From positions 28,972-92,971 of the forward strand of contig JABHDY010000004.1 in assembly GCA_018676855.1 (NCBI GenBank): a DNA stretch of 64,000 nt, read 5' to 3'. Of the stretch, positions 1-64,000 are shown one piece after another (within the stretch, counting starts at the first letter, position 1; every line of letters begins with the position of its first letter). The notes beneath the pieces are model-generated. The model saw only the letters and a list, made by a program, of their open reading frames with translations. It was not told the DNA's origin and made no database searches. Origin of the DNA: Candidatus Woesearchaeota archaeon (GTDB taxonomy: Archaea > Nanobdellota > Nanobdellia > Woesearchaeales > GW2011-AR9). The position numbers and the translations under genes are program-made.

Positions 1-881
1 AGCCCAACTTTCCAAAAGATGGTTTTACAATGATGTCAATGTTTCCATGTTCAAGACGTTCTCGTGCAAGATTATTTGTAAGAATGTTAATTGTTGAGTC
101 AAGTACTTTTGTTATAGGAAGCCGTTCTTTTCCAGCCATTATTCGAAGAACTTTTGCTGGGTACAGAAACTTATCAAATGTCCACATAAAAATTCGTCGA
201 AGGAAACTTGGCCATCGTTCAGGAAAAATAAGGTCCTTTGTAAGACGTAATTCTTCCGCAATAAATTTTTTCTTAAGATCATCGAAAAGGTTGCCTTTTT
301 TAACAACCGGCCCATGTCTGGATTTGATTTTTGAGAAGAGGTCAACTGCAATGACAATGTCGGCACCCATTTCTCGTACAACATCGAATGGTGTTGGATC
401 GGCTAAAGCTCCATCAACATATTTTTGCTTTCCAATTATTACAGGTTTAAATATTCCTGGAATAGAAATTGATGCTCGTACAGCTTCCGTGACATCTCCC
501 TTTGAAAAGATGACTCGTTCTTCTTTCGTTAAATTGTATGCAACAACCTTTAGAGGGATTTTTAAATCTTTAAAATCTGTATCGAACACAAGATGACGTA
601 TACGTTTCTTAACCCTTTTTCCACGAATGATACCAGCTTTAGGTATTGTAAAATCTACAATTTTTCTCCAATCAGTATGCATGACAATACTTTCAATATC
701 TTTTGTTGACCTTCCTGCTGCGTACGCTGCTGCCATTACGGCACCCATAGACGTTCCTGCAATATAATCTGGAAATATTTTGTTTTTTTCAAGAACTTTT
801 AGAACACCTATATGTGTAAATCCTCGTGCACCGCCTGCACCTAACGCTAATCCTATCTTTGGCCGTCTCTTTTTCATTATT
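1..881 (-). CDS. Patatin-like phospholipase. Partial: the 3' end runs past the window start.
   Basis: Translating the minus strand from ATG (complement of 879..881) gives MKKRRPKIGLALGAGGARGFTHIGVLKVLE...GTSMG...VDGALADP. Three patatin hallmarks are present: the GGxRG oxyanion motif, the GxSxG serine motif and the DGA/G catalytic Asp motif. The frame stays open to position 1. It is absent from the ORF track only because no stop codon lies inside the window. Confidence 0.6.
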
Positions 882-1007
882 ACCCCTTTTAGCGTAGTAA
901 TGGTTATATGTATTAAAATGTTTGTGTTTGAGGAAGATGTTACATTAAATATTGCTTTGAAAAGAACCACCCCAACATTTATAACCAACTTCAATTTATA
1001 CAAAATT

Positions 1008-2735
1008 ATGAATAGGGGTATAATAGTAATAACAATAATTCTTGCACTCATGATATTACCATTACTCGTCTCAGCACAACCTGAACAGTACCATATAAAA
1101 CTTCTTGCGGTGCAAGAAGTGGGCGACCATTATGAAGGAAGTGATGCAGACTTATACTTAGAGTTAAAAGACGGAACGGGAAGAGTTTTTTTAGACACAT
1201 TTCCTGCAACTAAAGTAGATACACAAATATCAACACGGTTTGCAAAGGAAATTGCATGTAAACATTTCAAACTAGATTGTAGAAAACACGATTTTATCTA
1301 TACTATCAAAGCAAAGTCTAACATTATTGGCGGACCAAGTGCAGGTGCAGCCATTGCTGCCCTTACAACAATTGCAATTTTGAATTTAGATTATAATAAA
1401 GATATTGCAATTACAGGAACAATAAATTCTGGAGGAATAGTAGGAGCTGTTGGCGGTGTTAAAGAAAAGTTGGAAGCAGCATCAAATGCTGGATTAAAGA
1501 AAGTGTTGATAGCTCATGGTACATCGTTGAACGAAACTGATCTTGTTGAATATGGAAAAACAAACTTAAGTCTTGACGTCCAAGAAGTTCTGGAACTTGA
1601 CGATGTTGTATTTCAATTAACAGGAATGAACCTTAATCATAAGGAGTATATAATTACAGAAAATGAAGAGTATACTACCATTATGAAAGGTCTTAAGAAC
1701 GTTTTATGTAGTAGGTCAGACAGTATTGAAAAAGAATTACGAGGAACTGGAATAATTCTTTCAGAAGATGTTATTGAGAGTGTTCAAACACGAAAAGATC
1801 GTGCAGCAAATGCAACACAGAAAAACGATTTATATTCTGCAGCAAGTTTTTGTTTTGGTACAAATATAGAATTGAGGCAAGAATACTATAAATCAAAAGA
1901 GATAACACCTACCAACATTCATTCTTTATTTACAGTTCTTGAAAGGAAAATACTCGCACTTGAAACGAAGATTGAACAAGAACCGATTGAAACAATTACA
2001 GATTTACAAGTATTTATGATTGTAAAGGAACGTATTAATGATGTTAAAGAACAAATTAAGTTGTTTAAAGAAGATGAGGATATAGATTCTGCAAATGTGT
2101 TAGCGTACGCAGAAGAACGTTTTTTCTCAGCTTTATCATGGATGCAATTCTTTACAATGGAAGGTAAGAGGTTTATCCTTAATAAAGAAAAATTAGAAGA
2201 TTCATGTATTCAAAAAATATCTGAAGCGGAACAACGTCATCAATATATTGACCTGTTTATCTTACCAGGTTTAACTAGAAATATTCAAGAAAAGATAGAA
2301 TTAGCACATCAAGCACAAAACAATAGTGAGTTTGAATTATGTTTAATTACAGCATCACAAGCAAAAGCTGATGCAAATGCCGTAGTAAGTTCTCTTGGAT
2401 TACAAGAAGATGCCATTCTTCCATTTTTTGAAAGTAAAAAAAGAGCGACAGAAAGAGTAATATCTGAAAATAGTGCTGAAGGTATCTTCCCAATATTAGG
2501 ATTTTCTTATTATGAGTATGCGCAGTCCCTTCAAGAACAAGAACCATATACAGCGCTTGTATATATGGAGTATGCGTTAGAGATGAGCGAATTAAGTATG
2601 TACTTTTCTGAGAAAGAAACCTTTTTAGAATTTAATTCTATAAATATTCCTAGTGAATGGCTATTTGGCGGTTTAGGCTTTGTTTTAGGAGTATTGGTTA
2701 CTATACTTGTAGTTCTGTTTGAACGAAGAAAATGA
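1008..2735 (+). CDS. Membrane-anchored Lon-like (S16) peptidase-domain protein with no AAA+ ATPase module. The C-terminal half is a long coiled/helical region ending in a C-terminal TM helix.
   Basis: The track ORF is 780..2735. The ATG at 1008 gives a signal/TM start (MNRGIIVITIILALMILPLLVSAQ) and avoids overlap with the divergent patatin start. The Lon proteolytic-domain signature reads IIGGPSAGAAIAALTTIAIL ... ITGTINSGGIVGAVGGVKEKLEAA, i.e. the Ser-Lys dyad region. There is no Walker A/B motif. A C-terminal hydrophobic helix reads GGLGFVLGVLVTILVVLF. Confidence 0.6.
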   Translation: MNRGIIVITIILALMILPLLVSAQPEQYHIKLLAVQEVGDHYEGSDADLYLELKDGTGRVFLDTFPATKVDTQISTRFAKEIACKHFKLDCRKHDFIYTIKAKSNIIGGPSAGAAIAALTTIAILNLDYNKDIAITGTINSGGIVGAVGGVKEKLEAASNAGLKKVLIAHGTSLNETDLVEYGKTNLSLDVQEVLELDDVVFQLTGMNLNHKEYIITENEEYTTIMKGLKNVLCSRSDSIEKELRGTGIILSEDVIESVQTRKDRAANATQKNDLYSAASFCFGTNIELRQEYYKSKEITPTNIHSLFTVLERKILALETKIEQEPIETITDLQVFMIVKERINDVKEQIKLFKEDEDIDSANVLAYAEERFFSALSWMQFFTMEGKRFILNKEKLEDSCIQKISEAEQRHQYIDLFILPGLTRNIQEKIELAHQAQNNSEFELCLITASQAKADANAVVSSLGLQEDAILPFFESKKRATERVISENSAEGIFPILGFSYYEYAQSLQEQEPYTALVYMEYALEMSELSMYFSEKETFLEFNSINIPSEWLFGGLGFVLGVLVTILVVLFERRK

Positions 2736-2742
2736 ATATAAA

Positions 2743-2772
2743 CCCCTTGCAGACCCGAAAGTCTGCATGGGG
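2743..2772. terminator. GC-rich hairpin just downstream of the Lon-like gene stop. Its function is unknown; it may be a terminator or a structured element.
   Basis: The arms ccccttgcagac (2743..2754) and gtctgcatgggg (2761..2772) pair as 11/12 bp around the loop ccgaaa. No oligo-T tract follows. Confidence 0.3.
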
Positions 2773-2906
2773 AAAAAGAGGTGATAGATGTTTACTACTC
2801 GTGAAGAGGGGTTCTTATTTAAATGTTTCGGTAGGTTTAGCATTTTGAAGTGGTGAACGACCTAGTTGCGATATTCTTTTATAGTTTTACATAATTTATT
2901 AACGAT

Positions 2907-3629
2907 ATGAACTGGAAATTCCTTATTATAGCCATGTGTATTTTTATCCCATTTGTACAGGCAGCTACGTTAGAAGGATCCATCTACAATTCACAATTAA
3001 CACTAGAAAATGACGTTCTACTTGAAGTACATAACCAGAAATACCTCTCAAAAGATGGAACATATGCGTTTGATCTCCCCATAGGAGAATATACGTTAAT
3101 AGCACAGAAAGGTCTTGTCAAAACTGAAGAACTGATAGTAATAATAGATGAAAATAGACAAATATATGACATATTCTTATTACCATCATTCGTTGAAGAG
3201 GACCTATTATGGCAAGATACTGAAGAAAAATTTGATACACTCTGGCAAGATACTGAAGAAGGTGTAGAAGAAGGATATTCATTATGGAGATACATTTTAT
3301 TATGTGCAATATTAATATTCTTACTATGGCGATTTAGTAAGAAAAGAATGAAATATGGTCCCCTACGAAAGTTCAGAAAGAATTTTGCAGTTGAAAAGAA
3401 TAAAAGTCGAAAAGAACATAAACAAGACATTGCTGATGAACCAAAATATATCGATGATACTATAGAAATTATTAAGAAACATGATGGAAGAATATCGCAA
3501 AAGAAGTTACGAAAGGAGATGTTATACTTATCTGAAGCTAAAGTTAGTTTAATAGTAAAGGAACTTGAACATAAAGGTATTGTAGAGAAAGTTAAGAAGG
3601 GAAGAGGAAACGTTCTATTACTGAAATGA
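2907..3629 (+). CDS. Membrane protein with an N-terminal signal, a central TM helix and a C-terminal winged-helix (MarR/TrmB-like) domain.
   Basis: The signal-like start is MNWKFLIIAMCIFIPFVQA. A TM helix reads YILLCAILIFLLW. The C-terminal wHTH-like segment is ISQKKLRKEMLYLSEAKVSLIVKELEHKGIVEKVKKGRGNVLLL. The antisense ORF 2984..3643 is rejected. Confidence 0.5.
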   Translation: MNWKFLIIAMCIFIPFVQAATLEGSIYNSQLTLENDVLLEVHNQKYLSKDGTYAFDLPIGEYTLIAQKGLVKTEELIVIIDENRQIYDIFLLPSFVEEDLLWQDTEEKFDTLWQDTEEGVEEGYSLWRYILLCAILIFLLWRFSKKRMKYGPLRKFRKNFAVEKNKSRKEHKQDIADEPKYIDDTIEIIKKHDGRISQKKLRKEMLYLSEAKVSLIVKELEHKGIVEKVKKGRGNVLLLK

Positions 3630-3676
3630 GTTCTATACAACAATCTTTTTAAATACCTCTATAATACATTCTAGTA

Positions 3677-6600
3677 ATGAAATTTGAACAGTACATTCAT
3701 GCAGAACTTGAACCGGCAATTATTAAGTATTGGAACGAGCATAAAACTGTTGAAAAACTGCGGAAAAAGAATAAATCTGGTAAGCCATTTACATTTTTAC
3801 AGGGACCGCCGTACACGTCTGGTAAGGTACATTTGGGAACTGCATGGAATACGTCACTGAAAGATATTGCACTTCGATACAAACGAAGTCAGGGATTTGA
3901 TGTTTGGGACAGAAATGGGTACGATGTTCACGGTTTGCCAACGGCACACAAAGTTATGGCTAAACATAAACTTGAAAATAAAGATGATATTGAAAAGTTT
4001 GGTGTTGGAAAGTTCATTAAGGAATGTATGGCATTTTGTTTAAAGATGGGCGACCAGATGACTACCGACTTTAAACGGATGGGCGTGACGTTAGATTATT
4101 CAGATTCCTACATGGCACTTACGAACGAGTATATGGAAGGAGAATGGTGGATGATTAAAGAAGCTCACAAGAAAAAAAGATTATATTTGGGAGAAAAAGT
4201 TATGACATGGTGTGGTGATTGTGAAACTGCTGTTGCCAAACATGAATGTGAGTATAAAGAATTGCGTGAAGAATCAATATTTTTAAAATTTAAAGTTAAG
4301 GGAACTAAAAATGAATTCTTGATTATCTGGACAACAACACCATGGACAATTCCGTTCAACCTGGCAATCATGGTAAATCCTGGATTGGATTATGTTAAAG
4401 CACAGGTCGAAGATGAAATATGGATCATTGGAAAGGGTTTAGTCGGTCCACTTGTACAATCAGTTGTTGGTAAAAAATTAAAGATCGTTGACGAGTTTAA
4501 AGGAAAAACGCTTGAAGGGATGGAATATACACATCCATGGGAACATGATATTCCTGCACATAAACAGTTGAAAAAAGGTCATCCTAATGTTCATACAGTA
4601 ATTTTATCTGAACAATATGTAGATTTTTCTGCTGGTTCAGGCCTTGTTCATTGTGCTCCAGGATGCGGACCTGAAGATCAAGAAGTAGGAAAACAATATG
4701 GAATTCCACCGTTCAATACATTAAATGAACGAGGAGAATTTTCAGAAGAAACTGGTAAGAAATTTGCAGGATTAGTTGCAAAGAAAGATGATAAGAAGTT
4801 CATTAAAGAATTAAAAGAATCTGATACACTTATTGCAACAACACAAGTTGAACACGAATATCCAACATGTTGGCGATGTCATAATCCAGTCATATTTAAA
4901 ACTACAAAACAGTGGTTTTTCAAGATTGAAGATTTAAAAAGTGCTATGGTTAAAGAAAACGCGAAAGTTCATTGGACACCAAAAACGCAGGCGTTTGATT
5001 CATGGACAAATAATTTAAGAGATAATTCTATCACACGGCAACGGTATTGGGGTACTCCCGTACCAATTTGGAAATGTAGTAAATGTGAAGAGATTGATGT
5101 TATTGGATCTATTACAGAATTGAAACATAAAGCAGGAAAGGTTCCAGATAATTTACACAAACCGTGGATTGACAAAGTTACATGGCAATGTTCATGTGGA
5201 AAAGGAACAATGACACGTATTCCTGACATTCTTGACGTATGGATTGATGCAGGAACAGCTGCATGGAACTGTTATTATTATCCACAACGTGAAGATTATT
5301 TAAAGAAACATTTTCCAGCAGATTTAATCCTCGAGGCTACGGAACAGGTACGATTATGGTTCAGTATGGCGTCTATCTGTTCACAGCTGGGATTTGGTAA
5401 GAACTGTTACAAAAATGTGTACATGCATGGTATGTTACGTGACATAGACGGTGAAAAGATGAGTAAATCTATTGGTAACATTATTGCACCTGACGAAATG
5501 ATTGAAAAGTATGGTGCAGACGTGTTACGATATTATTTATGTCAAACAAATGCTGGACAGGACATACGGTTCAGTTGGGACGAAGCAGCGTTACGAGGAC
5601 GATATTTACAAATTTTATGGAACGTTCATAAGTTTTTAATAAACATGGCACATGAGAATGATATTAATCCATTCAAGATTAAACCAACAAAAATGGGTGT
5701 TGAAGAAGAATATATAATTTCAAAACTACATTCAACTATTAAAAAATGTGAAGAATTGTTTGATTCTTATCGTTTAGACGAAACTATTCCACAATTGGAA
5801 GAATTATTCTTAGAGTTAAGTAGAACATATATCCAATTGATACGAGATAAAGCTGCGATTGGAAGTGCGGAAGAGAAAAAGAGTGTCATGTATACAATAT
5901 CTCATGTGTTATTAGAATTCCTTAAAATGTTTACTATCATTTCTCCGTTTATTAGCGAAGCGATATATTTGAATTGTAAAGATGAATTTAAACTTAAAGA
6001 AGAGAGTATTAGCCATTATGGTTGGCCAAAATATAATAAAAAGAATATCAATACGCAATTGGAACAAAATGTTGATAGTATGAAACAAGTTATTCAAGCA
6101 GCACTAAGTGCAAGAGAAAAAGCAAAGTTAGGATTACGGTGGCCAGTACAAGAAATTGTTGTTGCAAGTACTGATAAAAATGTAGTTCGATCTGTCAAAA
6201 AGTTAAAAATGATTATTATGCAACAGACAAATGCTAAATCTGTTCGAATTGTTGATAGCCTTCCGGGCGTTTCTGTTACAATTAAACCTGATTCTTCAAA
6301 AATAGGTCCTGTCTATGGAAAACTGTCAAAAGATATTATGAAAAAGGTAGGGACAGAAAAACCAGAGATTATACTTCAAAGTCTTGCAAAGGGTAAATAT
6401 TCTTTTATGATTGGAAAAGAAAAAGTTAACGTTACAAAAGAAATGTTGATTTTTGAACATGACGTTCCAGAAGGATACACAGAATCTGGCATTAAAAATG
6501 GATTTGTGTATGTTAATTGTGCACGAAATGATGAACTTGAAGCAGAAGGTTTTTCTCGAGAAGTTATGCGACATATTCAATCTTCGCGAAAAAAAGCTGG

Positions 6601-6808
6601 ATTTCAAAAAAGTGATGATATTGTATTGTACATTAAATGTCATAGTGCTATGAAAGAAATGCTTACCAAATGGAAAAAGTCTATTGCAGAAAAGGTTGGC
6701 GCTGTCGAAATTAACATTGATGAAAATGATCCATCAGATAAATATCCATTTTCTGGAGATTTTAAAGTTAAGGACGAAACGTTCTCGTTATGGTTTAGGA
6801 AGAAGTAG
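3677..6808 (+). CDS. ileS: Isoleucyl-tRNA synthetase
   Basis: The class I HIGH motif region reads PPYTSGKVHLGTAWN and the KMSKS motif reads GEKMSKSIGN. Zn-binding Cys clusters are present (CWRCHNP, CSKCEE...CSCG). Length is 1043 aa. Confidence 0.95.
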   Translation: MKFEQYIHAELEPAIIKYWNEHKTVEKLRKKNKSGKPFTFLQGPPYTSGKVHLGTAWNTSLKDIALRYKRSQGFDVWDRNGYDVHGLPTAHKVMAKHKLENKDDIEKFGVGKFIKECMAFCLKMGDQMTTDFKRMGVTLDYSDSYMALTNEYMEGEWWMIKEAHKKKRLYLGEKVMTWCGDCETAVAKHECEYKELREESIFLKFKVKGTKNEFLIIWTTTPWTIPFNLAIMVNPGLDYVKAQVEDEIWIIGKGLVGPLVQSVVGKKLKIVDEFKGKTLEGMEYTHPWEHDIPAHKQLKKGHPNVHTVILSEQYVDFSAGSGLVHCAPGCGPEDQEVGKQYGIPPFNTLNERGEFSEETGKKFAGLVAKKDDKKFIKELKESDTLIATTQVEHEYPTCWRCHNPVIFKTTKQWFFKIEDLKSAMVKENAKVHWTPKTQAFDSWTNNLRDNSITRQRYWGTPVPIWKCSKCEEIDVIGSITELKHKAGKVPDNLHKPWIDKVTWQCSCGKGTMTRIPDILDVWIDAGTAAWNCYYYPQREDYLKKHFPADLILEATEQVRLWFSMASICSQLGFGKNCYKNVYMHGMLRDIDGEKMSKSIGNIIAPDEMIEKYGADVLRYYLCQTNAGQDIRFSWDEAALRGRYLQILWNVHKFLINMAHENDINPFKIKPTKMGVEEEYIISKLHSTIKKCEELFDSYRLDETIPQLEELFLELSRTYIQLIRDKAAIGSAEEKKSVMYTISHVLLEFLKMFTIISPFISEAIYLNCKDEFKLKEESISHYGWPKYNKKNINTQLEQNVDSMKQVIQAALSAREKAKLGLRWPVQEIVVASTDKNVVRSVKKLKMIIMQQTNAKSVRIVDSLPGVSVTIKPDSSKIGPVYGKLSKDIMKKVGTEKPEIILQSLAKGKYSFMIGKEKVNVTKEMLIFEHDVPEGYTESGIKNGFVYVNCARNDELEAEGFSREVMRHIQSSRKKAGFQKSDDIVLYIKCHSAMKEMLTKWKKSIAEKVGAVEINIDENDPSDKYPFSGDFKVKDETFSLWFRKK

Positions 6809-6844
6809 CAATATTTATATAACCGAAAATAATCATTTATTTCT

Positions 6845-7372
6845 ATGGGATCAGATCCACTTAGGCTTATCACGTTACGATACACAGGACTTTTCGATTT
6901 TGACGGTCTCTATGCAGCGATTATTGACTGGGCAAAAAATTATGGATATATGTGGCACGAAAAAGATTACAAGCATAAAGTGCCATCTCCATCAGGAGCA
7001 GAACAGGAATGGATGTGGGAAATGACCAAAAACGTTACTGATTATATTGGCCATAAAATTATTTTTACTGTTCATTCTTGGGACATTACAGAAATTCAGG
7101 TTGATGTTGAGGGAAAGAAAAAAGATCTTACAAATGCACGATTGTACATTAAGATTCAACCAACGTTAATTTATGATTGGCAAAAACGGTTCAAGGGACG
7201 ATTCGGGTCAAAGTTAGGTGGATGGTATCAGAAAGTATGGCGAAAAGATTATGAAAGTACGTACGGTGATCAATTATATTATAGAGTATGGGACTTACAT
7301 GCTATCATTAAGAAATATTTTGATATGCAAACGAAGAAGTATGCGTATAAAGGATATTTGGGAGAAACTTAA
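6845..7372 (+). CDS. Hypothetical protein, 175 aa, predicted cytoplasmic.
   Basis: It is a clean ORF immediately downstream of ileS on the same strand. I recognised no motif. Overlapping small ORFs such as 7218..7457 are likely spurious. Confidence 0.4.
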   Translation: MGSDPLRLITLRYTGLFDFDGLYAAIIDWAKNYGYMWHEKDYKHKVPSPSGAEQEWMWEMTKNVTDYIGHKIIFTVHSWDITEIQVDVEGKKKDLTNARLYIKIQPTLIYDWQKRFKGRFGSKLGGWYQKVWRKDYESTYGDQLYYRVWDLHAIIKKYFDMQTKKYAYKGYLGET

Positions 7373-7391
7373 GAAAAAAAAAGTAAGAAAA

Positions 7392-8837
7392 TTAATAACT
7401 TTTTCCGAAATAGAACCATGTAGTTGCCTTTTCTTTACATGCAAAACATTTTCCTGAAATAGAAGGTTGTTTAAACGGTGAGTTAAGTGATTTGGCACCC
7501 GTTTTATCTTTAAACTGTTCTTCACATTCTTTCGTAGAGCACCATGGTGCAAAAACAATTTTCTTGTTTTGTATTTGTTTTTCTGCTTCTTTCATGGTTT
7601 TAACTTCAACAATGCTGGTTTTTAATATTGTCTCTGCTTTTTGTAACATACTTTTTTGCATGTTTTGAAGTAAAGTATCAACTTCTTTTTCAACAGTAGA
7701 CGTAGAAACTGCTTTCTTTTCGCCCGTGTCTCGTCTTGCTACCATAACTTTCTTATTTGCAACATCTTTTGGACCAATTTCTATTCGAAGTGGAATACCT
7801 TTCACTTCCCATTCATTAAATTTCCAGCCAGGAGAATATCCTTCACGATCATCAACATAAACAGAAAAACCTTTCTTTTCAAGCTTTTTCTTAACATTTT
7901 CTACTTCCTTTAACACCTTAGCTCTACTATCATCAAACAAGATTGGAACAATAACAACCTGTGTTGACGCAAGTGATGGAGGAAGGACAAGACCTTTGTC
8001 ATCGCCATGAATACCTATCAGGACGCCAATCATTCTTGTTGTAATGGCAAATGTATTTTGCCAAACATATTCTTTCTTACCATTTTTATCTGTAAACGTA
8101 ATATCAAACACTTTTGCAAAGTTCTGACCATCATGATGAAAGTCAGGTCCCTGGATAGCTTTCCCGTTCGGCATGACAAATTCTAAAGAGTCTGTATATA
8201 GTGCACCTGCAAACTTTTCCTTTTCAGACTTTCTTCCTATGAGCGATGGAAGGGCTAACAAATCTCTACAAACAGTATCATAAATGGCAAGGATATCTTT
8301 CTGTTCAGCTTCCGCTTCTTTTTGTGTAGCAAAACATGTATGGCCCTCATTCCATAAAAATTCTCTGCTTCTCAGGAACGGTGTTGCATGTTTAAATTCC
8401 CACCTGACAACATTATTCCATTGATTTAATCGTAAAGGTAGATCGTTATGTGACCGTATCCATTTTGAGTACGATTCGTACATGATAGTTTCTGAAGTTG
8501 GCCGTATTGCTAATCTTTCACCAAGTTTAGTATCGCCTGCATGTGTTACCCATGCAACCTCAGGTGAAAAATGTTCAATATGGTCAGCTTCCTTTTGAAG
8601 AAGACTTTCCGGAATAAATATTGGAAAATAGCAGTTCTTAATACCTATTTGTTTAAACTTTACATCTGTAACGTTTTTTATCTTTTCCCAAATTTCGTAC
8701 GAACCGGGCTTGTACGCGATACATCCTGACACAGATGTATAATCTGCTAAGTCTGCTTTCTGAATAACTTGTGTGTACCATTCAGAAAAATTGTCACTTT
8801 TCTTTACAGTAATCCCTTTCGTATCTTTTTTTGCCAT
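7392..8837 (-). CDS. proS: Prolyl-tRNA synthetase, archaeal/eukaryotic type (class II).
   Basis: Class II motifs are present, with an anticodon-binding domain and the C-terminal Zn-binding extension ending ...CFACKEKATTWFYFGKSY, typical of archaeal ProRS. Length is 481 aa. Confidence 0.9.
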   Translation of the reverse strand: MAKKDTKGITVKKSDNFSEWYTQVIQKADLADYTSVSGCIAYKPGSYEIWEKIKNVTDVKFKQIGIKNCYFPIFIPESLLQKEADHIEHFSPEVAWVTHAGDTKLGERLAIRPTSETIMYESYSKWIRSHNDLPLRLNQWNNVVRWEFKHATPFLRSREFLWNEGHTCFATQKEAEAEQKDILAIYDTVCRDLLALPSLIGRKSEKEKFAGALYTDSLEFVMPNGKAIQGPDFHHDGQNFAKVFDITFTDKNGKKEYVWQNTFAITTRMIGVLIGIHGDDKGLVLPPSLASTQVVIVPILFDDSRAKVLKEVENVKKKLEKKGFSVYVDDREGYSPGWKFNEWEVKGIPLRIEIGPKDVANKKVMVARRDTGEKKAVSTSTVEKEVDTLLQNMQKSMLQKAETILKTSIVEVKTMKEAEKQIQNKKIVFAPWCSTKECEEQFKDKTGAKSLNSPFKQPSISGKCFACKEKATTWFYFGKSY

Positions 8838-8870
8838 TGATGTTGGTAGAACGAAAGATTTTATAAAAGT

Positions 8871-9476
8871 TTGGCATTTAGAAAATCAAATATGAAAAAT
8901 TTTATTTTTGGGTATGGAAGTTTAATCAGTACAGAAAGTAGAGTAAGGACTGCAAATACTGGCGACGCAATACCTGTTCGAGTACATGGATTACAAAGAG
9001 CATGGAACTTTCATAACAAAGTACGTAAAAGAAATGCTTTAGGAGTTATTCTTAATGGCGATTCAGTATGTAATGGAATTATTACTGAAGTAAATGAAGA
9101 AACATTTGCTGATTTTGATGTGCGTGAAGAAGGATATAATAGGATTGAAATTGATCCAAAGAATATTGAAGTTCTTAAAGATTCATTACCTGAAGGTAAT
9201 TTTTGGGTTTATGTTCCAAAAGAATCAATCCTACCTACGAAGGATTCACCAGTTGAACAAAGTTATGTTGACGTTGTAATAACTGGTTGTTTAGAGTTTG
9301 GTGAAGATTTTGCGCAAGAACTGATTAATTCTACATTATATTGGGATCATGCATGGGTAAATGATAGAAAAAATCCAAGTTATCCTAGATATTTAAAAAA
9401 TCCACAATTAGAAAGGATTGATACCCATCTTAAAACATTTGTTCCTGAAGCGTTTGATAAAAGAATTGATTTGTAA
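8871..9476 (+). CDS. Gamma-glutamyl cyclotransferase-like protein (ChaC/AIG2 fold).
   Basis: The N-terminal motif FIFGYGSLIS matches the [FY]GYGSL signature of the ChaC/GGCT fold. An alternative start exists at ATG 8892 (MKNFIFGYGSL). Confidence 0.45.
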   Translation: MAFRKSNMKNFIFGYGSLISTESRVRTANTGDAIPVRVHGLQRAWNFHNKVRKRNALGVILNGDSVCNGIITEVNEETFADFDVREEGYNRIEIDPKNIEVLKDSLPEGNFWVYVPKESILPTKDSPVEQSYVDVVITGCLEFGEDFAQELINSTLYWDHAWVNDRKNPSYPRYLKNPQLERIDTHLKTFVPEAFDKRIDL

Positions 9477-9513
9477 TTTTATTGTAAATTTATATAAAGA
9501 AAAAAAACAAAAA

Positions 9514-9566
9514 TCTTGCCCGATGGATGTTACAGGGGGTGGTGTAACAGAAACAGGCGGGCAAGA
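9514..9566. terminator. Nested GC-rich hairpin in a convergent intergenic region; candidate bidirectional terminator.
   Basis: The outer stem pairs tcttgcccg (9514..9522) with cgggcaaga (9558..9566). The inner stem pairs tgttaca (9528..9534) with tgtaaca (9543..9549). It lies between the stop of the gene ending at 9476 and the ftsZ stop. Confidence 0.3.
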
Positions 9567-9585
9567 CCTCTGAGTATGAAAAAAA

Positions 9586-9599
9586 GGTGCAAAAGCACC
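9586..9599. terminator. Short hairpin immediately 3' of the ftsZ stop on the minus strand.
   Basis: ggtgc aaaa gcacc is a 5 bp stem that directly abuts the TAA stop of ftsZ (complement of 9601..9603). Confidence 0.25.
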
Positions 9600-9600
9600 C

Positions 9601-10665
9601 TTATACTAACTCAATCCCAAGTTCTTGACTTAGGGACTGCGCTCTTTGTTCTGATCTCTTTTGGTCAACTTTTCCTAATAACCATGGAGAGTTTACGCCA
9701 GTTATGATTGTCATAACGGTTAATTTTCCCTTCATGTCATTATCTACTCGCGCTCCCCAGATAACATTTGCATCGTCATCTAAAGATTCTGTTACGAGCT
9801 CACCAATTTGAGATACTTCATCAAGTGTCATGTCTGGTCCGCCAGTTACATGAATCAATGCACCCGTCGCTCCTTCGTAATTAATATCTAGTAAAGGATT
9901 ACTTAATGCACCTTTTACCGCTTCTTCAACCCGATTATTTGTATCAGATGAACCTACACCAATTGCAGCTACTCCGCCATTTGACATAATAGCTTTAACA
10001 TCTGCATAATCTAAGTTTACTAAAGAAGGTACAGCAATTGTTTCAACAATACCTTTAATCATGGTAGCGATTAATTCGTTCGCAACAGCAAATGCTTGCT
10101 GAATAGGTAAGTTACCTGCAATCTGAACTAATCTATTGTTATCAATTACAATAACAGTATCACATACTTGACGTAATTGTTGAAGGCCAAACTCTGCTTT
10201 ATCACATCTTGCTCGCTCAATACTAAACGGCATTGTAACAGTTCCAATAACAATAGCTCCAGTGTCCCGAGCAACTTGTGCAACAATAGGTGATGCTCCA
10301 GTTCCACTTCCTCCACCCATACCAGCACAAACGAATGCCATGTCTGATCCTTTCAATGAATCTTTAATCATGATCAAAGATTCCTGTGCAGCTTCTGCTC
10401 CCCGTGTTGGGAAACCGCCACAGCCAAGTCCACGCGTACAATCTTTTCCTATAAGGTACTTATGATCTGCACCAGTAATATCTAAATGTTGTTGATCGGT
10501 ATTAGTTGCAATGATTTCTGCTCCTTTGATGCCCTTCTTATAGAGCCATCCAACCATATTATTTCCTGCACCGCCAACACCAATGACTTTGATGTTTGCT
10601 TGTCCTACCGTATCGACATTTGCCGCCGGCATGTTGTTTAACGCTTTTTCCACAATAAATTCCAT
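9601..10665 (-). CDS. ftsZ: Cell division GTPase FtsZ
   Basis: The tubulin/FtsZ GTP-binding signature reads GMGGGSGTGASPIVAQVARDTGAIVIGTVTMPFSIE, preceded by an NTDQQHL-type T4 loop region. Length is 354 aa. Confidence 0.9.
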   Translation of the reverse strand: MEFIVEKALNNMPAANVDTVGQANIKVIGVGGAGNNMVGWLYKKGIKGAEIIATNTDQQHLDITGADHKYLIGKDCTRGLGCGGFPTRGAEAAQESLIMIKDSLKGSDMAFVCAGMGGGSGTGASPIVAQVARDTGAIVIGTVTMPFSIERARCDKAEFGLQQLRQVCDTVIVIDNNRLVQIAGNLPIQQAFAVANELIATMIKGIVETIAVPSLVNLDYADVKAIMSNGGVAAIGVGSSDTNNRVEEAVKGALSNPLLDINYEGATGALIHVTGGPDMTLDEVSQIGELVTESLDDDANVIWGARVDNDMKGKLTVMTIITGVNSPWLLGKVDQKRSEQRAQSLSQELGIELV

Positions 10666-10693
10666 TTTTTATACACCACCAAATTTTTTTTTG

Positions 10694-10701
10694 TTATTTA
10701 A
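10694..10701 (-). promoter_or_regulatory. Candidate TATA box for a leaderless or short-leader ftsZ transcript.
   Basis: On the minus strand TTAAATAA lies about 25-30 nt upstream of the ftsZ ATG. This fits the archaeal TATA-to-TSS spacing. It is a sequence pattern only. Confidence 0.25.
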
Positions 10702-10980
10702 CCCTCAAAAAAATTATAGCCCCCAATATGTACTTTCGAGTATACAAAACATTATATACTAGGACCACTCTTCTTTTTCTAAACCAAACAAACCAAAACC
10801 TAGTTAAAACCAAGATTAAAAGAAGTGTGTTAGACAAAACCAACTACTACACCTTTTTTACAAACCAACCAATTAATTTACTCAAACACCCAAACCGATT
10901 TTTAGTAATGCGTACTCCATATATAAATGTTTCTATACAATAGACTATACTTTATGATTGCATTTAACACAGAAAAATTA

Positions 10981-11655
10981 TTATTTTTTGTCTTCTGGAA
11001 CAACTTTTTCCTTCACTTTATCGACGACAGATTGTGCTGCACCCTGTAATGACTGTTTTACATTACCGGCTTTCCGTGCAAGAATTGTTGAAATGTCTGC
11101 CATGTACTTTGCAGGATCGCGCATTTTGTTTCTCCATCGATGAAAATACACAACAGTTTCAAGAGGATACTTTGGCGGTTTTGGAGGAACATCTTTTGGA
11201 TAACCAACAGCAATGATTGCTTGTGGTCGAATTTCAGGAGGAATTTTACATAACGATTTTACTTCTTCCTCGTCAAATGCGCCGATCCACGTTGTTCCTA
11301 AATCTAAAGAATGTGCTTCTAGTAACATATTTTGTATCGCTGCGGCACAATTCTGTACCGTATAAAGCCGTTCTCCACGCATACCATAATAACGTTCACC
11401 TTTCTCAGGCTCTGCGCACACGACGATTAAAACGCCCGCCATGGCAATATCATATTGTTCATATGCTGCTTTCGCAAGTGCTTGCTTCTGATCATGCTCA
11501 AATACGACTATAAACTTCCAATTTTGAATATTTCCAGAACTTGGTGCATGCCTACCAGCATCTAAAATACGAGAAACATTTTCCCATGAAATAAATTTGG
11601 GAAGGTAATATTTAATTGTTCTTCGCGATTTAATGATATCTAGTATGTCACCCAT
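10981..11655 (-). CDS. Nitroreductase-family flavoprotein
   Basis: The N-terminal motif IIKSRRTIKYYLPKFISWENVSRILDAGRHAPSSGNIQNWKFIVV is the classic nitroreductase FMN-binding start (RRS[IV]R..., SxxNxQ). A C-terminal Lys/Glu-rich tail follows. Confidence 0.7.
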   Translation of the reverse strand: MGDILDIIKSRRTIKYYLPKFISWENVSRILDAGRHAPSSGNIQNWKFIVVFEHDQKQALAKAAYEQYDIAMAGVLIVVCAEPEKGERYYGMRGERLYTVQNCAAAIQNMLLEAHSLDLGTTWIGAFDEEEVKSLCKIPPEIRPQAIIAVGYPKDVPPKPPKYPLETVVYFHRWRNKMRDPAKYMADISTILARKAGNVKQSLQGAAQSVVDKVKEKVVPEDKK

Positions 11656-11778
11656 ATTAACATAAGTAATTTTTACGACTATTTATATTTAACCTTTTTA
11701 GGTTATTTCATTTTTGAAAACATATTTCGTTTTTGAAAACAAGTTCCAAAAAAGAAACAAATATAAATGTGGAAGTAA

Positions 11779-12312
11779 TTGATAGAGAGTATGGTAAAGA
11801 AAGAGGTGTTGTCAAAACTTATTGATAAAAAGAAAGCATCAATCTTACGAGTCATTCTAAATTCTAAAGATGAAATGTATCTTAAAGAAATTGCTGACAA
11901 GAGTTCAGTTTCAATAACATCAACATTTAGAATTCTACAAGAATTGGTTGAAATGGACATTCTGGTAAAACGAGAATGGAAAACAAGTAAGGTATATGGC
12001 TGCCAAGATTCTGAGAAAACTACATTTCTCAAAGATCTTTTCCATGAAGAGCATGATGGTGTTGGAGAATTTGTTAATGCTATACATGATATTACTGGCA
12101 TCCAAAACATTATACTTCACGGTTCCAGAAAGAAGGGTAAGGCAAACATTTTACTAATAGGAGAATCTATTGATGTTAATACCGTAGAAACTTCAGCGAA
12201 AGAAATTAGAGACAAAGGGTTTGATTTAAGTTATTTAACCTTAACAAAACAACAATATGAACAAATGTCAAAAATGGGCTTGTATTCTGGTGAGAAGAAT
12301 GTATTGAAGTGA
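11779..12312 (+). CDS. Winged-helix DNA-binding domain protein; putative transcriptional regulator.
   Basis: The N-terminal wHTH-like segment reads SKDEMYLKEIADKSSVSITSTFRILQELVEMDILVKREWKTSKVY. The C-terminal ~90 aa domain is unassigned. Confidence 0.4.
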   Translation: MIESMVKKEVLSKLIDKKKASILRVILNSKDEMYLKEIADKSSVSITSTFRILQELVEMDILVKREWKTSKVYGCQDSEKTTFLKDLFHEEHDGVGEFVNAIHDITGIQNIILHGSRKKGKANILLIGESIDVNTVETSAKEIRDKGFDLSYLTLTKQQYEQMSKMGLYSGEKNVLK

Positions 12313-12313
12313 A

Positions 12314-12715
12314 TTATTCTAAGATATCTTCAAGAAGTGGAACGTAATCATTATGAGACCTGACATCTTCAATGAAGGTATTTTCACTACCGCCAACCCG
12401 TATATAATCTGCGAGCCTACTTGTTTGATGATCACCAATAAAAACGGGAGTACCAACATTTGTAACGTCCCTTCTAAGATCTTCTAAGACTTTTAGTGCA
12501 ATATCATTAGGAATTTGATACCCACCAGCGTTCACTAAGAATAAAGGTGCATGGATAATAACTGCATCATACTGAACTCCCTTAAAATCATTAACAAAAT
12601 CCCTTGCAGTCAACGCATAATCAATGTTTACACCAGGAAATTCATTTTGTACAATAGGACCAAATGATTTTTTTCCCATTACATATTCACTTGATACTAC
12701 CAATAACCTTGACAT
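12314..12715 (-). CDS. Hypothetical protein, 133 aa, with a Rossmann-like alpha/beta pattern.
   Basis: It is a clean ORF with a 1-nt gap to the convergent upstream gene. I recognised no motif with confidence. Confidence 0.4.
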   Translation of the reverse strand: MSRLLVVSSEYVMGKKSFGPIVQNEFPGVNIDYALTARDFVNDFKGVQYDAVIIHAPLFLVNAGGYQIPNDIALKVLEDLRRDVTNVGTPVFIGDHQTSRLADYIRVGGSENTFIEDVRSHNDYVPLLEDILE

Positions 12716-12785
12716 AAAAACTCAAGTAATAGAAATCACTTAAATAATTTATGAAATTAAAAATAAAATTAAAAAAAATTAAAAT

Positions 12786-13691
12786 TTATTCTCCCAAATC
12801 TGCCATTTTGTTCGTAGCATCCATCAATTTATCTGCTGCGTCGTACAACTGAATAGTTATTCCTACACTATTAAGATCGCCAGTGGTGATTTCACTATAC
12901 GAAAAACCGCCAGGTACGAGAACGTATGAACTTGCAGACGTCTTTGATTTAATACTTTTTGAACCAGGAGATAATGGAACTTTCTTTTCAAGGTCGTCAT
13001 ACCCTTCAACCATAAGAACAAAATGGTCCGGTTCAACCGTTCCTTCTTCCATATTCTTAATAGTATATGATATTCCTTTAATTCTTCCCCATGTTCCCTT
13101 CCATTCAGTTTTTATTTCTCCAAGGGCAACAGAAACACCATCGTACGTTGTTACAACGTTTTCATCAACAGTGTCAGTGTCATCTACAACAGGTTCAAGT
13201 TCCGTATCATCAACAACAACAGCGCCAGTTATGCCAGAATCTACTCCCGCTGCTACTTCTTCACCAGCACCATCATTTTCTGCTGCATCCGAATCACCAG
13301 AGAAAAGGCCGAAAAAACTTCCTAAAGTTCCTGAAACGTCTGCATCATCTGCCGTTGTTCCAACAGTATCAACTACACTAAGCCGTCCCACAAAAAATAC
13401 AAGAATGAATAGGAGAACAATTCCTGTCCACTTGACTGTATTACGTGTGTTGAACTTAATAGTTACGTCCTTATCAAGACGTTTTGTAGTATTCTGTTCA
13501 TTTGGAGCAACCTTTTCAGTTTCTGTAGACTGTTCAACTTCTTCAGCTTTCTCTTCAGCCGTAGCTTCTTTCGTTCGAGAGTTCAATTTTTCTTTCCAGA
13601 GATCTTCATACTCGTTTGAAGGTCCCAGAATTGTTGAATCTTGTGAGTCTTCTTCCAAAGACCCTTTTTTAACATTTTTATCTTTTTCCAT
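12786..13691 (-). CDS. Single-pass membrane protein with an acidic N-terminal cytoplasmic segment and an Asp/Thr/Val-rich extracellular domain.
   Basis: The TM helix reads WTGIVLLFILVFFVGRLSVV. The Ser/Thr low-complexity ORF on the opposite strand (12883..13722) is judged to be its antisense shadow. The minus strand matches the flanking gene orientation. Confidence 0.45.
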   Translation of the reverse strand: MEKDKNVKKGSLEEDSQDSTILGPSNEYEDLWKEKLNSRTKEATAEEKAEEVEQSTETEKVAPNEQNTTKRLDKDVTIKFNTRNTVKWTGIVLLFILVFFVGRLSVVDTVGTTADDADVSGTLGSFFGLFSGDSDAAENDGAGEEVAAGVDSGITGAVVVDDTELEPVVDDTDTVDENVVTTYDGVSVALGEIKTEWKGTWGRIKGISYTIKNMEEGTVEPDHFVLMVEGYDDLEKKVPLSPGSKSIKSKTSASSYVLVPGGFSYSEITTGDLNSVGITIQLYDAADKLMDATNKMADLGE

Positions 13692-13699
13692 TTTTTATA

Positions 13700-13891
13700 T
13701 CACACCACAAATAGTATTATAGATGTTATTATGAGTATTACGCCAAGAGCAATAGAAGGATACGAAATCTTTTCACCAATGCTTAACTTCGGATAATTTT
13801 TCAGTTTTGTTCCAATGAACGAGAAAAACGCATTGATTTTTGTATTAAAAGCGTTTAACTTCTGTGAAAATCCTGATGTTACCTCAGCCAT
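13700..13891 (-). CDS. Small membrane protein, 63 aa.
   Basis: It has a C-terminal TM helix (ALGVILIITSIILFVV) and sits tightly packed between minus-strand genes. Confidence 0.3.
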   Translation of the reverse strand: MAEVTSGFSQKLNAFNTKINAFFSFIGTKLKNYPKLSIGEKISYPSIALGVILIITSIILFVV

Positions 13892-13971
13892 ACCATAAAT
13901 AGGAAATATAATCCAATATAAAAATGTTATTGTTTACAAGAAGATAAATGAAAAAAAGAAAAAAGAAAGTT

Positions 13972-15594
13972 TTATCTATCACCAGATCTAAGACCAGGTT
14001 CTGTCAGAAGACAAACTTCAATTTGTGGACCCGAAACTGCAGTAATGTTCAATGTAAAGTTCTCTGGAACCTGACCCCCATACAAATTTATGTTTGGAAA
14101 TCCTACATCAATCTGTACATATGATTGACTATTTTGGTTAAGGATTCCTGATGCATCAGAGTAGTTAATTTGCCACTCTGAGCCATAATTATCAACAAAG
14201 TTCACAACATTTCCGTTCCGATCTTTACTAATTATTCCATCGCCATTCAAATCAACATCTACTGCGAAATCGTCCACGCCCATTTGAGTTGCGTTCTGTA
14301 CGATGAATGAATTTCCTCCAACAACTATTGTTGCAACAGTACCTGTTGCCGTTAATGGTGTTACTGGATATTCAAGCGTTTCTCCACTACCAATGTTCTT
14401 AAACTTGATTAGAGGATTGGTTTTTGTTTGTGCATCTGCACCCATGTACTGAAATAGATACGACTTTGCAGATCCATCAGAAGCAATTCCGGAAGTAATG
14501 ACAAAATAGTCATTTTTGTAAACATCTGACCTCGTATCCCAATAAGAAAATTCACGTCCACTTTCTAACAATTTCAGTTGTTTATCACTACCATGAGATT
14601 TACCATCACCTTCTTCTCCCATTGTTACGTTAAACTTAGAGTTTGCGTATGCAACTGGTAGGAGTATCCTATTTCCATCACCATCAAACATTGCAACAGA
14701 TAGTCTTTGAGACTCTTTAAACAACTCTAAAGCATATGAACTATCACCTGTAAGGGAACTTCCAATAGTGTACGAATCAGTAATCGCCTTTCCTTTACAT
14801 GTTGTCAAAGAAATGTCAGCAACTTCCAAATCAAAACATTCTTTTGTTCCATCACGATCCAAATCTTCACACACATTAGAAGCACAATCACTATTATTAT
14901 TACAAGATTGACCTCCAGTACAATTAGTTCGACAAGATCCACCACAATCAACATCACTTTCGAATTGATTTTTAACATTGTCAAAGCACGTAGGACCTTC
15001 CTCCACCATAAAAGGAGTAATGACCCACTTCCCATTATTACAATCCCATTGACCATCAACCCTATTACATCCGTAAGTTGCAATATAATGAGGGCCCTCT
15101 CTTGAAAATGAGTTACTCAACCTAAATGTACTATTAGCAAGCGTTGTACTTGAAACACCTCTTTTTGACCAAATCCAATTAGATGATCCCAAAAATTCGC
15201 CTTGATTAATAGGTTGGTATCGCATTTCTTCCCATTGTTCACAATTTTTTAGTAAATATCCTATAGAATATACGTATTGATAATTTGTCAAAAGAGAGTT
15301 ATAAGATCCTGTTTCGTTAAGGTATAATGGCCCAACTTCATAAGACCATTGACGATTTGTTGTATTAACAACAACCATATCAGCATCGGAAAAATAAATT
15401 TGTAACTGAGAATCTGAATAACAAGCGCCACTATTACTATACGCTTGACCAGCAAGTGCACCACTTTCACCAACATCTTCTATAGATGGAGGTAAAGGGG
15501 GGACATCAGGATCCTCTGCAGGAGAACATCCAACAATAAATAATAACAATACTACAAAACTTACTAAAAAGATAATCTTTTTCATATTAAACAC
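13972..15594 (-). CDS. Secreted lipoprotein-like Cys-rich protein, 540 aa.
   Basis: The signal with a lipobox-like IVGC reads MFNMKKIIFLVSFVVLLLFIVGCSPAE. The mature part is Cys-rich, including CxxxCxxNxDC modules (DVDCGGSCRTNCTGGQSCNNNSDCASNVCEDLDRDG). Confidence 0.6.
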   Translation of the reverse strand: MFNMKKIIFLVSFVVLLLFIVGCSPAEDPDVPPLPPSIEDVGESGALAGQAYSNSGACYSDSQLQIYFSDADMVVVNTTNRQWSYEVGPLYLNETGSYNSLLTNYQYVYSIGYLLKNCEQWEEMRYQPINQGEFLGSSNWIWSKRGVSSTTLANSTFRLSNSFSREGPHYIATYGCNRVDGQWDCNNGKWVITPFMVEEGPTCFDNVKNQFESDVDCGGSCRTNCTGGQSCNNNSDCASNVCEDLDRDGTKECFDLEVADISLTTCKGKAITDSYTIGSSLTGDSSYALELFKESQRLSVAMFDGDGNRILLPVAYANSKFNVTMGEEGDGKSHGSDKQLKLLESGREFSYWDTRSDVYKNDYFVITSGIASDGSAKSYLFQYMGADAQTKTNPLIKFKNIGSGETLEYPVTPLTATGTVATIVVGGNSFIVQNATQMGVDDFAVDVDLNGDGIISKDRNGNVVNFVDNYGSEWQINYSDASGILNQNSQSYVQIDVGFPNINLYGGQVPENFTLNITAVSGPQIEVCLLTEPGLRSGDR

Positions 15595-15679
15595 CTCAAT
15601 TATTTATTAAATGAAGAAGAACAAATATATAAATATATCTGAGAGGTAGAATGTAAAAATTGAAAAGTTGTATTTACTA

Positions 15680-16057
15680 TCAAACAAATACGTTTGGATC
15701 TTTTGGTTGTTTGAAAACAATAAACATGTATATGACAAGGCCAATAAGAACAATATTTACAGCCAGAAGAAACATGTATGGTGTTGATAAGAATCCTGAA
15801 TTTGCTTCAAGTTCATTAACTTTTTTTTCAATGATAGAAACCCTATCTGCAAGAGATCCTGATTGTTGTTCCTCAATTGATCTTGAAGAGTCTGTAACGG
15901 ATTCAGTATCAAACGAAGGTATCTCACTTGGTGGTGGAGGAGTATCATCAGAACCACCAAAACCTTCAGGAGCTGGAGGAGGAGGAGGAACAGCTATGAC
16001 AGAAGTAAGTATTAACGCAAATACGACCAATAAAAAAACAATCTTCATTAATATCAC
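15680..16057 (-). CDS. Small bitopic protein with a signal peptide, poly-Pro segment, coiled coil and C-terminal TM helix.
   Basis: The sequence runs MILMKIVFLLVVFALILTSVIA then VPPPPPAPEG, then a coiled coil, then the TM helix FLLAVNIVLIGLVIYMFIVF. The opposite-strand ORF 15660..16073 is rejected. Confidence 0.4.
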   Translation of the reverse strand: MILMKIVFLLVVFALILTSVIAVPPPPPAPEGFGGSDDTPPPPSEIPSFDTESVTDSSRSIEEQQSGSLADRVSIIEKKVNELEANSGFLSTPYMFLLAVNIVLIGLVIYMFIVFKQPKDPNVFV

Positions 16058-16144
16058 CTCAATTAATAACTAAGAATAAATTGAGAGTATAAAAATGTTA
16101 TTGTTATGACCATACCTAGTATTTTTAATTAAGAAAAAAAGAAA

Positions 16145-16573
16145 TTATTCCTTTTTGTCTTCAGGTGCAGCTTCCTTCGGTTCTTCTGTAGGAGCTTCTC
16201 CAAGTGGAGCTTTGCCAGCTTTCACAACTTTCATATTAACCTGATGAATAATCTTTGTAATCATTTCACCACAAATTGTTCGACGCTTTACAAGGCCGCT
16301 CTGTTTATTTTTGTTCCTATCTTTACCAGAAAATCCTACACTCTTTCCGATTAAAATACGTTTTCGTGGTTCTTGAATACCCTTTCTCATAGGAAACCCG
16401 CACTTATCTGAACCGCCAGTTATGAGAAGTTCGTACCCAGTTAATCCAATAGAATCGCCAGAAACTGTTTCTCCGATACGTTTCTTAAGAAGTGTGTCCG
16501 CTTCGGGACTTTTAATTTCCTTCTGATACGTCTTTCCATCTTGTGCGCCAAGCACAATTTTAAAATTTACCAT
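16145..16573 (-). CDS. rps6e: 30S ribosomal protein S6e
   Basis: MVNFKIVLGAQDGKTYQKEI...GYELLITGGSDKCGFPMRKGIQEPRKRILIGKSVGF matches the S6e family core. A basic C-terminal region and an acidic tail follow. Confidence 0.85.
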   Translation of the reverse strand: MVNFKIVLGAQDGKTYQKEIKSPEADTLLKKRIGETVSGDSIGLTGYELLITGGSDKCGFPMRKGIQEPRKRILIGKSVGFSGKDRNKNKQSGLVKRRTICGEMITKIIHQVNMKVVKAGKAPLGEAPTEEPKEAAPEDKKE

Positions 16574-16691
16574 TGTATAATACCTTCCCGAGACTTAAAG
16601 ATCTAACGATCAACATCTTATTGATGGTCTCAGCTATATTACTCCCATTTCATACGATTATTTATAAATCTATGTGATTTTAAGAATAGTG

Positions 16692-16874
16692 TTACTCTTT
16701 CTTGAGTTCTTTCAATTCATTATGTACAGAAACATGTTCTTCACGTAAACGTTCCAATTGTTTCAATTTGAACTCATTTATTTGATTTCTACTTGCGTCC
16801 CACTCTAATGGTTTGATCTTCCGTTCTAACAAGAATACTCTTTCTTGTAGTTCAATAATTCTTTCCTGAGACAT
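16692..16874 (-). CDS. Small coiled-coil protein, 60 aa.
   Basis: It shows a heptad-like charged pattern. It lies between rps6e and a cupin gene on the same strand. Confidence 0.3.
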   Translation of the reverse strand: MSQERIIELQERVFLLERKIKPLEWDASRNQINEFKLKQLERLREEHVSVHNELKELKKE

Positions 16875-16928
16875 ATTATTTCACAAGGAAAGAAACTATA
16901 TAAACATTTAGGGCAAAAACTGTATTAT

Positions 16929-17366
16929 TTATCTATACCGAGATATTTCTACAAGTTCCGTTCCAGGAGATACATTACGTAATTCATACATTGCGCCAGA
17001 AGGAATTGTAATTGATTGGCCCTTTGTAAGACACGTATCACGCACCCGTGGAACAAAAACGTGGACCCCTCCAGAAATAACTTTCAGTTTTGTTTCTTCA
17101 CGACATTCACGAGAAAAGTATTTGCCAGAAGAAAGGCCATTTGTTGAAAATAGTCTACTTTTAACTTCTACAGCGCCAAGAAATGTTGTACTAGCACATG
17201 GAGTTGCAACTGAAACTCCACCATTTTTTTTTGATGCCCTATTTAATACATTTTCAAGTGGTTCGTTAGAAGTTTCGCTTTGTTCAGGATCGTCAACCAT
17301 AGTTGATTTTCTAGCAATAACATTGTCATAAGACATTATTACTTTCTGAAGATTATATTGTATCAT
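16929..17366 (-). CDS. Cupin-domain protein
   Basis: The C-terminal segment GGVHVFVPRVRDTCLTKGQSITIPSGAMYELRNVSPGTELVEI resembles the two-motif cupin beta-barrel. Confidence 0.4.
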   Translation of the reverse strand: MIQYNLQKVIMSYDNVIARKSTMVDDPEQSETSNEPLENVLNRASKKNGGVSVATPCASTTFLGAVEVKSRLFSTNGLSSGKYFSRECREETKLKVISGGVHVFVPRVRDTCLTKGQSITIPSGAMYELRNVSPGTELVEISRYR

Positions 17367-17419
17367 CTTTTATCAATTTTGTAGTAACGTTTAATATACT
17401 TAACAGTTTACATTACAAT

Positions 17420-17803
17420 ATGCGTGAAATCCTCGAAAAGAAGTCAAAACAGAATGGATTACAAGAAAAAATGCTTATTAAAGTTGCACTTGCCATAACT
17501 TTACTTGGATTAACGTTCCTCTTTTTTTATGCAGACGAATTTACAATAGAAATTGCTGACAGGATAGATACCATTCCCGCTGAAGAAAAAGTTAGAATAG
17601 CGGGCGAAGTAACACGTGTCAGTACGCACGAAAATGTAATTTTCTTAGAAGTTGAAGGTAAACGTACAGAAACAATGGACATCATAGTATTTAATGATGA
17701 AGATTTGTATGTTAAAAAGGGCCATTATGTAGATATTGTTGGAGTTGTGGAAGACTATAAAGGAAAGAAAGAAGTTATTGCTGAACGTGTTGAGGTTAAA
17801 TAG
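17420..17803 (+). CDS. Membrane-anchored OB-fold (tRNA_anti-like) protein
   Basis: The TM helix reads LIKVALAITLLGLTFLFFY. An OB-fold pattern follows: VRIAGEVTRVSTHENVIFLEVEGKRTETMDIIVFNDEDLYVKKGHYVDIVGVVEDYKGKKEVIAERVEV. Confidence 0.4.
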   Translation: MREILEKKSKQNGLQEKMLIKVALAITLLGLTFLFFYADEFTIEIADRIDTIPAEEKVRIAGEVTRVSTHENVIFLEVEGKRTETMDIIVFNDEDLYVKKGHYVDIVGVVEDYKGKKEVIAERVEVK

Positions 17804-17843
17804 GAAAGAATTTAAACATAAACGTAATACTATACATAGAAAA

Positions 17844-18830
17844 ATGAGATTCGCTAGATATTTATTGAAAAGGATATTAGTTCTTACAACAATAATAATA
17901 CTTCTTTCAGTTAATTCATTGTCTGAATCTCCTCCCGTATTAACTCATTCAATGGTAGAATTTGGAGATTACAATCCTGAAACGGGAAAAGCTGGCGATT
18001 TTATATTTGATAATTCCATAGTGGATAAAGTTTTTGAAGAATTTGGTGAAGAAGCTTATGATGGATTTGGAGGAACAAAAACATTACCACATTATACATT
18101 CTTTTTGTCATTAGATGCAAGAATTTATGCGCCAACTGATGGTGAAGTGGTAATGCTTACATATCAAGAAGATTGGAACGATTATGAGATTCTTGTTGGT
18201 CCAACGTCATTAAGCGATTGGAAACTTAATTATGATCATATTAGAAATGTCCCTGGACACATTGTTGAAGGATACATGATTCAAGCAGGTGAGTATATCG
18301 GAACTCCGGGAGTTTGGTACATGGACGTAGGATTCATTGAACTTACAATAATGAAAGATCTCAATAATGGATTTAATGAAAATTATTGTCCATATGATTT
18401 TTTTACTCCTGAACTTAAAGTATCATTTTCCCAGGGTTTGAATAACTTAATGACAGATTGGGAATCTTATAATAATGATATGACTATTTACGATGAAGAA
18501 AGTTATGTGTCTCCAGGATGTTTTGAGAATACAGTTGAAGAAAAGATATTTTCCGGAGAAAGTGATGGTGCAGTAAATGATGGCGTTGAAGATACTGCAT
18601 TTGAGAGTATATATGGATGTTATGATAATGATTGTAAAATGCAAGAAATACGTGATAATTGGCCTCAACAATGTCCAATCGGACAAGTACAGATTAATAA
18701 TAATTGTATTGATACGGGATTAAGAGAAGACGATGTTGAAGGATTGTATGACGTTTTAGATGTTTGGAATGATAACCAATTAAACTTATTACAGAAAATG
18801 TCTATGGTTGCATTTATTTTAAAAGATTAA
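17844..18830 (+). CDS. Secreted protein carrying the conserved C-terminal helical motif shared with the giant surface proteins.
   Basis: The signal peptide starts at ATG 17844 (MRFARYLLKRILVLTTIIILLSVNSLSES). The track ORF starts at 17736 and would overlap the upstream gene. The C-terminus reads ...GLYDVLDVWNDNQLNLLQKMSMVAFILKD. Confidence 0.6.
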   Translation: MRFARYLLKRILVLTTIIILLSVNSLSESPPVLTHSMVEFGDYNPETGKAGDFIFDNSIVDKVFEEFGEEAYDGFGGTKTLPHYTFFLSLDARIYAPTDGEVVMLTYQEDWNDYEILVGPTSLSDWKLNYDHIRNVPGHIVEGYMIQAGEYIGTPGVWYMDVGFIELTIMKDLNNGFNENYCPYDFFTPELKVSFSQGLNNLMTDWESYNNDMTIYDEESYVSPGCFENTVEEKIFSGESDGAVNDGVEDTAFESIYGCYDNDCKMQEIRDNWPQQCPIGQVQINNNCIDTGLREDDVEGLYDVLDVWNDNQLNLLQKMSMVAFILKD

Positions 18831-21820
18831 ACAGAATGTTGCGTACCACCAAGTTCAGTGTACGCTTGTTCAATTTCTTTATCGTTCCATGTTGTTTGAT
18901 CATGTAATACTTTTTGTATACCTTCATCAGAAACGCCCATTGCTCTTTCTTTAGATATCCATTCTTTCAGTTCATCAAAGTTTGACGCACCACCACGAGA
19001 TTTGAGGAAGTGGATAACAATAAATATAATAATTACCAAGATAATGAATGCGCCGCCACCAATAATGTAATATTTGTAATCGTCCCAAATTTTTACTGTT
19101 GAAACTGGTTCCTGAACTGAAGGTTGTGTAGGTTGCACGTACGGTGGTTGCATCTGTTGCGATATTGAAGCTGGTGCTGGACCAGGAACAACCGTTTGTG
19201 AACATGATTTTGAAAGTGTTGGTTTTAACGATGTTACGCCACAACTATGTTCATCAACACACGTTCTTTGCTGTTGACCTGCACCACATGTTGACCATGC
19301 TGAACATACCCATGATTGTGTACATGCTTCACATGAACGATTTTCTATACGTTGTGTTCTTCTTCCTCTTGAATCTGTACATGTACGTACTTGTTCCAAT
19401 GATGCGTCACAATATTCCCATGTTGAACAAGCCCAACTAGAACTACGTCGAGTACTTCCGCCAGTACTTGGACTTCCACTATCTCCAGCTTCTTGTATTA
19501 CAGTTGGATCAACAGGAGGAACGCATACATTTTCTGTACATACCTCACCTTCAAGAGTACAATCAGTATCTGCTTCACACTCTTCAGGTATTTTACACAA
19601 GTTAACTACACATTCTTCTTCTGGAATTACACACTCAGCATTTGTTGAACATAAAACGTCTTCAGTACACACACTTGGTTCACCGGTACATGTCCAACCA
19701 GTTTCAAGTGTACATGTTGCTGAACAACCATCATCAGCATCTTCATTACCATCATCGCACGCTTCGCCAGTTTCTTCAACATCATTTCCGCATACTGCTT
19801 CACTTCCTGGATCAATTGATGCAATGCATGCACCATCAGAACAACCATTTTCACATAACACAGGATCTTCTAAGTAAGGACCAGTACATATTTGTAACGC
19901 AGAATCTAAATAACATGTATCTTCTGTACATGGAGATTTACATATTTCATCTACACAGACATTATTTGTATCTTCACAAGGAACTTCATCTGAACATGAT
20001 TCAGGAACAAAACAAGCAACTGCACAATCTGAATCGTCACAGTCAACGTTTCCATCACCATCATCATCTAATTCGTCATCGCAGACAGTTTCAGTTACAG
20101 GAGCAACTGAACAAATACCTGCACCATGACACGTTTCACCATCTGCACAATCTTGAGGAGTTGCTAAATATTCGTTCGTACATGCCCTTGACGCAGACGC
20201 ACCATAACATATATTTTCTTCACATGAGACTCTACATTTACCTGCAACACACGTATCTTCACCACAATCATCATCTGATGTACATTCTGTTTCTTGGAAA
20301 CAAGCAACAGCGTCAGAACAATCACTATCATCACAATCAGTAGTACCATCAAGATCATTATCAGTTTCATCATCACAGACAGATTCAAACTGAGAACATA
20401 TTCCTGCACCGTGACATGTTTCACCATCTGCACAATTTTCAGGAGCTGATAAATAATCGCCTGAACAAACGCTTGACGCCGATTCACTATAACATGCATT
20501 TGCTACGCATGGAGTAAGGCATGTTCCTAAACAAACATCTCCTGCAAGACATTCATCGTTTGATGTACATTCTGTTTCTTCGTAACAAGCTGCATCGCCA
20601 GTACAATCAGTATCTAAACAATCAATATTTCCATCATTATCATTATCAGTTTCATCGTTACATATTTCTGGTGATGGTGGAACAAGACTTTCAACACAAA
20701 ATGAATATGTTGCACAATCACTATCATCACAGTCTACCAAATCGTCATTATCATTATCTTGACCATCTTCACAATGTTCAATATTTGTAAGTCTTCGTTC
20801 TAATAATTCTACATTGCCCAAACTTCCTTCAATTTCGTCAATAAGATTTTTGTAGTCCTCTTCAGATAATTGTAATAGGTTACATTCATTCGCAATTTCT
20901 TTAAATGAATCTGCTTCTTCTCGTAACACATTTAGAAGGAAATTCTTTAACAATGCAGTTTGTGACAGTAACGAATCAATATATTTCGAATCTCGTGGAT
21001 GAATTTCAAGCTGGAACAATTTATCTTTTGATAAATCATGTTCATCTTTCAGACTGTTTAATTTAGTTTGTAATTTATCTTGGTCACATTTGTCTTCATT
21101 TACACAAACATCATTAGTAAAACAGTCTGGGTCAGCACAGTCAATTAAACTATCATCATCATTATCAATTTCATTTGTACATGTTTTTTCAACATCACGC
21201 ACAATGACAAACGTATCGCCTACTGAACGTGCAAGGTCTCGCGGATTTTCTTCAAATGAAGTAATGTTAAATTCTGTTAGTGATAAGTTATACCAACCAG
21301 GACCCGCATTTTCAACGTTTAAATTTCCTATTTCAAACGTACCACTTTGAAGATTTTGATAATCAATAGTTGCATGTTCAAATTCAACAATAGTATTTTG
21401 ACATGAAACTGTTTTAAAATCGTCTGACCACTCAAGTGAACTTGTTACAGACTCATCACAAGTGTCAGAACCTAGACCTTCATGTTCCAATATAAACCGG
21501 ACAGCTGACGTTTCATCTCCAACAACAAGGTTGGCTTTAATTGGTATAGTAGCATCATCGCCCCTATACAAAACATTATCTTCCAAAAATAAACCTACCT
21601 TTGGAAGTGATAGTGGCGTAATTTCAGCAGGCTGAATTGCTTTTCCCACAAACGTATCTGTAAAGAACAAGAACATTGAAATTGCAATAAGTAACACTAC
21701 AGTAATGATAGCAATAATGTACGGTTTCCGTATCTCTCCCCGTTCTGCAAGTGGGTGAGGTTCCCAACTATGTGGAGGAAGTTTCTTGTACCGTTTCTTT
21801 ACCGTTTTTTGTTGTATCAT
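18827..21820 (-). CDS. Giant Cys/Asp-rich type I membrane surface protein, 997 aa. It has a cohesin-like N-domain, 3 tandem ~90-aa Cys-rich modules, a Myxococcus-type Cys repeat, TSP1-like repeats, a C-terminal TM helix and a cytoplasmic tail.
   Basis: The N-terminus has a basic stretch, a TM helix and the motif FFTDTFVGKAI. Repeated CDDETDNDxDGxxDCDDSDC...CADGETCHGAGICS modules are present. A Myxococcus-type repeat reads CGNDVEETGEACDDGNEDADDGCSATC. A TSR-like segment reads CSAWSTCGAGQQQRTC. The TM helix near the C-terminus reads YYIIGGGAFIILVIIIFIVIHF. Confidence 0.8.
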   Translation of the reverse strand: MIQQKTVKKRYKKLPPHSWEPHPLAERGEIRKPYIIAIITVVLLIAISMFLFFTDTFVGKAIQPAEITPLSLPKVGLFLEDNVLYRGDDATIPIKANLVVGDETSAVRFILEHEGLGSDTCDESVTSSLEWSDDFKTVSCQNTIVEFEHATIDYQNLQSGTFEIGNLNVENAGPGWYNLSLTEFNITSFEENPRDLARSVGDTFVIVRDVEKTCTNEIDNDDDSLIDCADPDCFTNDVCVNEDKCDQDKLQTKLNSLKDEHDLSKDKLFQLEIHPRDSKYIDSLLSQTALLKNFLLNVLREEADSFKEIANECNLLQLSEEDYKNLIDEIEGSLGNVELLERRLTNIEHCEDGQDNDNDDLVDCDDSDCATYSFCVESLVPPSPEICNDETDNDNDGNIDCLDTDCTGDAACYEETECTSNDECLAGDVCLGTCLTPCVANACYSESASSVCSGDYLSAPENCADGETCHGAGICSQFESVCDDETDNDLDGTTDCDDSDCSDAVACFQETECTSDDDCGEDTCVAGKCRVSCEENICYGASASRACTNEYLATPQDCADGETCHGAGICSVAPVTETVCDDELDDDGDGNVDCDDSDCAVACFVPESCSDEVPCEDTNNVCVDEICKSPCTEDTCYLDSALQICTGPYLEDPVLCENGCSDGACIASIDPGSEAVCGNDVEETGEACDDGNEDADDGCSATCTLETGWTCTGEPSVCTEDVLCSTNAECVIPEEECVVNLCKIPEECEADTDCTLEGEVCTENVCVPPVDPTVIQEAGDSGSPSTGGSTRRSSSWACSTWEYCDASLEQVRTCTDSRGRRTQRIENRSCEACTQSWVCSAWSTCGAGQQQRTCVDEHSCGVTSLKPTLSKSCSQTVVPGPAPASISQQMQPPYVQPTQPSVQEPVSTVKIWDDYKYYIIGGGAFIILVIIIFIVIHFLKSRGGASNFDELKEWISKERAMGVSDEGIQKVLHDQTTWNDKEIEQAYTELGGTQHSV
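19840..20660 (-). repeat. Three tandem ~270-nt intragenic repeats encoding the Cys-rich CxDExDNDxDG...CADGETCHGAGICS module.
   Basis: The protein-level repeats ...CNDETDNDNDGNIDCLDTDC..., ...CDDETDNDLDGTTDCDDSDC... and ...CDDELDDDGDGNVDCDDSDC... are each followed by a near-identical CADGETCHGAGICS. Nucleotide similarity between copies is visible. Confidence 0.6.
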
Positions 21821-24393
21821 TGTTCTTGAGTTTGAGCATATTCTGAAAGATAATATGCAATCTTAGTTAATTTAATAATCATTGAATCGTCTGATTTAAG
21901 TGTTGTATACACATTTTCAAGGAATTGTTTCTGATCTGAATCTTCTACTATAAGGACTGTAAGAGTTTCTGTTCCAAGTTCAATATCTTGTAATGCCACC
22001 ATTGGCGATTCTGAACATGAAGAATAATCCGTTATGGTTGGCCAACCATCAGGACATGATTGAATTGTATCGAAAAAGTTTCCACTTCCCATATTTTCTG
22101 AAGACCCTGGTGGAAATGTTGCACTAGGAGGGCAGGAAACGTCATCATTTGTATTGTCACAAAAAGTATTCCCATCAAATGAGTTGCCTGTTGTTCGTTC
22201 AAGTTTTACACCAAACATGTTATTGATAAAATTATTTCCTTCCAATATATTGTCAATACTAATGTAATCTTCAGAACCAGGAGTACCCTCCGGCCTGTCC
22301 CATGAAATAAATGCACCGTTGATAAAACCACTGACTTTACAGTTCTTTACAGTAACTGAAGATGCAAGTTGTAAACTTATTCCAGTACCCCTTTCACCAG
22401 GACCAGTAATTGAATGGCCCTGACAATCAATGACGATATTGTCTGCATCCGGTTCAAAACATCTATTATTATCATCCAAGTCTGTAACATCCAAATCTTT
22501 TGTTACTTTGTATACTGTTCCTTCTTCCCATCCATTTCTAGGAGTACAACTATCAAGAAGAACAATTTCTGAAGATTCTAATACGAAAAATTCTTTAAGT
22601 TCAATTGAAAGTCCGTCAATCAAATCTTGTGTTCTTACACTATCTTGTAATCTTTTGTACATCCGTGCAAGAAGATAATTCTCACCTTTTTCATTATCTA
22701 TTTCAACAAAACGAGTGTATTCCCCATTAATAATTGTCCAACCATCTTCAATTTGGCAGATATCACTACATCCATCATTATTTTCAGTGTTACCATCATC
22801 ACACTGTTCTGTACCTTCACGGATACTATTCCCACATACAAATTCTTGACATGTACCTTCACGACAGCCTGACAACCCTTCACATATATTATCTGTTTTT
22901 TCAAGTTGTAACAAATCATTACATGAATATGTTACTTGTGCACTATTATCATCTGAACAATGGCTCGTTATAAAACCAGAATCAGACGTTCCATCAACAG
23001 TACGAGTATATCGTATTTGACCAGGCGTATCTGTCTCTTGACATATTGCTGGCATTTCACATTGTAAATCATATCCACAATAATATCCATCAGGACATTC
23101 AACACCGTTACATAAAGATTTCAGTTCACAACCATTTTCTATTGAATTGTCAGCATTTTCCCAACCAGTACGACACGAACAAAGGCCGTCAATTAATGTC
23201 ATATGATCACTACATGGAGTGTCGTCACACACATTTCCTTCACCATCATTATCACTATCTTCTTGAAGAATATTTTCCTGTTGAGGACAATTATCTTCTG
23301 AATCCTGAACTCCATCATTATCGCTATCAACGACACATCTTCCATTATCTATACACATTGTATCTGTAGGACATGATTCTAAATCTCCCCAGAATAGTTC
23401 GTCATCAAACGTTTTACACGTTTGAAATAATGTAATATCATCGCCTGAAACGCACCGTTTCTGAGCAAATTCTGTACACTCTTCTGTTCCGACAAATTGT
23501 GCAATGTTAAGACAAATAGCATTTTCTGTACAGTCATCATCGTTACAGTCTGTCCAACCGTCACCATCATTATCTTGGAGATCATTACATAGAATTTCAA
23601 TAACTTCTGGAACTTCTAAAGTGCACGTTGACGAACAACCATCACCATCAACTGTATTTCCATCATCACATTCTTCAAGAGCTTCTGTAACACCATTACT
23701 ACATAGTGCATCTGAAGGACCTTCTTCATCTGCAGCTGCCAAAACAGTAACAGTAGTTTCTATTGGTGAAACTAAACTTTGAGCAGAAGGATTGTTTAAA
23801 TCATACATAGTAAAGGAAGTAAACTCAAAATTTATAGGAACACTTTCGGTAGGTTCTTCATCAACCATTACAGTGATATATCCTAAATCCATTTTTCCTG
23901 AAATTGCATTTCCACAATCATTTGTTTCAGAACATAGGCCAGCAAACGTAACAGAGATAGTATCGTCAGTAGATTTAATATAATTAACAATAGTAAGATC
24001 GATACCCTCCCTTTCATAAAAGAAATTATCATGAACAGGTTCAATAATTCTAGAATAGTCAACTTTTGTTGAATCATAATCGTGTTTTAACGCAAACTGA
24101 AAAGCAACAGATTTTTTTCCTACTGGTAAAGAAACTTGAATAGGAATAGTATATTCTGTCACGCCAGGTTCAACTTCTATCGTACCGCCTAAAACTGCAG
24201 CTTTTCCAACACCAACTTCGGTAGTGAACTCGATAGCTTTTCCAACAAACGTGTCTGTGAAGAATAATAATCCCGCTAAACCTAGAAGTAAAACAACTGT
24301 AATAGCTGCTATGATTAAAGGTTTTTTATTTTTACCAGTACTTTGAGATACTGTTTTTGGGGTTCCCCGTGACACGTTCTGTTTTATTTTCAT
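21817..24393 (-). CDS. Giant secreted Cys-rich surface protein, 858 aa. It has a cohesin-like N-domain, Myxococcus-type Cys repeats, TSP type-3-like Ca-binding repeats, a parallel beta-helix and the conserved C-terminal helical motif.
   Basis: The N-terminal motif reads KKPLIIAAITVVLLLGLAGLLFFTDTFVGKAI. Myxococcus-type repeats include CDDGNTVDGDGCSSTC and CDDGNTENNDGCSDIC. The TSP3-like repeat reads DSDNDGVQDSEDNCPQ...DSDNDGEGNVCDD. The beta-helix repeats include NCKVSGFINGAFIS...GNNFINNMFGVKL...GNSFDGNTFCDN. The C-terminal motif reads ...FLENVYTTLKSDDSMIIKLTKIAYYLSEYAQ. It overlaps the downstream gene by 4 nt. Confidence 0.8.
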   Translation of the reverse strand: MKIKQNVSRGTPKTVSQSTGKNKKPLIIAAITVVLLLGLAGLLFFTDTFVGKAIEFTTEVGVGKAAVLGGTIEVEPGVTEYTIPIQVSLPVGKKSVAFQFALKHDYDSTKVDYSRIIEPVHDNFFYEREGIDLTIVNYIKSTDDTISVTFAGLCSETNDCGNAISGKMDLGYITVMVDEEPTESVPINFEFTSFTMYDLNNPSAQSLVSPIETTVTVLAAADEEGPSDALCSNGVTEALEECDDGNTVDGDGCSSTCTLEVPEVIEILCNDLQDNDGDGWTDCNDDDCTENAICLNIAQFVGTEECTEFAQKRCVSGDDITLFQTCKTFDDELFWGDLESCPTDTMCIDNGRCVVDSDNDGVQDSEDNCPQQENILQEDSDNDGEGNVCDDTPCSDHMTLIDGLCSCRTGWENADNSIENGCELKSLCNGVECPDGYYCGYDLQCEMPAICQETDTPGQIRYTRTVDGTSDSGFITSHCSDDNSAQVTYSCNDLLQLEKTDNICEGLSGCREGTCQEFVCGNSIREGTEQCDDGNTENNDGCSDICQIEDGWTIINGEYTRFVEIDNEKGENYLLARMYKRLQDSVRTQDLIDGLSIELKEFFVLESSEIVLLDSCTPRNGWEEGTVYKVTKDLDVTDLDDNNRCFEPDADNIVIDCQGHSITGPGERGTGISLQLASSVTVKNCKVSGFINGAFISWDRPEGTPGSEDYISIDNILEGNNFINNMFGVKLERTTGNSFDGNTFCDNTNDDVSCPPSATFPPGSSENMGSGNFFDTIQSCPDGWPTITDYSSCSESPMVALQDIELGTETLTVLIVEDSDQKQFLENVYTTLKSDDSMIIKLTKIAYYLSEYAQTQEQ

Positions 24394-24408
24394 TTCAAAT
24401 TATTATAA

Positions 24409-25311
24409 TTATGACCAAGTATGCTCACGCAATATTTGTGCAATTGCAGATATTTTTTGAAGGACATTATTTTCTTCCTCTTTTAAAACAGAATAAATTC
24501 TATTTAATAAATCCTGTTCGGCCACATCACCATCTTCAAATACCATTCCTAGTTTGCATACACCATCAACATTTACTTCTTTTGTTCCGCATTCAGTAGA
24601 TGTAGGTTGAGGTTCGCCTGCAGGAGGAACAACTTCTATATCTACACATTCTCCGCCAACTGCATTACATTCTTGATCAGAAGGACAACCAGTAGGAGCT
24701 ATACGTTCATTTCCTGGACACCTATTACCAGCAGTACATTCAGAAGCATCAAATGCATTACAAACAGGAGCAACTTCTATATCTACACACTGACCAACAC
24801 TACATTCTTGACCAGAAGGACAACCAGTAGCAGGAATAACAACATTATCTGGACATAGCCAGCCATCTGTACATTCAGTTACAGGTAATGCGGTACATGT
24901 TGGAGTTACAGACTCAACTTGAACCACAGGGAAAGAAGCTTCCTCTTGACCTGCTGCAGTATTAGCTTGAATTCCAGTAATTGCTAATGTAAAAGATGCA
25001 GAAGCGTCAAAGTTTAATGTTCCTGTAAATGTATCTGGAGACAAAGCAAATACTCCAATTGCAGGAGGGGACTGAGTTAAGTCACTAATATCAATAAATG
25101 GACTAAAACTTACTGAACTTAATGTTGCAGAACCAGAACTTACTGTTGCACTAAAACCTGAAATAGATGTCGTTCCAGAACTTATTTCACAAGCAACCGG
25201 ACCCCCACCATCTGGAACAGTTCCACAATTTACTGTGAAGTCGACAGCAAACGCAGAACTAACTAAAAGTAATGCAACCAACAAATAAATTTTATATCTT
25301 TTTATCATCAT
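24409..25311 (-). CDS. Secreted Cys-rich protein, 300 aa, with two tandem Cys modules and the conserved C-terminal helical motif.
   Basis: It has a classical signal peptide (MMIKRYKIYLLVALLLVSSAFA). Two ~45-aa repeats read TxCxxxxxxECTxGxxCPxN...GCPSxQEC...CVDIEV. The C-terminus reads DLLNRIYSVLKEEENNVLQKISAIAQILREHTWS. Confidence 0.7.
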   Translation of the reverse strand: MMIKRYKIYLLVALLLVSSAFAVDFTVNCGTVPDGGGPVACEISSGTTSISGFSATVSSGSATLSSVSFSPFIDISDLTQSPPAIGVFALSPDTFTGTLNFDASASFTLAITGIQANTAAGQEEASFPVVQVESVTPTCTALPVTECTDGWLCPDNVVIPATGCPSGQECSVGQCVDIEVAPVCNAFDASECTAGNRCPGNERIAPTGCPSDQECNAVGGECVDIEVVPPAGEPQPTSTECGTKEVNVDGVCKLGMVFEDGDVAEQDLLNRIYSVLKEEENNVLQKISAIAQILREHTWS

Positions 25312-25323
25312 TTTTCACCTCTA

Positions 25324-26409
25324 TTAAGAGCAACTATTTATTGTAAATCCAGGCACACCAAATGAAACACGAGCAATTAAAATAGCATCATCTAATGAAA
25401 CGGTCCCTGAACAATCAGCGTCCGAATTTGCTGAATCTTGTAGTGAATATCCAGGCACGCCAAATGAAACACGGGCAACTAAGATCGCATCAGCAAGATT
25501 TAGAGTTCCATCACCATCTGCATCACCTAATACAATATTGGATGGTGCAACATTACCACTCCAACTTGTCTGACTTCGTGCAACATCACACATTTTAAGT
25601 GGATCTTGTGGATATACATCTTGATCAGTATAACAAACACCGCCAATTAAACAAGTATTTGCATTAAGTGGATACGTACACGTTTCATCAGTACAAACAT
25701 CAGTTGTACATGACAATCCATCATTACAATCAGTATCTGCTCTACATTCTACACCAGGTTCAGGAACGTCAGGTTCAGGAACAGCAACACTTTCAACAAT
25801 AATTGTTGGACTAACAATACCCGTATCGAGAATCATATCAATAGGAGGTTGTGCAACATTATAAACATCAAATTTTGTAAATGTTAAATCATACTCACCC
25901 GTTACACTTTCCTGAAAAGTAATAGTAGCGATAGTAAATAAACCAGTTTTTTCATTTAGAGGATCAAATGTTGCTGAATCAAAACTAATTATACCATCAG
26001 CGCATGAAATATCTAATAAGTCTGTCCAACCTAAATCAGAAACTACTGAACTACTACACTCGGTTGACAAATCTAAACCATTAAGGTGAAGATCAAAAGA
26101 TACTGCAACAGTTTCAACATCAACGGGCAATTTAGCTTGTACTATAAGATCAAACTCATCATCAACAGTAACAGTATTATCTACCAAAAATATTCCTGCT
26201 GTATTATCAGTAATAGTACCTTCCAATTGAAAACTGATAGCCTTTCCTACAAACGTATCTGAGAAAAATAGTAATGAACCCAGTGCAACAAGTGCTACGA
26301 TAGTAATAATGCCAATAAGTAACGGTTTATTAACCTCTTTTTTATTTGAAACCTGATTTTGAGTTCTTTTTGAAACGTTTTTCTTCACCATTTTTATCCT
26401 CCCTCTCAA
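25324..26409 (-). CDS. Membrane-anchored surface protein, 361 aa, with a cohesin-like N-domain and a C-terminal two-repeat dockerin domain.
   Basis: The N-terminal motif reads NKPLLIGIITIVALVALGSLLFFSDTFVGKAI. The cohesin-like segment reads FLVDNTVTVDDEFDLIVQAKLPVDVETVAVSFDLHLNGLDLS. The C-terminus reads GDADGDGTLNLADAILVARVSFGVPG ... NSDADCSGTVSLDDAILIARVSFGVPG. These are two EF-hand-like DxDxDGxxNxxD loops, each followed by a helix, which is the canonical dockerin repeat architecture. Confidence 0.75.
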   Translation of the reverse strand: MRGRIKMVKKNVSKRTQNQVSNKKEVNKPLLIGIITIVALVALGSLLFFSDTFVGKAISFQLEGTITDNTAGIFLVDNTVTVDDEFDLIVQAKLPVDVETVAVSFDLHLNGLDLSTECSSSVVSDLGWTDLLDISCADGIISFDSATFDPLNEKTGLFTIATITFQESVTGEYDLTFTKFDVYNVAQPPIDMILDTGIVSPTIIVESVAVPEPDVPEPGVECRADTDCNDGLSCTTDVCTDETCTYPLNANTCLIGGVCYTDQDVYPQDPLKMCDVARSQTSWSGNVAPSNIVLGDADGDGTLNLADAILVARVSFGVPGYSLQDSANSDADCSGTVSLDDAILIARVSFGVPGFTINSCS

Positions 26410-28703
26410 TTACGTAGCACGTACGCTATCTCTGACATTTTCTGTAATAAATTATTATCATTATTCCATATAGTTACTATTTCATTTAATAAATTGGTAT
26501 TATCTTCTGATGCCCCCGTATCTACACAAACACCATTAACATATAATTCTCCAGTTACACATTCTTCAGGCCACTCTACTGTAGCTTCAGGAATAGGAGC
26601 AGGTTCTGGTTCGACAATACAAGACGTATCAGCAACACAATCACTATCAGCACAATCAACTAAACTATCACCATCATTGTCAATACTATCTGTACAAATT
26701 TCAATTGGAGACGTACCAACACAAACTCCGGCAGAACAATGATCACCAGTTGTACTTGGATCATTATCTGAACAATACAAAGCATCATTATTAGTCCATG
26801 CAGCAGTATCAGATTCAGGGTTACATTGTTGACATTGGTTAGCTGGATTAAGATTATTTCTTATCTGACAAACGCCATCTATCAAACATCGGTTTGCACT
26901 AATTGGATATGTACATGTTCCCTCTACACAAACATTATCTGTACAGGAGATACTATCATCACAATCTGTATTTGTTGTACATTCAGGAATATCTTCAGCA
27001 GGAGCAGGTTCTTCGGTTAAACATAAAGATGAACAACCGTCATTATCAATAAGATTACCATCGTCACATTCTTCATTACCATTAATAAGAGAATCACCAC
27101 AAGATTCTGCAAGTAAACAATCTCCATATCCTAAACATTCATTTCCACAGTTTTGTATACCATTATAACCATTAACTTCACAGTTTATACTACCATCATC
27201 ACAAAATTCACCTTCTTCAATTATTGAATTACCACAAACTGCAGTTGGTTCTGGTTCTGGAGGCGCAGGCTCCGGTTCTTCCTCAGGTTCAGCAGGAGGA
27301 ACTGGTTCAGGCTCCTCTTCAGGTTGAGGAGCAGAAAATAAAGGTGTACCGAACGCTAACAATTTACCTTCGTCACCGCCTGCAACATATAAAATATCAT
27401 CGTTTGCTAAAAGTGATGGTGATGTACTTGGATTATGATTAATTGTACTTGGAACACTCCAAAGAGTATTTTTCCATGGCGTACCTGGATATGTAGGCGG
27501 TCCACCTTTAAGAGCAACAACTTTATCCGTACGAGAAATGTAAATTGTACCATCTAATGCAACTAATGGAGCTGCGTAAATTGGTGTGCTAGAAGAATAA
27601 TGATAATCACTATCTGTAGGAGTAAATATTATCTGACTATGTTTTCCAGGAAGAAATGCAATAGTTCCAAAATATAATTTTTTATCAGTACCAGCAGAAG
27701 CAAGGTACAGTTTCGCAGATGTCGTAGTGGTATCAACAACAACAGCTTCAGATATAAACGATGCGCCAGGTACCATTACAGGTCCAACATTTTGGTTAGT
27801 CGGTCTTGAAATGAATAACATACCACCAGAACGTGCTTGTTCAAAAAAGTATATTTGTTCATTAACAGTTCCAATAATAACTAAATTGTAATCATTCACT
27901 CCAGCTACTGTAGAAGAATAAACTGTTATAGGTGCCACTACATTTGAATCGAGAGAGATTATATGATGAATTCCTTGAGTTCCCGCTGTAACCAAAGTCA
28001 TGTCATCTATGTTAATAGAATATAATTCTCTACTATTTGGCATTTGTACTACAAAAATGAGATAATCGCCATTACTTGAAGGAGATATTGCAGGCGTAGA
28101 AGATACAAAACCGCTCGTACCATACGCCACATCTGTATATGTAACAGGATATCCAGGAACTGGATACACATTAATTTTATGGACGCCCCTTGTTGATCCA
28201 ACAATAAATGTATCACCATACATAACAATAGATGTCGTAGGATTAATTGCCCCATGACTTAACGCTATATCAAGCGCGTCACAATTTCCTACTGCTGAAC
28301 GATCAGATAATCCAACAATCCTAACAATTCCATTTTCTAAAGGTACAAACAAATTATCTTCCTCTGCATGATGTGCAGGACTACCAATAACTTTGTCAGC
28401 ACGAATAAAACAACTGTTTATACTATCACCCGTGCTTGGGTTTATAGTATGAAGGTATGAACCCGTTTCATCATTTGTTATAAGATATGTAGCATCGCCA
28501 ACAACGAACGGTGCAATGTCTGCAGATCCAGAAGAATAAGTTTGTTCCCAAAGAAGAGTTGTATCTCCAGCGATAGGACCAACATCAATAGCCTTTCCAA
28601 AAACGCCTTCTTTAATTGATGGAAATAATACAAATAATGCAACTAACAAAACAACTGCTACTACCCCTAATATCACTACAATTTTACGACTATTAGCATT
28701 CAT
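26406..28703 (-). CDS. Giant surface protein, 765 aa. It has an N-terminal TM anchor, a beta-propeller-like repeat region, a PEPEP linker, Cys-rich Myxococcus-type and CxDxxDNDGD modules, and the conserved C-terminal helical motif.
   Basis: The anchor reads MNANSRKIVVILGVVAVVLLVALFVLFPSIKEGVFGKAI. The linker reads PEEEPEPVPPAEPEEEPEPAPPEPEP. Cys modules include CGDSLINGNEECDDGNLIDNDGCSSLC and CTDSIDNDGDSLVDCADSDC. The C-terminus reads NLLNEIVTIWNNDNNLLQKMSEIAYVLRN. Confidence 0.8.
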   Translation of the reverse strand: MNANSRKIVVILGVVAVVLLVALFVLFPSIKEGVFGKAIDVGPIAGDTTLLWEQTYSSGSADIAPFVVGDATYLITNDETGSYLHTINPSTGDSINSCFIRADKVIGSPAHHAEEDNLFVPLENGIVRIVGLSDRSAVGNCDALDIALSHGAINPTTSIVMYGDTFIVGSTRGVHKINVYPVPGYPVTYTDVAYGTSGFVSSTPAISPSSNGDYLIFVVQMPNSRELYSINIDDMTLVTAGTQGIHHIISLDSNVVAPITVYSSTVAGVNDYNLVIIGTVNEQIYFFEQARSGGMLFISRPTNQNVGPVMVPGASFISEAVVVDTTTTSAKLYLASAGTDKKLYFGTIAFLPGKHSQIIFTPTDSDYHYSSSTPIYAAPLVALDGTIYISRTDKVVALKGGPPTYPGTPWKNTLWSVPSTINHNPSTSPSLLANDDILYVAGGDEGKLLAFGTPLFSAPQPEEEPEPVPPAEPEEEPEPAPPEPEPTAVCGNSIIEEGEFCDDGSINCEVNGYNGIQNCGNECLGYGDCLLAESCGDSLINGNEECDDGNLIDNDGCSSLCLTEEPAPAEDIPECTTNTDCDDSISCTDNVCVEGTCTYPISANRCLIDGVCQIRNNLNPANQCQQCNPESDTAAWTNNDALYCSDNDPSTTGDHCSAGVCVGTSPIEICTDSIDNDGDSLVDCADSDCVADTSCIVEPEPAPIPEATVEWPEECVTGELYVNGVCVDTGASEDNTNLLNEIVTIWNNDNNLLQKMSEIAYVLRN

Positions 28704-28803
28704 TAATCTAGTTCACCTTTTTTTAGTATAAAGAATACCTTTTCGTTTATATACCTATCGATTTTCTACGTGTATAAAAAAGTTAAAAAAAAGCGGTTAA
28801 CTC

Positions 28804-29727
28804 TTAAGGAGAATACTGATTTCCTGAACCATTATTACCTTTAGAACGTGACCTAAAAAAGAACACAAGGATAAGTATTGCAACAAGTAATAAAATAATG
28901 CCGGCAACATAATACCATGTGGAAACACCTTCTGAAACGTCTTTATCGTCTTCAACTACGTCCCTCGTAGTAGAAGGAATTACTGATGGAGCAGTTCTTC
29001 CCGAAACTGTACCGCACACTTTCGTTTCTGCAGGTTGTGGAAATTGTGTAACTGAACTAATGGTTCCAGCAGACAACTGTGCATCACAATCGTCTGATCT
29101 TTGACATGAACGTGTTTGTATTTCATTTGAACATGAACTCCACGACGTACAGTCCCATACATACACACATGCAGGAAGGGTTTGCGGTTGATCAGGCAGT
29201 GTACCCGCCACGCACGTTTTCTGTTCAGTTTTTGTTAACTCATCAGTATCACATTCGTTAACATCGGTACATGTACGTGTTTGTGTTGCAGCAACACAAG
29301 ATAACCATTCGTCACAGTCCCATCGTTGATCACATGTAATGACTGATGATGAAGTACTAACGTCATGCCGCGTTACACCCCACGATTCATATTCAAGAGT
29401 ATCAATAAGTGTATCGTCAACATAAAAAGCAATGGTATTACCATCTTCACCATGTACACGAAGGTAATTAGTAACATCATTTCCGTACTTTCCCGTGCAC
29501 GGATTTGTATCGCACGTTACAATAGAAATTGATGAGGAATATTCAACACCGTTAACAGACGCAACCACATTTTCTGGAACGTCAGAATCTAAGTCCCACG
29601 TTACACGACCATAAAACTGATGATGTTCGATTGACGGTGGTTCTGCCGCAATTACCATTACGGGAACAAGAAGTGTACATAATAATATCCACAATAATAT
29701 GTTCAGTTTCATTCTACAAATACCCAA
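28804..29727 (-). CDS. Type I membrane protein, 307 aa, with thrombospondin type-1-like (WxC...WSxC...QTRxC) repeats and a C-terminal TM helix.
   Basis: The signal reads MKLNILLWILLCTLLVPVMVIAA. The repeats read CDQRWDCDEWLSCVAATQTRTCTDVNEC and CVYVWDCTSWSSCSNEIQTRSCQRSDDC. The TM helix reads YYVAGIILLLVAILILVFFF, followed by a basic/Gly tail. Confidence 0.7.
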   Translation of the reverse strand: MGICRMKLNILLWILLCTLLVPVMVIAAEPPSIEHHQFYGRVTWDLDSDVPENVVASVNGVEYSSSISIVTCDTNPCTGKYGNDVTNYLRVHGEDGNTIAFYVDDTLIDTLEYESWGVTRHDVSTSSSVITCDQRWDCDEWLSCVAATQTRTCTDVNECDTDELTKTEQKTCVAGTLPDQPQTLPACVYVWDCTSWSSCSNEIQTRSCQRSDDCDAQLSAGTISSVTQFPQPAETKVCGTVSGRTAPSVIPSTTRDVVEDDKDVSEGVSTWYYVAGIILLLVAILILVFFFRSRSKGNNGSGNQYSP

Positions 29728-31052
29728 TATGCTTTACCTGGTTCTAACATAGTTATACCAGATTCTTTAACATCATTATCTTTAATAACATACATTTCGG
29801 TAATTTCTAATTCTTCACCGACGTTCAAATCTTCAATTGACATTCGTTCAAATCCCGGAATGCCGATAAGGTTCCAACCCTCTTGTACAGATACAAGTTC
29901 GTTAAACGGATTATGTGAAGCAGTAAAATAGTCGTTACATTCTTCAGTAAAAGAAAATGTATCTACACCGTCTTTTAACCTAATGTAATATCCTTTATCT
30001 TGTTTCAAGTTAGTAATCTCTGACGTACCACTCCATAAGTCAGGAATTGTACGTGCTAAAACCTGTTCAGTTTCATCCCATGAATATATTCCCTTAACTT
30101 TATCTTCAAAGTCGGTACTTCCTATCACACTTCTTCCAACATCGCAGGAAGGTGAAAATGCTTGCATGCGTAAACCGCCAGTAAAGTTAAATGTTATTTC
30201 GTACTGATCGTACGTTGCCTGTTCAACTTTTGTTAATGTCATAAGTGGAAAATTGTCTTCTTGTAACGTTGCAACGATTGATCCAACAGAAAAGAGAAAG
30301 TCACGTTCCGTTTCTTCACCATTAACATCGGCAATAACTGTTATTCGATACACGCCAACATCGTCAGGTGTAAATGTAAGGCCTTTTAATACATGGGCAG
30401 TAGAGGGTTCGTCTTCAGTGATATCATAAAATTCTGAATCAGAAAGTTGTGTACCGTCATTCTTATACGCAGTTACAGTTGCAAGTGGAGTACTTTCAAC
30501 TTTTACGTACCGTTCAATAACGTCATCAGGGGAAACAGCTGACAGTTCAGATTCAACAGGTGTGCCATCAATGTCTAACAATGAAATTATTGCTGCGGAA
30601 GGTTCATCATATACAATGTTTCGTACAGTTAATTCGCTCCCGTCGTACGACAGTTCAATGTCAGGAACATTATCAAAATCTAAATAGATGTTTCCTGAAG
30701 TACGTAGGCCATTACCAAGAAGACCTTCAAACAATCTTGTTCCGCTTAAACTGACACTATAATTGATCATACTATAATCGGTATCTTCAAACGGAAATAC
30801 CTCAATATGATATTCACGTTGAACTCCCTGTGAAGGAACTAAAGAAATGTCCCATGAAGTAACGAACTGGACAGAAATTGATGCTGATTCTGTCACGTTA
30901 AGATCTATCGGACCAATAGGTGGCGTTGTATATGCTTGACCTGTCGGCCGTAAGAATACTGCTAGTAATACGACAACAACAAGTAATGCTGCACCAATAA
31001 GTACTTTAGGTACAATGTTTTTCATTTTGCTGTTTGATTTTTTTGTTGTCAT
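29709..31052 (-). CDS. Secreted or membrane-anchored protein, 447 aa, function unknown.
   Basis: The N-terminus has a basic stretch, the TM helix VLIGAALLVVVVLLAVFL and a possible cleavage site TGQA|Y. The body is beta-rich. It overlaps the flanking genes by 19 nt and 4 nt. Confidence 0.7.
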   Translation of the reverse strand: MTTKKSNSKMKNIVPKVLIGAALLVVVVLLAVFLRPTGQAYTTPPIGPIDLNVTESASISVQFVTSWDISLVPSQGVQREYHIEVFPFEDTDYSMINYSVSLSGTRLFEGLLGNGLRTSGNIYLDFDNVPDIELSYDGSELTVRNIVYDEPSAAIISLLDIDGTPVESELSAVSPDDVIERYVKVESTPLATVTAYKNDGTQLSDSEFYDITEDEPSTAHVLKGLTFTPDDVGVYRITVIADVNGEETERDFLFSVGSIVATLQEDNFPLMTLTKVEQATYDQYEITFNFTGGLRMQAFSPSCDVGRSVIGSTDFEDKVKGIYSWDETEQVLARTIPDLWSGTSEITNLKQDKGYYIRLKDGVDTFSFTEECNDYFTASHNPFNELVSVQEGWNLIGIPGFERMSIEDLNVGEELEITEMYVIKDNDVKESGITMLEPGKAYWVFVE

Positions 31053-34000
31053 TTTTGTATATGGATAGTTGGAATGTCAGCATCTAACACGTGAATCTTT
31101 ACCACATTACCGTTAGAGAGTAAAACGTGCCTTTCTTCATCAACGGGAAGGTTGCTAACATAAATTAGTTTACCCTCTTCAGTTATTGTAACTTTAACAA
31201 AGTCCGATATGCTAGGACTTTCATCGACGGATAAGCTATACACATGGCCGTCAATGTTTGTCATGAACGATGTTGGTTGTTGTTCTTCAGTAACGTTAAA
31301 TCCTATAAGTGTTAATAATGAACGTTGTAAAGGTTCAATGTCAAGATCTATTCTAAAATCTTCACTCTCGCCAACAAACTTTTTTTGAAACGCAAGCACA
31401 CCATTATCAAAAACTATTGTTCCTGCTTCTCTTCCTTCCGCTTCTGATGTTGTCGTGTTCATTTGTATGGTACTAAATGAACTCGCGCGTGGTAATTCTA
31501 CTAGCTGGAATGTATCTAATGTTTGTGAACCCTCTAATTCGAACCACGTATCTTCCCAGAAAATTGCGGGATTTCGATTATTTTGAAGATTATCTGTAAT
31601 TGCTAACCAATCAAACGTTTCTGTATGATCGTCTGTAAGATTCATAGTATGTTTAAACGTGACAACTTTTTGTCCTTCAGTATTTTTCCCATGGTATTGA
31701 ACAAGGACTCCAGAGATATAACTTGAATATAATACGTCTCTATCAAGAGTGAGGTCAATTTCATTTGAACTACATAAACCAACAAAATCAACTAACGTAG
31801 CCGCTGCAGCACTGTCACAAATTTCATACGTATTGCTTCCAATCTGAATATTATTTCGCTGACCGTTAACACCTGCAAGTAATGTTGCTGAAAAATTTTC
31901 TCGTGGAGAGAATGTTCCCGTTGAAATTGCTGCAAGTTCAAGCTCACTCGTAACGTCTGATAAAGAGATGCCCGTAAATGTAATCTCACGAACATCACCG
32001 GTCTGAACTTTAGCTTCAATCCTTCGTTCACCAAGATCAAAGACAAGATCAAGACCGCTCATTGTTGGAGCAATAGGGTTAGAACCGTCAACATTTGTAA
32101 TACGCATTTTACTTAATTCAAACCCTTCAGCCTCTGTTCCTGTCCAAGGATCAGCATATGTTAAAAGATAATATTGATCGTCTAATCCGAATGCTAACCG
32201 TTTTCCTTTTACTAGTGGAAGGATAAAATTAGTATCAGTAAATTCGTGTGTGTATGGACCATTTCGTAAATTACTATAAAAGAATACATGAGCATATTTA
32301 TTGAATGTATTTAGTGCTCCAGATATACCACCATTCGTAAAATCTGAGTAATAGAACAAGACTTTACCATTATGTTCAAAGTTAGGCTTCGCGTCACTAA
32401 AATTTAATTCAACTAGAACACCATTATAATTTATTTGCATTATATCTTTAAGGATGTTAATGTCACTCGGATCAATTTTAATTTTCCTATAGGCTTCACT
32501 ATCACGGAAATTTAATATATCAACTTGACTGTACGTGCTAATATATGTTTCAAACTCGTTCTCTAAATCGACCTGTTTCGTCGTTGTTGTTTTTGCACTA
32601 AAATCGTAATTAAGTTCCGGTTCAAGATCAAGTTTAATATTAATTTGTTTTCCTAAAGGCAAATTAAAGACAACTTCTGATTGGTCTCCCTCGGCCACAT
32701 ATTCAGGAAAACCGGGTTCAGTAATGTCTCTCAATTTTAATGTCGTAAGGTCAAGATAATTTGATAAACTATTCATCCTTATCACATAATCATGTCCCTC
32801 ATAACTAAGGGCCATACGTTTTCCCGCAACCATGTTTGTTGCAAAAATTGTTGCAAATTCATTTTGAATATCTGTCACGTCTCTCCTATATAACACACTA
32901 CCTTCTTTTGTTTGGTCTGGTGCAGGTTGTTCATACCAGAAAAGAACATTTTCTAGTGTGCTTGCTTTTTTATTTTGTATATTAAGTATTTGTGATTCCC
33001 TGTCACATACAGTCAGAGCTGAAAGGACTGGAGGATCGTTACTACATACACTAACAAATCCAAGATTGTTCGTTGCAACATCAAGAATGATGTCTTTTGA
33101 AAAAGATTCTTCATATGTTTGTGCAAGATCAACTTGATCCTCACCGACAGTTGTTCCTATCCTAATCTCTTCTTGCGTTTTTGTTAATCTAAAAATAACA
33201 CCCCCATCTCCAACAACTATTGGACGGGCAACGAAAAAAATCTCCTCTGTTTCTTGTTCATCAATGAAAAAATTACCTCCAAAAAAATTACCAACTATCG
33301 GATTAGGAGTTACATCCGTAGTAGCAGTTGAACCGCCGAAACTTCTCCCATCAATAGTAAAAATGACATCAGATTCATCACCAAATACGCCCATTGTATG
33401 CTCAACACCATTAGAGACAAATGTTTGAGAATTGTCAGATAGAAGAACCCCCGTCCAAGCCATGTTAGTTTGATCAAAATCGATAACTGTTGTTACTGAG
33501 AACAGAATTGATTTGTCTAAGTAGGGAGATGCCAGAAGAACTGATAAATATGCATCTGTTATTGTATCACCATCAAGATCTAATGGAAATTGTTCCTGTG
33601 AAAACGCATACTTGTCTTCCGGATCAACTGTTAATGTAATGTCAAACGCTGGACCTGCTGATGACACACTAAGTGTAACAGCTCCCGCTTCAGTAGGATT
33701 GGCCATTTTTATTTGAAATATTGTATCTCCGTACCTAAAGAAAGACTTTTGAGTTGTAATTGATAGAAATCCAAAGTATCCTTGTTTCTCAATTATATCA
33801 ACAGGATCTGCTGCGGTACTTCCACCATTCGGAAGAACCCCTATCCCTTCGAGAACGAAACCATTGAAAATTCCTTGAGGATTCTCAAATTCTTCTTTTG
33901 GAACATCAAATAACCATTTATTATTTTTACAGAACATTGATGATACTGAATCATCACATACGTGCCATTGAGTTGCATCGCAAAAATAAGAATTATCGTC

Positions 34001-34681
34001 TTCATAAATACCAAAAAAGTTAGAATCACAAACATGCCATTGATTTTCTGAACATAAAAATTTGTTACCTACATCCGATGGAAGATTTTGATAGATTCCC
34101 GGAATTTGTGTGTCGTCACATTCAACAGTAATTGTTGCATGTACATCTGGATCAATGTTATTAGAGACACAAAGTTCTTTTTTAGTAGATACATACTTAG
34201 AAAACAAAGAGCCAACACTATAACAGTATGTTCCAGAAGTTAAAGAAGAAGCTTGATATTCTTCAAATGTCATCTGTGGCTTTGGACCAATGCAAAAATC
34301 GCCTCGTTGTGGACAACAATATCCAGGCGCAGTTCCCCCAGATGCTAAATTAACTCCATCACCATCAATGGCATTTTGAAGAGTATATTTATGTGTTTTT
34401 TCAATACCTCTTTGAGAACAAGAATCTTCACCAAAAACAGCTTCAACAACAGCCAATGGTTCATTAGTACTTCCCCAATAATCCCCTACTGGTGCAGGTT
34501 GTCCCGCTTGCCATATAGCCTGACCAACAACCCCATCTTTAACAAATGGATACAGAACAGCAACTGCAACTACTAAAACAATTAAACCAACCCATAATGC
34601 AGTAAGTTTCTTTTTATGTTCAGAATGATGCTCACTAGGAGAAGAACGTTTCAGTTTAGCACTATCTTTTTTAACCATCAA
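31049..34681 (-). CDS. Giant secreted or membrane-anchored protein, 1210 aa, function unknown.
   Basis: The N-terminal TM helix reads LTALWVGLIVLVVAVAVLYPFVKDGVVGQAI, sharing the G-x-A-[IV] junction. An N-terminal Cys-rich segment reads CxxNxxHVCD.. repeated. The rest is a long beta-rich body with no recognised motif. Confidence 0.8.
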   Translation of the reverse strand: MMVKKDSAKLKRSSPSEHHSEHKKKLTALWVGLIVLVVAVAVLYPFVKDGVVGQAIWQAGQPAPVGDYWGSTNEPLAVVEAVFGEDSCSQRGIEKTHKYTLQNAIDGDGVNLASGGTAPGYCCPQRGDFCIGPKPQMTFEEYQASSLTSGTYCYSVGSLFSKYVSTKKELCVSNNIDPDVHATITVECDDTQIPGIYQNLPSDVGNKFLCSENQWHVCDSNFFGIYEDDNSYFCDATQWHVCDDSVSSMFCKNNKWLFDVPKEEFENPQGIFNGFVLEGIGVLPNGGSTAADPVDIIEKQGYFGFLSITTQKSFFRYGDTIFQIKMANPTEAGAVTLSVSSAGPAFDITLTVDPEDKYAFSQEQFPLDLDGDTITDAYLSVLLASPYLDKSILFSVTTVIDFDQTNMAWTGVLLSDNSQTFVSNGVEHTMGVFGDESDVIFTIDGRSFGGSTATTDVTPNPIVGNFFGGNFFIDEQETEEIFFVARPIVVGDGGVIFRLTKTQEEIRIGTTVGEDQVDLAQTYEESFSKDIILDVATNNLGFVSVCSNDPPVLSALTVCDRESQILNIQNKKASTLENVLFWYEQPAPDQTKEGSVLYRRDVTDIQNEFATIFATNMVAGKRMALSYEGHDYVIRMNSLSNYLDLTTLKLRDITEPGFPEYVAEGDQSEVVFNLPLGKQINIKLDLEPELNYDFSAKTTTTKQVDLENEFETYISTYSQVDILNFRDSEAYRKIKIDPSDINILKDIMQINYNGVLVELNFSDAKPNFEHNGKVLFYYSDFTNGGISGALNTFNKYAHVFFYSNLRNGPYTHEFTDTNFILPLVKGKRLAFGLDDQYYLLTYADPWTGTEAEGFELSKMRITNVDGSNPIAPTMSGLDLVFDLGERRIEAKVQTGDVREITFTGISLSDVTSELELAAISTGTFSPRENFSATLLAGVNGQRNNIQIGSNTYEICDSAAAATLVDFVGLCSSNEIDLTLDRDVLYSSYISGVLVQYHGKNTEGQKVVTFKHTMNLTDDHTETFDWLAITDNLQNNRNPAIFWEDTWFELEGSQTLDTFQLVELPRASSFSTIQMNTTTSEAEGREAGTIVFDNGVLAFQKKFVGESEDFRIDLDIEPLQRSLLTLIGFNVTEEQQPTSFMTNIDGHVYSLSVDESPSISDFVKVTITEEGKLIYVSNLPVDEERHVLLSNGNVVKIHVLDADIPTIHIQK

Positions 34682-34758
34682 TACACACTCTTTTATTGTA
34701 GAGAACTAATTTGTTTCTCTTTATATACTTTACTATTACACGAACGTAATAGAATTGA

Positions 34759-35883
34759 CTATCGTGACCGAGAAGGAGATGCAGATTCTTTCTTAAGGTA
34801 CGCAACTATAGACATTTTTTCTAACAAACTTTGTGAACTTTTTTTCCACATAGAATTTATTGAAGTGAGAAGTGTATCGTCGGTAACACGGACATCAATA
34901 CAACGCGTATTTTCTTTAATGGGTAATTTTCCAACGTCACAATTTTCAAACTTACACATTGGATCTCGTAAACATGCAACATCATCACAGTCAACTTTAC
35001 CATTACCATCATTATCTATTCTATCACCACATTTTTCAAAAACTAAACATTCAGAAGATCCCGTTACTGCCCAACAGATAGAATTTCTCACTATCTTCCG
35101 CGCATCAGTATTATACAATTCCCATTTATAATCGTCCATAAAGAATCCAAGATGAACAAACTTGCCAGGATTTCTACCAAAATCTGTAACGCCACTCTCT
35201 AACGCAAAACCTGAAATTGAGGAAGGTAATGCCCTTGACTCTGCAGTCGAACCAGAATGTGAATTTCCAGGACCAAACAACGCAACATATTCGGTTTCAT
35301 AAATGTTATTCGTATTAATGTACCCAACATAAAGAGGTTTACGAGTTGCTTGTAATCTCACTTCGTCGCTAAATTCTTTCATGATATCGTGCGTAGTATC
35401 AACTGAACCGATAGACGTTTTAAAATTGTCATCAGCGCCCACACCGTTCGTTATTTCTAAAGAACTAGAAGTATATGCACGATGCGCAACACTAATTATA
35501 GGTACACCATTATTCCTGTACGCTTCTTTAAGTATATTATCTCTTACTTTAAGTACATTTGAACATGCCAGATAATGACCAGCACAAACAACAGCACTAT
35601 ACCCATTAAATGAAGTAACTTTTCCACCACCTAATGCATACAATTCGCCGCCAACGAGGTACATACGGGTAACATCAAACCCTTCATCAACCAAATATTC
35701 TCGTATATAATCTGTATATGTACATCCCTGATTATAACAAATAAAAGCAAGATTGATTTGTCCTCCCCGTGAAACGGCCATACCAGTGACATTATTAGAA
35801 AAAGAAAAAAAGATGAAAGAGAAAGCAATAACTGTGATTGCTATACCTACAACTAACCAAATGCGGTTTCTATCAACACTCAT
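34759..35883 (-). CDS. Membrane-anchored surface protein, 374 aa, with a CxDxxDNDGxGxxDC module and the conserved C-terminal helical motif; the first gene of the cluster.
   Basis: The N-terminal TM helix reads RIWLVVGIAITVIAFSFIFFSF. The Cys module reads CGDRIDNDGNGKVDCDDVAC. The C-terminus reads TLLTSINSMWKKSSQSLLEKMSIVAYLKKE followed by an 8-aa tail. Confidence 0.7.
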   Translation of the reverse strand: MSVDRNRIWLVVGIAITVIAFSFIFFSFSNNVTGMAVSRGGQINLAFICYNQGCTYTDYIREYLVDEGFDVTRMYLVGGELYALGGGKVTSFNGYSAVVCAGHYLACSNVLKVRDNILKEAYRNNGVPIISVAHRAYTSSSLEITNGVGADDNFKTSIGSVDTTHDIMKEFSDEVRLQATRKPLYVGYINTNNIYETEYVALFGPGNSHSGSTAESRALPSSISGFALESGVTDFGRNPGKFVHLGFFMDDYKWELYNTDARKIVRNSICWAVTGSSECLVFEKCGDRIDNDGNGKVDCDDVACLRDPMCKFENCDVGKLPIKENTRCIDVRVTDDTLLTSINSMWKKSSQSLLEKMSIVAYLKKESASPSRSR

Positions 35884-35950
35884 TTTTTGTACACTCTTAC
35901 TAAACAGAAATAGTATTTCACTTATATATTTGTCGATATTAAAAAAAGTG

Positions 35951-36033
35951 CGCCACGGACCGGATTTGAACCGGCGATTCCAGAAGGAACGGGATTAGCA
36001 ATCCCGCGCAATACCGAGCTATGCGACCGTGGC
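35951..36033 (-). tRNA. tRNA-Ser (GCU), type II with a long variable arm; CCA not encoded.
   Basis: The minus strand reads GCCACGG-TC-GCA-TAGCTCGGTAT-TGC-G-CGGGA-TTGCTAA-TCCCG-TTCCTTCTGGAATC-GCCGG-TTCAAAT-CCGGT-CCGTGGC-G. The acceptor stem is 7 bp and the D-stem 3 bp. The anticodon loop TTGCTAA gives GCT. The variable arm is 14 nt and the T-loop is TTCAAAT. Confidence 0.75.
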
Positions 36034-36127
36034 ATGAGTGTAATGAATTTATCTTAGTTATTATATAAACCTTACTACTTTCTTAAAGAATTAAACTAAT
36101 AAAGAAATAAAAATTGTAAAAAGAAAA

Positions 36128-36514
36128 TTATTCAACATTACTTTGTCGATGAATTCGACCAAAGTATGGTACTGCAACAACGTAATCTTCGCCAAAGCCA
36201 GCAATATCGCCGTCAATTGCATCGCACGTTTTTCGCAGTTTAGAAATTGCACGTTTTAATTCAACAAGATCTTTGTCTTTAAGAGGCTTGATATTTATCA
36301 ATGCAACTGTTGACCCTTCACGAAGAACGTCAAGAACCTCTTTAATATCTTCAAACTCTTCCATTACGAATGGTCGTACAAGAACCTTAGACCGGTCCTC
36401 TTTCTGTGACTCTGAATCGAGTTCTACATACTCTTCTGGCTGCTGTTCAAGGTTTTCCTCCTCGTCCATTGGCCGAGCAAATTTGTCTTTTAATTGTAAA
36501 AAAAAATCCTTCAT
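36128..36514 (-). CDS. sepF: Cell division protein SepF (FtsZ-interacting, DUF552).
   Basis: The C-terminal domain reads VRPFVMEEFEDIKEVLDVLREGSTVALINIKPLKDKDLVELKRAISKLRKTCDAIDGDIAGFGEDYVVAVP. This matches the SepF core (E..EDxxxIxxxLRxGxxVxLNLxxLD...RxxDFLxGxxYALDGxIxxIxxxVxLxxP). The N-terminal region is acidic. Confidence 0.75.
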   Translation of the reverse strand: MKDFFLQLKDKFARPMDEEENLEQQPEEYVELDSESQKEDRSKVLVRPFVMEEFEDIKEVLDVLREGSTVALINIKPLKDKDLVELKRAISKLRKTCDAIDGDIAGFGEDYVVAVPYFGRIHRQSNVE

Positions 36515-36677
36515 TTTGACACCCTCACGTTTTGATTATGATAAAAATGCTCCGTTTTATTTCGCATTTTTAGCATGCAAAATTTCACCCTGAAATTTTC
36601 TGCATGACTACTTTAAAGATACACGCCCTCATATATAAATCTTTTTATTATCGTAAATAAAGCCTGCAGACATCACA

Positions 36678-38099
36678 TTATTTGTTAACAAGGTTGAAAA
36701 TGTTTGAATACGATTTTCTCCGTTTCCTTCCCCGCTTATACTCTAATGTTGCTCGCGGTAACCTAAACGTCCCCAAAATGTTAAGTTTTGCTTTAATTTT
36801 GTACGTAATAAGGCGATGTTCATGAACGTCCAGTTCTGCAAGTGACCATATAACCCGTGTATGTTTCTTTGTATGATGAACAGCCTTTGGTTGTAATGTT
36901 CCAAGTTCAAGACTCTTTTTAACATTTGCAATTGCAGGAACAAAATCTGTTATATGGACATCTTTTATAGCTTTTGACGATGTATTCTTTACTTCTATTG
37001 TAACTTTAATTTCAGAGAGTATTCCCTCACCATCTTTTTTTGTTGTTATAGCGGTCTTGCGAAGAGATACTGGAGATCGAACAGCCATATAAAATATAAA
37101 CGTAACAAGGATGATAATTGCAAGGTATAATAACCACCTATAATTTGTAATTACTTGAAATGATCCCGTTTCGTTTGGCCGTAACGAAAATTCTTGCATG
37201 ATAACACGTTCATCATTTTCATTCTTTCCAATGTCAACACCCGCAGTAAATAATGATCCTATAAATGAAACGGGTAATTCTGCAACTTGTGTATTAAGAA
37301 CGTTACCAGGATTCGTAACTGAAACAAACTTAAACGTTTTTAAGAAAATTGTATCTTCTTCAACAGAAACGTCAAACGGTGGAACTACAGACAATACTTC
37401 AATTCGTTGTTCAACAACCTTTGCTGTTTGGCCGTCACGTTCAAACACAAAAAATAATGTATATTTTTTTGGTTGTTGAAATTCGTTAGGGATAATTGTA
37501 AAGTCAACAGTTTTTCTTCCAAGAGGCGGCAAATCAACTATAACTTCTTGAACAAATTCAGGAATGTCACTTTGTATACGTATTTTCAATCCTTTAAGGT
37601 CAAGAGGATTTTTATTTTCAATAAATAATGTTATAGGAACAGGATTTTGTGGAATTATTTTTTCGTCCATATCAACAGTTGCACTTATTGAAGGAAGGTA
37701 ATCTGTGGGAGATTCTGGACTAAGGTACACTTTTAATGCTTCCGTGTACCTTTCACCAAGATCACTTTCTATGGTAACTGAAACATAATAAATTCCTGGC
37801 GGAAAATCTTCGTTTGGTCGAGCATGAATAGTTGTTGTATATGAACCCTTAGCACCAATTTCAATAATTCTATCTTTTAATGGTGAGGGATCAACGCCCC
37901 AACCCTGAACAAAAGAATAGACACTATACCTTTGCTTTTCAAATTCATTATTGGTAATAGTAATTTTATATTGTGCATTTTCGCTAGGTTTAATTTGATT
38001 TTGGATAACTTCAGCATTAATTGTAGAGTCAGCAAGAGTTAGAACTGAAAAGAAACATAATACGAATATGAACATTACTATAAACGATTTTAACTGCAC
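36678..38099 (-). CDS. Bitopic membrane protein, 473 aa. It has a signal peptide, a beta-rich extracellular domain (CARDB/DUF11-like pattern), a TM helix and a ~130-aa basic cytoplasmic tail. It lies immediately upstream of sepF.
   Basis: The signal reads MQLKSFIVMFIFVLCFFSVLTLA. The TM helix WLLYLAIIILVTFIFYMAV sits at about aa 320. The C-terminal tail is Lys/Arg-rich. Confidence 0.6.
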   Translation of the reverse strand: MQLKSFIVMFIFVLCFFSVLTLADSTINAEVIQNQIKPSENAQYKITITNNEFEKQRYSVYSFVQGWGVDPSPLKDRIIEIGAKGSYTTTIHARPNEDFPPGIYYVSVTIESDLGERYTEALKVYLSPESPTDYLPSISATVDMDEKIIPQNPVPITLFIENKNPLDLKGLKIRIQSDIPEFVQEVIVDLPPLGRKTVDFTIIPNEFQQPKKYTLFFVFERDGQTAKVVEQRIEVLSVVPPFDVSVEEDTIFLKTFKFVSVTNPGNVLNTQVAELPVSFIGSLFTAGVDIGKNENDERVIMQEFSLRPNETGSFQVITNYRWLLYLAIIILVTFIFYMAVRSPVSLRKTAITTKKDGEGILSEIKVTIEVKNTSSKAIKDVHITDFVPAIANVKKSLELGTLQPKAVHHTKKHTRVIWSLAELDVHEHRLITYKIKAKLNILGTFRLPRATLEYKRGRKRRKSYSNIFNLVNK

Positions 38100-38233
38100 T
38101 ATTATCCACCTCTCACCTATGAGAAAATAAAATACTCTAGTATTTAAAATCTTCGCTTTGTGTTTGCTACCAAATACAAAACATTTATATATTATGTTTT
38201 TTTAGTTAGTCTTAAGTTCGAGGAAAAAAAAAG

Positions 38234-38794
38234 ATGGTTGAAGAAAGTATTTTCAGAGGTGTAATAGACTTTTTCGGAAAGATTGGTATCTACGATGTCA
38301 TCTTACCGTTCCTTCTAGTGTTTACAATAGTCTTTGCAATCTTTGAAAAAACAAAAATTCTTGGCGTTGAAAAGATTGATGGAAAAGAATATACAAAGAA
38401 AAATATTAATTCTATCGTTGCATTCATTGTTGCGTTACTTGTCGTTGCATCAACACAGCTTGTAAGTGTAATTAATGAAGTAATGGCAAACGTTGTTTTA
38501 TTATTAATATTAGCAGTGTGCTTCCTTCTCCTTGTTGGCGTGTTCTTTAAAGATAATGAATTTTCGCTTGAAAAAATGCCAGGATGGACAAAGTTCTTCA
38601 TGGTAGTTATGTTCATTGCAATTATTGTTATCTTTCTTAACGCGCTTGACTGGTTCCAATACATCTTTGCACTGTTTGTTTTCTGGGATGCAACATGGGC
38701 AGCAGCAATAATCTTCGTACTTGTCATGTTAGGTTTCATGTGGTTTATAACAAAAGATAACGTTCCAAAATCAAAGGGAGATAAAAAAGAATGA
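38234..38794 (+). CDS. Polytopic membrane protein, paralogue 1 of 3 (~5 TM helices).
   Basis: It shares the N-terminal motif GIYDVILPFLLVFTIVFAIF with the next two genes and has multiple hydrophobic helices. The antisense ORF 38290..38811 is rejected. Confidence 0.55.
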   Translation: MVEESIFRGVIDFFGKIGIYDVILPFLLVFTIVFAIFEKTKILGVEKIDGKEYTKKNINSIVAFIVALLVVASTQLVSVINEVMANVVLLLILAVCFLLLVGVFFKDNEFSLEKMPGWTKFFMVVMFIAIIVIFLNALDWFQYIFALFVFWDATWAAAIIFVLVMLGFMWFITKDNVPKSKGDKKE

Positions 38795-38816
38795 GTAATA
38801 TATTGTTTCAAATGAG

Positions 38817-39407
38817 GTGGTTTTCATAATGGTAGGCGCAGGTATTTCAACACTTACAACATATTTTCAAACATACGGAGTAATGGATTTCATATTACCA
38901 TTCCTTCTTGTGTTTACAATAATTTTTGCCGTAACGGCATTCGTTCCTTTATTTAAGGACCATAAAAATTTTAGAGTAGTTATTGCACTGATATTAGGAT
39001 TAATTTTTGTAGCTCCGCACGTCATGGGCACGTATCCGTTAGGATACGATCCTGTTCAAGTAATGAATGAAGCAATTCCAAGCATTTCATTGGTCGCGGT
39101 TGCCGCAGTAATGTTACTTCTTTTAATGGGAATCTTTGGAACAGACTTTTCAAAGAAAGCTGCACCCGTAATCGCAATTGCATCAATTGGTTTTATCTTT
39201 TACATCTTTGGTGCATCACTTAACTTCTGGACAGGACCGTACGATGCATTTTCATGGTGGACAGAAGAAGCCACGGAACTCCTTATTATCATCCTTGCGT
39301 TTGGTGTAGTTGTATGGTTAATTACAAAAGAACCTAGTAAAGGAAAGGGTATGGACTCAATCAAAAACATTGGAAAATGGGTTGGAGACTTTTTTGAGAA
39401 GAAATAA
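38817..39407 (+). CDS. Polytopic membrane protein, paralogue 2 of 3.
   Basis: The shared motif reads GVMDFILPFLLVFTIIFAV. It has 196 aa with ~5 TM helices. The gap to paralogue 1 is 22 nt. Confidence 0.55.
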   Translation: MVFIMVGAGISTLTTYFQTYGVMDFILPFLLVFTIIFAVTAFVPLFKDHKNFRVVIALILGLIFVAPHVMGTYPLGYDPVQVMNEAIPSISLVAVAAVMLLLLMGIFGTDFSKKAAPVIAIASIGFIFYIFGASLNFWTGPYDAFSWWTEEATELLIIILAFGVVVWLITKEPSKGKGMDSIKNIGKWVGDFFEKK

Positions 39408-39420
39408 GTTTTGATACACA

Positions 39421-39987
39421 ATGGCAACAGTATTAGATATTAGTTTGTTCCAATCGTTCAGTTCACTATTTCCAATACTGTTTGTTTTTGCAATTGTCCT
39501 TGGATTATTACAAAAAATTAAGCCGCTAGGTGATTCTGTTGCACTTAATTCCATTATTGCTGTTGCAATAGCATTAATGTCGTTATTATCAGATACACTT
39601 ATACAAGTTATCAACTTTATGATTCCATGGTTTGTTATTGTATTTATATTTTTTATTCTTATGTTACTTATTTTCCAAATATTTGGGGCAAGTGAAAAAG
39701 ATATATTTTCATACCTTAAAGGAGATAAAAGTATATCATGGGTCATTATTGGTATAAGTTTGATCATTCTCTTTGCAGCAATAGGAAACGTTTTTGGTCA
39801 AAGTATTGGTCCGTACTTAGACGAAGCAGGTAATGAAACAGTTATTGGTGGAGAAGCAAGTGTGGCTACGGGAAGTTTTGAACAGAATATCTTTGCAACA
39901 ATGTTTCATCCGAAAGTTCTTGGATTTGGCGTTATATTTATCATTATGATATTTGCCATTGCATTACTTACCGGTTCTCAAGATTAA
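39421..39987 (+). CDS. Polytopic membrane protein, paralogue 3 of 3.
   Basis: The shared motif is degenerate here (SSLFPILFVFAIVLGLL). It has 188 aa with ~5 TM helices. The gap to paralogue 2 is 13 nt. Confidence 0.55.
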   Translation: MATVLDISLFQSFSSLFPILFVFAIVLGLLQKIKPLGDSVALNSIIAVAIALMSLLSDTLIQVINFMIPWFVIVFIFFILMLLIFQIFGASEKDIFSYLKGDKSISWVIIGISLIILFAAIGNVFGQSIGPYLDEAGNETVIGGEASVATGSFEQNIFATMFHPKVLGFGVIFIIMIFAIALLTGSQD

Positions 39988-40023
39988 TAATAATAATAAT
40001 TCTAGAAAAAGAAAATTAATACT

Positions 40024-40557
40024 TTATTTTTTTCGTACGTTTTCGGTTATTCCCTTAAGCTCTTTAACGTTTTCAACAAATTCTGGAACAACGTCCTTAA
40101 ACACTTTACCAACGGCTTTAAGTTCCGTACCGACATCAATCATACGTTTATCATACTCTTCAACCTTACCTAGTACACCCTGATGTAACGTTTTAAAATC
40201 TTCTTTAAGTTTCTCAACATCATTATTAAGTTTTGATTGCATTGATTCAACACGTTCTTTCCATTCAATAATCTTACGAACTTCTGCAATAAGATCGTCC
40301 CACTTTTCATCAACTATACTTTCTGTAATACTTTCAATCCTCTCATAAATATTTCCCTCTGATGAAGGTGCTGATGAAGGCATCCCAGAAAATGAACCGT
40401 TAGGAGACGGTGGTGCTGATGCGCCAGTGTCCATGTGTGAAAGTGCCGTATGAATCTGTTCCTGAGTATATCCTCTCTTTGTCAGTTCATCCATAATAAT
40501 ATTATCAGTTAAACCCTGATTCCGTAATTCCATAATGTCTGATGTTGGATCTGCCAT
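40024..40557 (-). CDS. Coiled-coil protein, 177 aa, with an N-terminal small helical domain and a Ser/Pro-rich linker.
   Basis: The N-terminus reads MADPTSDIMELRNQGLTDNIIMDELTKRGYTQEQIHTALSHM, a UBA-like three-helix pattern. The linker reads GASAPPSPNGSFSGMPSSAPSS. A long heptad coiled coil follows. Confidence 0.5.
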   Translation of the reverse strand: MADPTSDIMELRNQGLTDNIIMDELTKRGYTQEQIHTALSHMDTGASAPPSPNGSFSGMPSSAPSSEGNIYERIESITESIVDEKWDDLIAEVRKIIEWKERVESMQSKLNNDVEKLKEDFKTLHQGVLGKVEEYDKRMIDVGTELKAVGKVFKDVVPEFVENVKELKGITENVRKK

Positions 40558-40599
40558 ATATCTATCACCTACTTTTGTATTATCATACTGTTACTATAT

Positions 40600-40980
40600 T
40601 TATTTCTTTTGTTTTGTTATATGAAGTCGTGCATCAATTGCACGTTCTAAATCTCGTTGCGTTACAAAATTCATGGGACTCCACAAATCTACATATTTTT
40701 TTAACACTTGTACTTCTTCATATCCAGCAGTCATTTTAAGTTCTTTAATGATAATGTCCATTTTTTGTAATGATTGATCTTGCGATCGTTTAAATTCTAA
40801 CACGTCATCACTTAACACTTTTAATTCTTTTGTAAGACTAAGATTTTTTCGTACAAAATCGTTCTTAAGGACGTCAAGTTCCCTAAGCAAATTGTTTACC
40901 TTACCCTCTAGCGATTTTACCCATACATACAACTTTGCAGGGTCAAACGCTGAATCTTGTTGTACTGGTTGCTGTTCCAT
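40600..40980 (-). CDS. Coiled-coil protein, 126 aa.
   Basis: It shows a continuous heptad pattern (LRELDVLKNDFVRKNLSLTKELKVLSDDVLEFKR...). It is co-directional with 40024..40557. Confidence 0.45.
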   Translation of the reverse strand: MEQQPVQQDSAFDPAKLYVWVKSLEGKVNNLLRELDVLKNDFVRKNLSLTKELKVLSDDVLEFKRSQDQSLQKMDIIIKELKMTAGYEEVQVLKKYVDLWSPMNFVTQRDLERAIDARLHITKQKK

Positions 40981-41129
40981 AGTCTCAGTTATATGAAAGA
41001 GAATATAATAAACTTATGTGAGTATTGTATAATGGTAAAGAATGTGTGGAGTAAGAATGTGCATGTGCGAGATATTACGTGAAAAAAATTATTTAAGATG
41101 ATATTCAGTTTTATAATGTCCAACAAAAA

Positions 41130-41396
41130 TCAAACCCATGTATAGGCTTCTAATGATTCAAACTCACCTTTTCTGTCAAGGATAACTGTACCTTTATCAT
41201 CACCAATCATTACTTGTACATGCCATCCGTCCTGTTTAAGGATGATTTGGTGTACAACGACAGGTTCTTCAATACCAATCTGATTGATAAGGTACGTCGT
41301 TGCAATACCGCCAGCTTCCGCCTGCGTAATATCTTTTACACAGCCAGTAAGAAGAATTAATGAGAAAATGACCAATGCAAACATTATTTTTTTCAT
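41130..41396 (-). CDS. Small secreted lipoprotein-like protein, 88 aa.
   Basis: The signal with lipobox LTGC reads MKKIMFALVIFSLILLTGCVKD. A small beta-rich domain follows (PepSY-like pattern). Confidence 0.45.
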   Translation of the reverse strand: MKKIMFALVIFSLILLTGCVKDITQAEAGGIATTYLINQIGIEEPVVVHQIILKQDGWHVQVMIGDDKGTVILDRKGEFESLEAYTWV

Positions 41397-41500
41397 AATT
41401 GTACTTGAAACTCAGAGGATACTTAAATAGTTTTTGGAATCAAGTCTCCAAACCACAGAAAATATAATAAACAACAACGTACTCTTATCATAAATAAAAG

Positions 41501-43795
41501 ATGGTGCAAGAAAAAATATTGAAATGTTTTGACTATGAAACATATCATGAAGGAGAGAATAAAGTACTGAAAGTATCGTTAGAAAAATGTACATTTCCAC
41601 CATCGATTGAGTATAGTGGCGTATGTATGAGTAAAGTTATTGATGCGCTAATCGCAAATTCTGGCATAACAATTATCATTTTAACACAATTACGAGAATA
41701 TGAATATGATTTTGCACAAACTTCTATCCTGAACGAAATTGCTGCTGTCTACAAAAAATTAAATAGGGATGAACGACAAGCACATTCTCGTATTGTAACG
41801 GATCCACAACATGAACGGTACATACGTGGAAGTTATGCACAATTTCAACGACTTATTTCTAAACAGTTAAAGGAAGATCCACTTTCAGCGTTCGTTGAAC
41901 TGAAACGTCTTGAACGTCGAGAAAAAGCAAAATTGGACGCACTTATTGATGAACGACATTCACAAAGTCAACAAATATTTTTACAGATTATGCAAGAAGC
42001 TATCGCAATTATTGAACATACAACGCTTATCAGAACACTTATGCCACACACGCACGAGTATGATCTTGGAACGAGGCAAATATATCAAAATGTACTCAAT
42101 CCAACAACAAAACCCGATTTTATGTATACAAAAGTAATTACAGAATTTCCTGAAGGAAATTTTGAAGAAAGTTATAATTTTATGTCTGGAGAGGATACTA
42201 TTCAAGTTAACATATTTAGTTTCAATGATGAGATTAAAGTTATGTATCATATAACACCGCCAGAATTTCGTTTCACGGAAGAAGAATATGGACTTCTTGA
42301 CAATGCAAAACGTATCTTGGCAGAACATAAACCTACACGGGAAGAGTTTGTTGACCCAGAACGTATGCGTGAAGTGTTCCTTAATATTGGAAGGGATTTG
42401 TTAAAAGATTTGGTACAACATAATAATAGTATGGTAACAGATTCTAAAGTTGACCAACTTGCACATGCACTCCTTCGATACACGGTTGGGTTTGGATTAA
42501 TAGAACTGTTGTTAGCAGACCCTAAAGTTCAAGACGTTAACATTAACTCTCCAAATGGTGAGCTCCCAATATTTATTGTTCATCAAGATTATGGTGATTG
42601 TTATACGAACGTATATCCAACACATGCAGAAGTTGAAAGTTGGGCAACCAAATTACGACTTATTTCAGGACGGCCGTTAGATGAAGCTAACCCCATACTA
42701 GATACAGAACTTAAAGTTGTTGGGTTCAGTTCAAGGGTATCAACAATAACTGCTCCTTTAAGTCCAACGGGCTTAGCATTTTCGTTTAGAAGGCACAGAG
42801 ATTTTCCATGGACATTTCCATTATATTCACAATCAAAAATACGGTACATGGATTCAATGGCTGCAGGATTGTTAAGTTTTGTCATCGATAATAATGCAGC
42901 AATATTAGTTGCAGGGACACGGTCAAGCGGTAAAACGTCACTACTTGGATCGTTCTTAACAGAAATTATGCGTAAAACTCGTATAATTACAATTGAAGAT
43001 ACGTTTGAACTTCCACAAGAATCTATGCGTAAATTAGGGTATAACATTGAATCGTTAAAAGTAGCGTCTGCATTATCATCGCCGGGATCAGAAGTTGATC
43101 CGTCAATTGGTATACGGTCAACGTTACGTATGGGCGACTCCGCAATATTTGTTGGTGAGGTACGAAGTAAAGAAGCAATTGCATTATTTGAAGCAATGCG
43201 TGTTGGTGCTGCAGCGAACGTTGTTGCGGGAACCATTCATGCAGATTCTCCCTACGGCGTGTATGATAGAGTTGTTAATGATATTGGCGTACCAAAAACG
43301 TCATTTAAAGCTATTGATATTATTGTAACTACAAATCCGGTCATTTCTGGTCTTAAAAAGTATAAACGGATTCTTCGTATAACAGAAGTTCGTAAAGAAT
43401 GGGACGAAGATCCATTAAAAGAGGGAGCCTTTGTTGATTTAATGGTATATAATCCTAAAACTGATAAACTTGAAATTACTGATGAACTTAAGAACGGCAA
43501 TTCAGTTATCCTTAAACGTATGGCGGGAAAAGTGAAGGAATTTGCTGGTGATTGGAGTGCTGTCTGGGACAATATTGAATTACGGGCAAAATGTAAACAA
43601 GCAATTGTTGACATTGCAGAAGAAGAAAAGAATGATTCAATTCTTGAAGCCGATTTTGTAACTAGGGCAAACGATGTATTTCATATAATTTCTGACAGAG
43701 TGAAAGATGCAGTAGGAACGCTTGATTCTCATAGAATATTTTTTGAATATAATGATTGGATACGTAAAGAAGTAAAGAAAAGGAAGATTGAGTGA
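41501..43795 (+). CDS. Type IV pilus/archaellum-family secretion ATPase (FlaI/GspE/VirB11 superfamily) with a ~450-aa N-terminal extension.
   Basis: The Walker A motif reads AGTRSSGKTSLL. The Asp box / Walker B motif reads IITIEDTFEL. A His box-like segment reads AANVVAGTIHADSPYGV. Total length is 764 aa. Confidence 0.85.
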   Translation: MVQEKILKCFDYETYHEGENKVLKVSLEKCTFPPSIEYSGVCMSKVIDALIANSGITIIILTQLREYEYDFAQTSILNEIAAVYKKLNRDERQAHSRIVTDPQHERYIRGSYAQFQRLISKQLKEDPLSAFVELKRLERREKAKLDALIDERHSQSQQIFLQIMQEAIAIIEHTTLIRTLMPHTHEYDLGTRQIYQNVLNPTTKPDFMYTKVITEFPEGNFEESYNFMSGEDTIQVNIFSFNDEIKVMYHITPPEFRFTEEEYGLLDNAKRILAEHKPTREEFVDPERMREVFLNIGRDLLKDLVQHNNSMVTDSKVDQLAHALLRYTVGFGLIELLLADPKVQDVNINSPNGELPIFIVHQDYGDCYTNVYPTHAEVESWATKLRLISGRPLDEANPILDTELKVVGFSSRVSTITAPLSPTGLAFSFRRHRDFPWTFPLYSQSKIRYMDSMAAGLLSFVIDNNAAILVAGTRSSGKTSLLGSFLTEIMRKTRIITIEDTFELPQESMRKLGYNIESLKVASALSSPGSEVDPSIGIRSTLRMGDSAIFVGEVRSKEAIALFEAMRVGAAANVVAGTIHADSPYGVYDRVVNDIGVPKTSFKAIDIIVTTNPVISGLKKYKRILRITEVRKEWDEDPLKEGAFVDLMVYNPKTDKLEITDELKNGNSVILKRMAGKVKEFAGDWSAVWDNIELRAKCKQAIVDIAEEEKNDSILEADFVTRANDVFHIISDRVKDAVGTLDSHRIFFEYNDWIRKEVKKRKIE

Positions 43796-43854
43796 GAGTA
43801 ACTTCGTCGCAATGTTTTTATACTCCATTCTATTAATCGTCACTGAGGCTATAG

Positions 43855-46071
43855 ATGGAACAGGACGAACTGCAACAACTACGTGAAAAGTATAAAGCGA
43901 AGATTAAAGAAGAGTTTGGTGAAGCGCCCGTGAAGGGTGTTGAAGTTTCTTCTCGTGAGTATACAGAATTTAAGCAAGAACTGTATCCAACACATTATTC
44001 GTTCTATGAAAAGATGTGCAATTTTTCTGAGAAATTATTAAAATTAAAAGTTAATCCAAAGAAAGCTGAAAAGTATCAAAAGTCTATCAAGACATGTCAT
44101 CTTAACGTAACGCCGTCAGGTGTAACGTCATTAGCAATTCTTACGGGAATACTCTTGATAGTTTTTGGAACATTGTTTCTTGCTGGTCTCCCAGTTCTTT
44201 TCGGTTCAGAACCATTACTTATCCTTATTTTGTTTGGTTTAATTGCAGGAATGGTTTCTATTCCTTTATTACAACGAGTTCCACATTTCATGGCAAACAC
44301 ATGGCGTATAAAAGCGTCAAGTCAAATGGTACAAAGCGTTTTTTATATGGTTACGTTTATGCGGCACACATCAAATTTGGAACGAGCAATAAAATTTGCT
44401 GCTGACCATCTTGAACCGCCAATTTCTCTTGATTTTAGAAAAATATTATGGGACGTGGAAACACAGAAGTATAGTACAATACGTGATTCAGCAAACGAAT
44501 ATCTTGAATCGTGGAAAGAATGGGACAAGGAATTTGTTGAAGCGTTTCATTTAATTGAATCGTCATTGTTTGAATCTGCTGAAGAACGACGATTAGCACT
44601 TCTTGACAAATCGCTTGACGTTATTTTAACGGGAACGTACGAAAACATGTTACATTATGCACATAATCTTAAATCGCCAATGACAATGTTGCACATGTTA
44701 GGTATTATCCTTCCAATATTAGGATTAGTTATTTTACCTTTAGTTGTTAGTTTTATGAGTTCAGGTTCAAATCCAATTATTATTTCGTTATACATTGCAC
44801 TACTGTATAATATAAGTATTCCAACAAGTGTCTATTTTCTTGGAAAAACTATTTTATCGAAACGTCCTGCTGGGTACGGTTCGACAGATATAAGTGAACA
44901 GAAAGGATTCAAGAAATTGCGGAACGTTAATATTCCTCTTGGAAAAAAATTTTCTATCGGTATCAATCCTGCATTTTTTGCAATAACTTTATTTTGTGTC
45001 GCTGCACTTATTGGATTTAGTCCTATAATTCTTCACAATTTAGGAACGGCAGATTTTGAAATTATTCCTGGAAAAGATATTAAAATGTTAGATTATGTGT
45101 GTCGACCATGTGAAGAGGGCATGCCAGCAAATTCGTGTGGAATAGAATGTGATGAAGATAAGAAGGTTGGACCCTACGGCATGGGCGCATCATTATTATC
45201 TCTCCTTATCATTGCTGGGCTTGGAGTTTCAATAGGACTATACTTTTCACTCCGATCAAAGAATGTTATTAAGATACGACAAAAAACTAAAGAGTTAGAG
45301 GACGAATTTTCATCTGCATTGTTCCAGTTAGGAAATAGGTTAGGTGACGGCATACCCGCAGAGATTGCGTTCGCTAAAGTTGCAGTAACCATGCAGGGAA
45401 CAACGTCTGGCGATTTCTTTACAGTTACAGAAAGAAACATGACAAGTCTTGGTATGGGCCTTGAACAAGCAATATTTGATAGTAAAGTTGGTGCACTTGT
45501 TAACTTTCCGTCAAAAGTTATTGAATCTTCAATGAAAGTCCTTATTGAAAGTGCAAAGAAAGGACCGTTAATTGCTGCACGAGCATTATTGTCAATGTCA
45601 CGGTACATTAAAGAGATTCATCGTGTTGAAGAACGTTTGAAAGATTTAATGTCAGACGTTATTTCTTCTATGAAATCACAGATTAAATTTTTAACGCCTG
45701 CCATTGCAGGTATAGTTATTGGTATAACGTCAATGATCTCAGGTATTTTAACAAAACTTACTGCACGGTTAGGTAGCATTACAAGTGGTGGTGATGGAAT
45801 TAGCGAAACGGGAGAGTTGTTAAGCATATTTGGTATTGGCATTCCCACATTTTATTTTCAGATAGTTGTAGGAATTTATATTGTACAGATAATTTATATC
45901 CTTACAGTGTTAAGTAACGGAATAGAAAATGGTTCTGATAAGCTTGGTGAGAGGTTCATGTTAGGAAAGAACTTAATTTCCAGTACGTTATTATATTGCT
46001 TTTTAGCGGGAGTTGTCATGATACTCTTTAACTTGTTTTCAAGTTCAATACTTACTGGCGCTTTAACATAG
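43855..46071 (+). CDS. FlaJ/TadC-like polytopic platform protein of a type IV pilus-like system (738 aa, duplicated T2SSF-like domains).
   Basis: It sits immediately downstream of the FlaI-like ATPase on the same strand. It has multiple TM helices and two cytoplasmic helical domains, typical of the FlaJ/GspF platform family. Confidence 0.7.
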   Translation: MEQDELQQLREKYKAKIKEEFGEAPVKGVEVSSREYTEFKQELYPTHYSFYEKMCNFSEKLLKLKVNPKKAEKYQKSIKTCHLNVTPSGVTSLAILTGILLIVFGTLFLAGLPVLFGSEPLLILILFGLIAGMVSIPLLQRVPHFMANTWRIKASSQMVQSVFYMVTFMRHTSNLERAIKFAADHLEPPISLDFRKILWDVETQKYSTIRDSANEYLESWKEWDKEFVEAFHLIESSLFESAEERRLALLDKSLDVILTGTYENMLHYAHNLKSPMTMLHMLGIILPILGLVILPLVVSFMSSGSNPIIISLYIALLYNISIPTSVYFLGKTILSKRPAGYGSTDISEQKGFKKLRNVNIPLGKKFSIGINPAFFAITLFCVAALIGFSPIILHNLGTADFEIIPGKDIKMLDYVCRPCEEGMPANSCGIECDEDKKVGPYGMGASLLSLLIIAGLGVSIGLYFSLRSKNVIKIRQKTKELEDEFSSALFQLGNRLGDGIPAEIAFAKVAVTMQGTTSGDFFTVTERNMTSLGMGLEQAIFDSKVGALVNFPSKVIESSMKVLIESAKKGPLIAARALLSMSRYIKEIHRVEERLKDLMSDVISSMKSQIKFLTPAIAGIVIGITSMISGILTKLTARLGSITSGGDGISETGELLSIFGIGIPTFYFQIVVGIYIVQIIYILTVLSNGIENGSDKLGERFMLGKNLISSTLLYCFLAGVVMILFNLFSSSILTGALT

Positions 46072-46123
46072 GGTAAATACCCTAAAAACATTTATAAACA
46101 CCTATTTAATTGAATGAGTAAAT

Positions 46124-46268
46124 GGGGCTGTAGCTCAATCTGGGACATAAGGAATACATTATTTCTTGTGCAGGAAAGAGCACTAGACTGAAGATACGAA
46201 AAATCCAAGATTTTTGGAATGTCGTAACCGACATCTAGGTGTTCGGGGTTCAAATCCCCGCAGCCCCA
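46124..46268 (+). tRNA. tRNA-Phe (GAA) interrupted by two introns. One is a ~32-nt non-canonical intron in the D-loop and one is a ~39-nt intron at the canonical 37/38 position. CCA is not encoded.
   Basis: The exons read GGGGCUG-UA-GCUC-AAUCUGGGA-[46146..46177]-GAGC-A-CUAGA-CUGAAGA-[~46194..46232]-UCUAG-GUGUU-CGGGG-UUCAAAU-CCCCG-CAGCCCC-A. The spliced product is 74 nt. Its D-arm and anticodon loop (CUGAAGA) match canonical tRNA-Phe almost exactly. Confidence 0.7.
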
Positions 46269-46321
46269 CATTTTTCTTTATAGAAGTTAAATTTATATAC
46301 TCAATTGATTTATCTTTTTAT

Positions 46322-47014
46322 ATGGCGCGGCCAAAAAAGAGTGTACAAAAGAATAGTAATAGAGTCCAAGATAAAATCTTCTGGGCAGCGTTAGGTATTA
46401 TATTCATTATTTCTACTGTTGTAATTGTCACTAATGTTGATACAAGTATTGATTTAACAGGAAATGCTGTTGTTCAAACAATAAGTTATTTTAAAGCCGG
46501 TGGTGAAATGTTCCTTGAAACAAAAACTGGCGGAATTCAAGATATAACGGTAACGTTTAACGAAGAAGTTAAAAATTCGCTTATTAAAACTGAAATGGTT
46601 GATGACGTTTCATGGAACTTTGATGGTAAGGTATATTCGAAAGTAAAAATATCATCAGTTATTGAAGATAAGATTAATGAAGGAATAAAAGTAACATTAA
46701 AAATAAGGGAGAATGATCTTCTTGAATCAGGAATTTCTCAGGGAGACGTACGTCTTTTTGTTAATGGTGAAAAGTTAGACACTGTTTTTGACAAGTCAAA
46801 AGACGGATATTTATATTATAAAGCTGTCAGTCCAAGTTTGGGAGAGTTTATTATTGGTAAGGAAATGGTGAAAGAAGTTGAAGTTGTTAATGACGTTGTT
46901 CCTGAACCGGTTGTTGAAGTGGTAGATGAGCGGGTTGTTGAAGAAGAAGTTGTAGAAGAGGAAGCAGGTTTCTTTGCAAGTATTGGTAATTTCTTTAAAG
47001 GATTGTTTAATTAA
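46322..47014 (+). CDS. Signal-anchored beta-rich protein with an acidic VVEEE C-terminal tail; candidate pilin-like substrate (weak).
   Basis: The start at ATG 46322 (MARPKKSVQKNSNRVQDK) is followed by a 20-aa hydrophobic helix IFWAALGIIFIISTVVIVT. The track ORF start at 46214 overlaps the tRNA-Phe and is rejected. The C-terminus is rich in Glu/Val repeats and ends GFFASIGNFFKGLFN. Confidence 0.5.
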   Translation: MARPKKSVQKNSNRVQDKIFWAALGIIFIISTVVIVTNVDTSIDLTGNAVVQTISYFKAGGEMFLETKTGGIQDITVTFNEEVKNSLIKTEMVDDVSWNFDGKVYSKVKISSVIEDKINEGIKVTLKIRENDLLESGISQGDVRLFVNGEKLDTVFDKSKDGYLYYKAVSPSLGEFIIGKEMVKEVEVVNDVVPEPVVEVVDERVVEEEVVEEEAGFFASIGNFFKGLFN

Positions 47015-47051
47015 TAATTTCTAAGAAAAGAAAAAAAAAGAAAAAAAAAGA

Positions 47052-47186
47052 CTAATAACCACGGCAGTTTTTGCAGTAATATCTGTTTGCATTTTCAACA
47101 ACAATACGATTACCACATCCCTTGCAACACCGTTGGATTTTAAATTTCTTTACCTCTTGGAAGACGTGTTGCTTCAGTTTTATCAC
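47052..47186 (-). CDS. Small C4 zinc-ribbon protein, ~44 aa, with a GTG start; possibly ribosomal protein S27ae-like. It falls below the ORF-track length cut-off.
   Basis: Minus-strand translation gives (V/M)IKLKQHVFQEVKKFKIQRCCKGCGNRIVVENANRYYCKNCRGY*. The CxxC-x13-CxxC spacing and basic N-terminus resemble S27ae/RpoP-type ribbons. No ATG is in frame after the upstream stop. Confidence 0.3.
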   Translation of the reverse strand: MIKLKQHVFQEVKKFKIQRCCKGCGNRIVVENANRYYCKNCRGY

Positions 47187-47369
47187 CTTCTTTTTTTTGA
47201 AAAGTGTAAGAAAGATTTATTTTCTTATCACCTTTTTTTGTTTTCTCTTTTTTTTAGAACCAACTCTGTAATTTATCTGTAAACAAAACAAGTATATAAA
47301 TGTTCTGTGATTATCGAGGTAAAAACAACGTTTTTTACAAAATTTGTAGTCTATAAAAAATTAAAATAA

Positions 47370-47996
47370 TTACAAAAAGAATAAGAAAAACAATCCGAAC
47401 GCAACCATTGCACCCCACACACTTGGTTGCCAACGGAAAATTTTAAGACCGTCAAAATGACCGAACGGAATTAAATTAAATAATCCTAACCACATGTTAA
47501 TGAAAAAACCTATTTGAAATGCGAATGCAAATGAAGTATAAAAGTTCATTAATCCTAAAAATATCATCGCTAAGACAAAATTTGTAAGAGGACCAACTGC
47601 ACTAATAATACCGTTTTCTTTTCGTGTTATCTGTCCAGAGATCATAACTGCGCCAGGTGCTGCAAAGATAAAACCGACCACTGCAGCTAAACCAACTGCA
47701 ACATATAACATCTGATCAAACGCTCTAAACTCTGCAACACAACCATATTTCTGTGCAGCAAACTTATGTGCAAGTTCGTGAAATAAAAATCCTATACCTG
47801 CAGTAAACAATGAAATGCCAAACATTAATAAGAATTGTACAGAAAATATTCCTGTAAATGAATTACCACCAAGTAAACGAATTCCTGAATATACTAACGC
47901 AAATGCGAATGATAATGCTAACCACGCTTTTGTAATATCAATTAGTTCTGTCTTAGAAGTCTTAATCTTTCCCAGTCGTATCATCTTGTTTGTCAT
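47370..47996 (-). CDS. M50-family (site-2 protease-like) membrane metallopeptidase
   Basis: The HExxH motif lies within a TM helix (FLFHELAHKFAAQ). The second Zn-ligand motif reads NLIPFGHFDGLKIF (LDG-type). There are 5-6 TM helices. Confidence 0.6.
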   Translation of the reverse strand: MTNKMIRLGKIKTSKTELIDITKAWLALSFAFALVYSGIRLLGGNSFTGIFSVQFLLMFGISLFTAGIGFLFHELAHKFAAQKYGCVAEFRAFDQMLYVAVGLAAVVGFIFAAPGAVMISGQITRKENGIISAVGPLTNFVLAMIFLGLMNFYTSFAFAFQIGFFINMWLGLFNLIPFGHFDGLKIFRWQPSVWGAMVAFGLFFLFFL

Positions 47997-48225
47997 TGTT
48001 GTTCTCTGTATACTTTACCATACTATCAAGTTCTTCTTCATCACTCTTAATGTCACTTATCTTTTGTTTCAGATATTCTTTCAGTTTCTGTGCTTCTTCT
48101 TCAACCTTGATCAACATTGAAACGTCTGCAAAGTTTTCTTCTGCACAGTCTTTACAATAATAATCTGACGTATTTTTTATCTTAAATTCGGCTTCATCAT
48201 TGCAGACGATACACTTCTTTACCAT
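47962..48225 (-). CDS. Small zinc-ribbon protein with an acidic C-terminal tail, 87 aa.
   Basis: The ribbon reads MVKKCIVCNDEAEFKIKNTSDYYCKDCAEE (CxxC...CxxC). It overlaps the M50 start by 35 nt. Confidence 0.4.
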   Translation of the reverse strand: MVKKCIVCNDEAEFKIKNTSDYYCKDCAEENFADVSMLIKVEEEAQKLKEYLKQKISDIKSDEEELDSMVKYTENNNDKQDDTTGKD

Positions 48226-48277
48226 AATTAGTGTTTAAAACGAAATTGATTTAAAAATGTTTGGATAGAAAACCAAT

Positions 48278-48970
48278 CTACTTCATTAAAACCTTCTTAA
48301 TCTCTTCAATTTCATGTTCCGTAACTGCACAGCCGTTAAACTTGGTTGCCCATAATACGGCGTCAAGAAGTGTACTTTTTGCATCACGTTTTTTTGGTAA
48401 ATACTGTTCCAACAAACCTAACTTATACGCAACACTTGCAAGTTCAATAGATCTAATAATGGGAACGTTCTTAAAATGTGTACTAAACTCGTTCATTTTC
48501 TTAAGATTAACAATAACATTTCTTTTAAAACGTCGTTCAAGAAGCGATTTCATGTCCTTATTACTTTCTATTAGTAATCGTAATGTTCGTTCGTCCATTA
48601 CAACACCGGCATTTTTTTCCTGTAACGCAGAAGCTACTGCTTCAACTTCTCCCGCTTGTAACACGTCCATAGTTTTACCTTTCATTGTAAACGCACTGTT
48701 AGCAAGCTTTTTTAGTGTAAGAACTTTCTTATCAGGAACTTTATCATAAATCTCAAAGACTCCCTCACGAATCATTTTCATAACTTCTAACGCTTCAAAT
48801 TGAAAACGTCGTATCGTTAAAGGTCGATCAACAAGTTCAAACTTTACTGCGGGCGTTATGTAAAATTTTCCACCAAACTTTTTCTTTAATTCTGGAATGA
48901 GCCATCCTAACCGTGACATCACTAACGTAATAACGGGACCAGCATCAAAAAAAAGTATCTTTTCGGTCAT
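48278..48970 (-). CDS. Hypothetical protein, 230 aa; possible PIN-like fold (weak).
   Basis: The N-terminal ILFFDAGPVITL resembles a PIN-domain first strand with Asp. Its 4-nt overlap (ATGA) with the upstream gene suggests an operon. Confidence 0.35.
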   Translation of the reverse strand: MTEKILFFDAGPVITLVMSRLGWLIPELKKKFGGKFYITPAVKFELVDRPLTIRRFQFEALEVMKMIREGVFEIYDKVPDKKVLTLKKLANSAFTMKGKTMDVLQAGEVEAVASALQEKNAGVVMDERTLRLLIESNKDMKSLLERRFKRNVIVNLKKMNEFSTHFKNVPIIRSIELASVAYKLGLLEQYLPKKRDAKSTLLDAVLWATKFNGCAVTEHEIEEIKKVLMK

Positions 48971-49647
48971 TGAGAACCACCAAAGAATTTTAATGCTATC
49001 GCAAGACGTTTTGTTGCTGGAATGGTTTCATGGTGAGAGTTTAATGCACGTGTTTTTGATGCGTACTGTTGTAAATCCCAGTTTGATAAGCCCATAAGTC
49101 CTGCTGCCTGTCCTATTGACAAGCCTTTCTCAACAAGAACTGTACCCTTTTTAATACGTGATGCCTGCATAACATCTTGTAAATGTTCCTTTACTTTTGC
49201 ATCACACTTTTGTATAATTGTAAATAATCGTTTTATATTGCTGTTATATGCACCAAACTTACGATTTTCAAGGTTATGCTTTGCAGATGTTAACTCATCA
49301 AGTAATAGTGTATAATCATCATCTTTAATACACAAGAGAATTTTATAAATTGAATAGAGTAAAACAGTTATAGAAATGATGTCAAGATCTTTATACAATG
49401 CAACGTGTTCAATAGCTTCATCACTAAGTCGTTTAAGTTCTTCATAATCTTGTGCATCACGCGTTTGAAGAATACGAATTGCTTCATTTAAATCTTTTAC
49501 AATCTCTTTCCTTAGTACCTCTTTCATACTTGTAAGAATGATGTTATGTTTTATTAACGTTTTGGTTAGATTAAAATGTCTTTGCCTGCAACAATAACAT
49601 TTATAACCCTTAAATAATTCCTTATTGTATGGGTTTAGCTGTAACAC
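48967..49647 (-). CDS. HTH-containing protein, 226 aa; putative regulator.
   Basis: The C-terminal helix-turn-helix reads GLSIGQAAGLMGLSNWDLQQYASKTR. The N-terminus has a Cys pair (YKCYCCRQRH). Confidence 0.45.
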   Translation of the reverse strand: MLQLNPYNKELFKGYKCYCCRQRHFNLTKTLIKHNIILTSMKEVLRKEIVKDLNEAIRILQTRDAQDYEELKRLSDEAIEHVALYKDLDIISITVLLYSIYKILLCIKDDDYTLLLDELTSAKHNLENRKFGAYNSNIKRLFTIIQKCDAKVKEHLQDVMQASRIKKGTVLVEKGLSIGQAAGLMGLSNWDLQQYASKTRALNSHHETIPATKRLAIALKFFGGSQ

Positions 49648-50120
49648 ATGTAATTCTTACGATTGTTGTCCTTGACCTCCTTCGTCATTACATCTTTGGA
49701 AAACATAAATTTCCACGATATTTGTTAGTCGTAGGAGGAATTGCTGGATTATTTCCAGACATTGACATTCCATTAACATGGGTGTACAGTTTTCTTACAG
49801 GAATTAAAGGTTCATTACATGGAACATTTACCCATTCATTAACATTTGTCATTATCTTCTTAATCATAGGAGCAATATTGCATTATAATAAAAACATGAA
49901 ATGGGCAAGAATATGTTACGTTATAGCCTTTGGTTGGTTCTCACATTTATCATTAGATTGTTTATATGGTGGATATAAAGATTTCTTATGGCCGTTCTTT
50001 GTTACCAATTTCTGTCCACAATGGGGCATTGGTCAACATGCAACAAGTATTGACGCACTTATTTTGGTTGCATGGCTTGTACACGAAGAAATACATAATA
50101 ATATTAGAGATTATATTTAG
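49629..50120 (+). CDS. Membrane-bound metal-dependent hydrolase (YdjM/DUF457-like).
   Basis: MGLAVTHVILTIVVLDLL...IAGLFPDIDIP...H.. has His/Asp residues in TM helices, typical of the family. Confidence 0.5.
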   Translation: MGLAVTHVILTIVVLDLLRHYIFGKHKFPRYLLVVGGIAGLFPDIDIPLTWVYSFLTGIKGSLHGTFTHSLTFVIIFLIIGAILHYNKNMKWARICYVIAFGWFSHLSLDCLYGGYKDFLWPFFVTNFCPQWGIGQHATSIDALILVAWLVHEEIHNNIRDYI

Positions 50121-51127
50121 AGACCAAAGAATCTTGCTATTCTAGGTAAAACCATTGTTTTAGTAAACCCACCCTCACTCACGTACGGACCAAGTTTTGA
50201 ATCACCAATAGAGAAATAATCTCCAGCGCGTAAAGCTTGTTTCAATGTCGCCATGTCTTGTAGATCATCTTCTCTAACATACATTCCAGTAAGTTTTGTG
50301 TGAGTTAGTGCATGTGTATCAGAACCAGTAAATCGTTTTGGTGTCTCTGAAGGTTCAACTAAACCATCACAATTTGTATCAACCATTTTTACAGCTAACT
50401 CGTTTGCCTTTTTTACATCAAACCAAAGATAATCTATACTATACGCGTTGTGTACTTCAACAAAATCTACAAGGCCACAAGTAAATCTTATTTTGGCCTC
50501 TTCTTCTGCAGTTGGCAGCCTAAATGTTTTTCCTTCTGCTATTAAATAGGGAGAAGTATAAACCGAAATACCATCTCTTCTTCGAATTTCATCAATCGCA
50601 GAAAAAACATTCTCATATTTTGGCAAATAATCACCATCAAAACCTATAGCCAGAATATCTGGTCCACCACAATCAATTTCTTCTGTTCGTGTGAAGTATC
50701 CATCTCTAAAACGAGCAAGTTGACCAGGGGTAAGTTCTTCAAAACCTCCAAGATCTTTAACTAATTCAACCGCCTGTTCGTACGTTACAAGTTCTGTCGT
50801 GTCTGGTCTTTGTGTTAACCCTACCAATCCTGGGGAACCTAACATCTCTACAACATCTTCTAAATCTCCTTGATCATTTCGAATATGAGCATGAAAATCG
50901 CACAAGACAAGTGATTCTCCACCATCTTCACGTTCAAGAACAGGTTGTGCTTTCTGTGTTGTATCATCAAGATAAGGACGAGCAAAGAAACCGGTAGCTC
51001 CACCTACAGAAAGAACTGTTCCCCATTTAAGAGTTCCAATACCAAATTTTCGTAGAAGACTTCTTCTTGAAACTTTTCTTGGAATTCTTCTTGATGGTAA
51101 TTCTGTACTTTGACCTAAAAATGCCAT
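50117..51127 (-). CDS. PHP-domain phosphoesterase with a twin-arginine-like signal.
   Basis: The N-terminus has SRRSLLRKFGIGTLKWGTVLSVGGATG (RR motif plus hydrophobic region). The PHP motif reads LVLCDFHAHI. Its 4-nt overlap with the convergent gene's stop region is consistent with compact packing. Confidence 0.5.
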   Translation of the reverse strand: MAFLGQSTELPSRRIPRKVSRRSLLRKFGIGTLKWGTVLSVGGATGFFARPYLDDTTQKAQPVLEREDGGESLVLCDFHAHIRNDQGDLEDVVEMLGSPGLVGLTQRPDTTELVTYEQAVELVKDLGGFEELTPGQLARFRDGYFTRTEEIDCGGPDILAIGFDGDYLPKYENVFSAIDEIRRRDGISVYTSPYLIAEGKTFRLPTAEEEAKIRFTCGLVDFVEVHNAYSIDYLWFDVKKANELAVKMVDTNCDGLVEPSETPKRFTGSDTHALTHTKLTGMYVREDDLQDMATLKQALRAGDYFSIGDSKLGPYVSEGGFTKTMVLPRIARFFGL

Positions 51128-51219
51128 TGATTTTTTTTCAAATGGTCAGTATTTAAACGTTATGAATTAAAATACAACATATACCAAATATATAAGAATA
51201 TCAAGAATATACTAAACAT

Positions 51220-51402
51220 ATGGCTCGTTCTAGAACTGATAAATTGGAAGAACGGTTACATCAACTTATTGATGAACTTAAAGAACCTAAAGATGACGGA
51301 CTTTTTTTTGTCAGATTTCAAGAATATATGCATGGAGTACAAGAACTTCCTAGAATAAAACAAGACTTTTATAATCATCAGTCACGATATTTTATTATCT
51401 AA
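51220..51402 (+). CDS. Small hypothetical protein, 60 aa.
   Basis: It is a short ORF in a divergent intergenic context with a charged helical pattern. Support is weak. Confidence 0.25.
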   Translation: MARSRTDKLEERLHQLIDELKEPKDDGLFFVRFQEYMHGVQELPRIKQDFYNHQSRYFII

Positions 51403-51602
51403 CCAACAAACATAAACCTTTGAACTTCTTCACCATCAATAGTAACTGTTTCAAGAAACATTTCTTTAGGACGAATCCAAACAGTTCCTTCACCATAAAG
51501 AGCTTTATACACGACATATTCCTCAAGAGTTTCTGAATGCTTTCCAATACTAAGAACTTCGTACTGGTTTCCTTTAAAGTGTTTATATTTTCCTAGTTTC
51601 AT
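51399..51602 (-). CDS. DUF1653-like small protein
   Basis: MKLGKYKHFKGNQYEVLSIGKHSETLEEYVVYKALYGEGTVWIRP matches the Y(K/R)HYKG..Y pattern of DUF1653. It overlaps the upstream gene by 4 nt. Confidence 0.45.
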   Translation of the reverse strand: MKLGKYKHFKGNQYEVLSIGKHSETLEEYVVYKALYGEGTVWIRPKEMFLETVTIDGEEVQRFMFVG

Positions 51603-53059
51603 TCAACAACCTCTCCAACAATACTTCGTAACATATGATCAACTACCCGGACAGAAATCTTTTCCTTCAAAGGCAACCTGCCCTTAACACCAATTATTAA
51701 TGGATATGTACCCATTTGCCGACAGAAAGTTGTCTTCCCATCATAGATTTCTGTGTACACATCTTTCAAAACAGTACCAACTGGAACAATTTTCTGTAGC
51801 ATTGGAAAATCAATTGTCTGTCTTATATCATTACGCCACTTCCAATAATATTTCTTATTCTTTCGTACAAACTTGTTTCCAGCTTTCTTCTCAAGTAACG
51901 TACCTGGAAGAACAGCTGCTTGCCGAACATTGATTCTTCGTAATAATAAACCAGAGTCAAAAACATTCTTTAACGCATCCATATTTGCAACATGAGTTTG
52001 TTTACTTTCATCAATCAAACCAAAGATAATGTTTATTCCAGGTAAAAAAGCGTGCATTCCATTTTCACCACGAACACCACCATACTTATTGATCATATTT
52101 ATAGCCCTAAGAGCAACGGCGGGAGATGTATTTAACAGATTAGATTTAACAACAATAGGATCAAAGGATTCAACGCCAAGTGCAGCAATGTTTCCTGGTG
52201 TACAATATTTTACGATGGCTTGTGTTATCTCTTCACCATTCTTAGATATTACAGAATTTGGATTTACATTATCTATATGTAACACTTCAATCTTAGGACA
52301 TTTCTTTCGAATATCTTTCAACATACCTACTGGATCGTCTGAAGAATAAAAGTCTGCTTGTTTTCCTATCCTAAAATGTCGAGCACCAGCTTTATAGAAT
52401 GCCACAACCTCTTCAACAACAGATTTCTTTGACCTATTAACAAAACAGTTCTTTAACGGTTCTGTACAGAAACTGCACTTTCCTACTTTACAACCCCTGC
52501 TAGTTTCAATTTCTATAACCCTTTTATCAGGAATTTGTTGAAGGATTGATGCACTCTTAACAGAAACTTTACCAACCTCATCAAATGACATGGCAAAGTC
52601 TTGTACCTCATCAAAGAAATCTAAATCAACCTTTTCAAAAAACTTTCCGCCCTCTAACTGTGTTCCCATAACTGCAGGACCAGTAAGTGTTTTAGAAACG
52701 GTAACATCCCTCAATAAAGATATGACTTCTTTTAAAGTTCCAGGCATTGCACTAAGATACTTTCCAGGTACATGAACACCTAAAACAACAATAAGATTAT
52801 CAGTTGATAAAAGAACTTTCTCAGCATCGTTATTAGTTGTATTGTATACCAAAATGTTAGTTTTTTGTTTCACAGAGGGTTCTTTTTTTACTCCCTGATA
52901 CTTTTTCCATAAACGTACATCATCAATTGTTATGTAGGTTACGTCATGTCCTTCCGCTTTTAACTTACCATAAATGTAGCGTGGATATGTTCCTAAGTAT
53001 GGAGGTACGCCTAACCCAGATGCTTCATCTGTATAACAATCAAGTATTGTGTAACGCAT
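51599..53059 (-). CDS. Radical-SAM-like Fe-S enzyme with a non-canonical Cx4Cx2C cluster motif (function unknown).
   Basis: The cluster motif reads ETSRGCKVGKCSFCTEP. The downstream TIM-barrel-like pattern is consistent with the radical SAM fold. Length is 486 aa. Confidence 0.4.
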   Translation of the reverse strand: MRYTILDCYTDEASGLGVPPYLGTYPRYIYGKLKAEGHDVTYITIDDVRLWKKYQGVKKEPSVKQKTNILVYNTTNNDAEKVLLSTDNLIVVLGVHVPGKYLSAMPGTLKEVISLLRDVTVSKTLTGPAVMGTQLEGGKFFEKVDLDFFDEVQDFAMSFDEVGKVSVKSASILQQIPDKRVIEIETSRGCKVGKCSFCTEPLKNCFVNRSKKSVVEEVVAFYKAGARHFRIGKQADFYSSDDPVGMLKDIRKKCPKIEVLHIDNVNPNSVISKNGEEITQAIVKYCTPGNIAALGVESFDPIVVKSNLLNTSPAVALRAINMINKYGGVRGENGMHAFLPGINIIFGLIDESKQTHVANMDALKNVFDSGLLLRRINVRQAAVLPGTLLEKKAGNKFVRKNKKYYWKWRNDIRQTIDFPMLQKIVPVGTVLKDVYTEIYDGKTTFCRQMGTYPLIIGVKGRLPLKEKISVRVVDHMLRSIVGEVVE

Positions 53060-53151
53060 GAACCATATAAGACCAATATCTTTTATAAATAATTCTACAT
53101 AACTATCATAGAAACGTAAAGAATATTAACAACTATCATTTTCTGATTACC

Positions 53152-53841
53152 ATGAAAAGAGTAAGGATTGGTATTGTAGGTAATATTGGCGTGGGAAAAT
53201 CGACGTTAGTTCGTGCATGTATGTCACCACAATTTTCTTCAATTCTTCTCAATGTTCTTCCAAAGAATGATGATAACCAATATAATGAAAACTATTCACA
53301 AGTCCATGGCTTTCTTGAAACGTTTAACACAGAAAAATTAGACCAGTTCTATAAAGATCCATTAAAAGTTGCATTTACACTTCAATGCGATTTTTTACAA
53401 AAACGTGTTGATAGAGAGAGTAAGATACAAGATTCGCATGGAATAATAATTGAAGATAGAACATTGGGAGAAGATTATCACATTTTTGGAAAAGCGCAAC
53501 ACATACAAATGAATATGACGACAGAAGAATTTACTCAATATGAAGAAGAATATGTAAAAGTTCAACAAAAAATTCCACAGCCAGACATTCTTGTTTATTT
53601 ACGTGCACATAAAACCACATTACAGAAACGTATAAAAGAACGTGGAAGAGATAGCGAAAAACATATCAACAGCTCATATTTATCGCTCTTAAACATTCTC
53701 TATGAGGAATATGTTAAGAACCATGCTCAATCGCCAGTCATTATAATTGATACAGAGAAATATAAAGACGTAGACCATTTTCTTACAAAAACTATTCAGA
53801 AAATTGCACAAAAAGTTACACAGATAATTAACAAAGAATAA
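53152..53841 (+). CDS. Deoxynucleoside kinase-family P-loop kinase
   Basis: The P-loop reads RIGIVGNIGVGKSTLV. The ERS-like motif reads IIEDRTL. The LID region is Arg-rich (LQKRIKERGRDSEKH). Confidence 0.55.
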   Translation: MKRVRIGIVGNIGVGKSTLVRACMSPQFSSILLNVLPKNDDNQYNENYSQVHGFLETFNTEKLDQFYKDPLKVAFTLQCDFLQKRVDRESKIQDSHGIIIEDRTLGEDYHIFGKAQHIQMNMTTEEFTQYEEEYVKVQQKIPQPDILVYLRAHKTTLQKRIKERGRDSEKHINSSYLSLLNILYEEYVKNHAQSPVIIIDTEKYKDVDHFLTKTIQKIAQKVTQIINKE

Positions 53842-53865
53842 AAAGAAAATTAAAAAAATAAAAAT

Positions 53866-56682
53866 TTATTGGTTACGATTTCTCATACCAACAACAATAG
53901 CAACAACTGCAATTATTATTATAATCACAATTAACCACCATACCCAGCCTGATACTCCCGTAGTTTCTTCTGTTACGTCTCCAGATTCAGTAGTTGCACC
54001 AGTAACATCGTCTCCAACAGATGCTTCTGCCTCTCCAGTTGGGGCTACAACGGCATCACCTGTTTTCTCACCAATGACAAAGTAACTGAAACCTGGCGTT
54101 GTTGCCGAAAAGTGTATGTACGTTCCGTCATCTTCTCCAACAACTGTTGATAATTGTATCCAATCATCGTTTGCGTACCTGAACAATGCAACATTGTTCT
54201 GTGTCAGACCATTCTCAGTTAACCACGCTTTTGCAATTTTGAAGTTAACAACTGGGTTACTTAATAGTTCGTCAGTTAAAGTAACGCCTTTTGTAATCTC
54301 AATGTTTCTGTATACTTTTCCAGTAAATGTTTTAACTGAACTTGGAGGACTATCGATCTTTGCAACTTTTACCCATGCACCCCAGACAGTTTCTGCAGTA
54401 GAAAAATCTACAGAAGTAACACCAACCGCTCCATTGTCAACAATAACTGTTGCAGTTTCTCCCGCATTAATTGAGGTCCATATTTCTTTTGCATACTCAC
54501 CGACAACGTTAGCACTAACGCCACCGCCAGAACCGCCAGAACTACCACCACTTGCTGCTGCCGCTGCAGCATCTGCAGCTAGTGTAGTAAAGTCATACGA
54601 CGCTTTTGCGTAATGGCCGCTTGGGTCAGTACAATTAACTGTCGCTGTATATGATGTAGCTGCTGTTAAACCAGTTACTGTATATGTCCATGTTTGTGCA
54701 CTTTCATCAGTCACGCCCATTAATCCTGTTGCAGGACTTACAATGGAACAATTACCTGCTGATTCATTCACACCTGCACTGATAATTGCTGTTGTACTTG
54801 TTATTGAACTTGCACCAGACGTTACATTTGGTCCCGTTCTATCAACCGTAAACGTTAACGTTTCTGTACTATTCAAGTTGTTAAGTGTATCATTTGCATA
54901 GACTCTTAATGTATGTTCACCTTCATCTAATCCAGACACGTTAACACTGATAGAGTACCAACATCCAAGAGTATCACAATCGTACACTAATTCGCCCTCT
55001 GAATAATTAAACGGATTGCCAATACCTTCCGATGAAGCATTGTCAAAGTTTATCGATACATATGATAAATTGAACCGAACATCTGCACTTGAATCGTTAA
55101 TTGATATGTTAAATGTAACATTATTTGTTACCTCACTAAAGTTCATCTCACTAAATGGATAAACAAAAGTAATGTTTGGTAAAACAGTATCAATAGACAT
55201 GACATGATCAGAACCGCCAGTCCACGAAGAACCAATAAGCCCAGATCCATCTGTACAATTAGCACTTACATTATAATCTCCACTTGTCAAGATTGTTGCA
55301 TTTGTAAAATTATATCCTGAACTACCATCAGAACCATTATTTATTGTTGTTGTGTTCCAAATCGTTCCGTTAAGATATACTGTACAACTTGCACTTCGTG
55401 AAAGACTATCATTGTAATTTATTCCTATGCTTGGAGTTCCAGTCGATGTATTCATAGAGATATTAATCACAGTAACGTTTGGTTGTGTCCTATCAACAAT
55501 AAAGTAAAAAAATTCTGTCTGATTTGTATTGTTGAATGTATCGTTTGCGATAACATAAGCCGTATAAAACCCTTCTTCAAGACTTGAAATGTTGAACCGG
55601 GTACTATAATTGTCCTGTCCAGAATCGTTATCTAACGTAACAGTAATCGCTCCGATTGTGCCACTATTCCATGTATCGTTATCAAATCGAAGAGTAACAT
55701 TTGCAATTCCTACAAAAGCGTCAGTAACTGTCGTATTAAACGTATAATTTCCTGTAGGTGACGTCACATTTTCTCCAGCTGAAAAGTTTACATATCCAGC
55801 AGAGGGATTATTAATACTTACACTTGGCAAGGTTGCGTCAACCGTTAAATTAAATACGGGACTAGACTGACCAATATTACTTGAAGCATCTGTACAATTC
55901 ACACTAACATTGTACCATCCGTCATCTAATGTTGTATCAACTTGTAAGAACGTTACTGCTTCAGAGAATGATACTTGAGTAGAAGTATTAACAATATCAG
56001 TAAGTCCTAATTCACCAGAACCAATGTAAAGTGAACATGTTGCAATGTCTGACCATGTATCATTATAACTCATTCCAATTTGAGGAGTAGAATCGGACGT
56101 GTTAAAGTTTAAATCTCCAGCTGCACCAAAAGAATAGTTTCCTGCAGGATCGTTTGTAACGTTATATATTACAACGCCAGGAGCAGTATTATCAATAGTA
56201 ACGTTGCTAATTATGGTCCAATTATATCCAACATTGAGACCAGAATGATCGTCCTCGTTGGTTACATTATATGTTCCATTCGCACTTCTATTAGCAATAA
56301 AAACTGTAATGTTATAAATTCCGTCAGCAAGAAGGGTGGTATCAAAACTTGTATTGACAAAATATGTTTGGTTAAACGTCGTATTATATATTGTTGTGTT
56401 ATACCCATACGTTCCATCAGGCTCTCCACCTGAAGAATTTGATACATTCATCCAAAAGAACGTTACATTAACAATATCATTATTGTTCGTTCCGTTAACG
56501 GTCCACAATTCACTTGTGTTCGTTACATTTAATGTAATCGTCCCACTCAAATTTGAGTTATTTGTAATGTTTGTCCCAATAATTGGTTCATCGAGCAAAC
56601 TTCCTGCAACTACAAAATACACTAACAAAGAACATATTAAAACCGTAAAGAGCGCGATAACGCTACGTTTATTAATTTCCAT
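53866..56682 (-). CDS. Giant N-glycosylation-rich surface (S-layer-like) glycoprotein candidate, 938 aa, with an N-terminal signal/TM and a C-terminal TM anchor.
   Basis: The N-terminus reads MEINKRSVIALFTVLICSLLVYFVVAG. N-x-[ST] sequons are very dense throughout (NITNNSNLSGTITLNVTNTSELWTVNGTNNNDIVNVTFFWMNVSNSS...). A Gly/Ser/Ala linker precedes the C-terminal TM helix WVWWLIVIIIIIAVVAIVVG and the basic tail MRNRNQ. Confidence 0.7.
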   Translation of the reverse strand: MEINKRSVIALFTVLICSLLVYFVVAGSLLDEPIIGTNITNNSNLSGTITLNVTNTSELWTVNGTNNNDIVNVTFFWMNVSNSSGGEPDGTYGYNTTIYNTTFNQTYFVNTSFDTTLLADGIYNITVFIANRSANGTYNVTNEDDHSGLNVGYNWTIISNVTIDNTAPGVVIYNVTNDPAGNYSFGAAGDLNFNTSDSTPQIGMSYNDTWSDIATCSLYIGSGELGLTDIVNTSTQVSFSEAVTFLQVDTTLDDGWYNVSVNCTDASSNIGQSSPVFNLTVDATLPSVSINNPSAGYVNFSAGENVTSPTGNYTFNTTVTDAFVGIANVTLRFDNDTWNSGTIGAITVTLDNDSGQDNYSTRFNISSLEEGFYTAYVIANDTFNNTNQTEFFYFIVDRTQPNVTVINISMNTSTGTPSIGINYNDSLSRSASCTVYLNGTIWNTTTINNGSDGSSGYNFTNATILTSGDYNVSANCTDGSGLIGSSWTGGSDHVMSIDTVLPNITFVYPFSEMNFSEVTNNVTFNISINDSSADVRFNLSYVSINFDNASSEGIGNPFNYSEGELVYDCDTLGCWYSISVNVSGLDEGEHTLRVYANDTLNNLNSTETLTFTVDRTGPNVTSGASSITSTTAIISAGVNESAGNCSIVSPATGLMGVTDESAQTWTYTVTGLTAATSYTATVNCTDPSGHYAKASYDFTTLAADAAAAAASGGSSGGSGGGVSANVVGEYAKEIWTSINAGETATVIVDNGAVGVTSVDFSTAETVWGAWVKVAKIDSPPSSVKTFTGKVYRNIEITKGVTLTDELLSNPVVNFKIAKAWLTENGLTQNNVALFRYANDDWIQLSTVVGEDDGTYIHFSATTPGFSYFVIGEKTGDAVVAPTGEAEASVGDDVTGATTESGDVTEETTGVSGWVWWLIVIIIIIAVVAIVVGMRNRNQ

Positions 56683-56832
56683 TCTACCAACCTCTTTTTT
56701 GTATAATTATGATTAATTATGAAGAAAGTAAGTTAGGTTAATATATAAAAGTTTGTTTTTATAGAACATAGTTCTATATGTTATTTTATCCGTAATGTTT
56801 AAAAAGAAATTCCTGTTTGCAGTAACATTAAT

Positions 56833-56906
56833 GGCTCCATGGCTTAGCCTGGTAGAGCGCACGACTGATAATCGTGAGGTCCCGAGTTCAAATCTCGGTG
56901 GAGCCA
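56833..56906 (+). tRNA. tRNA-Ile (GAU), 74 nt; CCA not encoded.
   Basis: The sequence reads GGCTCCA-TG-GCTT-AGCCTGGTA-GAGC-G-CACGA-CTGATAA-TCGTG-AGGTC-CCGAG-TTCAAAT-CTCGG-TGGAGCC-A. All stems pair and the anticodon is GAT. Confidence 0.85.
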
Positions 56907-56912
56907 TTTTTC

Positions 56913-57842
56913 TTATTTTTGTAGTATCCAACCGCACCGTGCACCTAACGAAAAATCAAAATCATGATAATCTATAGAATGTCTTCCATCAACCGTACCT
57001 GATTGAAGTTGTTCATCTGACGTTACTCGTAAACCCATATACTGTGCGCCAACACCCAAAATACATTCTATAGAAAAAATGCGAAATGATGGACCTGCTT
57101 GCATACGAAGTGCACCACCAAATGCTGACAAATCAATATTTCCATTATCTTGTGAAGGTAAACCTAACAACCGCATTGATTTTCGTACGGATTCGTCAAC
57201 AACATCAACATCAAGTTGTAATGAACTTAGAAACCATGTGAAATATGCACTAATGTCAGCCGAAATGCCAATTGCAAATGAATCGTTTCCGAGCGATATT
57301 TTTTCTGTTAGACGACCACCAACAGTTCCATGATGAAAGTCTCCACGAAGTGTATAATCTACAGGAGTAACACCATATCGAGTAGAACCACTATCCTTTA
57401 AAGGATGTCTCCATAATTGTGAAGAACTATACGATACAAACCCACCAACAGATAAATTATGTTCAGCAATATTTCCTATAGGACCCTGCACAAGTACAGT
57501 ATCAAAATAAATTCCCATAATTGGTAAGTAAAATTCTTCCTCATCAATTTTTGATGCTAATGAACCTTCAGGAAAATGAAGTTTGCCAGGATCAATTATA
57601 GAACTACCAACTTCAAAACCAAACACATATTTTCGTGGAGAATCTAATAGGGGAATATCAACACGATCTTCTAAAACTGGAAATTGTTTTTCAGGAACGT
57701 CAATGCCTATTGGAGAAGTGTTTACTTCCACAACTTTTTCTGAAACAATGTTCTCTCTTGGTTCTGCACGTGTAACAGGAGCATATATCAATTGAAACGC
57801 GAGAGCTGACGCCGTTAATAAATTTCTAAGAAGATGAGTCAT
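56913..57842 (-). CDS. Secreted beta-rich protein, ~310 aa, with an alternating-hydrophobicity (beta-barrel-like) pattern.
   Basis: The start at the ATG complement of 57840..57842 gives the signal peptide MTHLLRNLLTASALAFQLIYAPVTRAEP. The upstream part of the track ORF is a Cys/Tyr-rich artefact. The body has many amphipathic beta-strand-like segments (e.g. AIGISADISAYFTWFLSSLQLDVDVV). Confidence 0.5.
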   Translation of the reverse strand: MTHLLRNLLTASALAFQLIYAPVTRAEPRENIVSEKVVEVNTSPIGIDVPEKQFPVLEDRVDIPLLDSPRKYVFGFEVGSSIIDPGKLHFPEGSLASKIDEEEFYLPIMGIYFDTVLVQGPIGNIAEHNLSVGGFVSYSSSQLWRHPLKDSGSTRYGVTPVDYTLRGDFHHGTVGGRLTEKISLGNDSFAIGISADISAYFTWFLSSLQLDVDVVDESVRKSMRLLGLPSQDNGNIDLSAFGGALRMQAGPSFRIFSIECILGVGAQYMGLRVTSDEQLQSGTVDGRHSIDYHDFDFSLGARCGWILQK

Positions 57843-58051
57843 AGTATAGCATGTGTATATAAAGTATATAAGGGTTGTGACACAAACACAAAAATTATAA
57901 ACTATTATACTCATAAAAAGACTATTTTTTATGCTATCTCTATATATAGTTTCATGTGTCTAAATCTTTAAATAGCAGTTATCATTATGGAATTATAAAA
58001 ATTCGTATCAAATGGATTTTTGTACTTAACCATTGGGGGGTGTTATGTATT

Positions 58052-59059
58052 ATGAAAAAAGGAATCGTATTATTACTTATCGTATTTATAGTTACTATGT
58101 TTATTGCAGGATGTGTTGATTACAAAGCGTATCAAGTTCCTGAAGATGATGGATCAGAGGATTCTTTGATTGATGAAATTGCACAGATAGAAAAAGAATT
58201 GGCAATGGAACAAGATATTGAAGGAGAAGAAATGGTTGTAGAAGAAGAAATTATCCTTCCCGAATTACAAGAAGAACCTATTGCACAAGAAGCAGATAGT
58301 GATTTACAAGTTATTAATGTTAAAGAGAATGTTTTAGTAAAACTGGACGCAATCGTTACTGATCCAGATAAAGATCCAGTAACCCATACATTTTCACGAC
58401 CGCTTAACAAAAAAGGTGAGTGGCAAACACAATATGGTGATGCTGGTGAATATATAGTTACAATTACGGCAACTGATGGCAAGCTTACAACATCACGAAG
58501 AGTGAAATTAGCAGTTGAACGTGTTAATGTTGCCCCAGTTATTACAGGAATTGTAGATATGACATTAAAAGAGGGAGAATTGGTCGTATTTGAACCACAA
58601 GTTTCAGATCCAAACAACGATCCTGTTACCGTAACTGTTTCAGAACCATTAAAAGATGGACGTTTTCAAACGGACCACACAAGTTCCGGCGAATATAAAA
58701 TTAAAGTTGTTGCGAGCGATGGCGAACTTGAAACTGTCAAAACAGTTATGTTAGAAATTGTTGATGTCAATGTCCTTCCTGAAGTTAGTGGTGTAGAAGA
58801 CATTACAGTTAAAGAGGGAGAAACTGTTACAATTAAACCAGTAGTTTCTGACATTGATGGTGATGATTACGTTATAACTATTAGTGAACCTGTTGGCAAT
58901 GATGGAGTTTGGGAAACAGCATTCACGGACCATGGTGAGTATGTTATTACAGTAGTTGTAGATGATGGCAAAGATCAAGTAACAAAAAGAATCAATGTTG
59001 TTATCGGAGACATTAACATGCCACCAGAGATTGTTGACATTTCATTGGGCACACAATAA
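58052..59059 (+). CDS. Lipoprotein-like surface adhesin with 3 tandem cadherin/Ig-like (He_PIG-type) repeats.
   Basis: The start at ATG 58052 reads MKKGIVLLLIVFIVTMFIAGCVDY, with an IAGC lipobox. An acidic linker follows. The ~95-aa repeats follow the pattern DPD.D...TxTFSxPL...GxWQTxYxDAGEYxVTxTATDG. Confidence 0.65.
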   Translation: MKKGIVLLLIVFIVTMFIAGCVDYKAYQVPEDDGSEDSLIDEIAQIEKELAMEQDIEGEEMVVEEEIILPELQEEPIAQEADSDLQVINVKENVLVKLDAIVTDPDKDPVTHTFSRPLNKKGEWQTQYGDAGEYIVTITATDGKLTTSRRVKLAVERVNVAPVITGIVDMTLKEGELVVFEPQVSDPNNDPVTVTVSEPLKDGRFQTDHTSSGEYKIKVVASDGELETVKTVMLEIVDVNVLPEVSGVEDITVKEGETVTIKPVVSDIDGDDYVITISEPVGNDGVWETAFTDHGEYVITVVVDDGKDQVTKRINVVIGDINMPPEIVDISLGTQ

Positions 59060-59102
59060 AAACATTTTTGTTTTTTTTCTTCCCATTTTTATCTAGAATA
59101 CA

Positions 59103-61415
59103 ATGGCACATAAAAACATAAAACTCATTATTGGACTAGTAATGATTATACTTCTTGTATATACAGTACCTGCAGCAACAAAGATATATTATGCACAGGA
59201 AGGAGATTTTATTAAAATTAGAGCCGAAGCAATTGATCCGGATAAAGATTTCATCACGTACAATTATGCTGCACCATTTGATGATGAAGGAGAGTGGCAA
59301 ACAGGGTTTGACGATGCTGGCGAACATGAGATTGCCATTATTGCGTCTGACGGAAAAAGTGAAGATATTAAGACAATTAAGATTATTGTACACAATACAA
59401 ACTTACCTCCAGACACTATAGAGAATAGGATTAGTGTAAAAGAAACGCAACTTGTTGACTTAAAATCGCTCGTTTCTGATCCAGACAATGACGTTATAAG
59501 TTATACATTCTCAGCACCATTTGATGATCAAGGACAATGGCAGACAGGATATGATGACCAGGGAGTTTTTGTTACAACATTTACAATGTATGACGGTTTT
59601 ATTGAAGTTACTAAACGTGTTGAGATAGAAGTTCTTCATACAAACCAGCCACCGGAAATTATTGACATTTTTTCTACTGCGTCTTTTATTACAGCCAGGG
59701 AAAATGAACCGTTCAGTTTTTATTTTAATGTGAGAGATGGTGATAATGATCCAATGACTGTTCTCTGGAAAATTGATGGACAGATTATTAGTGATGAACT
59801 TTCAGGAGAATACATGTTTGGATATGAAGATGCAGGCAAACATGAGTTAACCCTTACAATAACTGACGATACCAATACAATTGAACGAAAATGGACACTT
59901 ACTGTACGAAATACAAACAGAGAACCACGTTTAGTACCTCAAGATATAACTGTTAATGAAGGAGAGAAAGTAGTATTAAATTTGCCTAAGAAAGATATTG
60001 ACGGAGATATTTTACAATATACATATGACGAACCTCTTTCAGAAAATGGTGAATGGCAACTTAGCTTTGAAGATGCTGGAACATATTCGCTTGAAATCAC
60101 TGCATCAGATGGAGACCTTCAAGATAAAACAACTATTGACATAACTGTTGTTGATGTTGATAGGGCTCCGGTGTTAACACTTCCACAAAAGTTATGGGTT
60201 GATGAAGGTGGAGAACTTGAATGGGAAATAGAAACGTACGACCCTGATAAGGACGATGTTACCATCACAGTATCTAACGCTCCAGACGATTCAGTTATAC
60301 GAAAAAATAAATTTTCATGGGAACCTGATTATGATACAATCACGCGTAAGGGCGGATTTGTAAGTACAATATTAAATACTGTCCGTCTTGAACATTTTTT
60401 CTTACAAAAAAAATCTGTCCCAATAACCGTTGAAGTGTGTGGAAAGGATAAATGTACAACTGGGACTGTTGATATCATAGTATATAATGTTAATAGAAAG
60501 CCAGAGTTAACAAACATTCAACCAATTACAGTACGTGAAACAGAAACTGTTAATTTAGAAGCGTACGCTGTTGATCCTGACGATGACATTATGAAATATT
60601 CTTATTCATGGCCATTAAATAAAAAGAGTGGTGAATGGGAAACGGGATATGAAGATGAAGATACGTACGAAGTGTATGTCTCAGCAACGGACGGAAAGGA
60701 AACTGATACCATTCCCGTTACAGTTCGTGTTGCAAGAATGAATAGGGAACCTGAGATTGATGTTCAAGATACTGTTGTTGTTAATGAAGGACAAGAGTTT
60801 ACCCTTAATGCAAAAGCGTTCGATAAAGATGAAGAGTCAGTCTCACTTTCAATGCCATATCTTCCTGAGGGAGCATCATTTGCAGAAGGAATTTTTGTAT
60901 GGACGCCACCCTATACTTTTGTTAAGAATAAGAGTGATAGTGTATGGAATAATGTAGTCAGTAATTGGAATTATCTTAATAAGAAAATGAATAGTGAAAA
61001 AGAAGTTGTATGGATAGAGTTTACTGCACGCGATACAGAAAGTACAGTCGTTCATCCAGTTAAGATAACTGTAAAGAACGTTAATCGGAAACCAGAACTT
61101 CTAGATTATCTTCCTGCAACAGAAACAACGGTTCATATGAACGAAAAAATTACGTTTCATGCAGTTGCATCTGACGTTGATGAAGACACATTATCATATA
61201 GTTGGAGCTTTTCTCCACATGAACCTCGTGTAAAAGAAACAAGTACCATTACAAGAACATTTGTGACACCGGGACGAAAAAGTGTTACTGTAAAGATTAG
61301 TGATGGTCGAGATACGGTTAAAAAAACATGGATAGTGAACGTCCTAGAAAGTGAATATGTTACACCAGCAAACCCTGGCGTTGGTCCGTATAGAACATAT
61401 ATTATTGAACACTAA
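59103..61415 (+). CDS. Surface adhesin, 770 aa, with ~8 tandem cadherin/Ig-like repeats of the same family as 58052..59059.
   Basis: The signal-anchor reads MAHKNIKLIIGLVMIILLVYTVPAA. The unit DPD.D.x.Y.(F/Y)S.P....GEWQ(T/L)..(D/E)DAG.(Y/H).(V/L/I)..(T/S)A(S/T)DG recurs throughout. Confidence 0.7.
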   Translation: MAHKNIKLIIGLVMIILLVYTVPAATKIYYAQEGDFIKIRAEAIDPDKDFITYNYAAPFDDEGEWQTGFDDAGEHEIAIIASDGKSEDIKTIKIIVHNTNLPPDTIENRISVKETQLVDLKSLVSDPDNDVISYTFSAPFDDQGQWQTGYDDQGVFVTTFTMYDGFIEVTKRVEIEVLHTNQPPEIIDIFSTASFITARENEPFSFYFNVRDGDNDPMTVLWKIDGQIISDELSGEYMFGYEDAGKHELTLTITDDTNTIERKWTLTVRNTNREPRLVPQDITVNEGEKVVLNLPKKDIDGDILQYTYDEPLSENGEWQLSFEDAGTYSLEITASDGDLQDKTTIDITVVDVDRAPVLTLPQKLWVDEGGELEWEIETYDPDKDDVTITVSNAPDDSVIRKNKFSWEPDYDTITRKGGFVSTILNTVRLEHFFLQKKSVPITVEVCGKDKCTTGTVDIIVYNVNRKPELTNIQPITVRETETVNLEAYAVDPDDDIMKYSYSWPLNKKSGEWETGYEDEDTYEVYVSATDGKETDTIPVTVRVARMNREPEIDVQDTVVVNEGQEFTLNAKAFDKDEESVSLSMPYLPEGASFAEGIFVWTPPYTFVKNKSDSVWNNVVSNWNYLNKKMNSEKEVVWIEFTARDTESTVVHPVKITVKNVNRKPELLDYLPATETTVHMNEKITFHAVASDVDEDTLSYSWSFSPHEPRVKETSTITRTFVTPGRKSVTVKISDGRDTVKKTWIVNVLESEYVTPANPGVGPYRTYIIEH

Positions 61416-61474
61416 ATTGTATTGACTATTACAGTAACCAAACATTTTTAAACAAAAAACAAATTCTATGTCCT

Positions 61475-62110
61475 ATGAAAAGTATCAATCAAGAGATAGC
61501 CCGTCTATTAAATCAAGACATTGCAATACAGAAATGTTTGAAAGAAAAACTTATCAATATTCGTTCTTTAGCAAAGTACCTTCAAGAGAAGTACGAGTTA
61601 CGATCTTCACTTGATGCTATCATAAGTGGGATACGACGATATGATATAGATAGTGTTAGTCCCCTTCATTCAAAAGAAATGGCAAAAGTATTTAGCCGTA
61701 TGTCAATCTCAACAAAAGATAATATTGCTAAAATCTTGCTAAAAGATAAAGCGTTTAAAGACATTTGTGAAGATTTTATCGGAAAAAAAACATTGAGAGA
61801 GAATTGTCGAATTGTTAAATCAAAAGAAACGGTAACATTAATTGTTAATATGAAAGATTTTGAAAAGAAAAAATCGTTATTTAAAGATGCAGACGTTCTT
61901 GATGTACAACAAAACCTTTCCGAGATACGTTTACAATTTCCAAAAGATATAAGTCAAATAAAAGGTATTTCTGCGCGTATTGCCGGTGAGCTTGCGATGC
62001 GTGACGTGAATATTGAAGATGAGATATATAGTATGCCAGAATTACTTATTTATGTTAAAGAAAATTCGTTAGTTTCTGCTCATCACGCATTATTAGAAAT
62101 AAAAAAGTAA
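61475..62110 (+). CDS. Hypothetical protein, 211 aa; ACT/regulatory-like C-terminal pattern (weak).
   Basis: It is a clean ORF. The C-terminus ISARIAGELAMRDVNIEDEIYSMPELLIYVKE resembles an ACT-type beta-alpha-beta-beta unit. Confidence 0.4.
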   Translation: MKSINQEIARLLNQDIAIQKCLKEKLINIRSLAKYLQEKYELRSSLDAIISGIRRYDIDSVSPLHSKEMAKVFSRMSISTKDNIAKILLKDKAFKDICEDFIGKKTLRENCRIVKSKETVTLIVNMKDFEKKKSLFKDADVLDVQQNLSEIRLQFPKDISQIKGISARIAGELAMRDVNIEDEIYSMPELLIYVKENSLVSAHHALLEIKK

Positions 62111-62137
62111 AAAAGAAGTATTGAAAGAAATAAACAG

Positions 62138-62401
62138 TTAACGAAAACCTGGTCCTAATGGACTTCCACCACCATAACACTGCATATAACTTTCTGTTGG
62201 TTTTAAACGATCTACCATGTCCTTAGCTTTTTCTGCACCATGGACAACTTTTAAAATATGGTACGAATCTTCTCTCCATTGACGAAGACGGACAGCATGT
62301 GCATCCGTATAATGAGTTGTACTAGGTTCCTTTTCTAATGGAACAACATTAGGAATTCTATCTCTTTTGTAGCCTTCATCAAGGTAATCATTTATCGACA
62401 T
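62138..62401 (-). CDS. Small hypothetical protein, ~88 aa.
   Basis: The start at the ATG complement of 62399..62401 (MSINDYLDEGYKRD...) is preceded by GGAGGG on the coding strand. The longer track ORF adds an implausible Tyr/Phe/Leu-rich extension. Confidence 0.35.
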   Translation of the reverse strand: MSINDYLDEGYKRDRIPNVVPLEKEPSTTHYTDAHAVRLRQWREDSYHILKVVHGAEKAKDMVDRLKPTESYMQCYGGGSPLGPGFR

Positions 62402-62570
62402 TTCTTTATTCCCTCCATATAATGTATATAGAATATAATCTTCTACCGAGTTATATAAAAACTCTGACAGAAATAGCACGAAATAGATATATTTGACACA
62501 TATGAAAATGATTAGACACAAATAAAAGAGATAAACAAATAACTTAATAAAGAATTCCATCTCAGAATAC

Positions 62571-64000
62571 ATGATGGATATTATTCATACTCTTGCTCTT
62601 GAAACGATGCAAAAAAATAAACAAGCACTTATCTTTGCACCTAGTAGAGCAAGTGCGGAAAAGACTGCAGAAGAAATTTCTAAACTAACACATATGAATT
62701 ATCCAGAGTTTGAAGAAACTGTTCTTAAAGCAGCATCTACCCCTACAAAACAATGTAAACGGTTATCTCAATGTATTAAGAAGGGGATAGCGTTTCATCA
62801 TGCAGGATTATTACAGAAACAAAAAGATCTTATTGAAGATGAATTCAAAAGTGGTAAAGTTAAAATTATTTGTTGTACACCAACATTAGCTGCTGGAATG
62901 TCCCTTCCTGCCTTCCGCGTGATTATTAAATCGCTTAAACGTTATTCTGGTAAGTGGGGCATGGATTGGATTCCCGTTTTAGAGTATATGCAAATGGCTG
63001 GAAGAGCAGGACGGCCAGAATATGAAGCGTTTGGTGAAGCGATTACTGTTGCAAAAAATGATGCTGAAAGGGATGAAATTTATGAACGGTATGTATGTGG
63101 CGAACCAGAAGAGATTTATTCGAAATTGGCAGTTGAGCCAGTACTACGAACATACGTGTTATCATTAATCTCTTCTGGTATTGTACGAAATGAAAAATCT
63201 ATGAAAGAGTTCTTTGCAAAAACTTTCTGGGCTCACCAGTTTAAAGACATGGCCAAGCTTGAAGGAATTATGGACAAAATGCTATCATTGTTAGAAGAAT
63301 GGAAGTTCGTTTCAATTGATGGGAGTGAAGGAGATTTTGTAAGTGCAAATGATATGAACAAATCAAGGACAACACGGGCAACACGTATTGGAAGAAGAGT
63401 CTCTGAACTTTATTTGGATCCATTAACAGCGAAATACATTATAGATTGTATATCTGAATTTAATGAAAATAAAAATACGTATTCATTATTGCATATGGTA
63501 TCTAACACTCTTGAAATGCGGCCCTTATTACGTGTTAAAGTTAAGGAACATGACATGATTCAGGACGAATTAGTAAAGAATTATGAATTATTGTTACAAG
63601 AAGAACCAAGTGCGTTTGACCTAGAATATGGTGAGTTTTGTAATTCTATTAAGACAACATTATTTTTTGACGCATGGATTAATGAAAAAGATGAAGATTA
63701 TTGTATGGAAACTTATGGTGTTCGACCAGGCGAGATACGAATGAAGTTAGAAACTGCAGATTGGTTATTATATGCAACAGAAGAATTGGGCAAGATACTT
63801 GAGAGAAAAGATGTTGTGAAAGCTGTTCGATCACTACGAATAAGAGTTAAGAATGGTGTCAAAGAAGAATTATTATTATTATTAAAATTGAAGAATATTG
63901 GTCGTGTACGTGCCCGCAGGATGTATTCTAACGGAATAAAAGATCTTGGAGATGTAAAGAAAGCAGATGTGACTACACTTGGCCAGATTCTTGGTAAGAA
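62571..64000 (+). CDS. Hel308/Ski2-family helicase, C-terminal half only (RecA2 + winged-helix + ratchet + HhH); partial at the window end. The RecA1/DEAD domain is absent.
   Basis: The ORF starts at ATG 62571 after in-frame stops. The RecA2 motifs IV-VI are present: QALIFAPSRASAEK, IAFHHAGLLQKQKDLIEDEFKSGKVKIICCTPTLAAGMSLPA, QMAGRAGRP. A helix-hairpin-helix lies near the end (LGQILG). No Walker A/DExH domain lies upstream. Confidence 0.7.
   Translation, partial: MMDIIHTLALETMQKNKQALIFAPSRASAEKTAEEISKLTHMNYPEFEETVLKAASTPTKQCKRLSQCIKKGIAFHHAGLLQKQKDLIEDEFKSGKVKIICCTPTLAAGMSLPAFRVIIKSLKRYSGKWGMDWIPVLEYMQMAGRAGRPEYEAFGEAITVAKNDAERDEIYERYVCGEPEEIYSKLAVEPVLRTYVLSLISSGIVRNEKSMKEFFAKTFWAHQFKDMAKLEGIMDKMLSLLEEWKFVSIDGSEGDFVSANDMNKSRTTRATRIGRRVSELYLDPLTAKYIIDCISEFNENKNTYSLLHMVSNTLEMRPLLRVKVKEHDMIQDELVKNYELLLQEEPSAFDLEYGEFCNSIKTTLFFDAWINEKDEDYCMETYGVRPGEIRMKLETADWLLYATEELGKILERKDVVKAVRSLRIRVKNGVKEELLLLLKLKNIGRVRARRMYSNGIKDLGDVKKADVTTLGQILGK

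Follow-up and report, generated by a model that had tools for sequence, protein, structure and literature searches.

Does a hypothetical protein from a marine woesearchaeon end in a dockerin, and, if so, what could it dock with? We addressed this question for a 64-kb stretch of DNA (referred to here as the window), in which the initial annotation had pointed out a duplicated calcium-loop repeat at the C terminus of one encoded protein. Genomes are tiny in DPANN archaea, Woesearchaeota among them, and these organisms are believed to rely on direct physical contact with other cells. Their lineage-specific surface proteins are, for the most part, without predicted function (PMC8204110).

Host and target protein

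The archaeal origin claimed for the window was confirmed by its ProRS, FtsZ, and IleRS, which are exact matches to NCBI proteins of Candidatus Woesearchaeota archaeon; the ProRS also contains the archaeal/eukaryotic C-terminal domain. A homologue (P0002) derives from a mesopelagic TARA sample, in its 0.1- to 0.22-μm size fraction, which fits an origin from ultra-small marine cells. By exact-sequence lookup, the target itself is NCBI protein MBT4935256.1 (locus tag HOL21_04765), annotated as a "hypothetical protein" of Candidatus Woesearchaeota archaeon, and its sequence is found unchanged on 28 contigs, the longest of which measures 929,840 bp. The ATG at 26391 is preceded, at a distance of ~9 nt, by a GGAGG box and is thus the likely start. 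The protein is probably composed, in order, of an N-terminal leader, a divergent cohesin, a Pro/Glu linker, an eight-cysteine domain, and a divergent C-terminal dockerin, corresponding to the following features:

25324 to 26409, minus strand: ORF of the target protein, present in the ORF list as described
25327 to 26391, minus strand: target coding sequence of 355 residues, with its stop codon at 25324 to 25326 and its ATG at 26391
26326 to 26391, minus strand: basic N-terminal leader region (residues 1 to 22), read from the sequence, ending in EVNK and followed by Pro23
26263 to 26325, minus strand: sole hydrophobic segment (residues 23 to 43), PLLIGIITIVALVALGSLLFF, a signal-anchor or signal-peptide h-region located by hydropathy scan
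26239 to 26253, minus strand: FVGKA motif (residues 47 to 51), a possible signal-peptidase I site suggested by family conservation
25780 to 26238, minus strand: divergent cohesin module (residues ~52 to 204)
25753 to 25779, minus strand: Pro/Glu-rich linker PEPDVPEPG (residues 205 to 213), read from the sequence
25561 to 25752, minus strand: eight-cysteine domain (residues 214 to 277), delimited by BLASTP and cysteine positions
25327 to 25539, minus strand: dockerin module (residues 285 to 355)

The eight-cysteine domain is shared with a 765-residue neighbor (product of 26406 to 28703; BLASTP E = 6.6e-20) and with proteins of Myxococcota and other bacteria, and it matches NCBIfam LIC11073 (E = 1.3e-4). 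When genome contigs were scanned with the target, matches were to this domain only, in Myxococcota and Phycisphaerae MAGs.

Dockerin homology of the C-terminal tail

The initial annotation had described duplicated calcium-loop and helix repeats in the last ~70 residues, and both of the repeats that it quoted were found. They are 27 residues long and identical at 19 of these positions, whereas in 200 shuffled versions of the target the two most similar 27-mers had 8.5 residues in common on average and 11 at most. Different synonymous codons are used at 9 of the 19 identical positions, so the duplication is ancient and under selection rather than a recent repeat of DNA. Each repeat pairs a 12-residue EF-hand-like loop (D1, D3, D/S5, N/S9, D12) with a hydrophobic helix after it. 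Among the ORFs of the 64-kb window, the target alone has two of these loops at the spacing seen in dockerins, and they have the tandem arrangement of two ~22- to 27-residue F-hand segments with no entering helix. The parts of the tail are as follows:

25447 to 25527, minus strand: repeat 1 (27 residues), GDADGDGTLNLADAILVARVSFGVPGY, read from the sequence
25489 to 25524, minus strand: candidate Ca-binding loop 1 (residues 290 to 301), DADGDGTLNLAD, aligning with dockerin loop 1 of 2ccl_B and 2y3n_B
25456 to 25494, minus strand: helix 1 (residues 300 to 312), ADAILVARVSFGV, predicted by AF2 at tail residues 24 to 34
25345 to 25425, minus strand: repeat 2 (27 residues), SDADCSGTVSLDDAILIARVSFGVPGF, read from the sequence
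25387 to 25422, minus strand: candidate Ca-binding loop 2 (residues 324 to 335), DADCSGTVSLDD, in which position 4 is Cys327 and positions 5 and 9 are both Ser
25354 to 25392, minus strand: helix 3 (residues 334 to 346), DDAILIARVSFGV, predicted by AF2 at tail residues 58 to 68 and followed by PGFTINSCS, which includes Cys354

The tail had been called a bona fide dockerin with a diagnostic architecture, and the recommended hmmsearch does not bear out those words. Pfam Dockerin_1 (PF00404) gave no match on the full-length target at an E value of ≤1. Because of this, the tail was scanned alone; the isolated 80 residues scored 15.3 bits (E = 0.024; model positions 1 to 52 of 57), which is under the Pfam gathering threshold of 22.9 bits. 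That the tail is a dockerin module was nevertheless upheld by structures in the PDB, a family HMM, and Pfam-positive relatives, all of which agree. Using phmmer with the whole target against the PDB, the top eight matches were all dockerin chains (2y3n_B, E = 2.7e-4; 2ccl_B, E = 5.8e-4), compared with an E value of 0.56 for calmodulin. In a leave-one-out design, an HMM built from the dockerin modules of eight relatives, with the target left out, recovered the target tail as its sole significant match among the 584 ORFs of the window (E = 9.7e-5). The tail was further aligned by BLASTP over 66 residues with the Pfam-positive dockerin of L012 (E = 1e-10); its homology to known dockerins is significant. 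In isolation, dockerin modules of five relatives exceed the Pfam cutoff (P0059, 25.8 bits; P0151, 41.2 bits; L012, 23.2 bits; L025, 38.5 bits; L010, 40.3 bits), and that of P0059 does so only as an isolated module, not in a full-length scan. As a protein-search query, the 80-residue tail returned 18 candidates and no matches, and the word index also missed the identical database protein, the query being short. A search with the tail profile returned two matches only, P0181 and P0182, both of which carry PF00404.

The cysteines of the tail offer a further point of comparison. Of the 12 in the target, 2 are in the cohesin, 8 are in the middle domain, and 2 (Cys327 and Cys354) are in the dockerin, a grouping that suggests an intramodule disulfide between the last two. 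Comparable cysteine pairs flank the dockerins of relatives, the loop-2 Cys of the target aligns with that of the L012 dockerin, and the C-terminal "SC" is kept in relatives' modules.

AlphaFold modeling, which the initial annotation had proposed, predicted the three-helix dockerin fold. AF2 modeled the isolated tail with a pLDDT of 85.1 and a pTM of 0.73, with four of five models in agreement, as a coil or loop, a helix at tail residues 24 to 34, a short helix at 45 to 48, another coil or loop, and a helix at 58 to 68, and no helix preceded loop 1. The alignment behind this model consisted of the target and the two homologues from the profile search, both of them Pfam dockerins, so its confidence is biased toward the dockerin fold. 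In a full-length AF2 run, the tail had a pLDDT of ~30 and spurious strands, which is not negative evidence because alignment depth over the tail was zero. Taken with the homology, these results lead us to conclude with high confidence that the tail is a divergent dockerin.

Cohesins in the target and its neighbors

A dockerin implies a cohesin partner, as the initial annotation had argued, and candidates turned up close by, the target itself and its two adjacent paralogues having one apiece. The N-terminal module of the target is too divergent to be recognized directly. In isolation it matched no Pfam family, and Pfam Cohesin (PF00963) gave no match at an E value of ≤10. Its homology to cohesins was established through its own family. 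A profile of the target domain and its paralogues identified 170 representatives among 1.84 billion proteins, nearly always at residues ~50 to 200. Pfam Cohesin matched 16 of 102 full-length family members and 10 of 42 isolated homologous domains (best E = 2.2e-12), the latter set matching nothing else in Pfam. Against PDB sequences, a five-sequence profile found no cohesin, and the 42-sequence family profile gave weak matches to NagJ cohesin chains 2jh2, 2o4e, and 2ozn (E = 0.04 to 0.08). Because these profile searches gave nil or weak matches, a fold comparison was needed, and it identified the β-sandwich fold of cohesins in the N-terminal domain of the target. Across the window, the cohesin profile recognized exactly three ORFs, i.e., the target, a 997-residue protein (18827 to 21820), and an 858-residue protein (21817 to 24393), while the dockerin profile recognized the target only. 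The features of the two paralogues are as follows:

21191 to 21652, minus strand: cohesin of the 997-residue paralogue (residues 57 to 210), a candidate partner (HMM, 133 bits; BLASTP to target, E = 1e-32)
19013 to 19069, minus strand: C-terminal TM helix of the 997-residue paralogue (residues 918 to 936), located by hydropathy scan and followed by a tail of ~60 residues, a candidate anchor for the assembly
23734 to 24249, minus strand: cohesin of the 858-residue paralogue (residues 49 to 220), a candidate partner (HMM, 61 bits; BLASTP to target, E = 1.7e-16)

The leader ahead of these cohesins is strikingly conserved in the family (consensus, K.LPPHswEaHPlA..GEvnKPLIIAIItIVA...LLFFsDQFVGKAI); that of the target is without the LPPHSWE part. 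AF2 predicts a helix at residues 22 to 49 of the target, covering the hydrophobic segment, and at least 90% of 102 family members keep the G and the A of FVGKA. According to the -3/-1 rule, this near-invariant G-x-A may be a signal-peptidase I site. The earlier description of the target as membrane anchored can therefore be kept in part. The N-terminal hydrophobic segment exists and makes anchoring plausible, but the anchoring may not be permanent, given the possible cleavage at FVGKA. If the leaders are cleaved, the C-terminal TM helix of the 997-residue paralogue would be a natural anchor.

Gene cluster and related loci

The target belongs to a cluster (18827 to 35883) made up solely of minus-strand genes, and between several of these the stop and start codons overlap. 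All of the cluster proteins start with a hydrophobic segment, and they are mosaics of cohesin, MopE/DUF4215/TSP_3-type cysteine-rich modules, and a β-helix. In the 64 kb examined, we counted three cohesins and one dockerin in this single co-directional cluster, with at most one cohesin per protein; the contig extends over 930 kb or more, and further modules of both kinds may lie on it. No GH or CBM Pfam domain was found in any scanned cluster protein, and hence the cluster does not encode a cellulosome sensu stricto. Of the cellulosome-like character initially ascribed to the locus, the assembly principle stands, but the cellulosomal content does not.

Dockerin genes also lie beside leader-cohesin genes in loci L009, L010, L011/L012, and L025. 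There are two cohesin genes and two dockerin-ending genes in L009; in L010, a protein with both cohesin and dockerin adjoins one with four dockerins. A dockerin-ending gene is immediately upstream of a cohesin gene in L011/L012, and two such genes are upstream of a cohesin gene in L025. A single protein carries two cohesins in L022.

A separate C-terminal module of ~40 residues, LLNxI...LLQKMSxIAyxLR, ends five window proteins (64 to 80 bits), among them the products of 24409 to 25311 and 26406 to 28703, at the same C-terminal position as the dockerin of the target. It adjoins or is fused with cohesins in L009, L016, and L022. The module had no Pfam match, and none was found in metagenome contigs with a narrower alignment profile.

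A proposed surface assembly

We propose that the target serves as a minimal adaptor scaffoldin of a cell-surface assembly that is non-covalent and non-cellulosomal, a reading to which we assign, jointly with the module order given above, a probability of roughly 0.7. It builds on both folds, on the homology of the modules to dockerins and cohesins, on the archaeal origin of the DNA, and on the recurrence of cohesin genes clustered with dockerin genes in related genomes. The dockerin would fold upon binding two Ca2+ ions and would then engage a cohesin by inserting one or the other of its nearly identical helices. At the second loop, where position 4 is Cys and positions 5 and 9 are Ser, Ca binding is putative. 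Since cohesin and dockerin are in one protein, the target probably links with itself or with its neighbors. The partner could be the cohesin of another target copy, which would generate head-to-tail chains, or it could be the cohesin of the adjacent 997-residue paralogue, with its C-terminal TM anchor, or of the 858-residue paralogue. Type I dockerins use repeat positions 10, 11, 17, 18, and 22 for cohesin recognition. At these positions, the target repeats read L-A-A-R-G and L-D-A-R-G (L/L, A/D, A/A, R/R, and G/G), and because they are nearly alike, either helix could bind (dual binding mode). A point against the proposal is that, to our knowledge, many non-cellulosomal dockerins have no demonstrated partner. 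The likely role of the assembly, which would be non-cellulolytic, is to build or cross-link an adhesive layer on the surface of an ultra-small cell that probably depends on a host.

How well do other readings account for the same modules? It is highly improbable that the tail is a generic calmodulin-like EF-hand pair or a TSP3/MopE-like acidic calcium repeat instead of a dockerin. Pfam EF-hand_1 scores 15.5 bits on the tail, about the same as Dockerin_1 (15.3 bits), and a three-sequence tail profile that matches dockerins (E = 4e-11) also matches calmodulins (E of ~1e-7). The tail, however, has neither the entering helix of a canonical calmodulin-like EF-hand pair nor a Pfam EF-hand match above threshold. 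Single DNDGDGxVDCxD loops, TSP_3 modules, and MopE modules are carried by neighboring proteins, and a neighbor-type acidic loop of this kind was ruled out for the tail, those loops being single and without helices. Less improbable, though in our judgment still unlikely, is a dockerin-fold calcium-binding module that does not bind cohesin. It would act as a stabilizer or bind a host surface component, a glycan, or another protein, and the N-terminal cohesin-fold domain would have an unrelated role. Such a reading could draw on the divergence of the module (15.3 bits) and on the window having three cohesins versus one dockerin, with another C-terminal module on five neighbors. Moreover, the presence of cohesins and dockerins alone defines no function (PMC9012536), and non-cellulosomal dockerins have been proposed as adhesins themselves in ultra-small Omnitrophota (PMC10066038). 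Against it, cohesin and dockerin are paired within one protein as well as between adjacent genes, and at least four independent related loci show such pairing again, as would be expected of co-functioning modules, while both repeats are conserved at the cohesin-recognition positions of type I dockerins.

Another alternative differs from the adaptor scaffoldin in topology only. As an uncleaved type II membrane protein, the target would hold its cohesin at the membrane surface, and its dockerin would cross-link anchored neighbors in cis into a two-dimensional lattice (an S-layer substitute), with no released adaptor. The hydrophobic segment, at 21 residues, is sufficient to span the membrane, and many family members have a long, conserved, basic cytoplasmic n-region (LPPHSWEPHP...GEvNKP), the conservation of which suggests retention and function. 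We nonetheless consider this topology somewhat doubtful, given that a near-invariant G-x-A fitting the signal-peptidase I rule directly follows the hydrophobic segment and that the 997-residue paralogue combines the same leader with a C-terminal TM anchor, for which there would be no need if the leader were itself an anchor. An extension of the adaptor reading would make the cluster at 17.7 to 35.9 kb and its related loci a surface-assembly system specific to Woesearchaeota/DPANN. That system would have its own leader (LPPHSWEPHP...GEvNKP-TM-FVGKA), divergent cohesins, Cys-clasped dockerins, and a Ca-loop-free helical-hairpin C-tail serving as a second, so far undescribed docking tag for the same cohesins, and through it the ultra-small archaeon would be fastened to a host. 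In this full form, we regard the extension as decidedly unlikely.

Relation to known cohesin-dockerin systems

The target dockerin is 24 to 32% identical to type I cellulosomal dockerins (C. thermocellum Xyn10B, PDB 1ohz_B/2ccl_B; Doc918, 3ul4_B) and is under the Pfam threshold. It differs from them in the Ser residues at positions 5 and 9 and the Cys at position 4 of loop 2, in a C-terminal Cys, and in a conserved VSFGVPG after each helix, as well as in lacking enzyme cargo and belonging to an archaeal host. Archaeal non-cellulosomal cohesin-dockerin pairs have been known since Archaeoglobus fulgidus, with binding experimentally verified (PMC9012536); the target thus adds to an existing class. 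Whereas A. fulgidus is a hyperthermophilic euryarchaeon (cohesin structure 2xdh), the host here is a marine DPANN archaeon. In addition, the target cohesin comes immediately after a conserved leader specific to its lineage, its divergence puts it out of reach of Pfam, and the target system combines its modules with MopE/DUF4215-type cysteine-rich domains.

Two bacterial systems resemble the target in architecture. In the amylosome of Ruminococcus bromii, Amy4 also has a cohesin and a dockerin on one polypeptide, and its dockerin binds its own cohesin, making both self-assembly and recruitment of other dockerin proteins possible (PMC4611034). Amy4, however, is a bacterial GH13 amylase, whereas the target is without a catalytic module, and self-binding is for the target a proposal by analogy. 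Adaptor scaffoldins of complex cellulosomes (PMC4959524) likewise have one or more cohesins and, at the C terminus, a dockerin for attachment to an anchoring scaffoldin. The anchoring role could fall here to the 997-residue paralogue with its cohesin and C-terminal TM helix. In contrast to bacterial adaptor scaffoldins, which have several cohesins and link enzyme-bearing scaffoldins, the target has one cohesin and no enzymes.

Cohesin and dockerin modules are abundant in ANME archaea (PMC9012536). Like the target system, ANME archaea and Omnitrophota have non-cellulosomal modules on syntrophic or host-dependent, partly ultra-small microbes, for which a role in cell-cell interaction or adhesion has been proposed (PMC9012536, PMC10066038). 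Their partner domains differ from those of the target, with S-layer and multihaem cytochrome domains in ANME archaea and giant, dockerin-rich ORFs in Omnitrophota, and the lineages are different as well. The DPANN and Woesearchaeota genomics literature that we examined makes no mention of cohesin or dockerin modules. What is new here is the DPANN setting, a divergent leader-cohesin family that is mostly missed by Pfam, and an adaptor architecture of one cohesin and one dockerin.

The leader-cohesin family, which comprises at least 170 sequence clusters, goes largely unrecognized by Pfam, with only about one-sixth to one-quarter of the scanned members reaching Pfam Cohesin, and full-length Pfam scans miss dockerins within Asp/Cys-rich proteins, as with P0059. 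The analysis also supplies defined constructs for binding assays (one dockerin and three cohesins) and gives several "hypothetical proteins" a place in a concrete model of plug-and-socket assembly that can be tested.

Leader and architecture of the cohesin proteins

The cohesin of the target, a 355-aa protein that ends in a dockerin, is directly preceded by a lineage-specific and strongly conserved leader, whose family consensus is K.LPPHswEaHPlA..GEvnKP, then a hydrophobic segment of ~21 aa, then FVGKAI. The window holds three copies:

26239..26391, minus strand: leader of the target
21650..21820, minus strand: leader of the 997-aa cohesin paralogue
24247..24393, minus strand: leader of the 858-aa cohesin paralogue

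This leader was seen in 62 of the 151 proteins of the leader-cohesin family, with the G and A of FVGKA near-invariant. When compared with known signal types, it matched none. The cytoplasmic motif LPPHSWEPHP occurs in 53 of the 151; the 997-aa paralogue has it and the target lacks it. Because this motif is conserved, the sequences suggest that a dedicated targeting or processing factor recognizes the leader.

The 997-aa paralogue (18827..21820, minus strand) also carries a charged segment of ~100 aa (aa ~245-345; KLQTKLNSLKDEHDLSKDKLFQLE...LLERRLTNIE), probably a coiled-coil, between its cohesin and four MopE-like DNDxDGxxDCxDxDC repeats. The protein ends in a TM helix followed by a cytoplasmic tail of ~60 aa.

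Dockerins and an alternative C-terminal module

Scanned at full length, none of 102 family members matched Pfam Dockerin_1 at E ≤ 1e-3. The dockerin of the family protein P0059 (locus L009, 6813..9467) passes this model, at 25.8 bits, only when isolated. Therefore, when dockerins sit within Asp/Cys-rich proteins, scans of the whole protein systematically under-call them.

Locus L010, on a related metagenome contig, encodes the following protein:

L010 3997..6717: 906-aa protein with four dockerin modules

These modules lie behind a similar leader. Three of the four have Cys at both ends (CGD...SC); the second shows a clear Cys at its N-terminal end alone. This protein, the inverse of a scaffoldin, adjoins P0151, which combines cohesin and dockerin.

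Five proteins of the surface-protein cluster terminate instead in a conserved module of ~40 aa (HMM, 64 to 80 bits), with the pattern C(v/i)D..(D/E)D..LLNxIxxxW/LNxxxNxLLQKMSxIAYxLR, at the position that the dockerin occupies in the target:

18690..18827, plus strand: C-terminal module
21829..21963, minus strand: C-terminal module
24412..24555, minus strand: C-terminal module
26409..26543, minus strand: C-terminal module
34774..34917, minus strand: C-terminal module

It recurs weakly at C-termini in three related loci (L009 14094..15092, L016 2637..3623, and L022 4204..7932), adjoining or fused to cohesins. The module had no Pfam match, was absent from the 151 family representatives, and was not recovered by a metagenome pattern scan. 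Its probable structure is a helical hairpin that lacks Ca loops, and it could serve as an alternative docking or sorting tag.

Shared 8-Cys domain

The target and its 765-aa neighbor have in common a domain of pattern C..D.DC.D...CT.D.C....C.Y......C.I.G.C...:

25561..25752, minus strand: 8-Cys middle domain of the target
26406..28703, minus strand, aa ~551-702: 8-Cys domain of the 765-aa neighbor
Loci L001-L006: 8-Cys domain

Proteins from Myxococcota, "Deltaproteobacteria," and Phycisphaerae MAGs also carry it (33 to 56% identity over short segments), and the NCBIfam LIC11073 lipoprotein family matches it weakly. The domain may represent an extracellular module shared inter-domain.

Other surface and secretion genes

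The window also encodes the following proteins:

41501..43795, plus strand: T2SSE-family secretion ATPase, 764 aa
43855..46071, plus strand: polytopic membrane protein, 738 aa, ~9 hydrophobic segments
53866..56682, minus strand; 57956..59059, plus strand; 59103..61415, plus strand: further large surface proteins, carrying domains of the Big_3_3/Big_13, PKD, Big_9, and bacterial cadherin-like types

The ATPase and the membrane protein encoded after it, which has no Pfam match, lie 6 kb from the surface-protein cluster and may work as a pair in assembling a type IV pilus or an archaellum-like structure. Among the large surface proteins, the 938-aa member carries a TM helix at its C-terminus. The density of adhesin-like proteins in this window is unusually high for a genome in which the longest contig measures ~0.93 Mb.

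Follow-up and report, generated by a model that had tools for sequence, protein, structure and literature searches.

A three-exon tRNA-Phe(GAA) gene with introns in the D-loop and beside the anticodon in archaeal DNA of Woesearchaeota type

The window, i.e. the whole stretch of 64,000 nucleotides of DNA that was analysed, contains a tRNA-Phe(GAA) gene on its forward strand (coordinates 46124–46268) that is composed of three exons and two small introns, one in the D-loop and one beside the anticodon. The region is organized as follows:

46084–46098, forward strand: putative archaeal promoter, with an A-rich BRE-like element (aaaaaca) and a TATA box, TTTATAAA (46091–46098), found by reading the sequence
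46124–46144, forward strand: exon 1, tRNA positions 1–20, with the 5′ acceptor strand GGGGCUG and U8 A9; its D-arm part has the 5′ D-stem strand GCUC and the D-loop portion AAUCUGGG
46145–46176, forward strand: intron 1, 32 nt, at position 20/21 between G20 and A21 (bulge-helix-bulge [BHB] scan)
46177–46193, forward strand: exon 2, tRNA positions 21–37, with A21, the 3′ D-stem strand GAGC and A26; its anticodon part has the 5′ anticodon-stem strand CUAGA followed by C32 U33 G34 A35 A36 G37
46194–46232, forward strand: intron 2, 39 nt, at the canonical position 37/38 (BHB scan)
46233–46268, forward strand: exon 3, tRNA positions 38–73, with A38, the 3′ anticodon-stem strand UCUAG and the variable loop GUGUU; its 3′ part has the T-arm CGGGG-UUCAAAU-CCCCG, the 3′ acceptor strand CAGCCCC and the discriminator A73
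46271–46279, forward strand: oligo-T tract, TTTTTCTTT, found by reading the sequence

In silico removal of 46145–46176 and 46194–46232 yields a 74-nt tRNA that ARAGORN identifies as tRNA-Phe(GAA), with all stems of a 7/4/5/5-bp cloverleaf perfectly paired, a D-loop of AAUCUGGGA, an anticodon loop of CUGAAGA and a T-loop of UUCAAAU. The initial annotation of this locus had proposed a tRNA-Phe(GAA) gene with two introns, one of them in the D-loop, from which removal of 32-nt and 39-nt inserts would leave a 74-nt tRNA with an intact D-arm (GCUC/GAGC) and anticodon loop (CUGAAGA), and the ARAGORN cloverleaf agrees with it on each of these points. Its coordinates for intron 1 (46146–46177) lead to the same product, as both junctions are flanked by an A, but the boundaries are shifted by one base to 46145–46176 under the BHB rule given below. 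The gene has U8, A14, G18 G19, the UUCAAAU T-loop and a Levitt pair (15–48), together with G34 A35 A36, G20 and A73, the last five residues being the phenylalanine identity set known from work on model organisms. CCA is not encoded in the gene, and exon 3 stops at the discriminator A73. A split or permuted tRNA gene is ruled out, as all the exons lie in colinear order in one contiguous stretch of 145 nt.

The TATA box TTTATAAA starts 33 nt upstream of the mature tRNA 5′ end, and a aaaaacaTTTATAAA motif is present at −33/−34 at six other loci of the same clade (L004, L006, L010, L015, L032 and L047; L numbers denote tRNA-Phe loci of relatives). The oligo-T tract TTTTTCTTT is likely an archaeal transcription terminator, judging from its composition and position, and T-rich trailers follow nearly all of the homologues. 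An open reading frame that appears to begin at 46214 had been dismissed in the initial annotation as an artefact, and rightly so: the TTG at this position is within intron 2 and the real start is the ATG at 46322. This codon is located 31 nt after a TATA box of its own, ATTTATATA (46291–46299), the N-termini are homologous in syntenic relatives, and this ATG is also the start codon in public gene calls.

Intron boundaries were assigned with a BHB scanner whose rule is a 4-bp central helix (H) with a 3-nt bulge after H on each strand, and a cut after the second bulge nucleotide. By this rule the predicted cuts for intron 1 fall behind G20 (46144) and behind 46176. Its central helix (46139–46142, UCUG, in exon 1, with 46171–46174, CAGG) is paired at 4/4 positions including one G-U, the two 3-nt bulges are 46143–46145 (GG|A) and 46175–46177 (AA|A), and the inner helix (46146–46156 with 46160–46170) has 11 bp closed by a CAU loop. 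There is no directly stacked outer helix, with A14 and A15 unpaired between H and the D-stem and facing the 3′ bulge, and the motif is a relaxed, HBh′-type BHB. The BHB conformer has a predicted energy of −14.8 kcal/mol, compared with −15.8 kcal/mol for the local minimum free energy (MFE) structure.

Intron 2 has the 5-bp anticodon stem (46183–46187 with 46234–46238) as its outer helix and a 5-bp inner helix (46195–46199, UACGA, with 46222–46226, UCGUA), and there are exactly 7 nt per strand between the two, which is the BHB register. The bulges are 46192–46194 (AG|A) and 46231–46233 (AC|A). The central helix (46188–46191, CUGA, with 46227–46230, ACCG) has 2/4 pairs (C32-G and G34-C) and is disfavoured by nearest-neighbour energies, at −7.7 kcal/mol with the two pairs formed versus −12.1 kcal/mol for an open 7×7 loop. 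Placement of the intron at 38/39 or 39/40 is allowed by an AU repeat at both junctions but gives no BHB, and 37/38 was kept. The initial annotation had named the failure of both junctions to form any BHB-like structure as the outcome that would speak against it; what is found is a good BHB at intron 1 and an intron 2 in BHB register.

Folded without constraints, the 145-nt precursor has as its MFE structure a cloverleaf from which the two intron hairpins protrude (−55.2 kcal/mol; z = −5.29, with none of 200 shuffled sequences as low), and the tRNA stems of the spliced cloverleaf are also present in this fold. BHB-like geometry, however, is common in this DNA (35% G+C): on the two strands of the window, the scanner found 282 motifs in which the central helix is paired at 4/4 positions and the inner helix has 7 bp or more, and a BHB motif was rejected as stand-alone evidence on account of this number of comparable chance motifs. 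Because such geometry alone is so frequent, the case rests on the exact restoration of a tRNA and on comparative data. A degenerate pattern describing a tRNA-Phe with a D-loop insert has a single match in the window and none in 100 shuffles.

ARAGORN finds no tRNA in the unspliced gene, and Rfam reports no RF00005 match to it, either at the gathering score or at E≤5; with permissive filters there is no match to any fragment of the gene, and no family of any kind over the region at E≤5. The unspliced gene is missed by these tools because of the two inserts, since ARAGORN detects the spliced sequence. In intron mode, the sole prediction of ARAGORN for the precursor is a spurious tRNA-Gln(ttg) that has a broken D-arm and an intron of 63 nt. 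Assembly error does not account for the locus, which has the same sequence, base for base, in two independent assemblies (ENA ERZ23491686 and NCBI GCA_018669175.1, contig JABIZR010000009.1), and a third assembly differs from the window locus by two SNPs, both of which are outside the gene.

The window encodes archaeal-type ProRS, IleRS and FtsZ, a secretion/pilus-type ATPase and many large orphan surface proteins, and its proteins recur across many environmental assemblies. The gene directly upstream of the tRNA codes for a 738-aa protein that is 89.7% identical to its homologue at L006 (‘Candidatus Woesearchaeota archaeon CG10_big_fil_rev_8_21_14_0_10_36_11’) and 47–70% identical to homologues situated beside tRNA-Phe at most of the other loci described below. 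On the basis of these identities the window is assigned to a Woesearchaeota-type DPANN archaeon, and because the 738-aa neighbour is syntenic with the tRNA gene, the tRNA-Phe loci are taken to be orthologous.

Relatives of the gene were sought with a degenerate pattern for a tRNA-Phe carrying a 25–55-nt insert between G19 and G22. A scan of ~185,000 species genomes gave 28 loci (in Woesearchaeota, Nanoarchaeota and a few MAGs labelled Methanosarcinales), and a scan of metagenomes gave 28 more. The relatives have isolate names that begin with ‘SI’, probably for Saanich Inlet. The exact window gene was not among the matches of either scan; copies of the window locus in other assemblies were recovered through the downstream protein. 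By splice-aware alignment and BHB assignment the 56 loci collapse to 34 distinct resolved genes, leaving out L057, for which the automatic five-intron solution was spurious, and L054, which is truncated. The D-intron splice sites first assigned automatically left implausible 11-nt D-loops in some relatives and were discarded; the sites were assigned instead as two consistent classes, 20/21 and 19/20, that restore the canonical 9-nt D-loop. In silico splicing of all 34 genes produces a 74-nt tRNA-Phe that ARAGORN accepts.

All 34 genes have an intron at 20/21 or 19/20, with 24 at the former position and ten at the latter. An intron at 37/38 is present in 20 genes, at 59/60 in ten, at 4/5 in four and in the variable arm (46/47) in one. 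Nine genes contain a single intron, 16 have two, eight have three and one (L027) has four. The exons of L030, L004, L010 and L015, from four other species-level genomes, are identical to those of the window gene at 74/74 positions, and their introns differ: L030 has a single, different intron of 43 nt in the D-loop, and the other three have a 19/20 intron together with a 37/38 intron of 20–22 nt. With identical exons and different intron content, the exons appear to be under purifying selection as the introns turn over. The D-loop intron is perhaps ancestral, the orthologous, syntenic tRNA-Phe loci of Woesearchaeota and Nanoarchaeota all being occupied at the D-loop site.

Pairing of the D-loop intron was evaluated in a gap-free anchored alignment of the 24 distinct genes of the 20/21 class. 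The intron 1 BHB is paired in 80.8% of cells, compared with 30–44% when the partner strands are slid; 10/10 inner-helix pairs have changed on both sides, and the covariation score is 0.344, versus 0.138 in shuffles (reached by 0/500). In a relatedness-aware control in which the 5′ arm of each intron is compared with its own 3′ arm and with those of other genes, none of 10,000 permutations reached the observed total, and this holds for both classes. Among 27 distinct mature sequences, the acceptor stem (joining exons 1 and 3) and the anticodon stem (joining exons 2 and 3) are kept paired through compensatory changes, and U8, A14, G18, G19, G20 and A73 are invariant. The 15–48 tertiary pair covaries in 24 of these 27 sequences, as A-U in five and G-C in 19. 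Covariation thus supports the predicted D-intron BHB and every cross-exon stem.

The 37/38 intron keeps an unchanged register throughout the clade of the window gene, and its inner helix shows a compensatory replacement of UACGA/UCGUA by UACAA/UUGUA, a single change in a small sample. Pairing of the central helix at this position ranges from 2/4 to 4/4 among the relatives; the degenerate partner strand of H, A(C/U)(C/U)G, is common to the whole window clade, and outside it 3/4 or 4/4 positions are paired.

These comparisons suggest that the locus is very probably a functional and expressed tRNA-Phe(GAA) gene of a Woesearchaeota-type (DPANN) archaeon, with two BHB-type introns that would be spliced by proteins. 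It is highly improbable that it is instead a tRNA-Phe pseudogene, i.e. an old gene inactivated by two random insertions, although the silence of the standard detectors on the gene and the poor central helix of the anticodon insert would both be in keeping with one. The inserts lie exactly where BHB cleavage restores a tRNA, the helices of the D-insert covary, as do the cross-exon stems and the 15–48 tertiary pair, the promoter and terminator are conserved, and the arrangement is kept in orthologues amounting to 34 distinct genes. Moreover, exons shared at 74/74 positions with four other species-level genomes, whose introns differ, point to purifying selection on the exons during intron turnover, which argues against a pseudogene. 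At 32 and 39 nt, the inserts are also far below the size of a ribozyme core (at least about 200 nt); they are without ORFs and without repeats, no Rfam family (intron families included) lies over the region even at E≤5, and both junctions are in BHB register. These features make it extremely improbable that they are self-splicing group I or group II introns or fragments of mobile elements, notwithstanding that tRNA genes are common targets of mobile elements and that group I introns are reported in archaea in a paper discussing Woesearchaeota (PMC6125680).

The 2/4 central helix of intron 2, its unfavourable energy, the occurrence of the degenerate A(C/U)(C/U)G strand throughout the window clade and the 3/4 or 4/4 helices attained at 37/38 by other relatives could also be accommodated if EndA removed only the D-loop insert and the 37/38 insert left inefficiently, by another route or with the help of a cofactor; maturation of the tRNA could then be slow or regulated. 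This is very unlikely, however, as the register of intron 2 is exactly canonical (7 nt per strand between two 5-bp helices), its inner helix covaries, the strong selection on the mature exons requires that the insert be accurately removed, and relaxed motifs are reportedly cleaved by broad-specificity archaeal EndAs (PMC3239211, PMC5829648).

If both introns are spliced as BHB substrates, the TATA box at 46091–46098 would direct transcription from a start a few nucleotides 5′ of 46124, and the transcript would end at the oligo-T tract after 46268. The precursor is predicted to fold in silico as a cloverleaf in which each intron is a hairpin and would in this form be the substrate of EndA, which would cut within the 3-nt bulges: intron 1 would be released by cuts behind G20 and 46176, and intron 2 by cuts behind G37 and 46232. 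The exons would then be joined by an RtcB-type ligase, as in established archaeal tRNA splicing, and RNase P, RNase Z and the CCA-adding enzyme would complete the 74-nt tRNA. Intron 1 is probably removed before intron 2, because its BHB is far more stable; this would be the same order as in the two-intron tRNA-Phe of C. merolae (PMC3728597). An EndA of broad specificity is to be expected because neither intron has a strict hBHBh′ motif: intron 1 departs from it in the unpaired A14 and A15 before the D-stem, and intron 2 in two mismatches of the central helix.

According to published work, introns of this kind are confined to certain lineages and require an endonuclease of broad specificity (PMC4090602, PMC5829648); archaeal EndAs of that type are reported to act on relaxed motifs (PMC3239211, PMC5829648). 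In DPANN lineages, one Woesearchaeota genome among them, alpha4-type EndAs are reported to contain an ‘L3’ insertion and are associated with more disrupted tRNAs (PMC5829648). Neither the window nor 473 kb of relatives' loci contains an EndA homologue (the query having been validated against PDB 1a79), and there is no EndA or ligase gene in either. The relaxed BHB motifs described here imply that the splicing endonuclease of this lineage would tolerate such substrates.

Non-canonical and multiple tRNA introns, the use of position 20/21 and the disruption of DPANN tRNAs are already published; introns at the non-canonical position 20/21 are on record (PMC4090602), and tRNAs with multiple introns are well described (PMC4090602, PMC4033280). 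The closest parallels are in the Crenarchaeota (Thermoproteales) and Nanoarchaeota (Sugahara et al. 2007/2008; reviews PMC4090602, PMC4033280), in which small BHB introns likewise occupy non-canonical sites, 20/21 and 59/60 among them, often in genes that also have a canonical 37/38 intron. The motifs there are also relaxed (HBh′/hBH), splicing depends on a broad-specificity EndA, as is presumed here, and the genes are missed by standard finders. The host of the window gene is, in contrast to the crenarchaeal cases, a Woesearchaeota-type DPANN archaeon, and the gene differs from both the crenarchaeal and nanoarchaeal ones in that orthologous tRNA-Phe genes of a whole clade have an intron at one and the same D-loop site.

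Disrupted tRNAs in DPANN archaea with an L3-loop alpha4-type EndA (Kaneta et al. 2018, PMC5829648) belong to the same superphylum as the window. That set includes one Woesearchaeota and one Pacearchaeota genome and has more non-canonical and multiple introns, and its predicted DPANN tRNA sets are incomplete, which was read as a sign of disrupted tRNAs that go undetected (PMC5829648). The window gene and the tRNA-Phe D-loop intron family are, however, absent from that study (PMC5829648), and a similar EndA type is presumed for the window organism. The epsilon2 EndA of ARMAN-2 (Ca. Micrarchaeum; Fujishima et al. 2011, PMC3239211), also a DPANN archaeon, cleaves relaxed motifs at non-canonical positions, but ARMAN-2 represents a different DPANN lineage and its enzyme a different architecture. 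The tRNA-Phe of C. merolae (2013, PMC3728597) is the same tRNA species with the same two-intron layout, in the D-arm and at 37/38, and BHB-type motifs, and its splicing was confirmed by RT-PCR, the more stable BHB being the first to be removed (PMC3728597). It differs in being a eukaryotic nuclear gene whose first intron interrupts the D-stem and not, as in the window gene, the D-loop at 20/21, and in having an independent origin and a different endonuclease complex (PMC3728597).

It may be that the window gene belongs to a clade-wide family of introns that has not been described before, a reading that we regard as possible but a little short of probable. The literature searched contains no description of a clade-wide tRNA-Phe D-loop intron and none of an alternation between 19/20 and 20/21 among genes with identical exons. 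L027 has four introns, compared with a maximum of three in a 2014 review; no archaeal tRNA with four introns was found in the literature searched, which does not prove novelty. The four introns and the 19/20–20/21 alternation are features of relatives and not of the window gene itself, which is a clean and comparatively well-supported example of a tRNA gene with a D-loop (20/21) intron and a canonical intron in Woesearchaeota.

For annotation, the gene is an instance of an essential tRNA gene that is invisible to ARAGORN and Rfam; genomes of this lineage will therefore look devoid of tRNA-Phe, and completeness estimates and inferences from codon usage will be distorted. The comparative set, with identical exons and different introns, one to four introns per gene and adjacent 19/20 and 20/21 sites, constitutes a compact natural experiment on intron gain, loss and sliding. 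If there is such a clade-wide family, the D-loop intron would have slid by one nucleotide, between 20/21 and 19/20, in genes with identical exons, and introns at 4/5, 37/38, 46/47 and 59/60 would have accumulated in a lineage-specific manner. For the introns at 4/5, the outer BHB helix appears to be formed by the 5′ leader in pairing with the D-arm; if they depend on the leader in this way, their splicing would come before RNase P processing.

The orthologous tRNA-Phe gene L027, one of the relatives found by pattern scans of genome and metagenome collections, contains four apparent introns with bulge-helix-bulge (BHB) motifs, located at tRNA positions 4/5, 20/21, 37/38 and 59/60.

WJKB01000135.1 (Woesearchaeota Bin_568), around 356–418 and flanks, + strand: tRNA-Phe gene with four apparent BHB introns (L027)

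The central helix has all four pairs at 4/5, 20/21 and 59/60 and three of four at 37/38, and in-silico splicing yields a 74-nt tRNA-Phe recognized by ARAGORN. The maximum for archaeal tRNAs is three introns according to a 2014 review (PMC4033280), and our literature search found no case of a four-intron archaeal tRNA.

Four genes (L027, L028, L037 and L005) contain the acceptor-stem (4/5) intron, and their TATA boxes lie at about -43 rather than at -33, with a longer leader (CAGGUUGAGC or CAGUCUGAG). In all four, this leader forms a predicted 10–12 bp helix with exon nucleotides ~9–19 in the D-arm, and a compensatory change within the helix sets L005 apart from the others. This pairing suggests that the outer BHB helix of the 4/5 introns is supplied by the 5′ leader, in which case splicing would come before RNase P cleavage.

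The D-loop intron is situated at 20/21 in the window, L006 and L030, but at 19/20 in L004, L010, L015 and L031, even though the exons of the latter four are identical or nearly identical to those of the window. The 19/20 genes have GGAA or GGGA as the partner strand of the central helix, with bulges GG|A and AA|G, and the 19/20 and 20/21 introns are unrelated in sequence. The difference looks like either one-nucleotide intron sliding or intron replacement. The 37/38 introns of seven relatives (L011, L016, L022, L026, L029, L048 and L057) share a motif in which UCUG(A/C)UGAG is followed by a GC hairpin and then by (A/G)AUGA, an arrangement similar to that of box C/D or K-turn (L7Ae-binding) elements; this motif is absent from the 37/38 intron of the window.

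The genes flanking the window tRNA-Phe are organized as follows.

41501–46071, + strand: T2SSE secretion/pilus-type ATPase (764 aa), then a 738-aa protein
46291–46299, + strand: TATA box of the downstream gene, ATTTATATA
46322–47014, + strand: downstream gene, true extent

The initial annotation considered the start of a listed ORF (46214–47014, + strand) to be an artefact, and this is confirmed; the TTG at 46214 is within the tRNA gene and is rejected, the real start being the ATG at 46322. This codon is 31 nt further on from the TATA box, and the mRNA looks leaderless. The gene encodes a membrane protein of 230 aa, which matches PGF-pre-PGF weakly, and is syntenic in L006, L004, L010 and L031. 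The 738-aa protein has no match in Pfam or NCBIfam. Its gene directly adjoins tRNA-Phe in most relatives (47–90% amino acid identity), and the gene-tRNA neighbourhood is thus conserved.

This DPANN-type locus is also present in MAGs titled 'Methanosarcinales' (L005, L012, L018 and L031, as well as L009 and L023). The 738-aa neighbour in the first four is 58–70% identical to that of the window, and the L009 tRNA-Phe sequence is the same as in L019 and L025, from MAGs titled Woesearchaeota; the 'Methanosarcinales' labels of these bins look doubtful. MAG ARS1419 contains two different three-intron tRNA-Phe genes, L022 (NZBG01000037.1) and L029 (NZBG01000003.1), which differ in their acceptor stems (GGGGCGG versus GGGGCAG); the MAG either carries two copies of the gene or combines two strains.

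Elsewhere the window contains the following features.

9355–9426, + strand: weak, sub-threshold box C/D snoRNA family match (Rfam, E ~1–3)
18827–34681, - strand: consecutive very large ORFs (997, 858, 765 and 1210 aa)
35950–36033, - strand: tRNA-Ser(GCT), intron-less, ordinary
41152–41211, - strand: weak, sub-threshold box C/D snoRNA family match (Rfam, E ~1–3)
56832–56907, + strand: tRNA-Ile(GAT), intron-less, ordinary

Pfam searches of the four large ORFs reveal either no domains or weak repeat-type ones only; orphan surface proteins of this very large kind are often found in small-genome archaea. Since tRNA-Ser and tRNA-Ile are intron-less, the window has one disrupted tRNA gene out of three. 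An Rfam 'Plastid-ycf2' match antisense to tRNA-Ile is far under threshold (35.9 bits; gathering score 65.7) and is read as an artefact. The two box C/D family matches could represent archaeal C/D sRNAs, or they could be due to chance.
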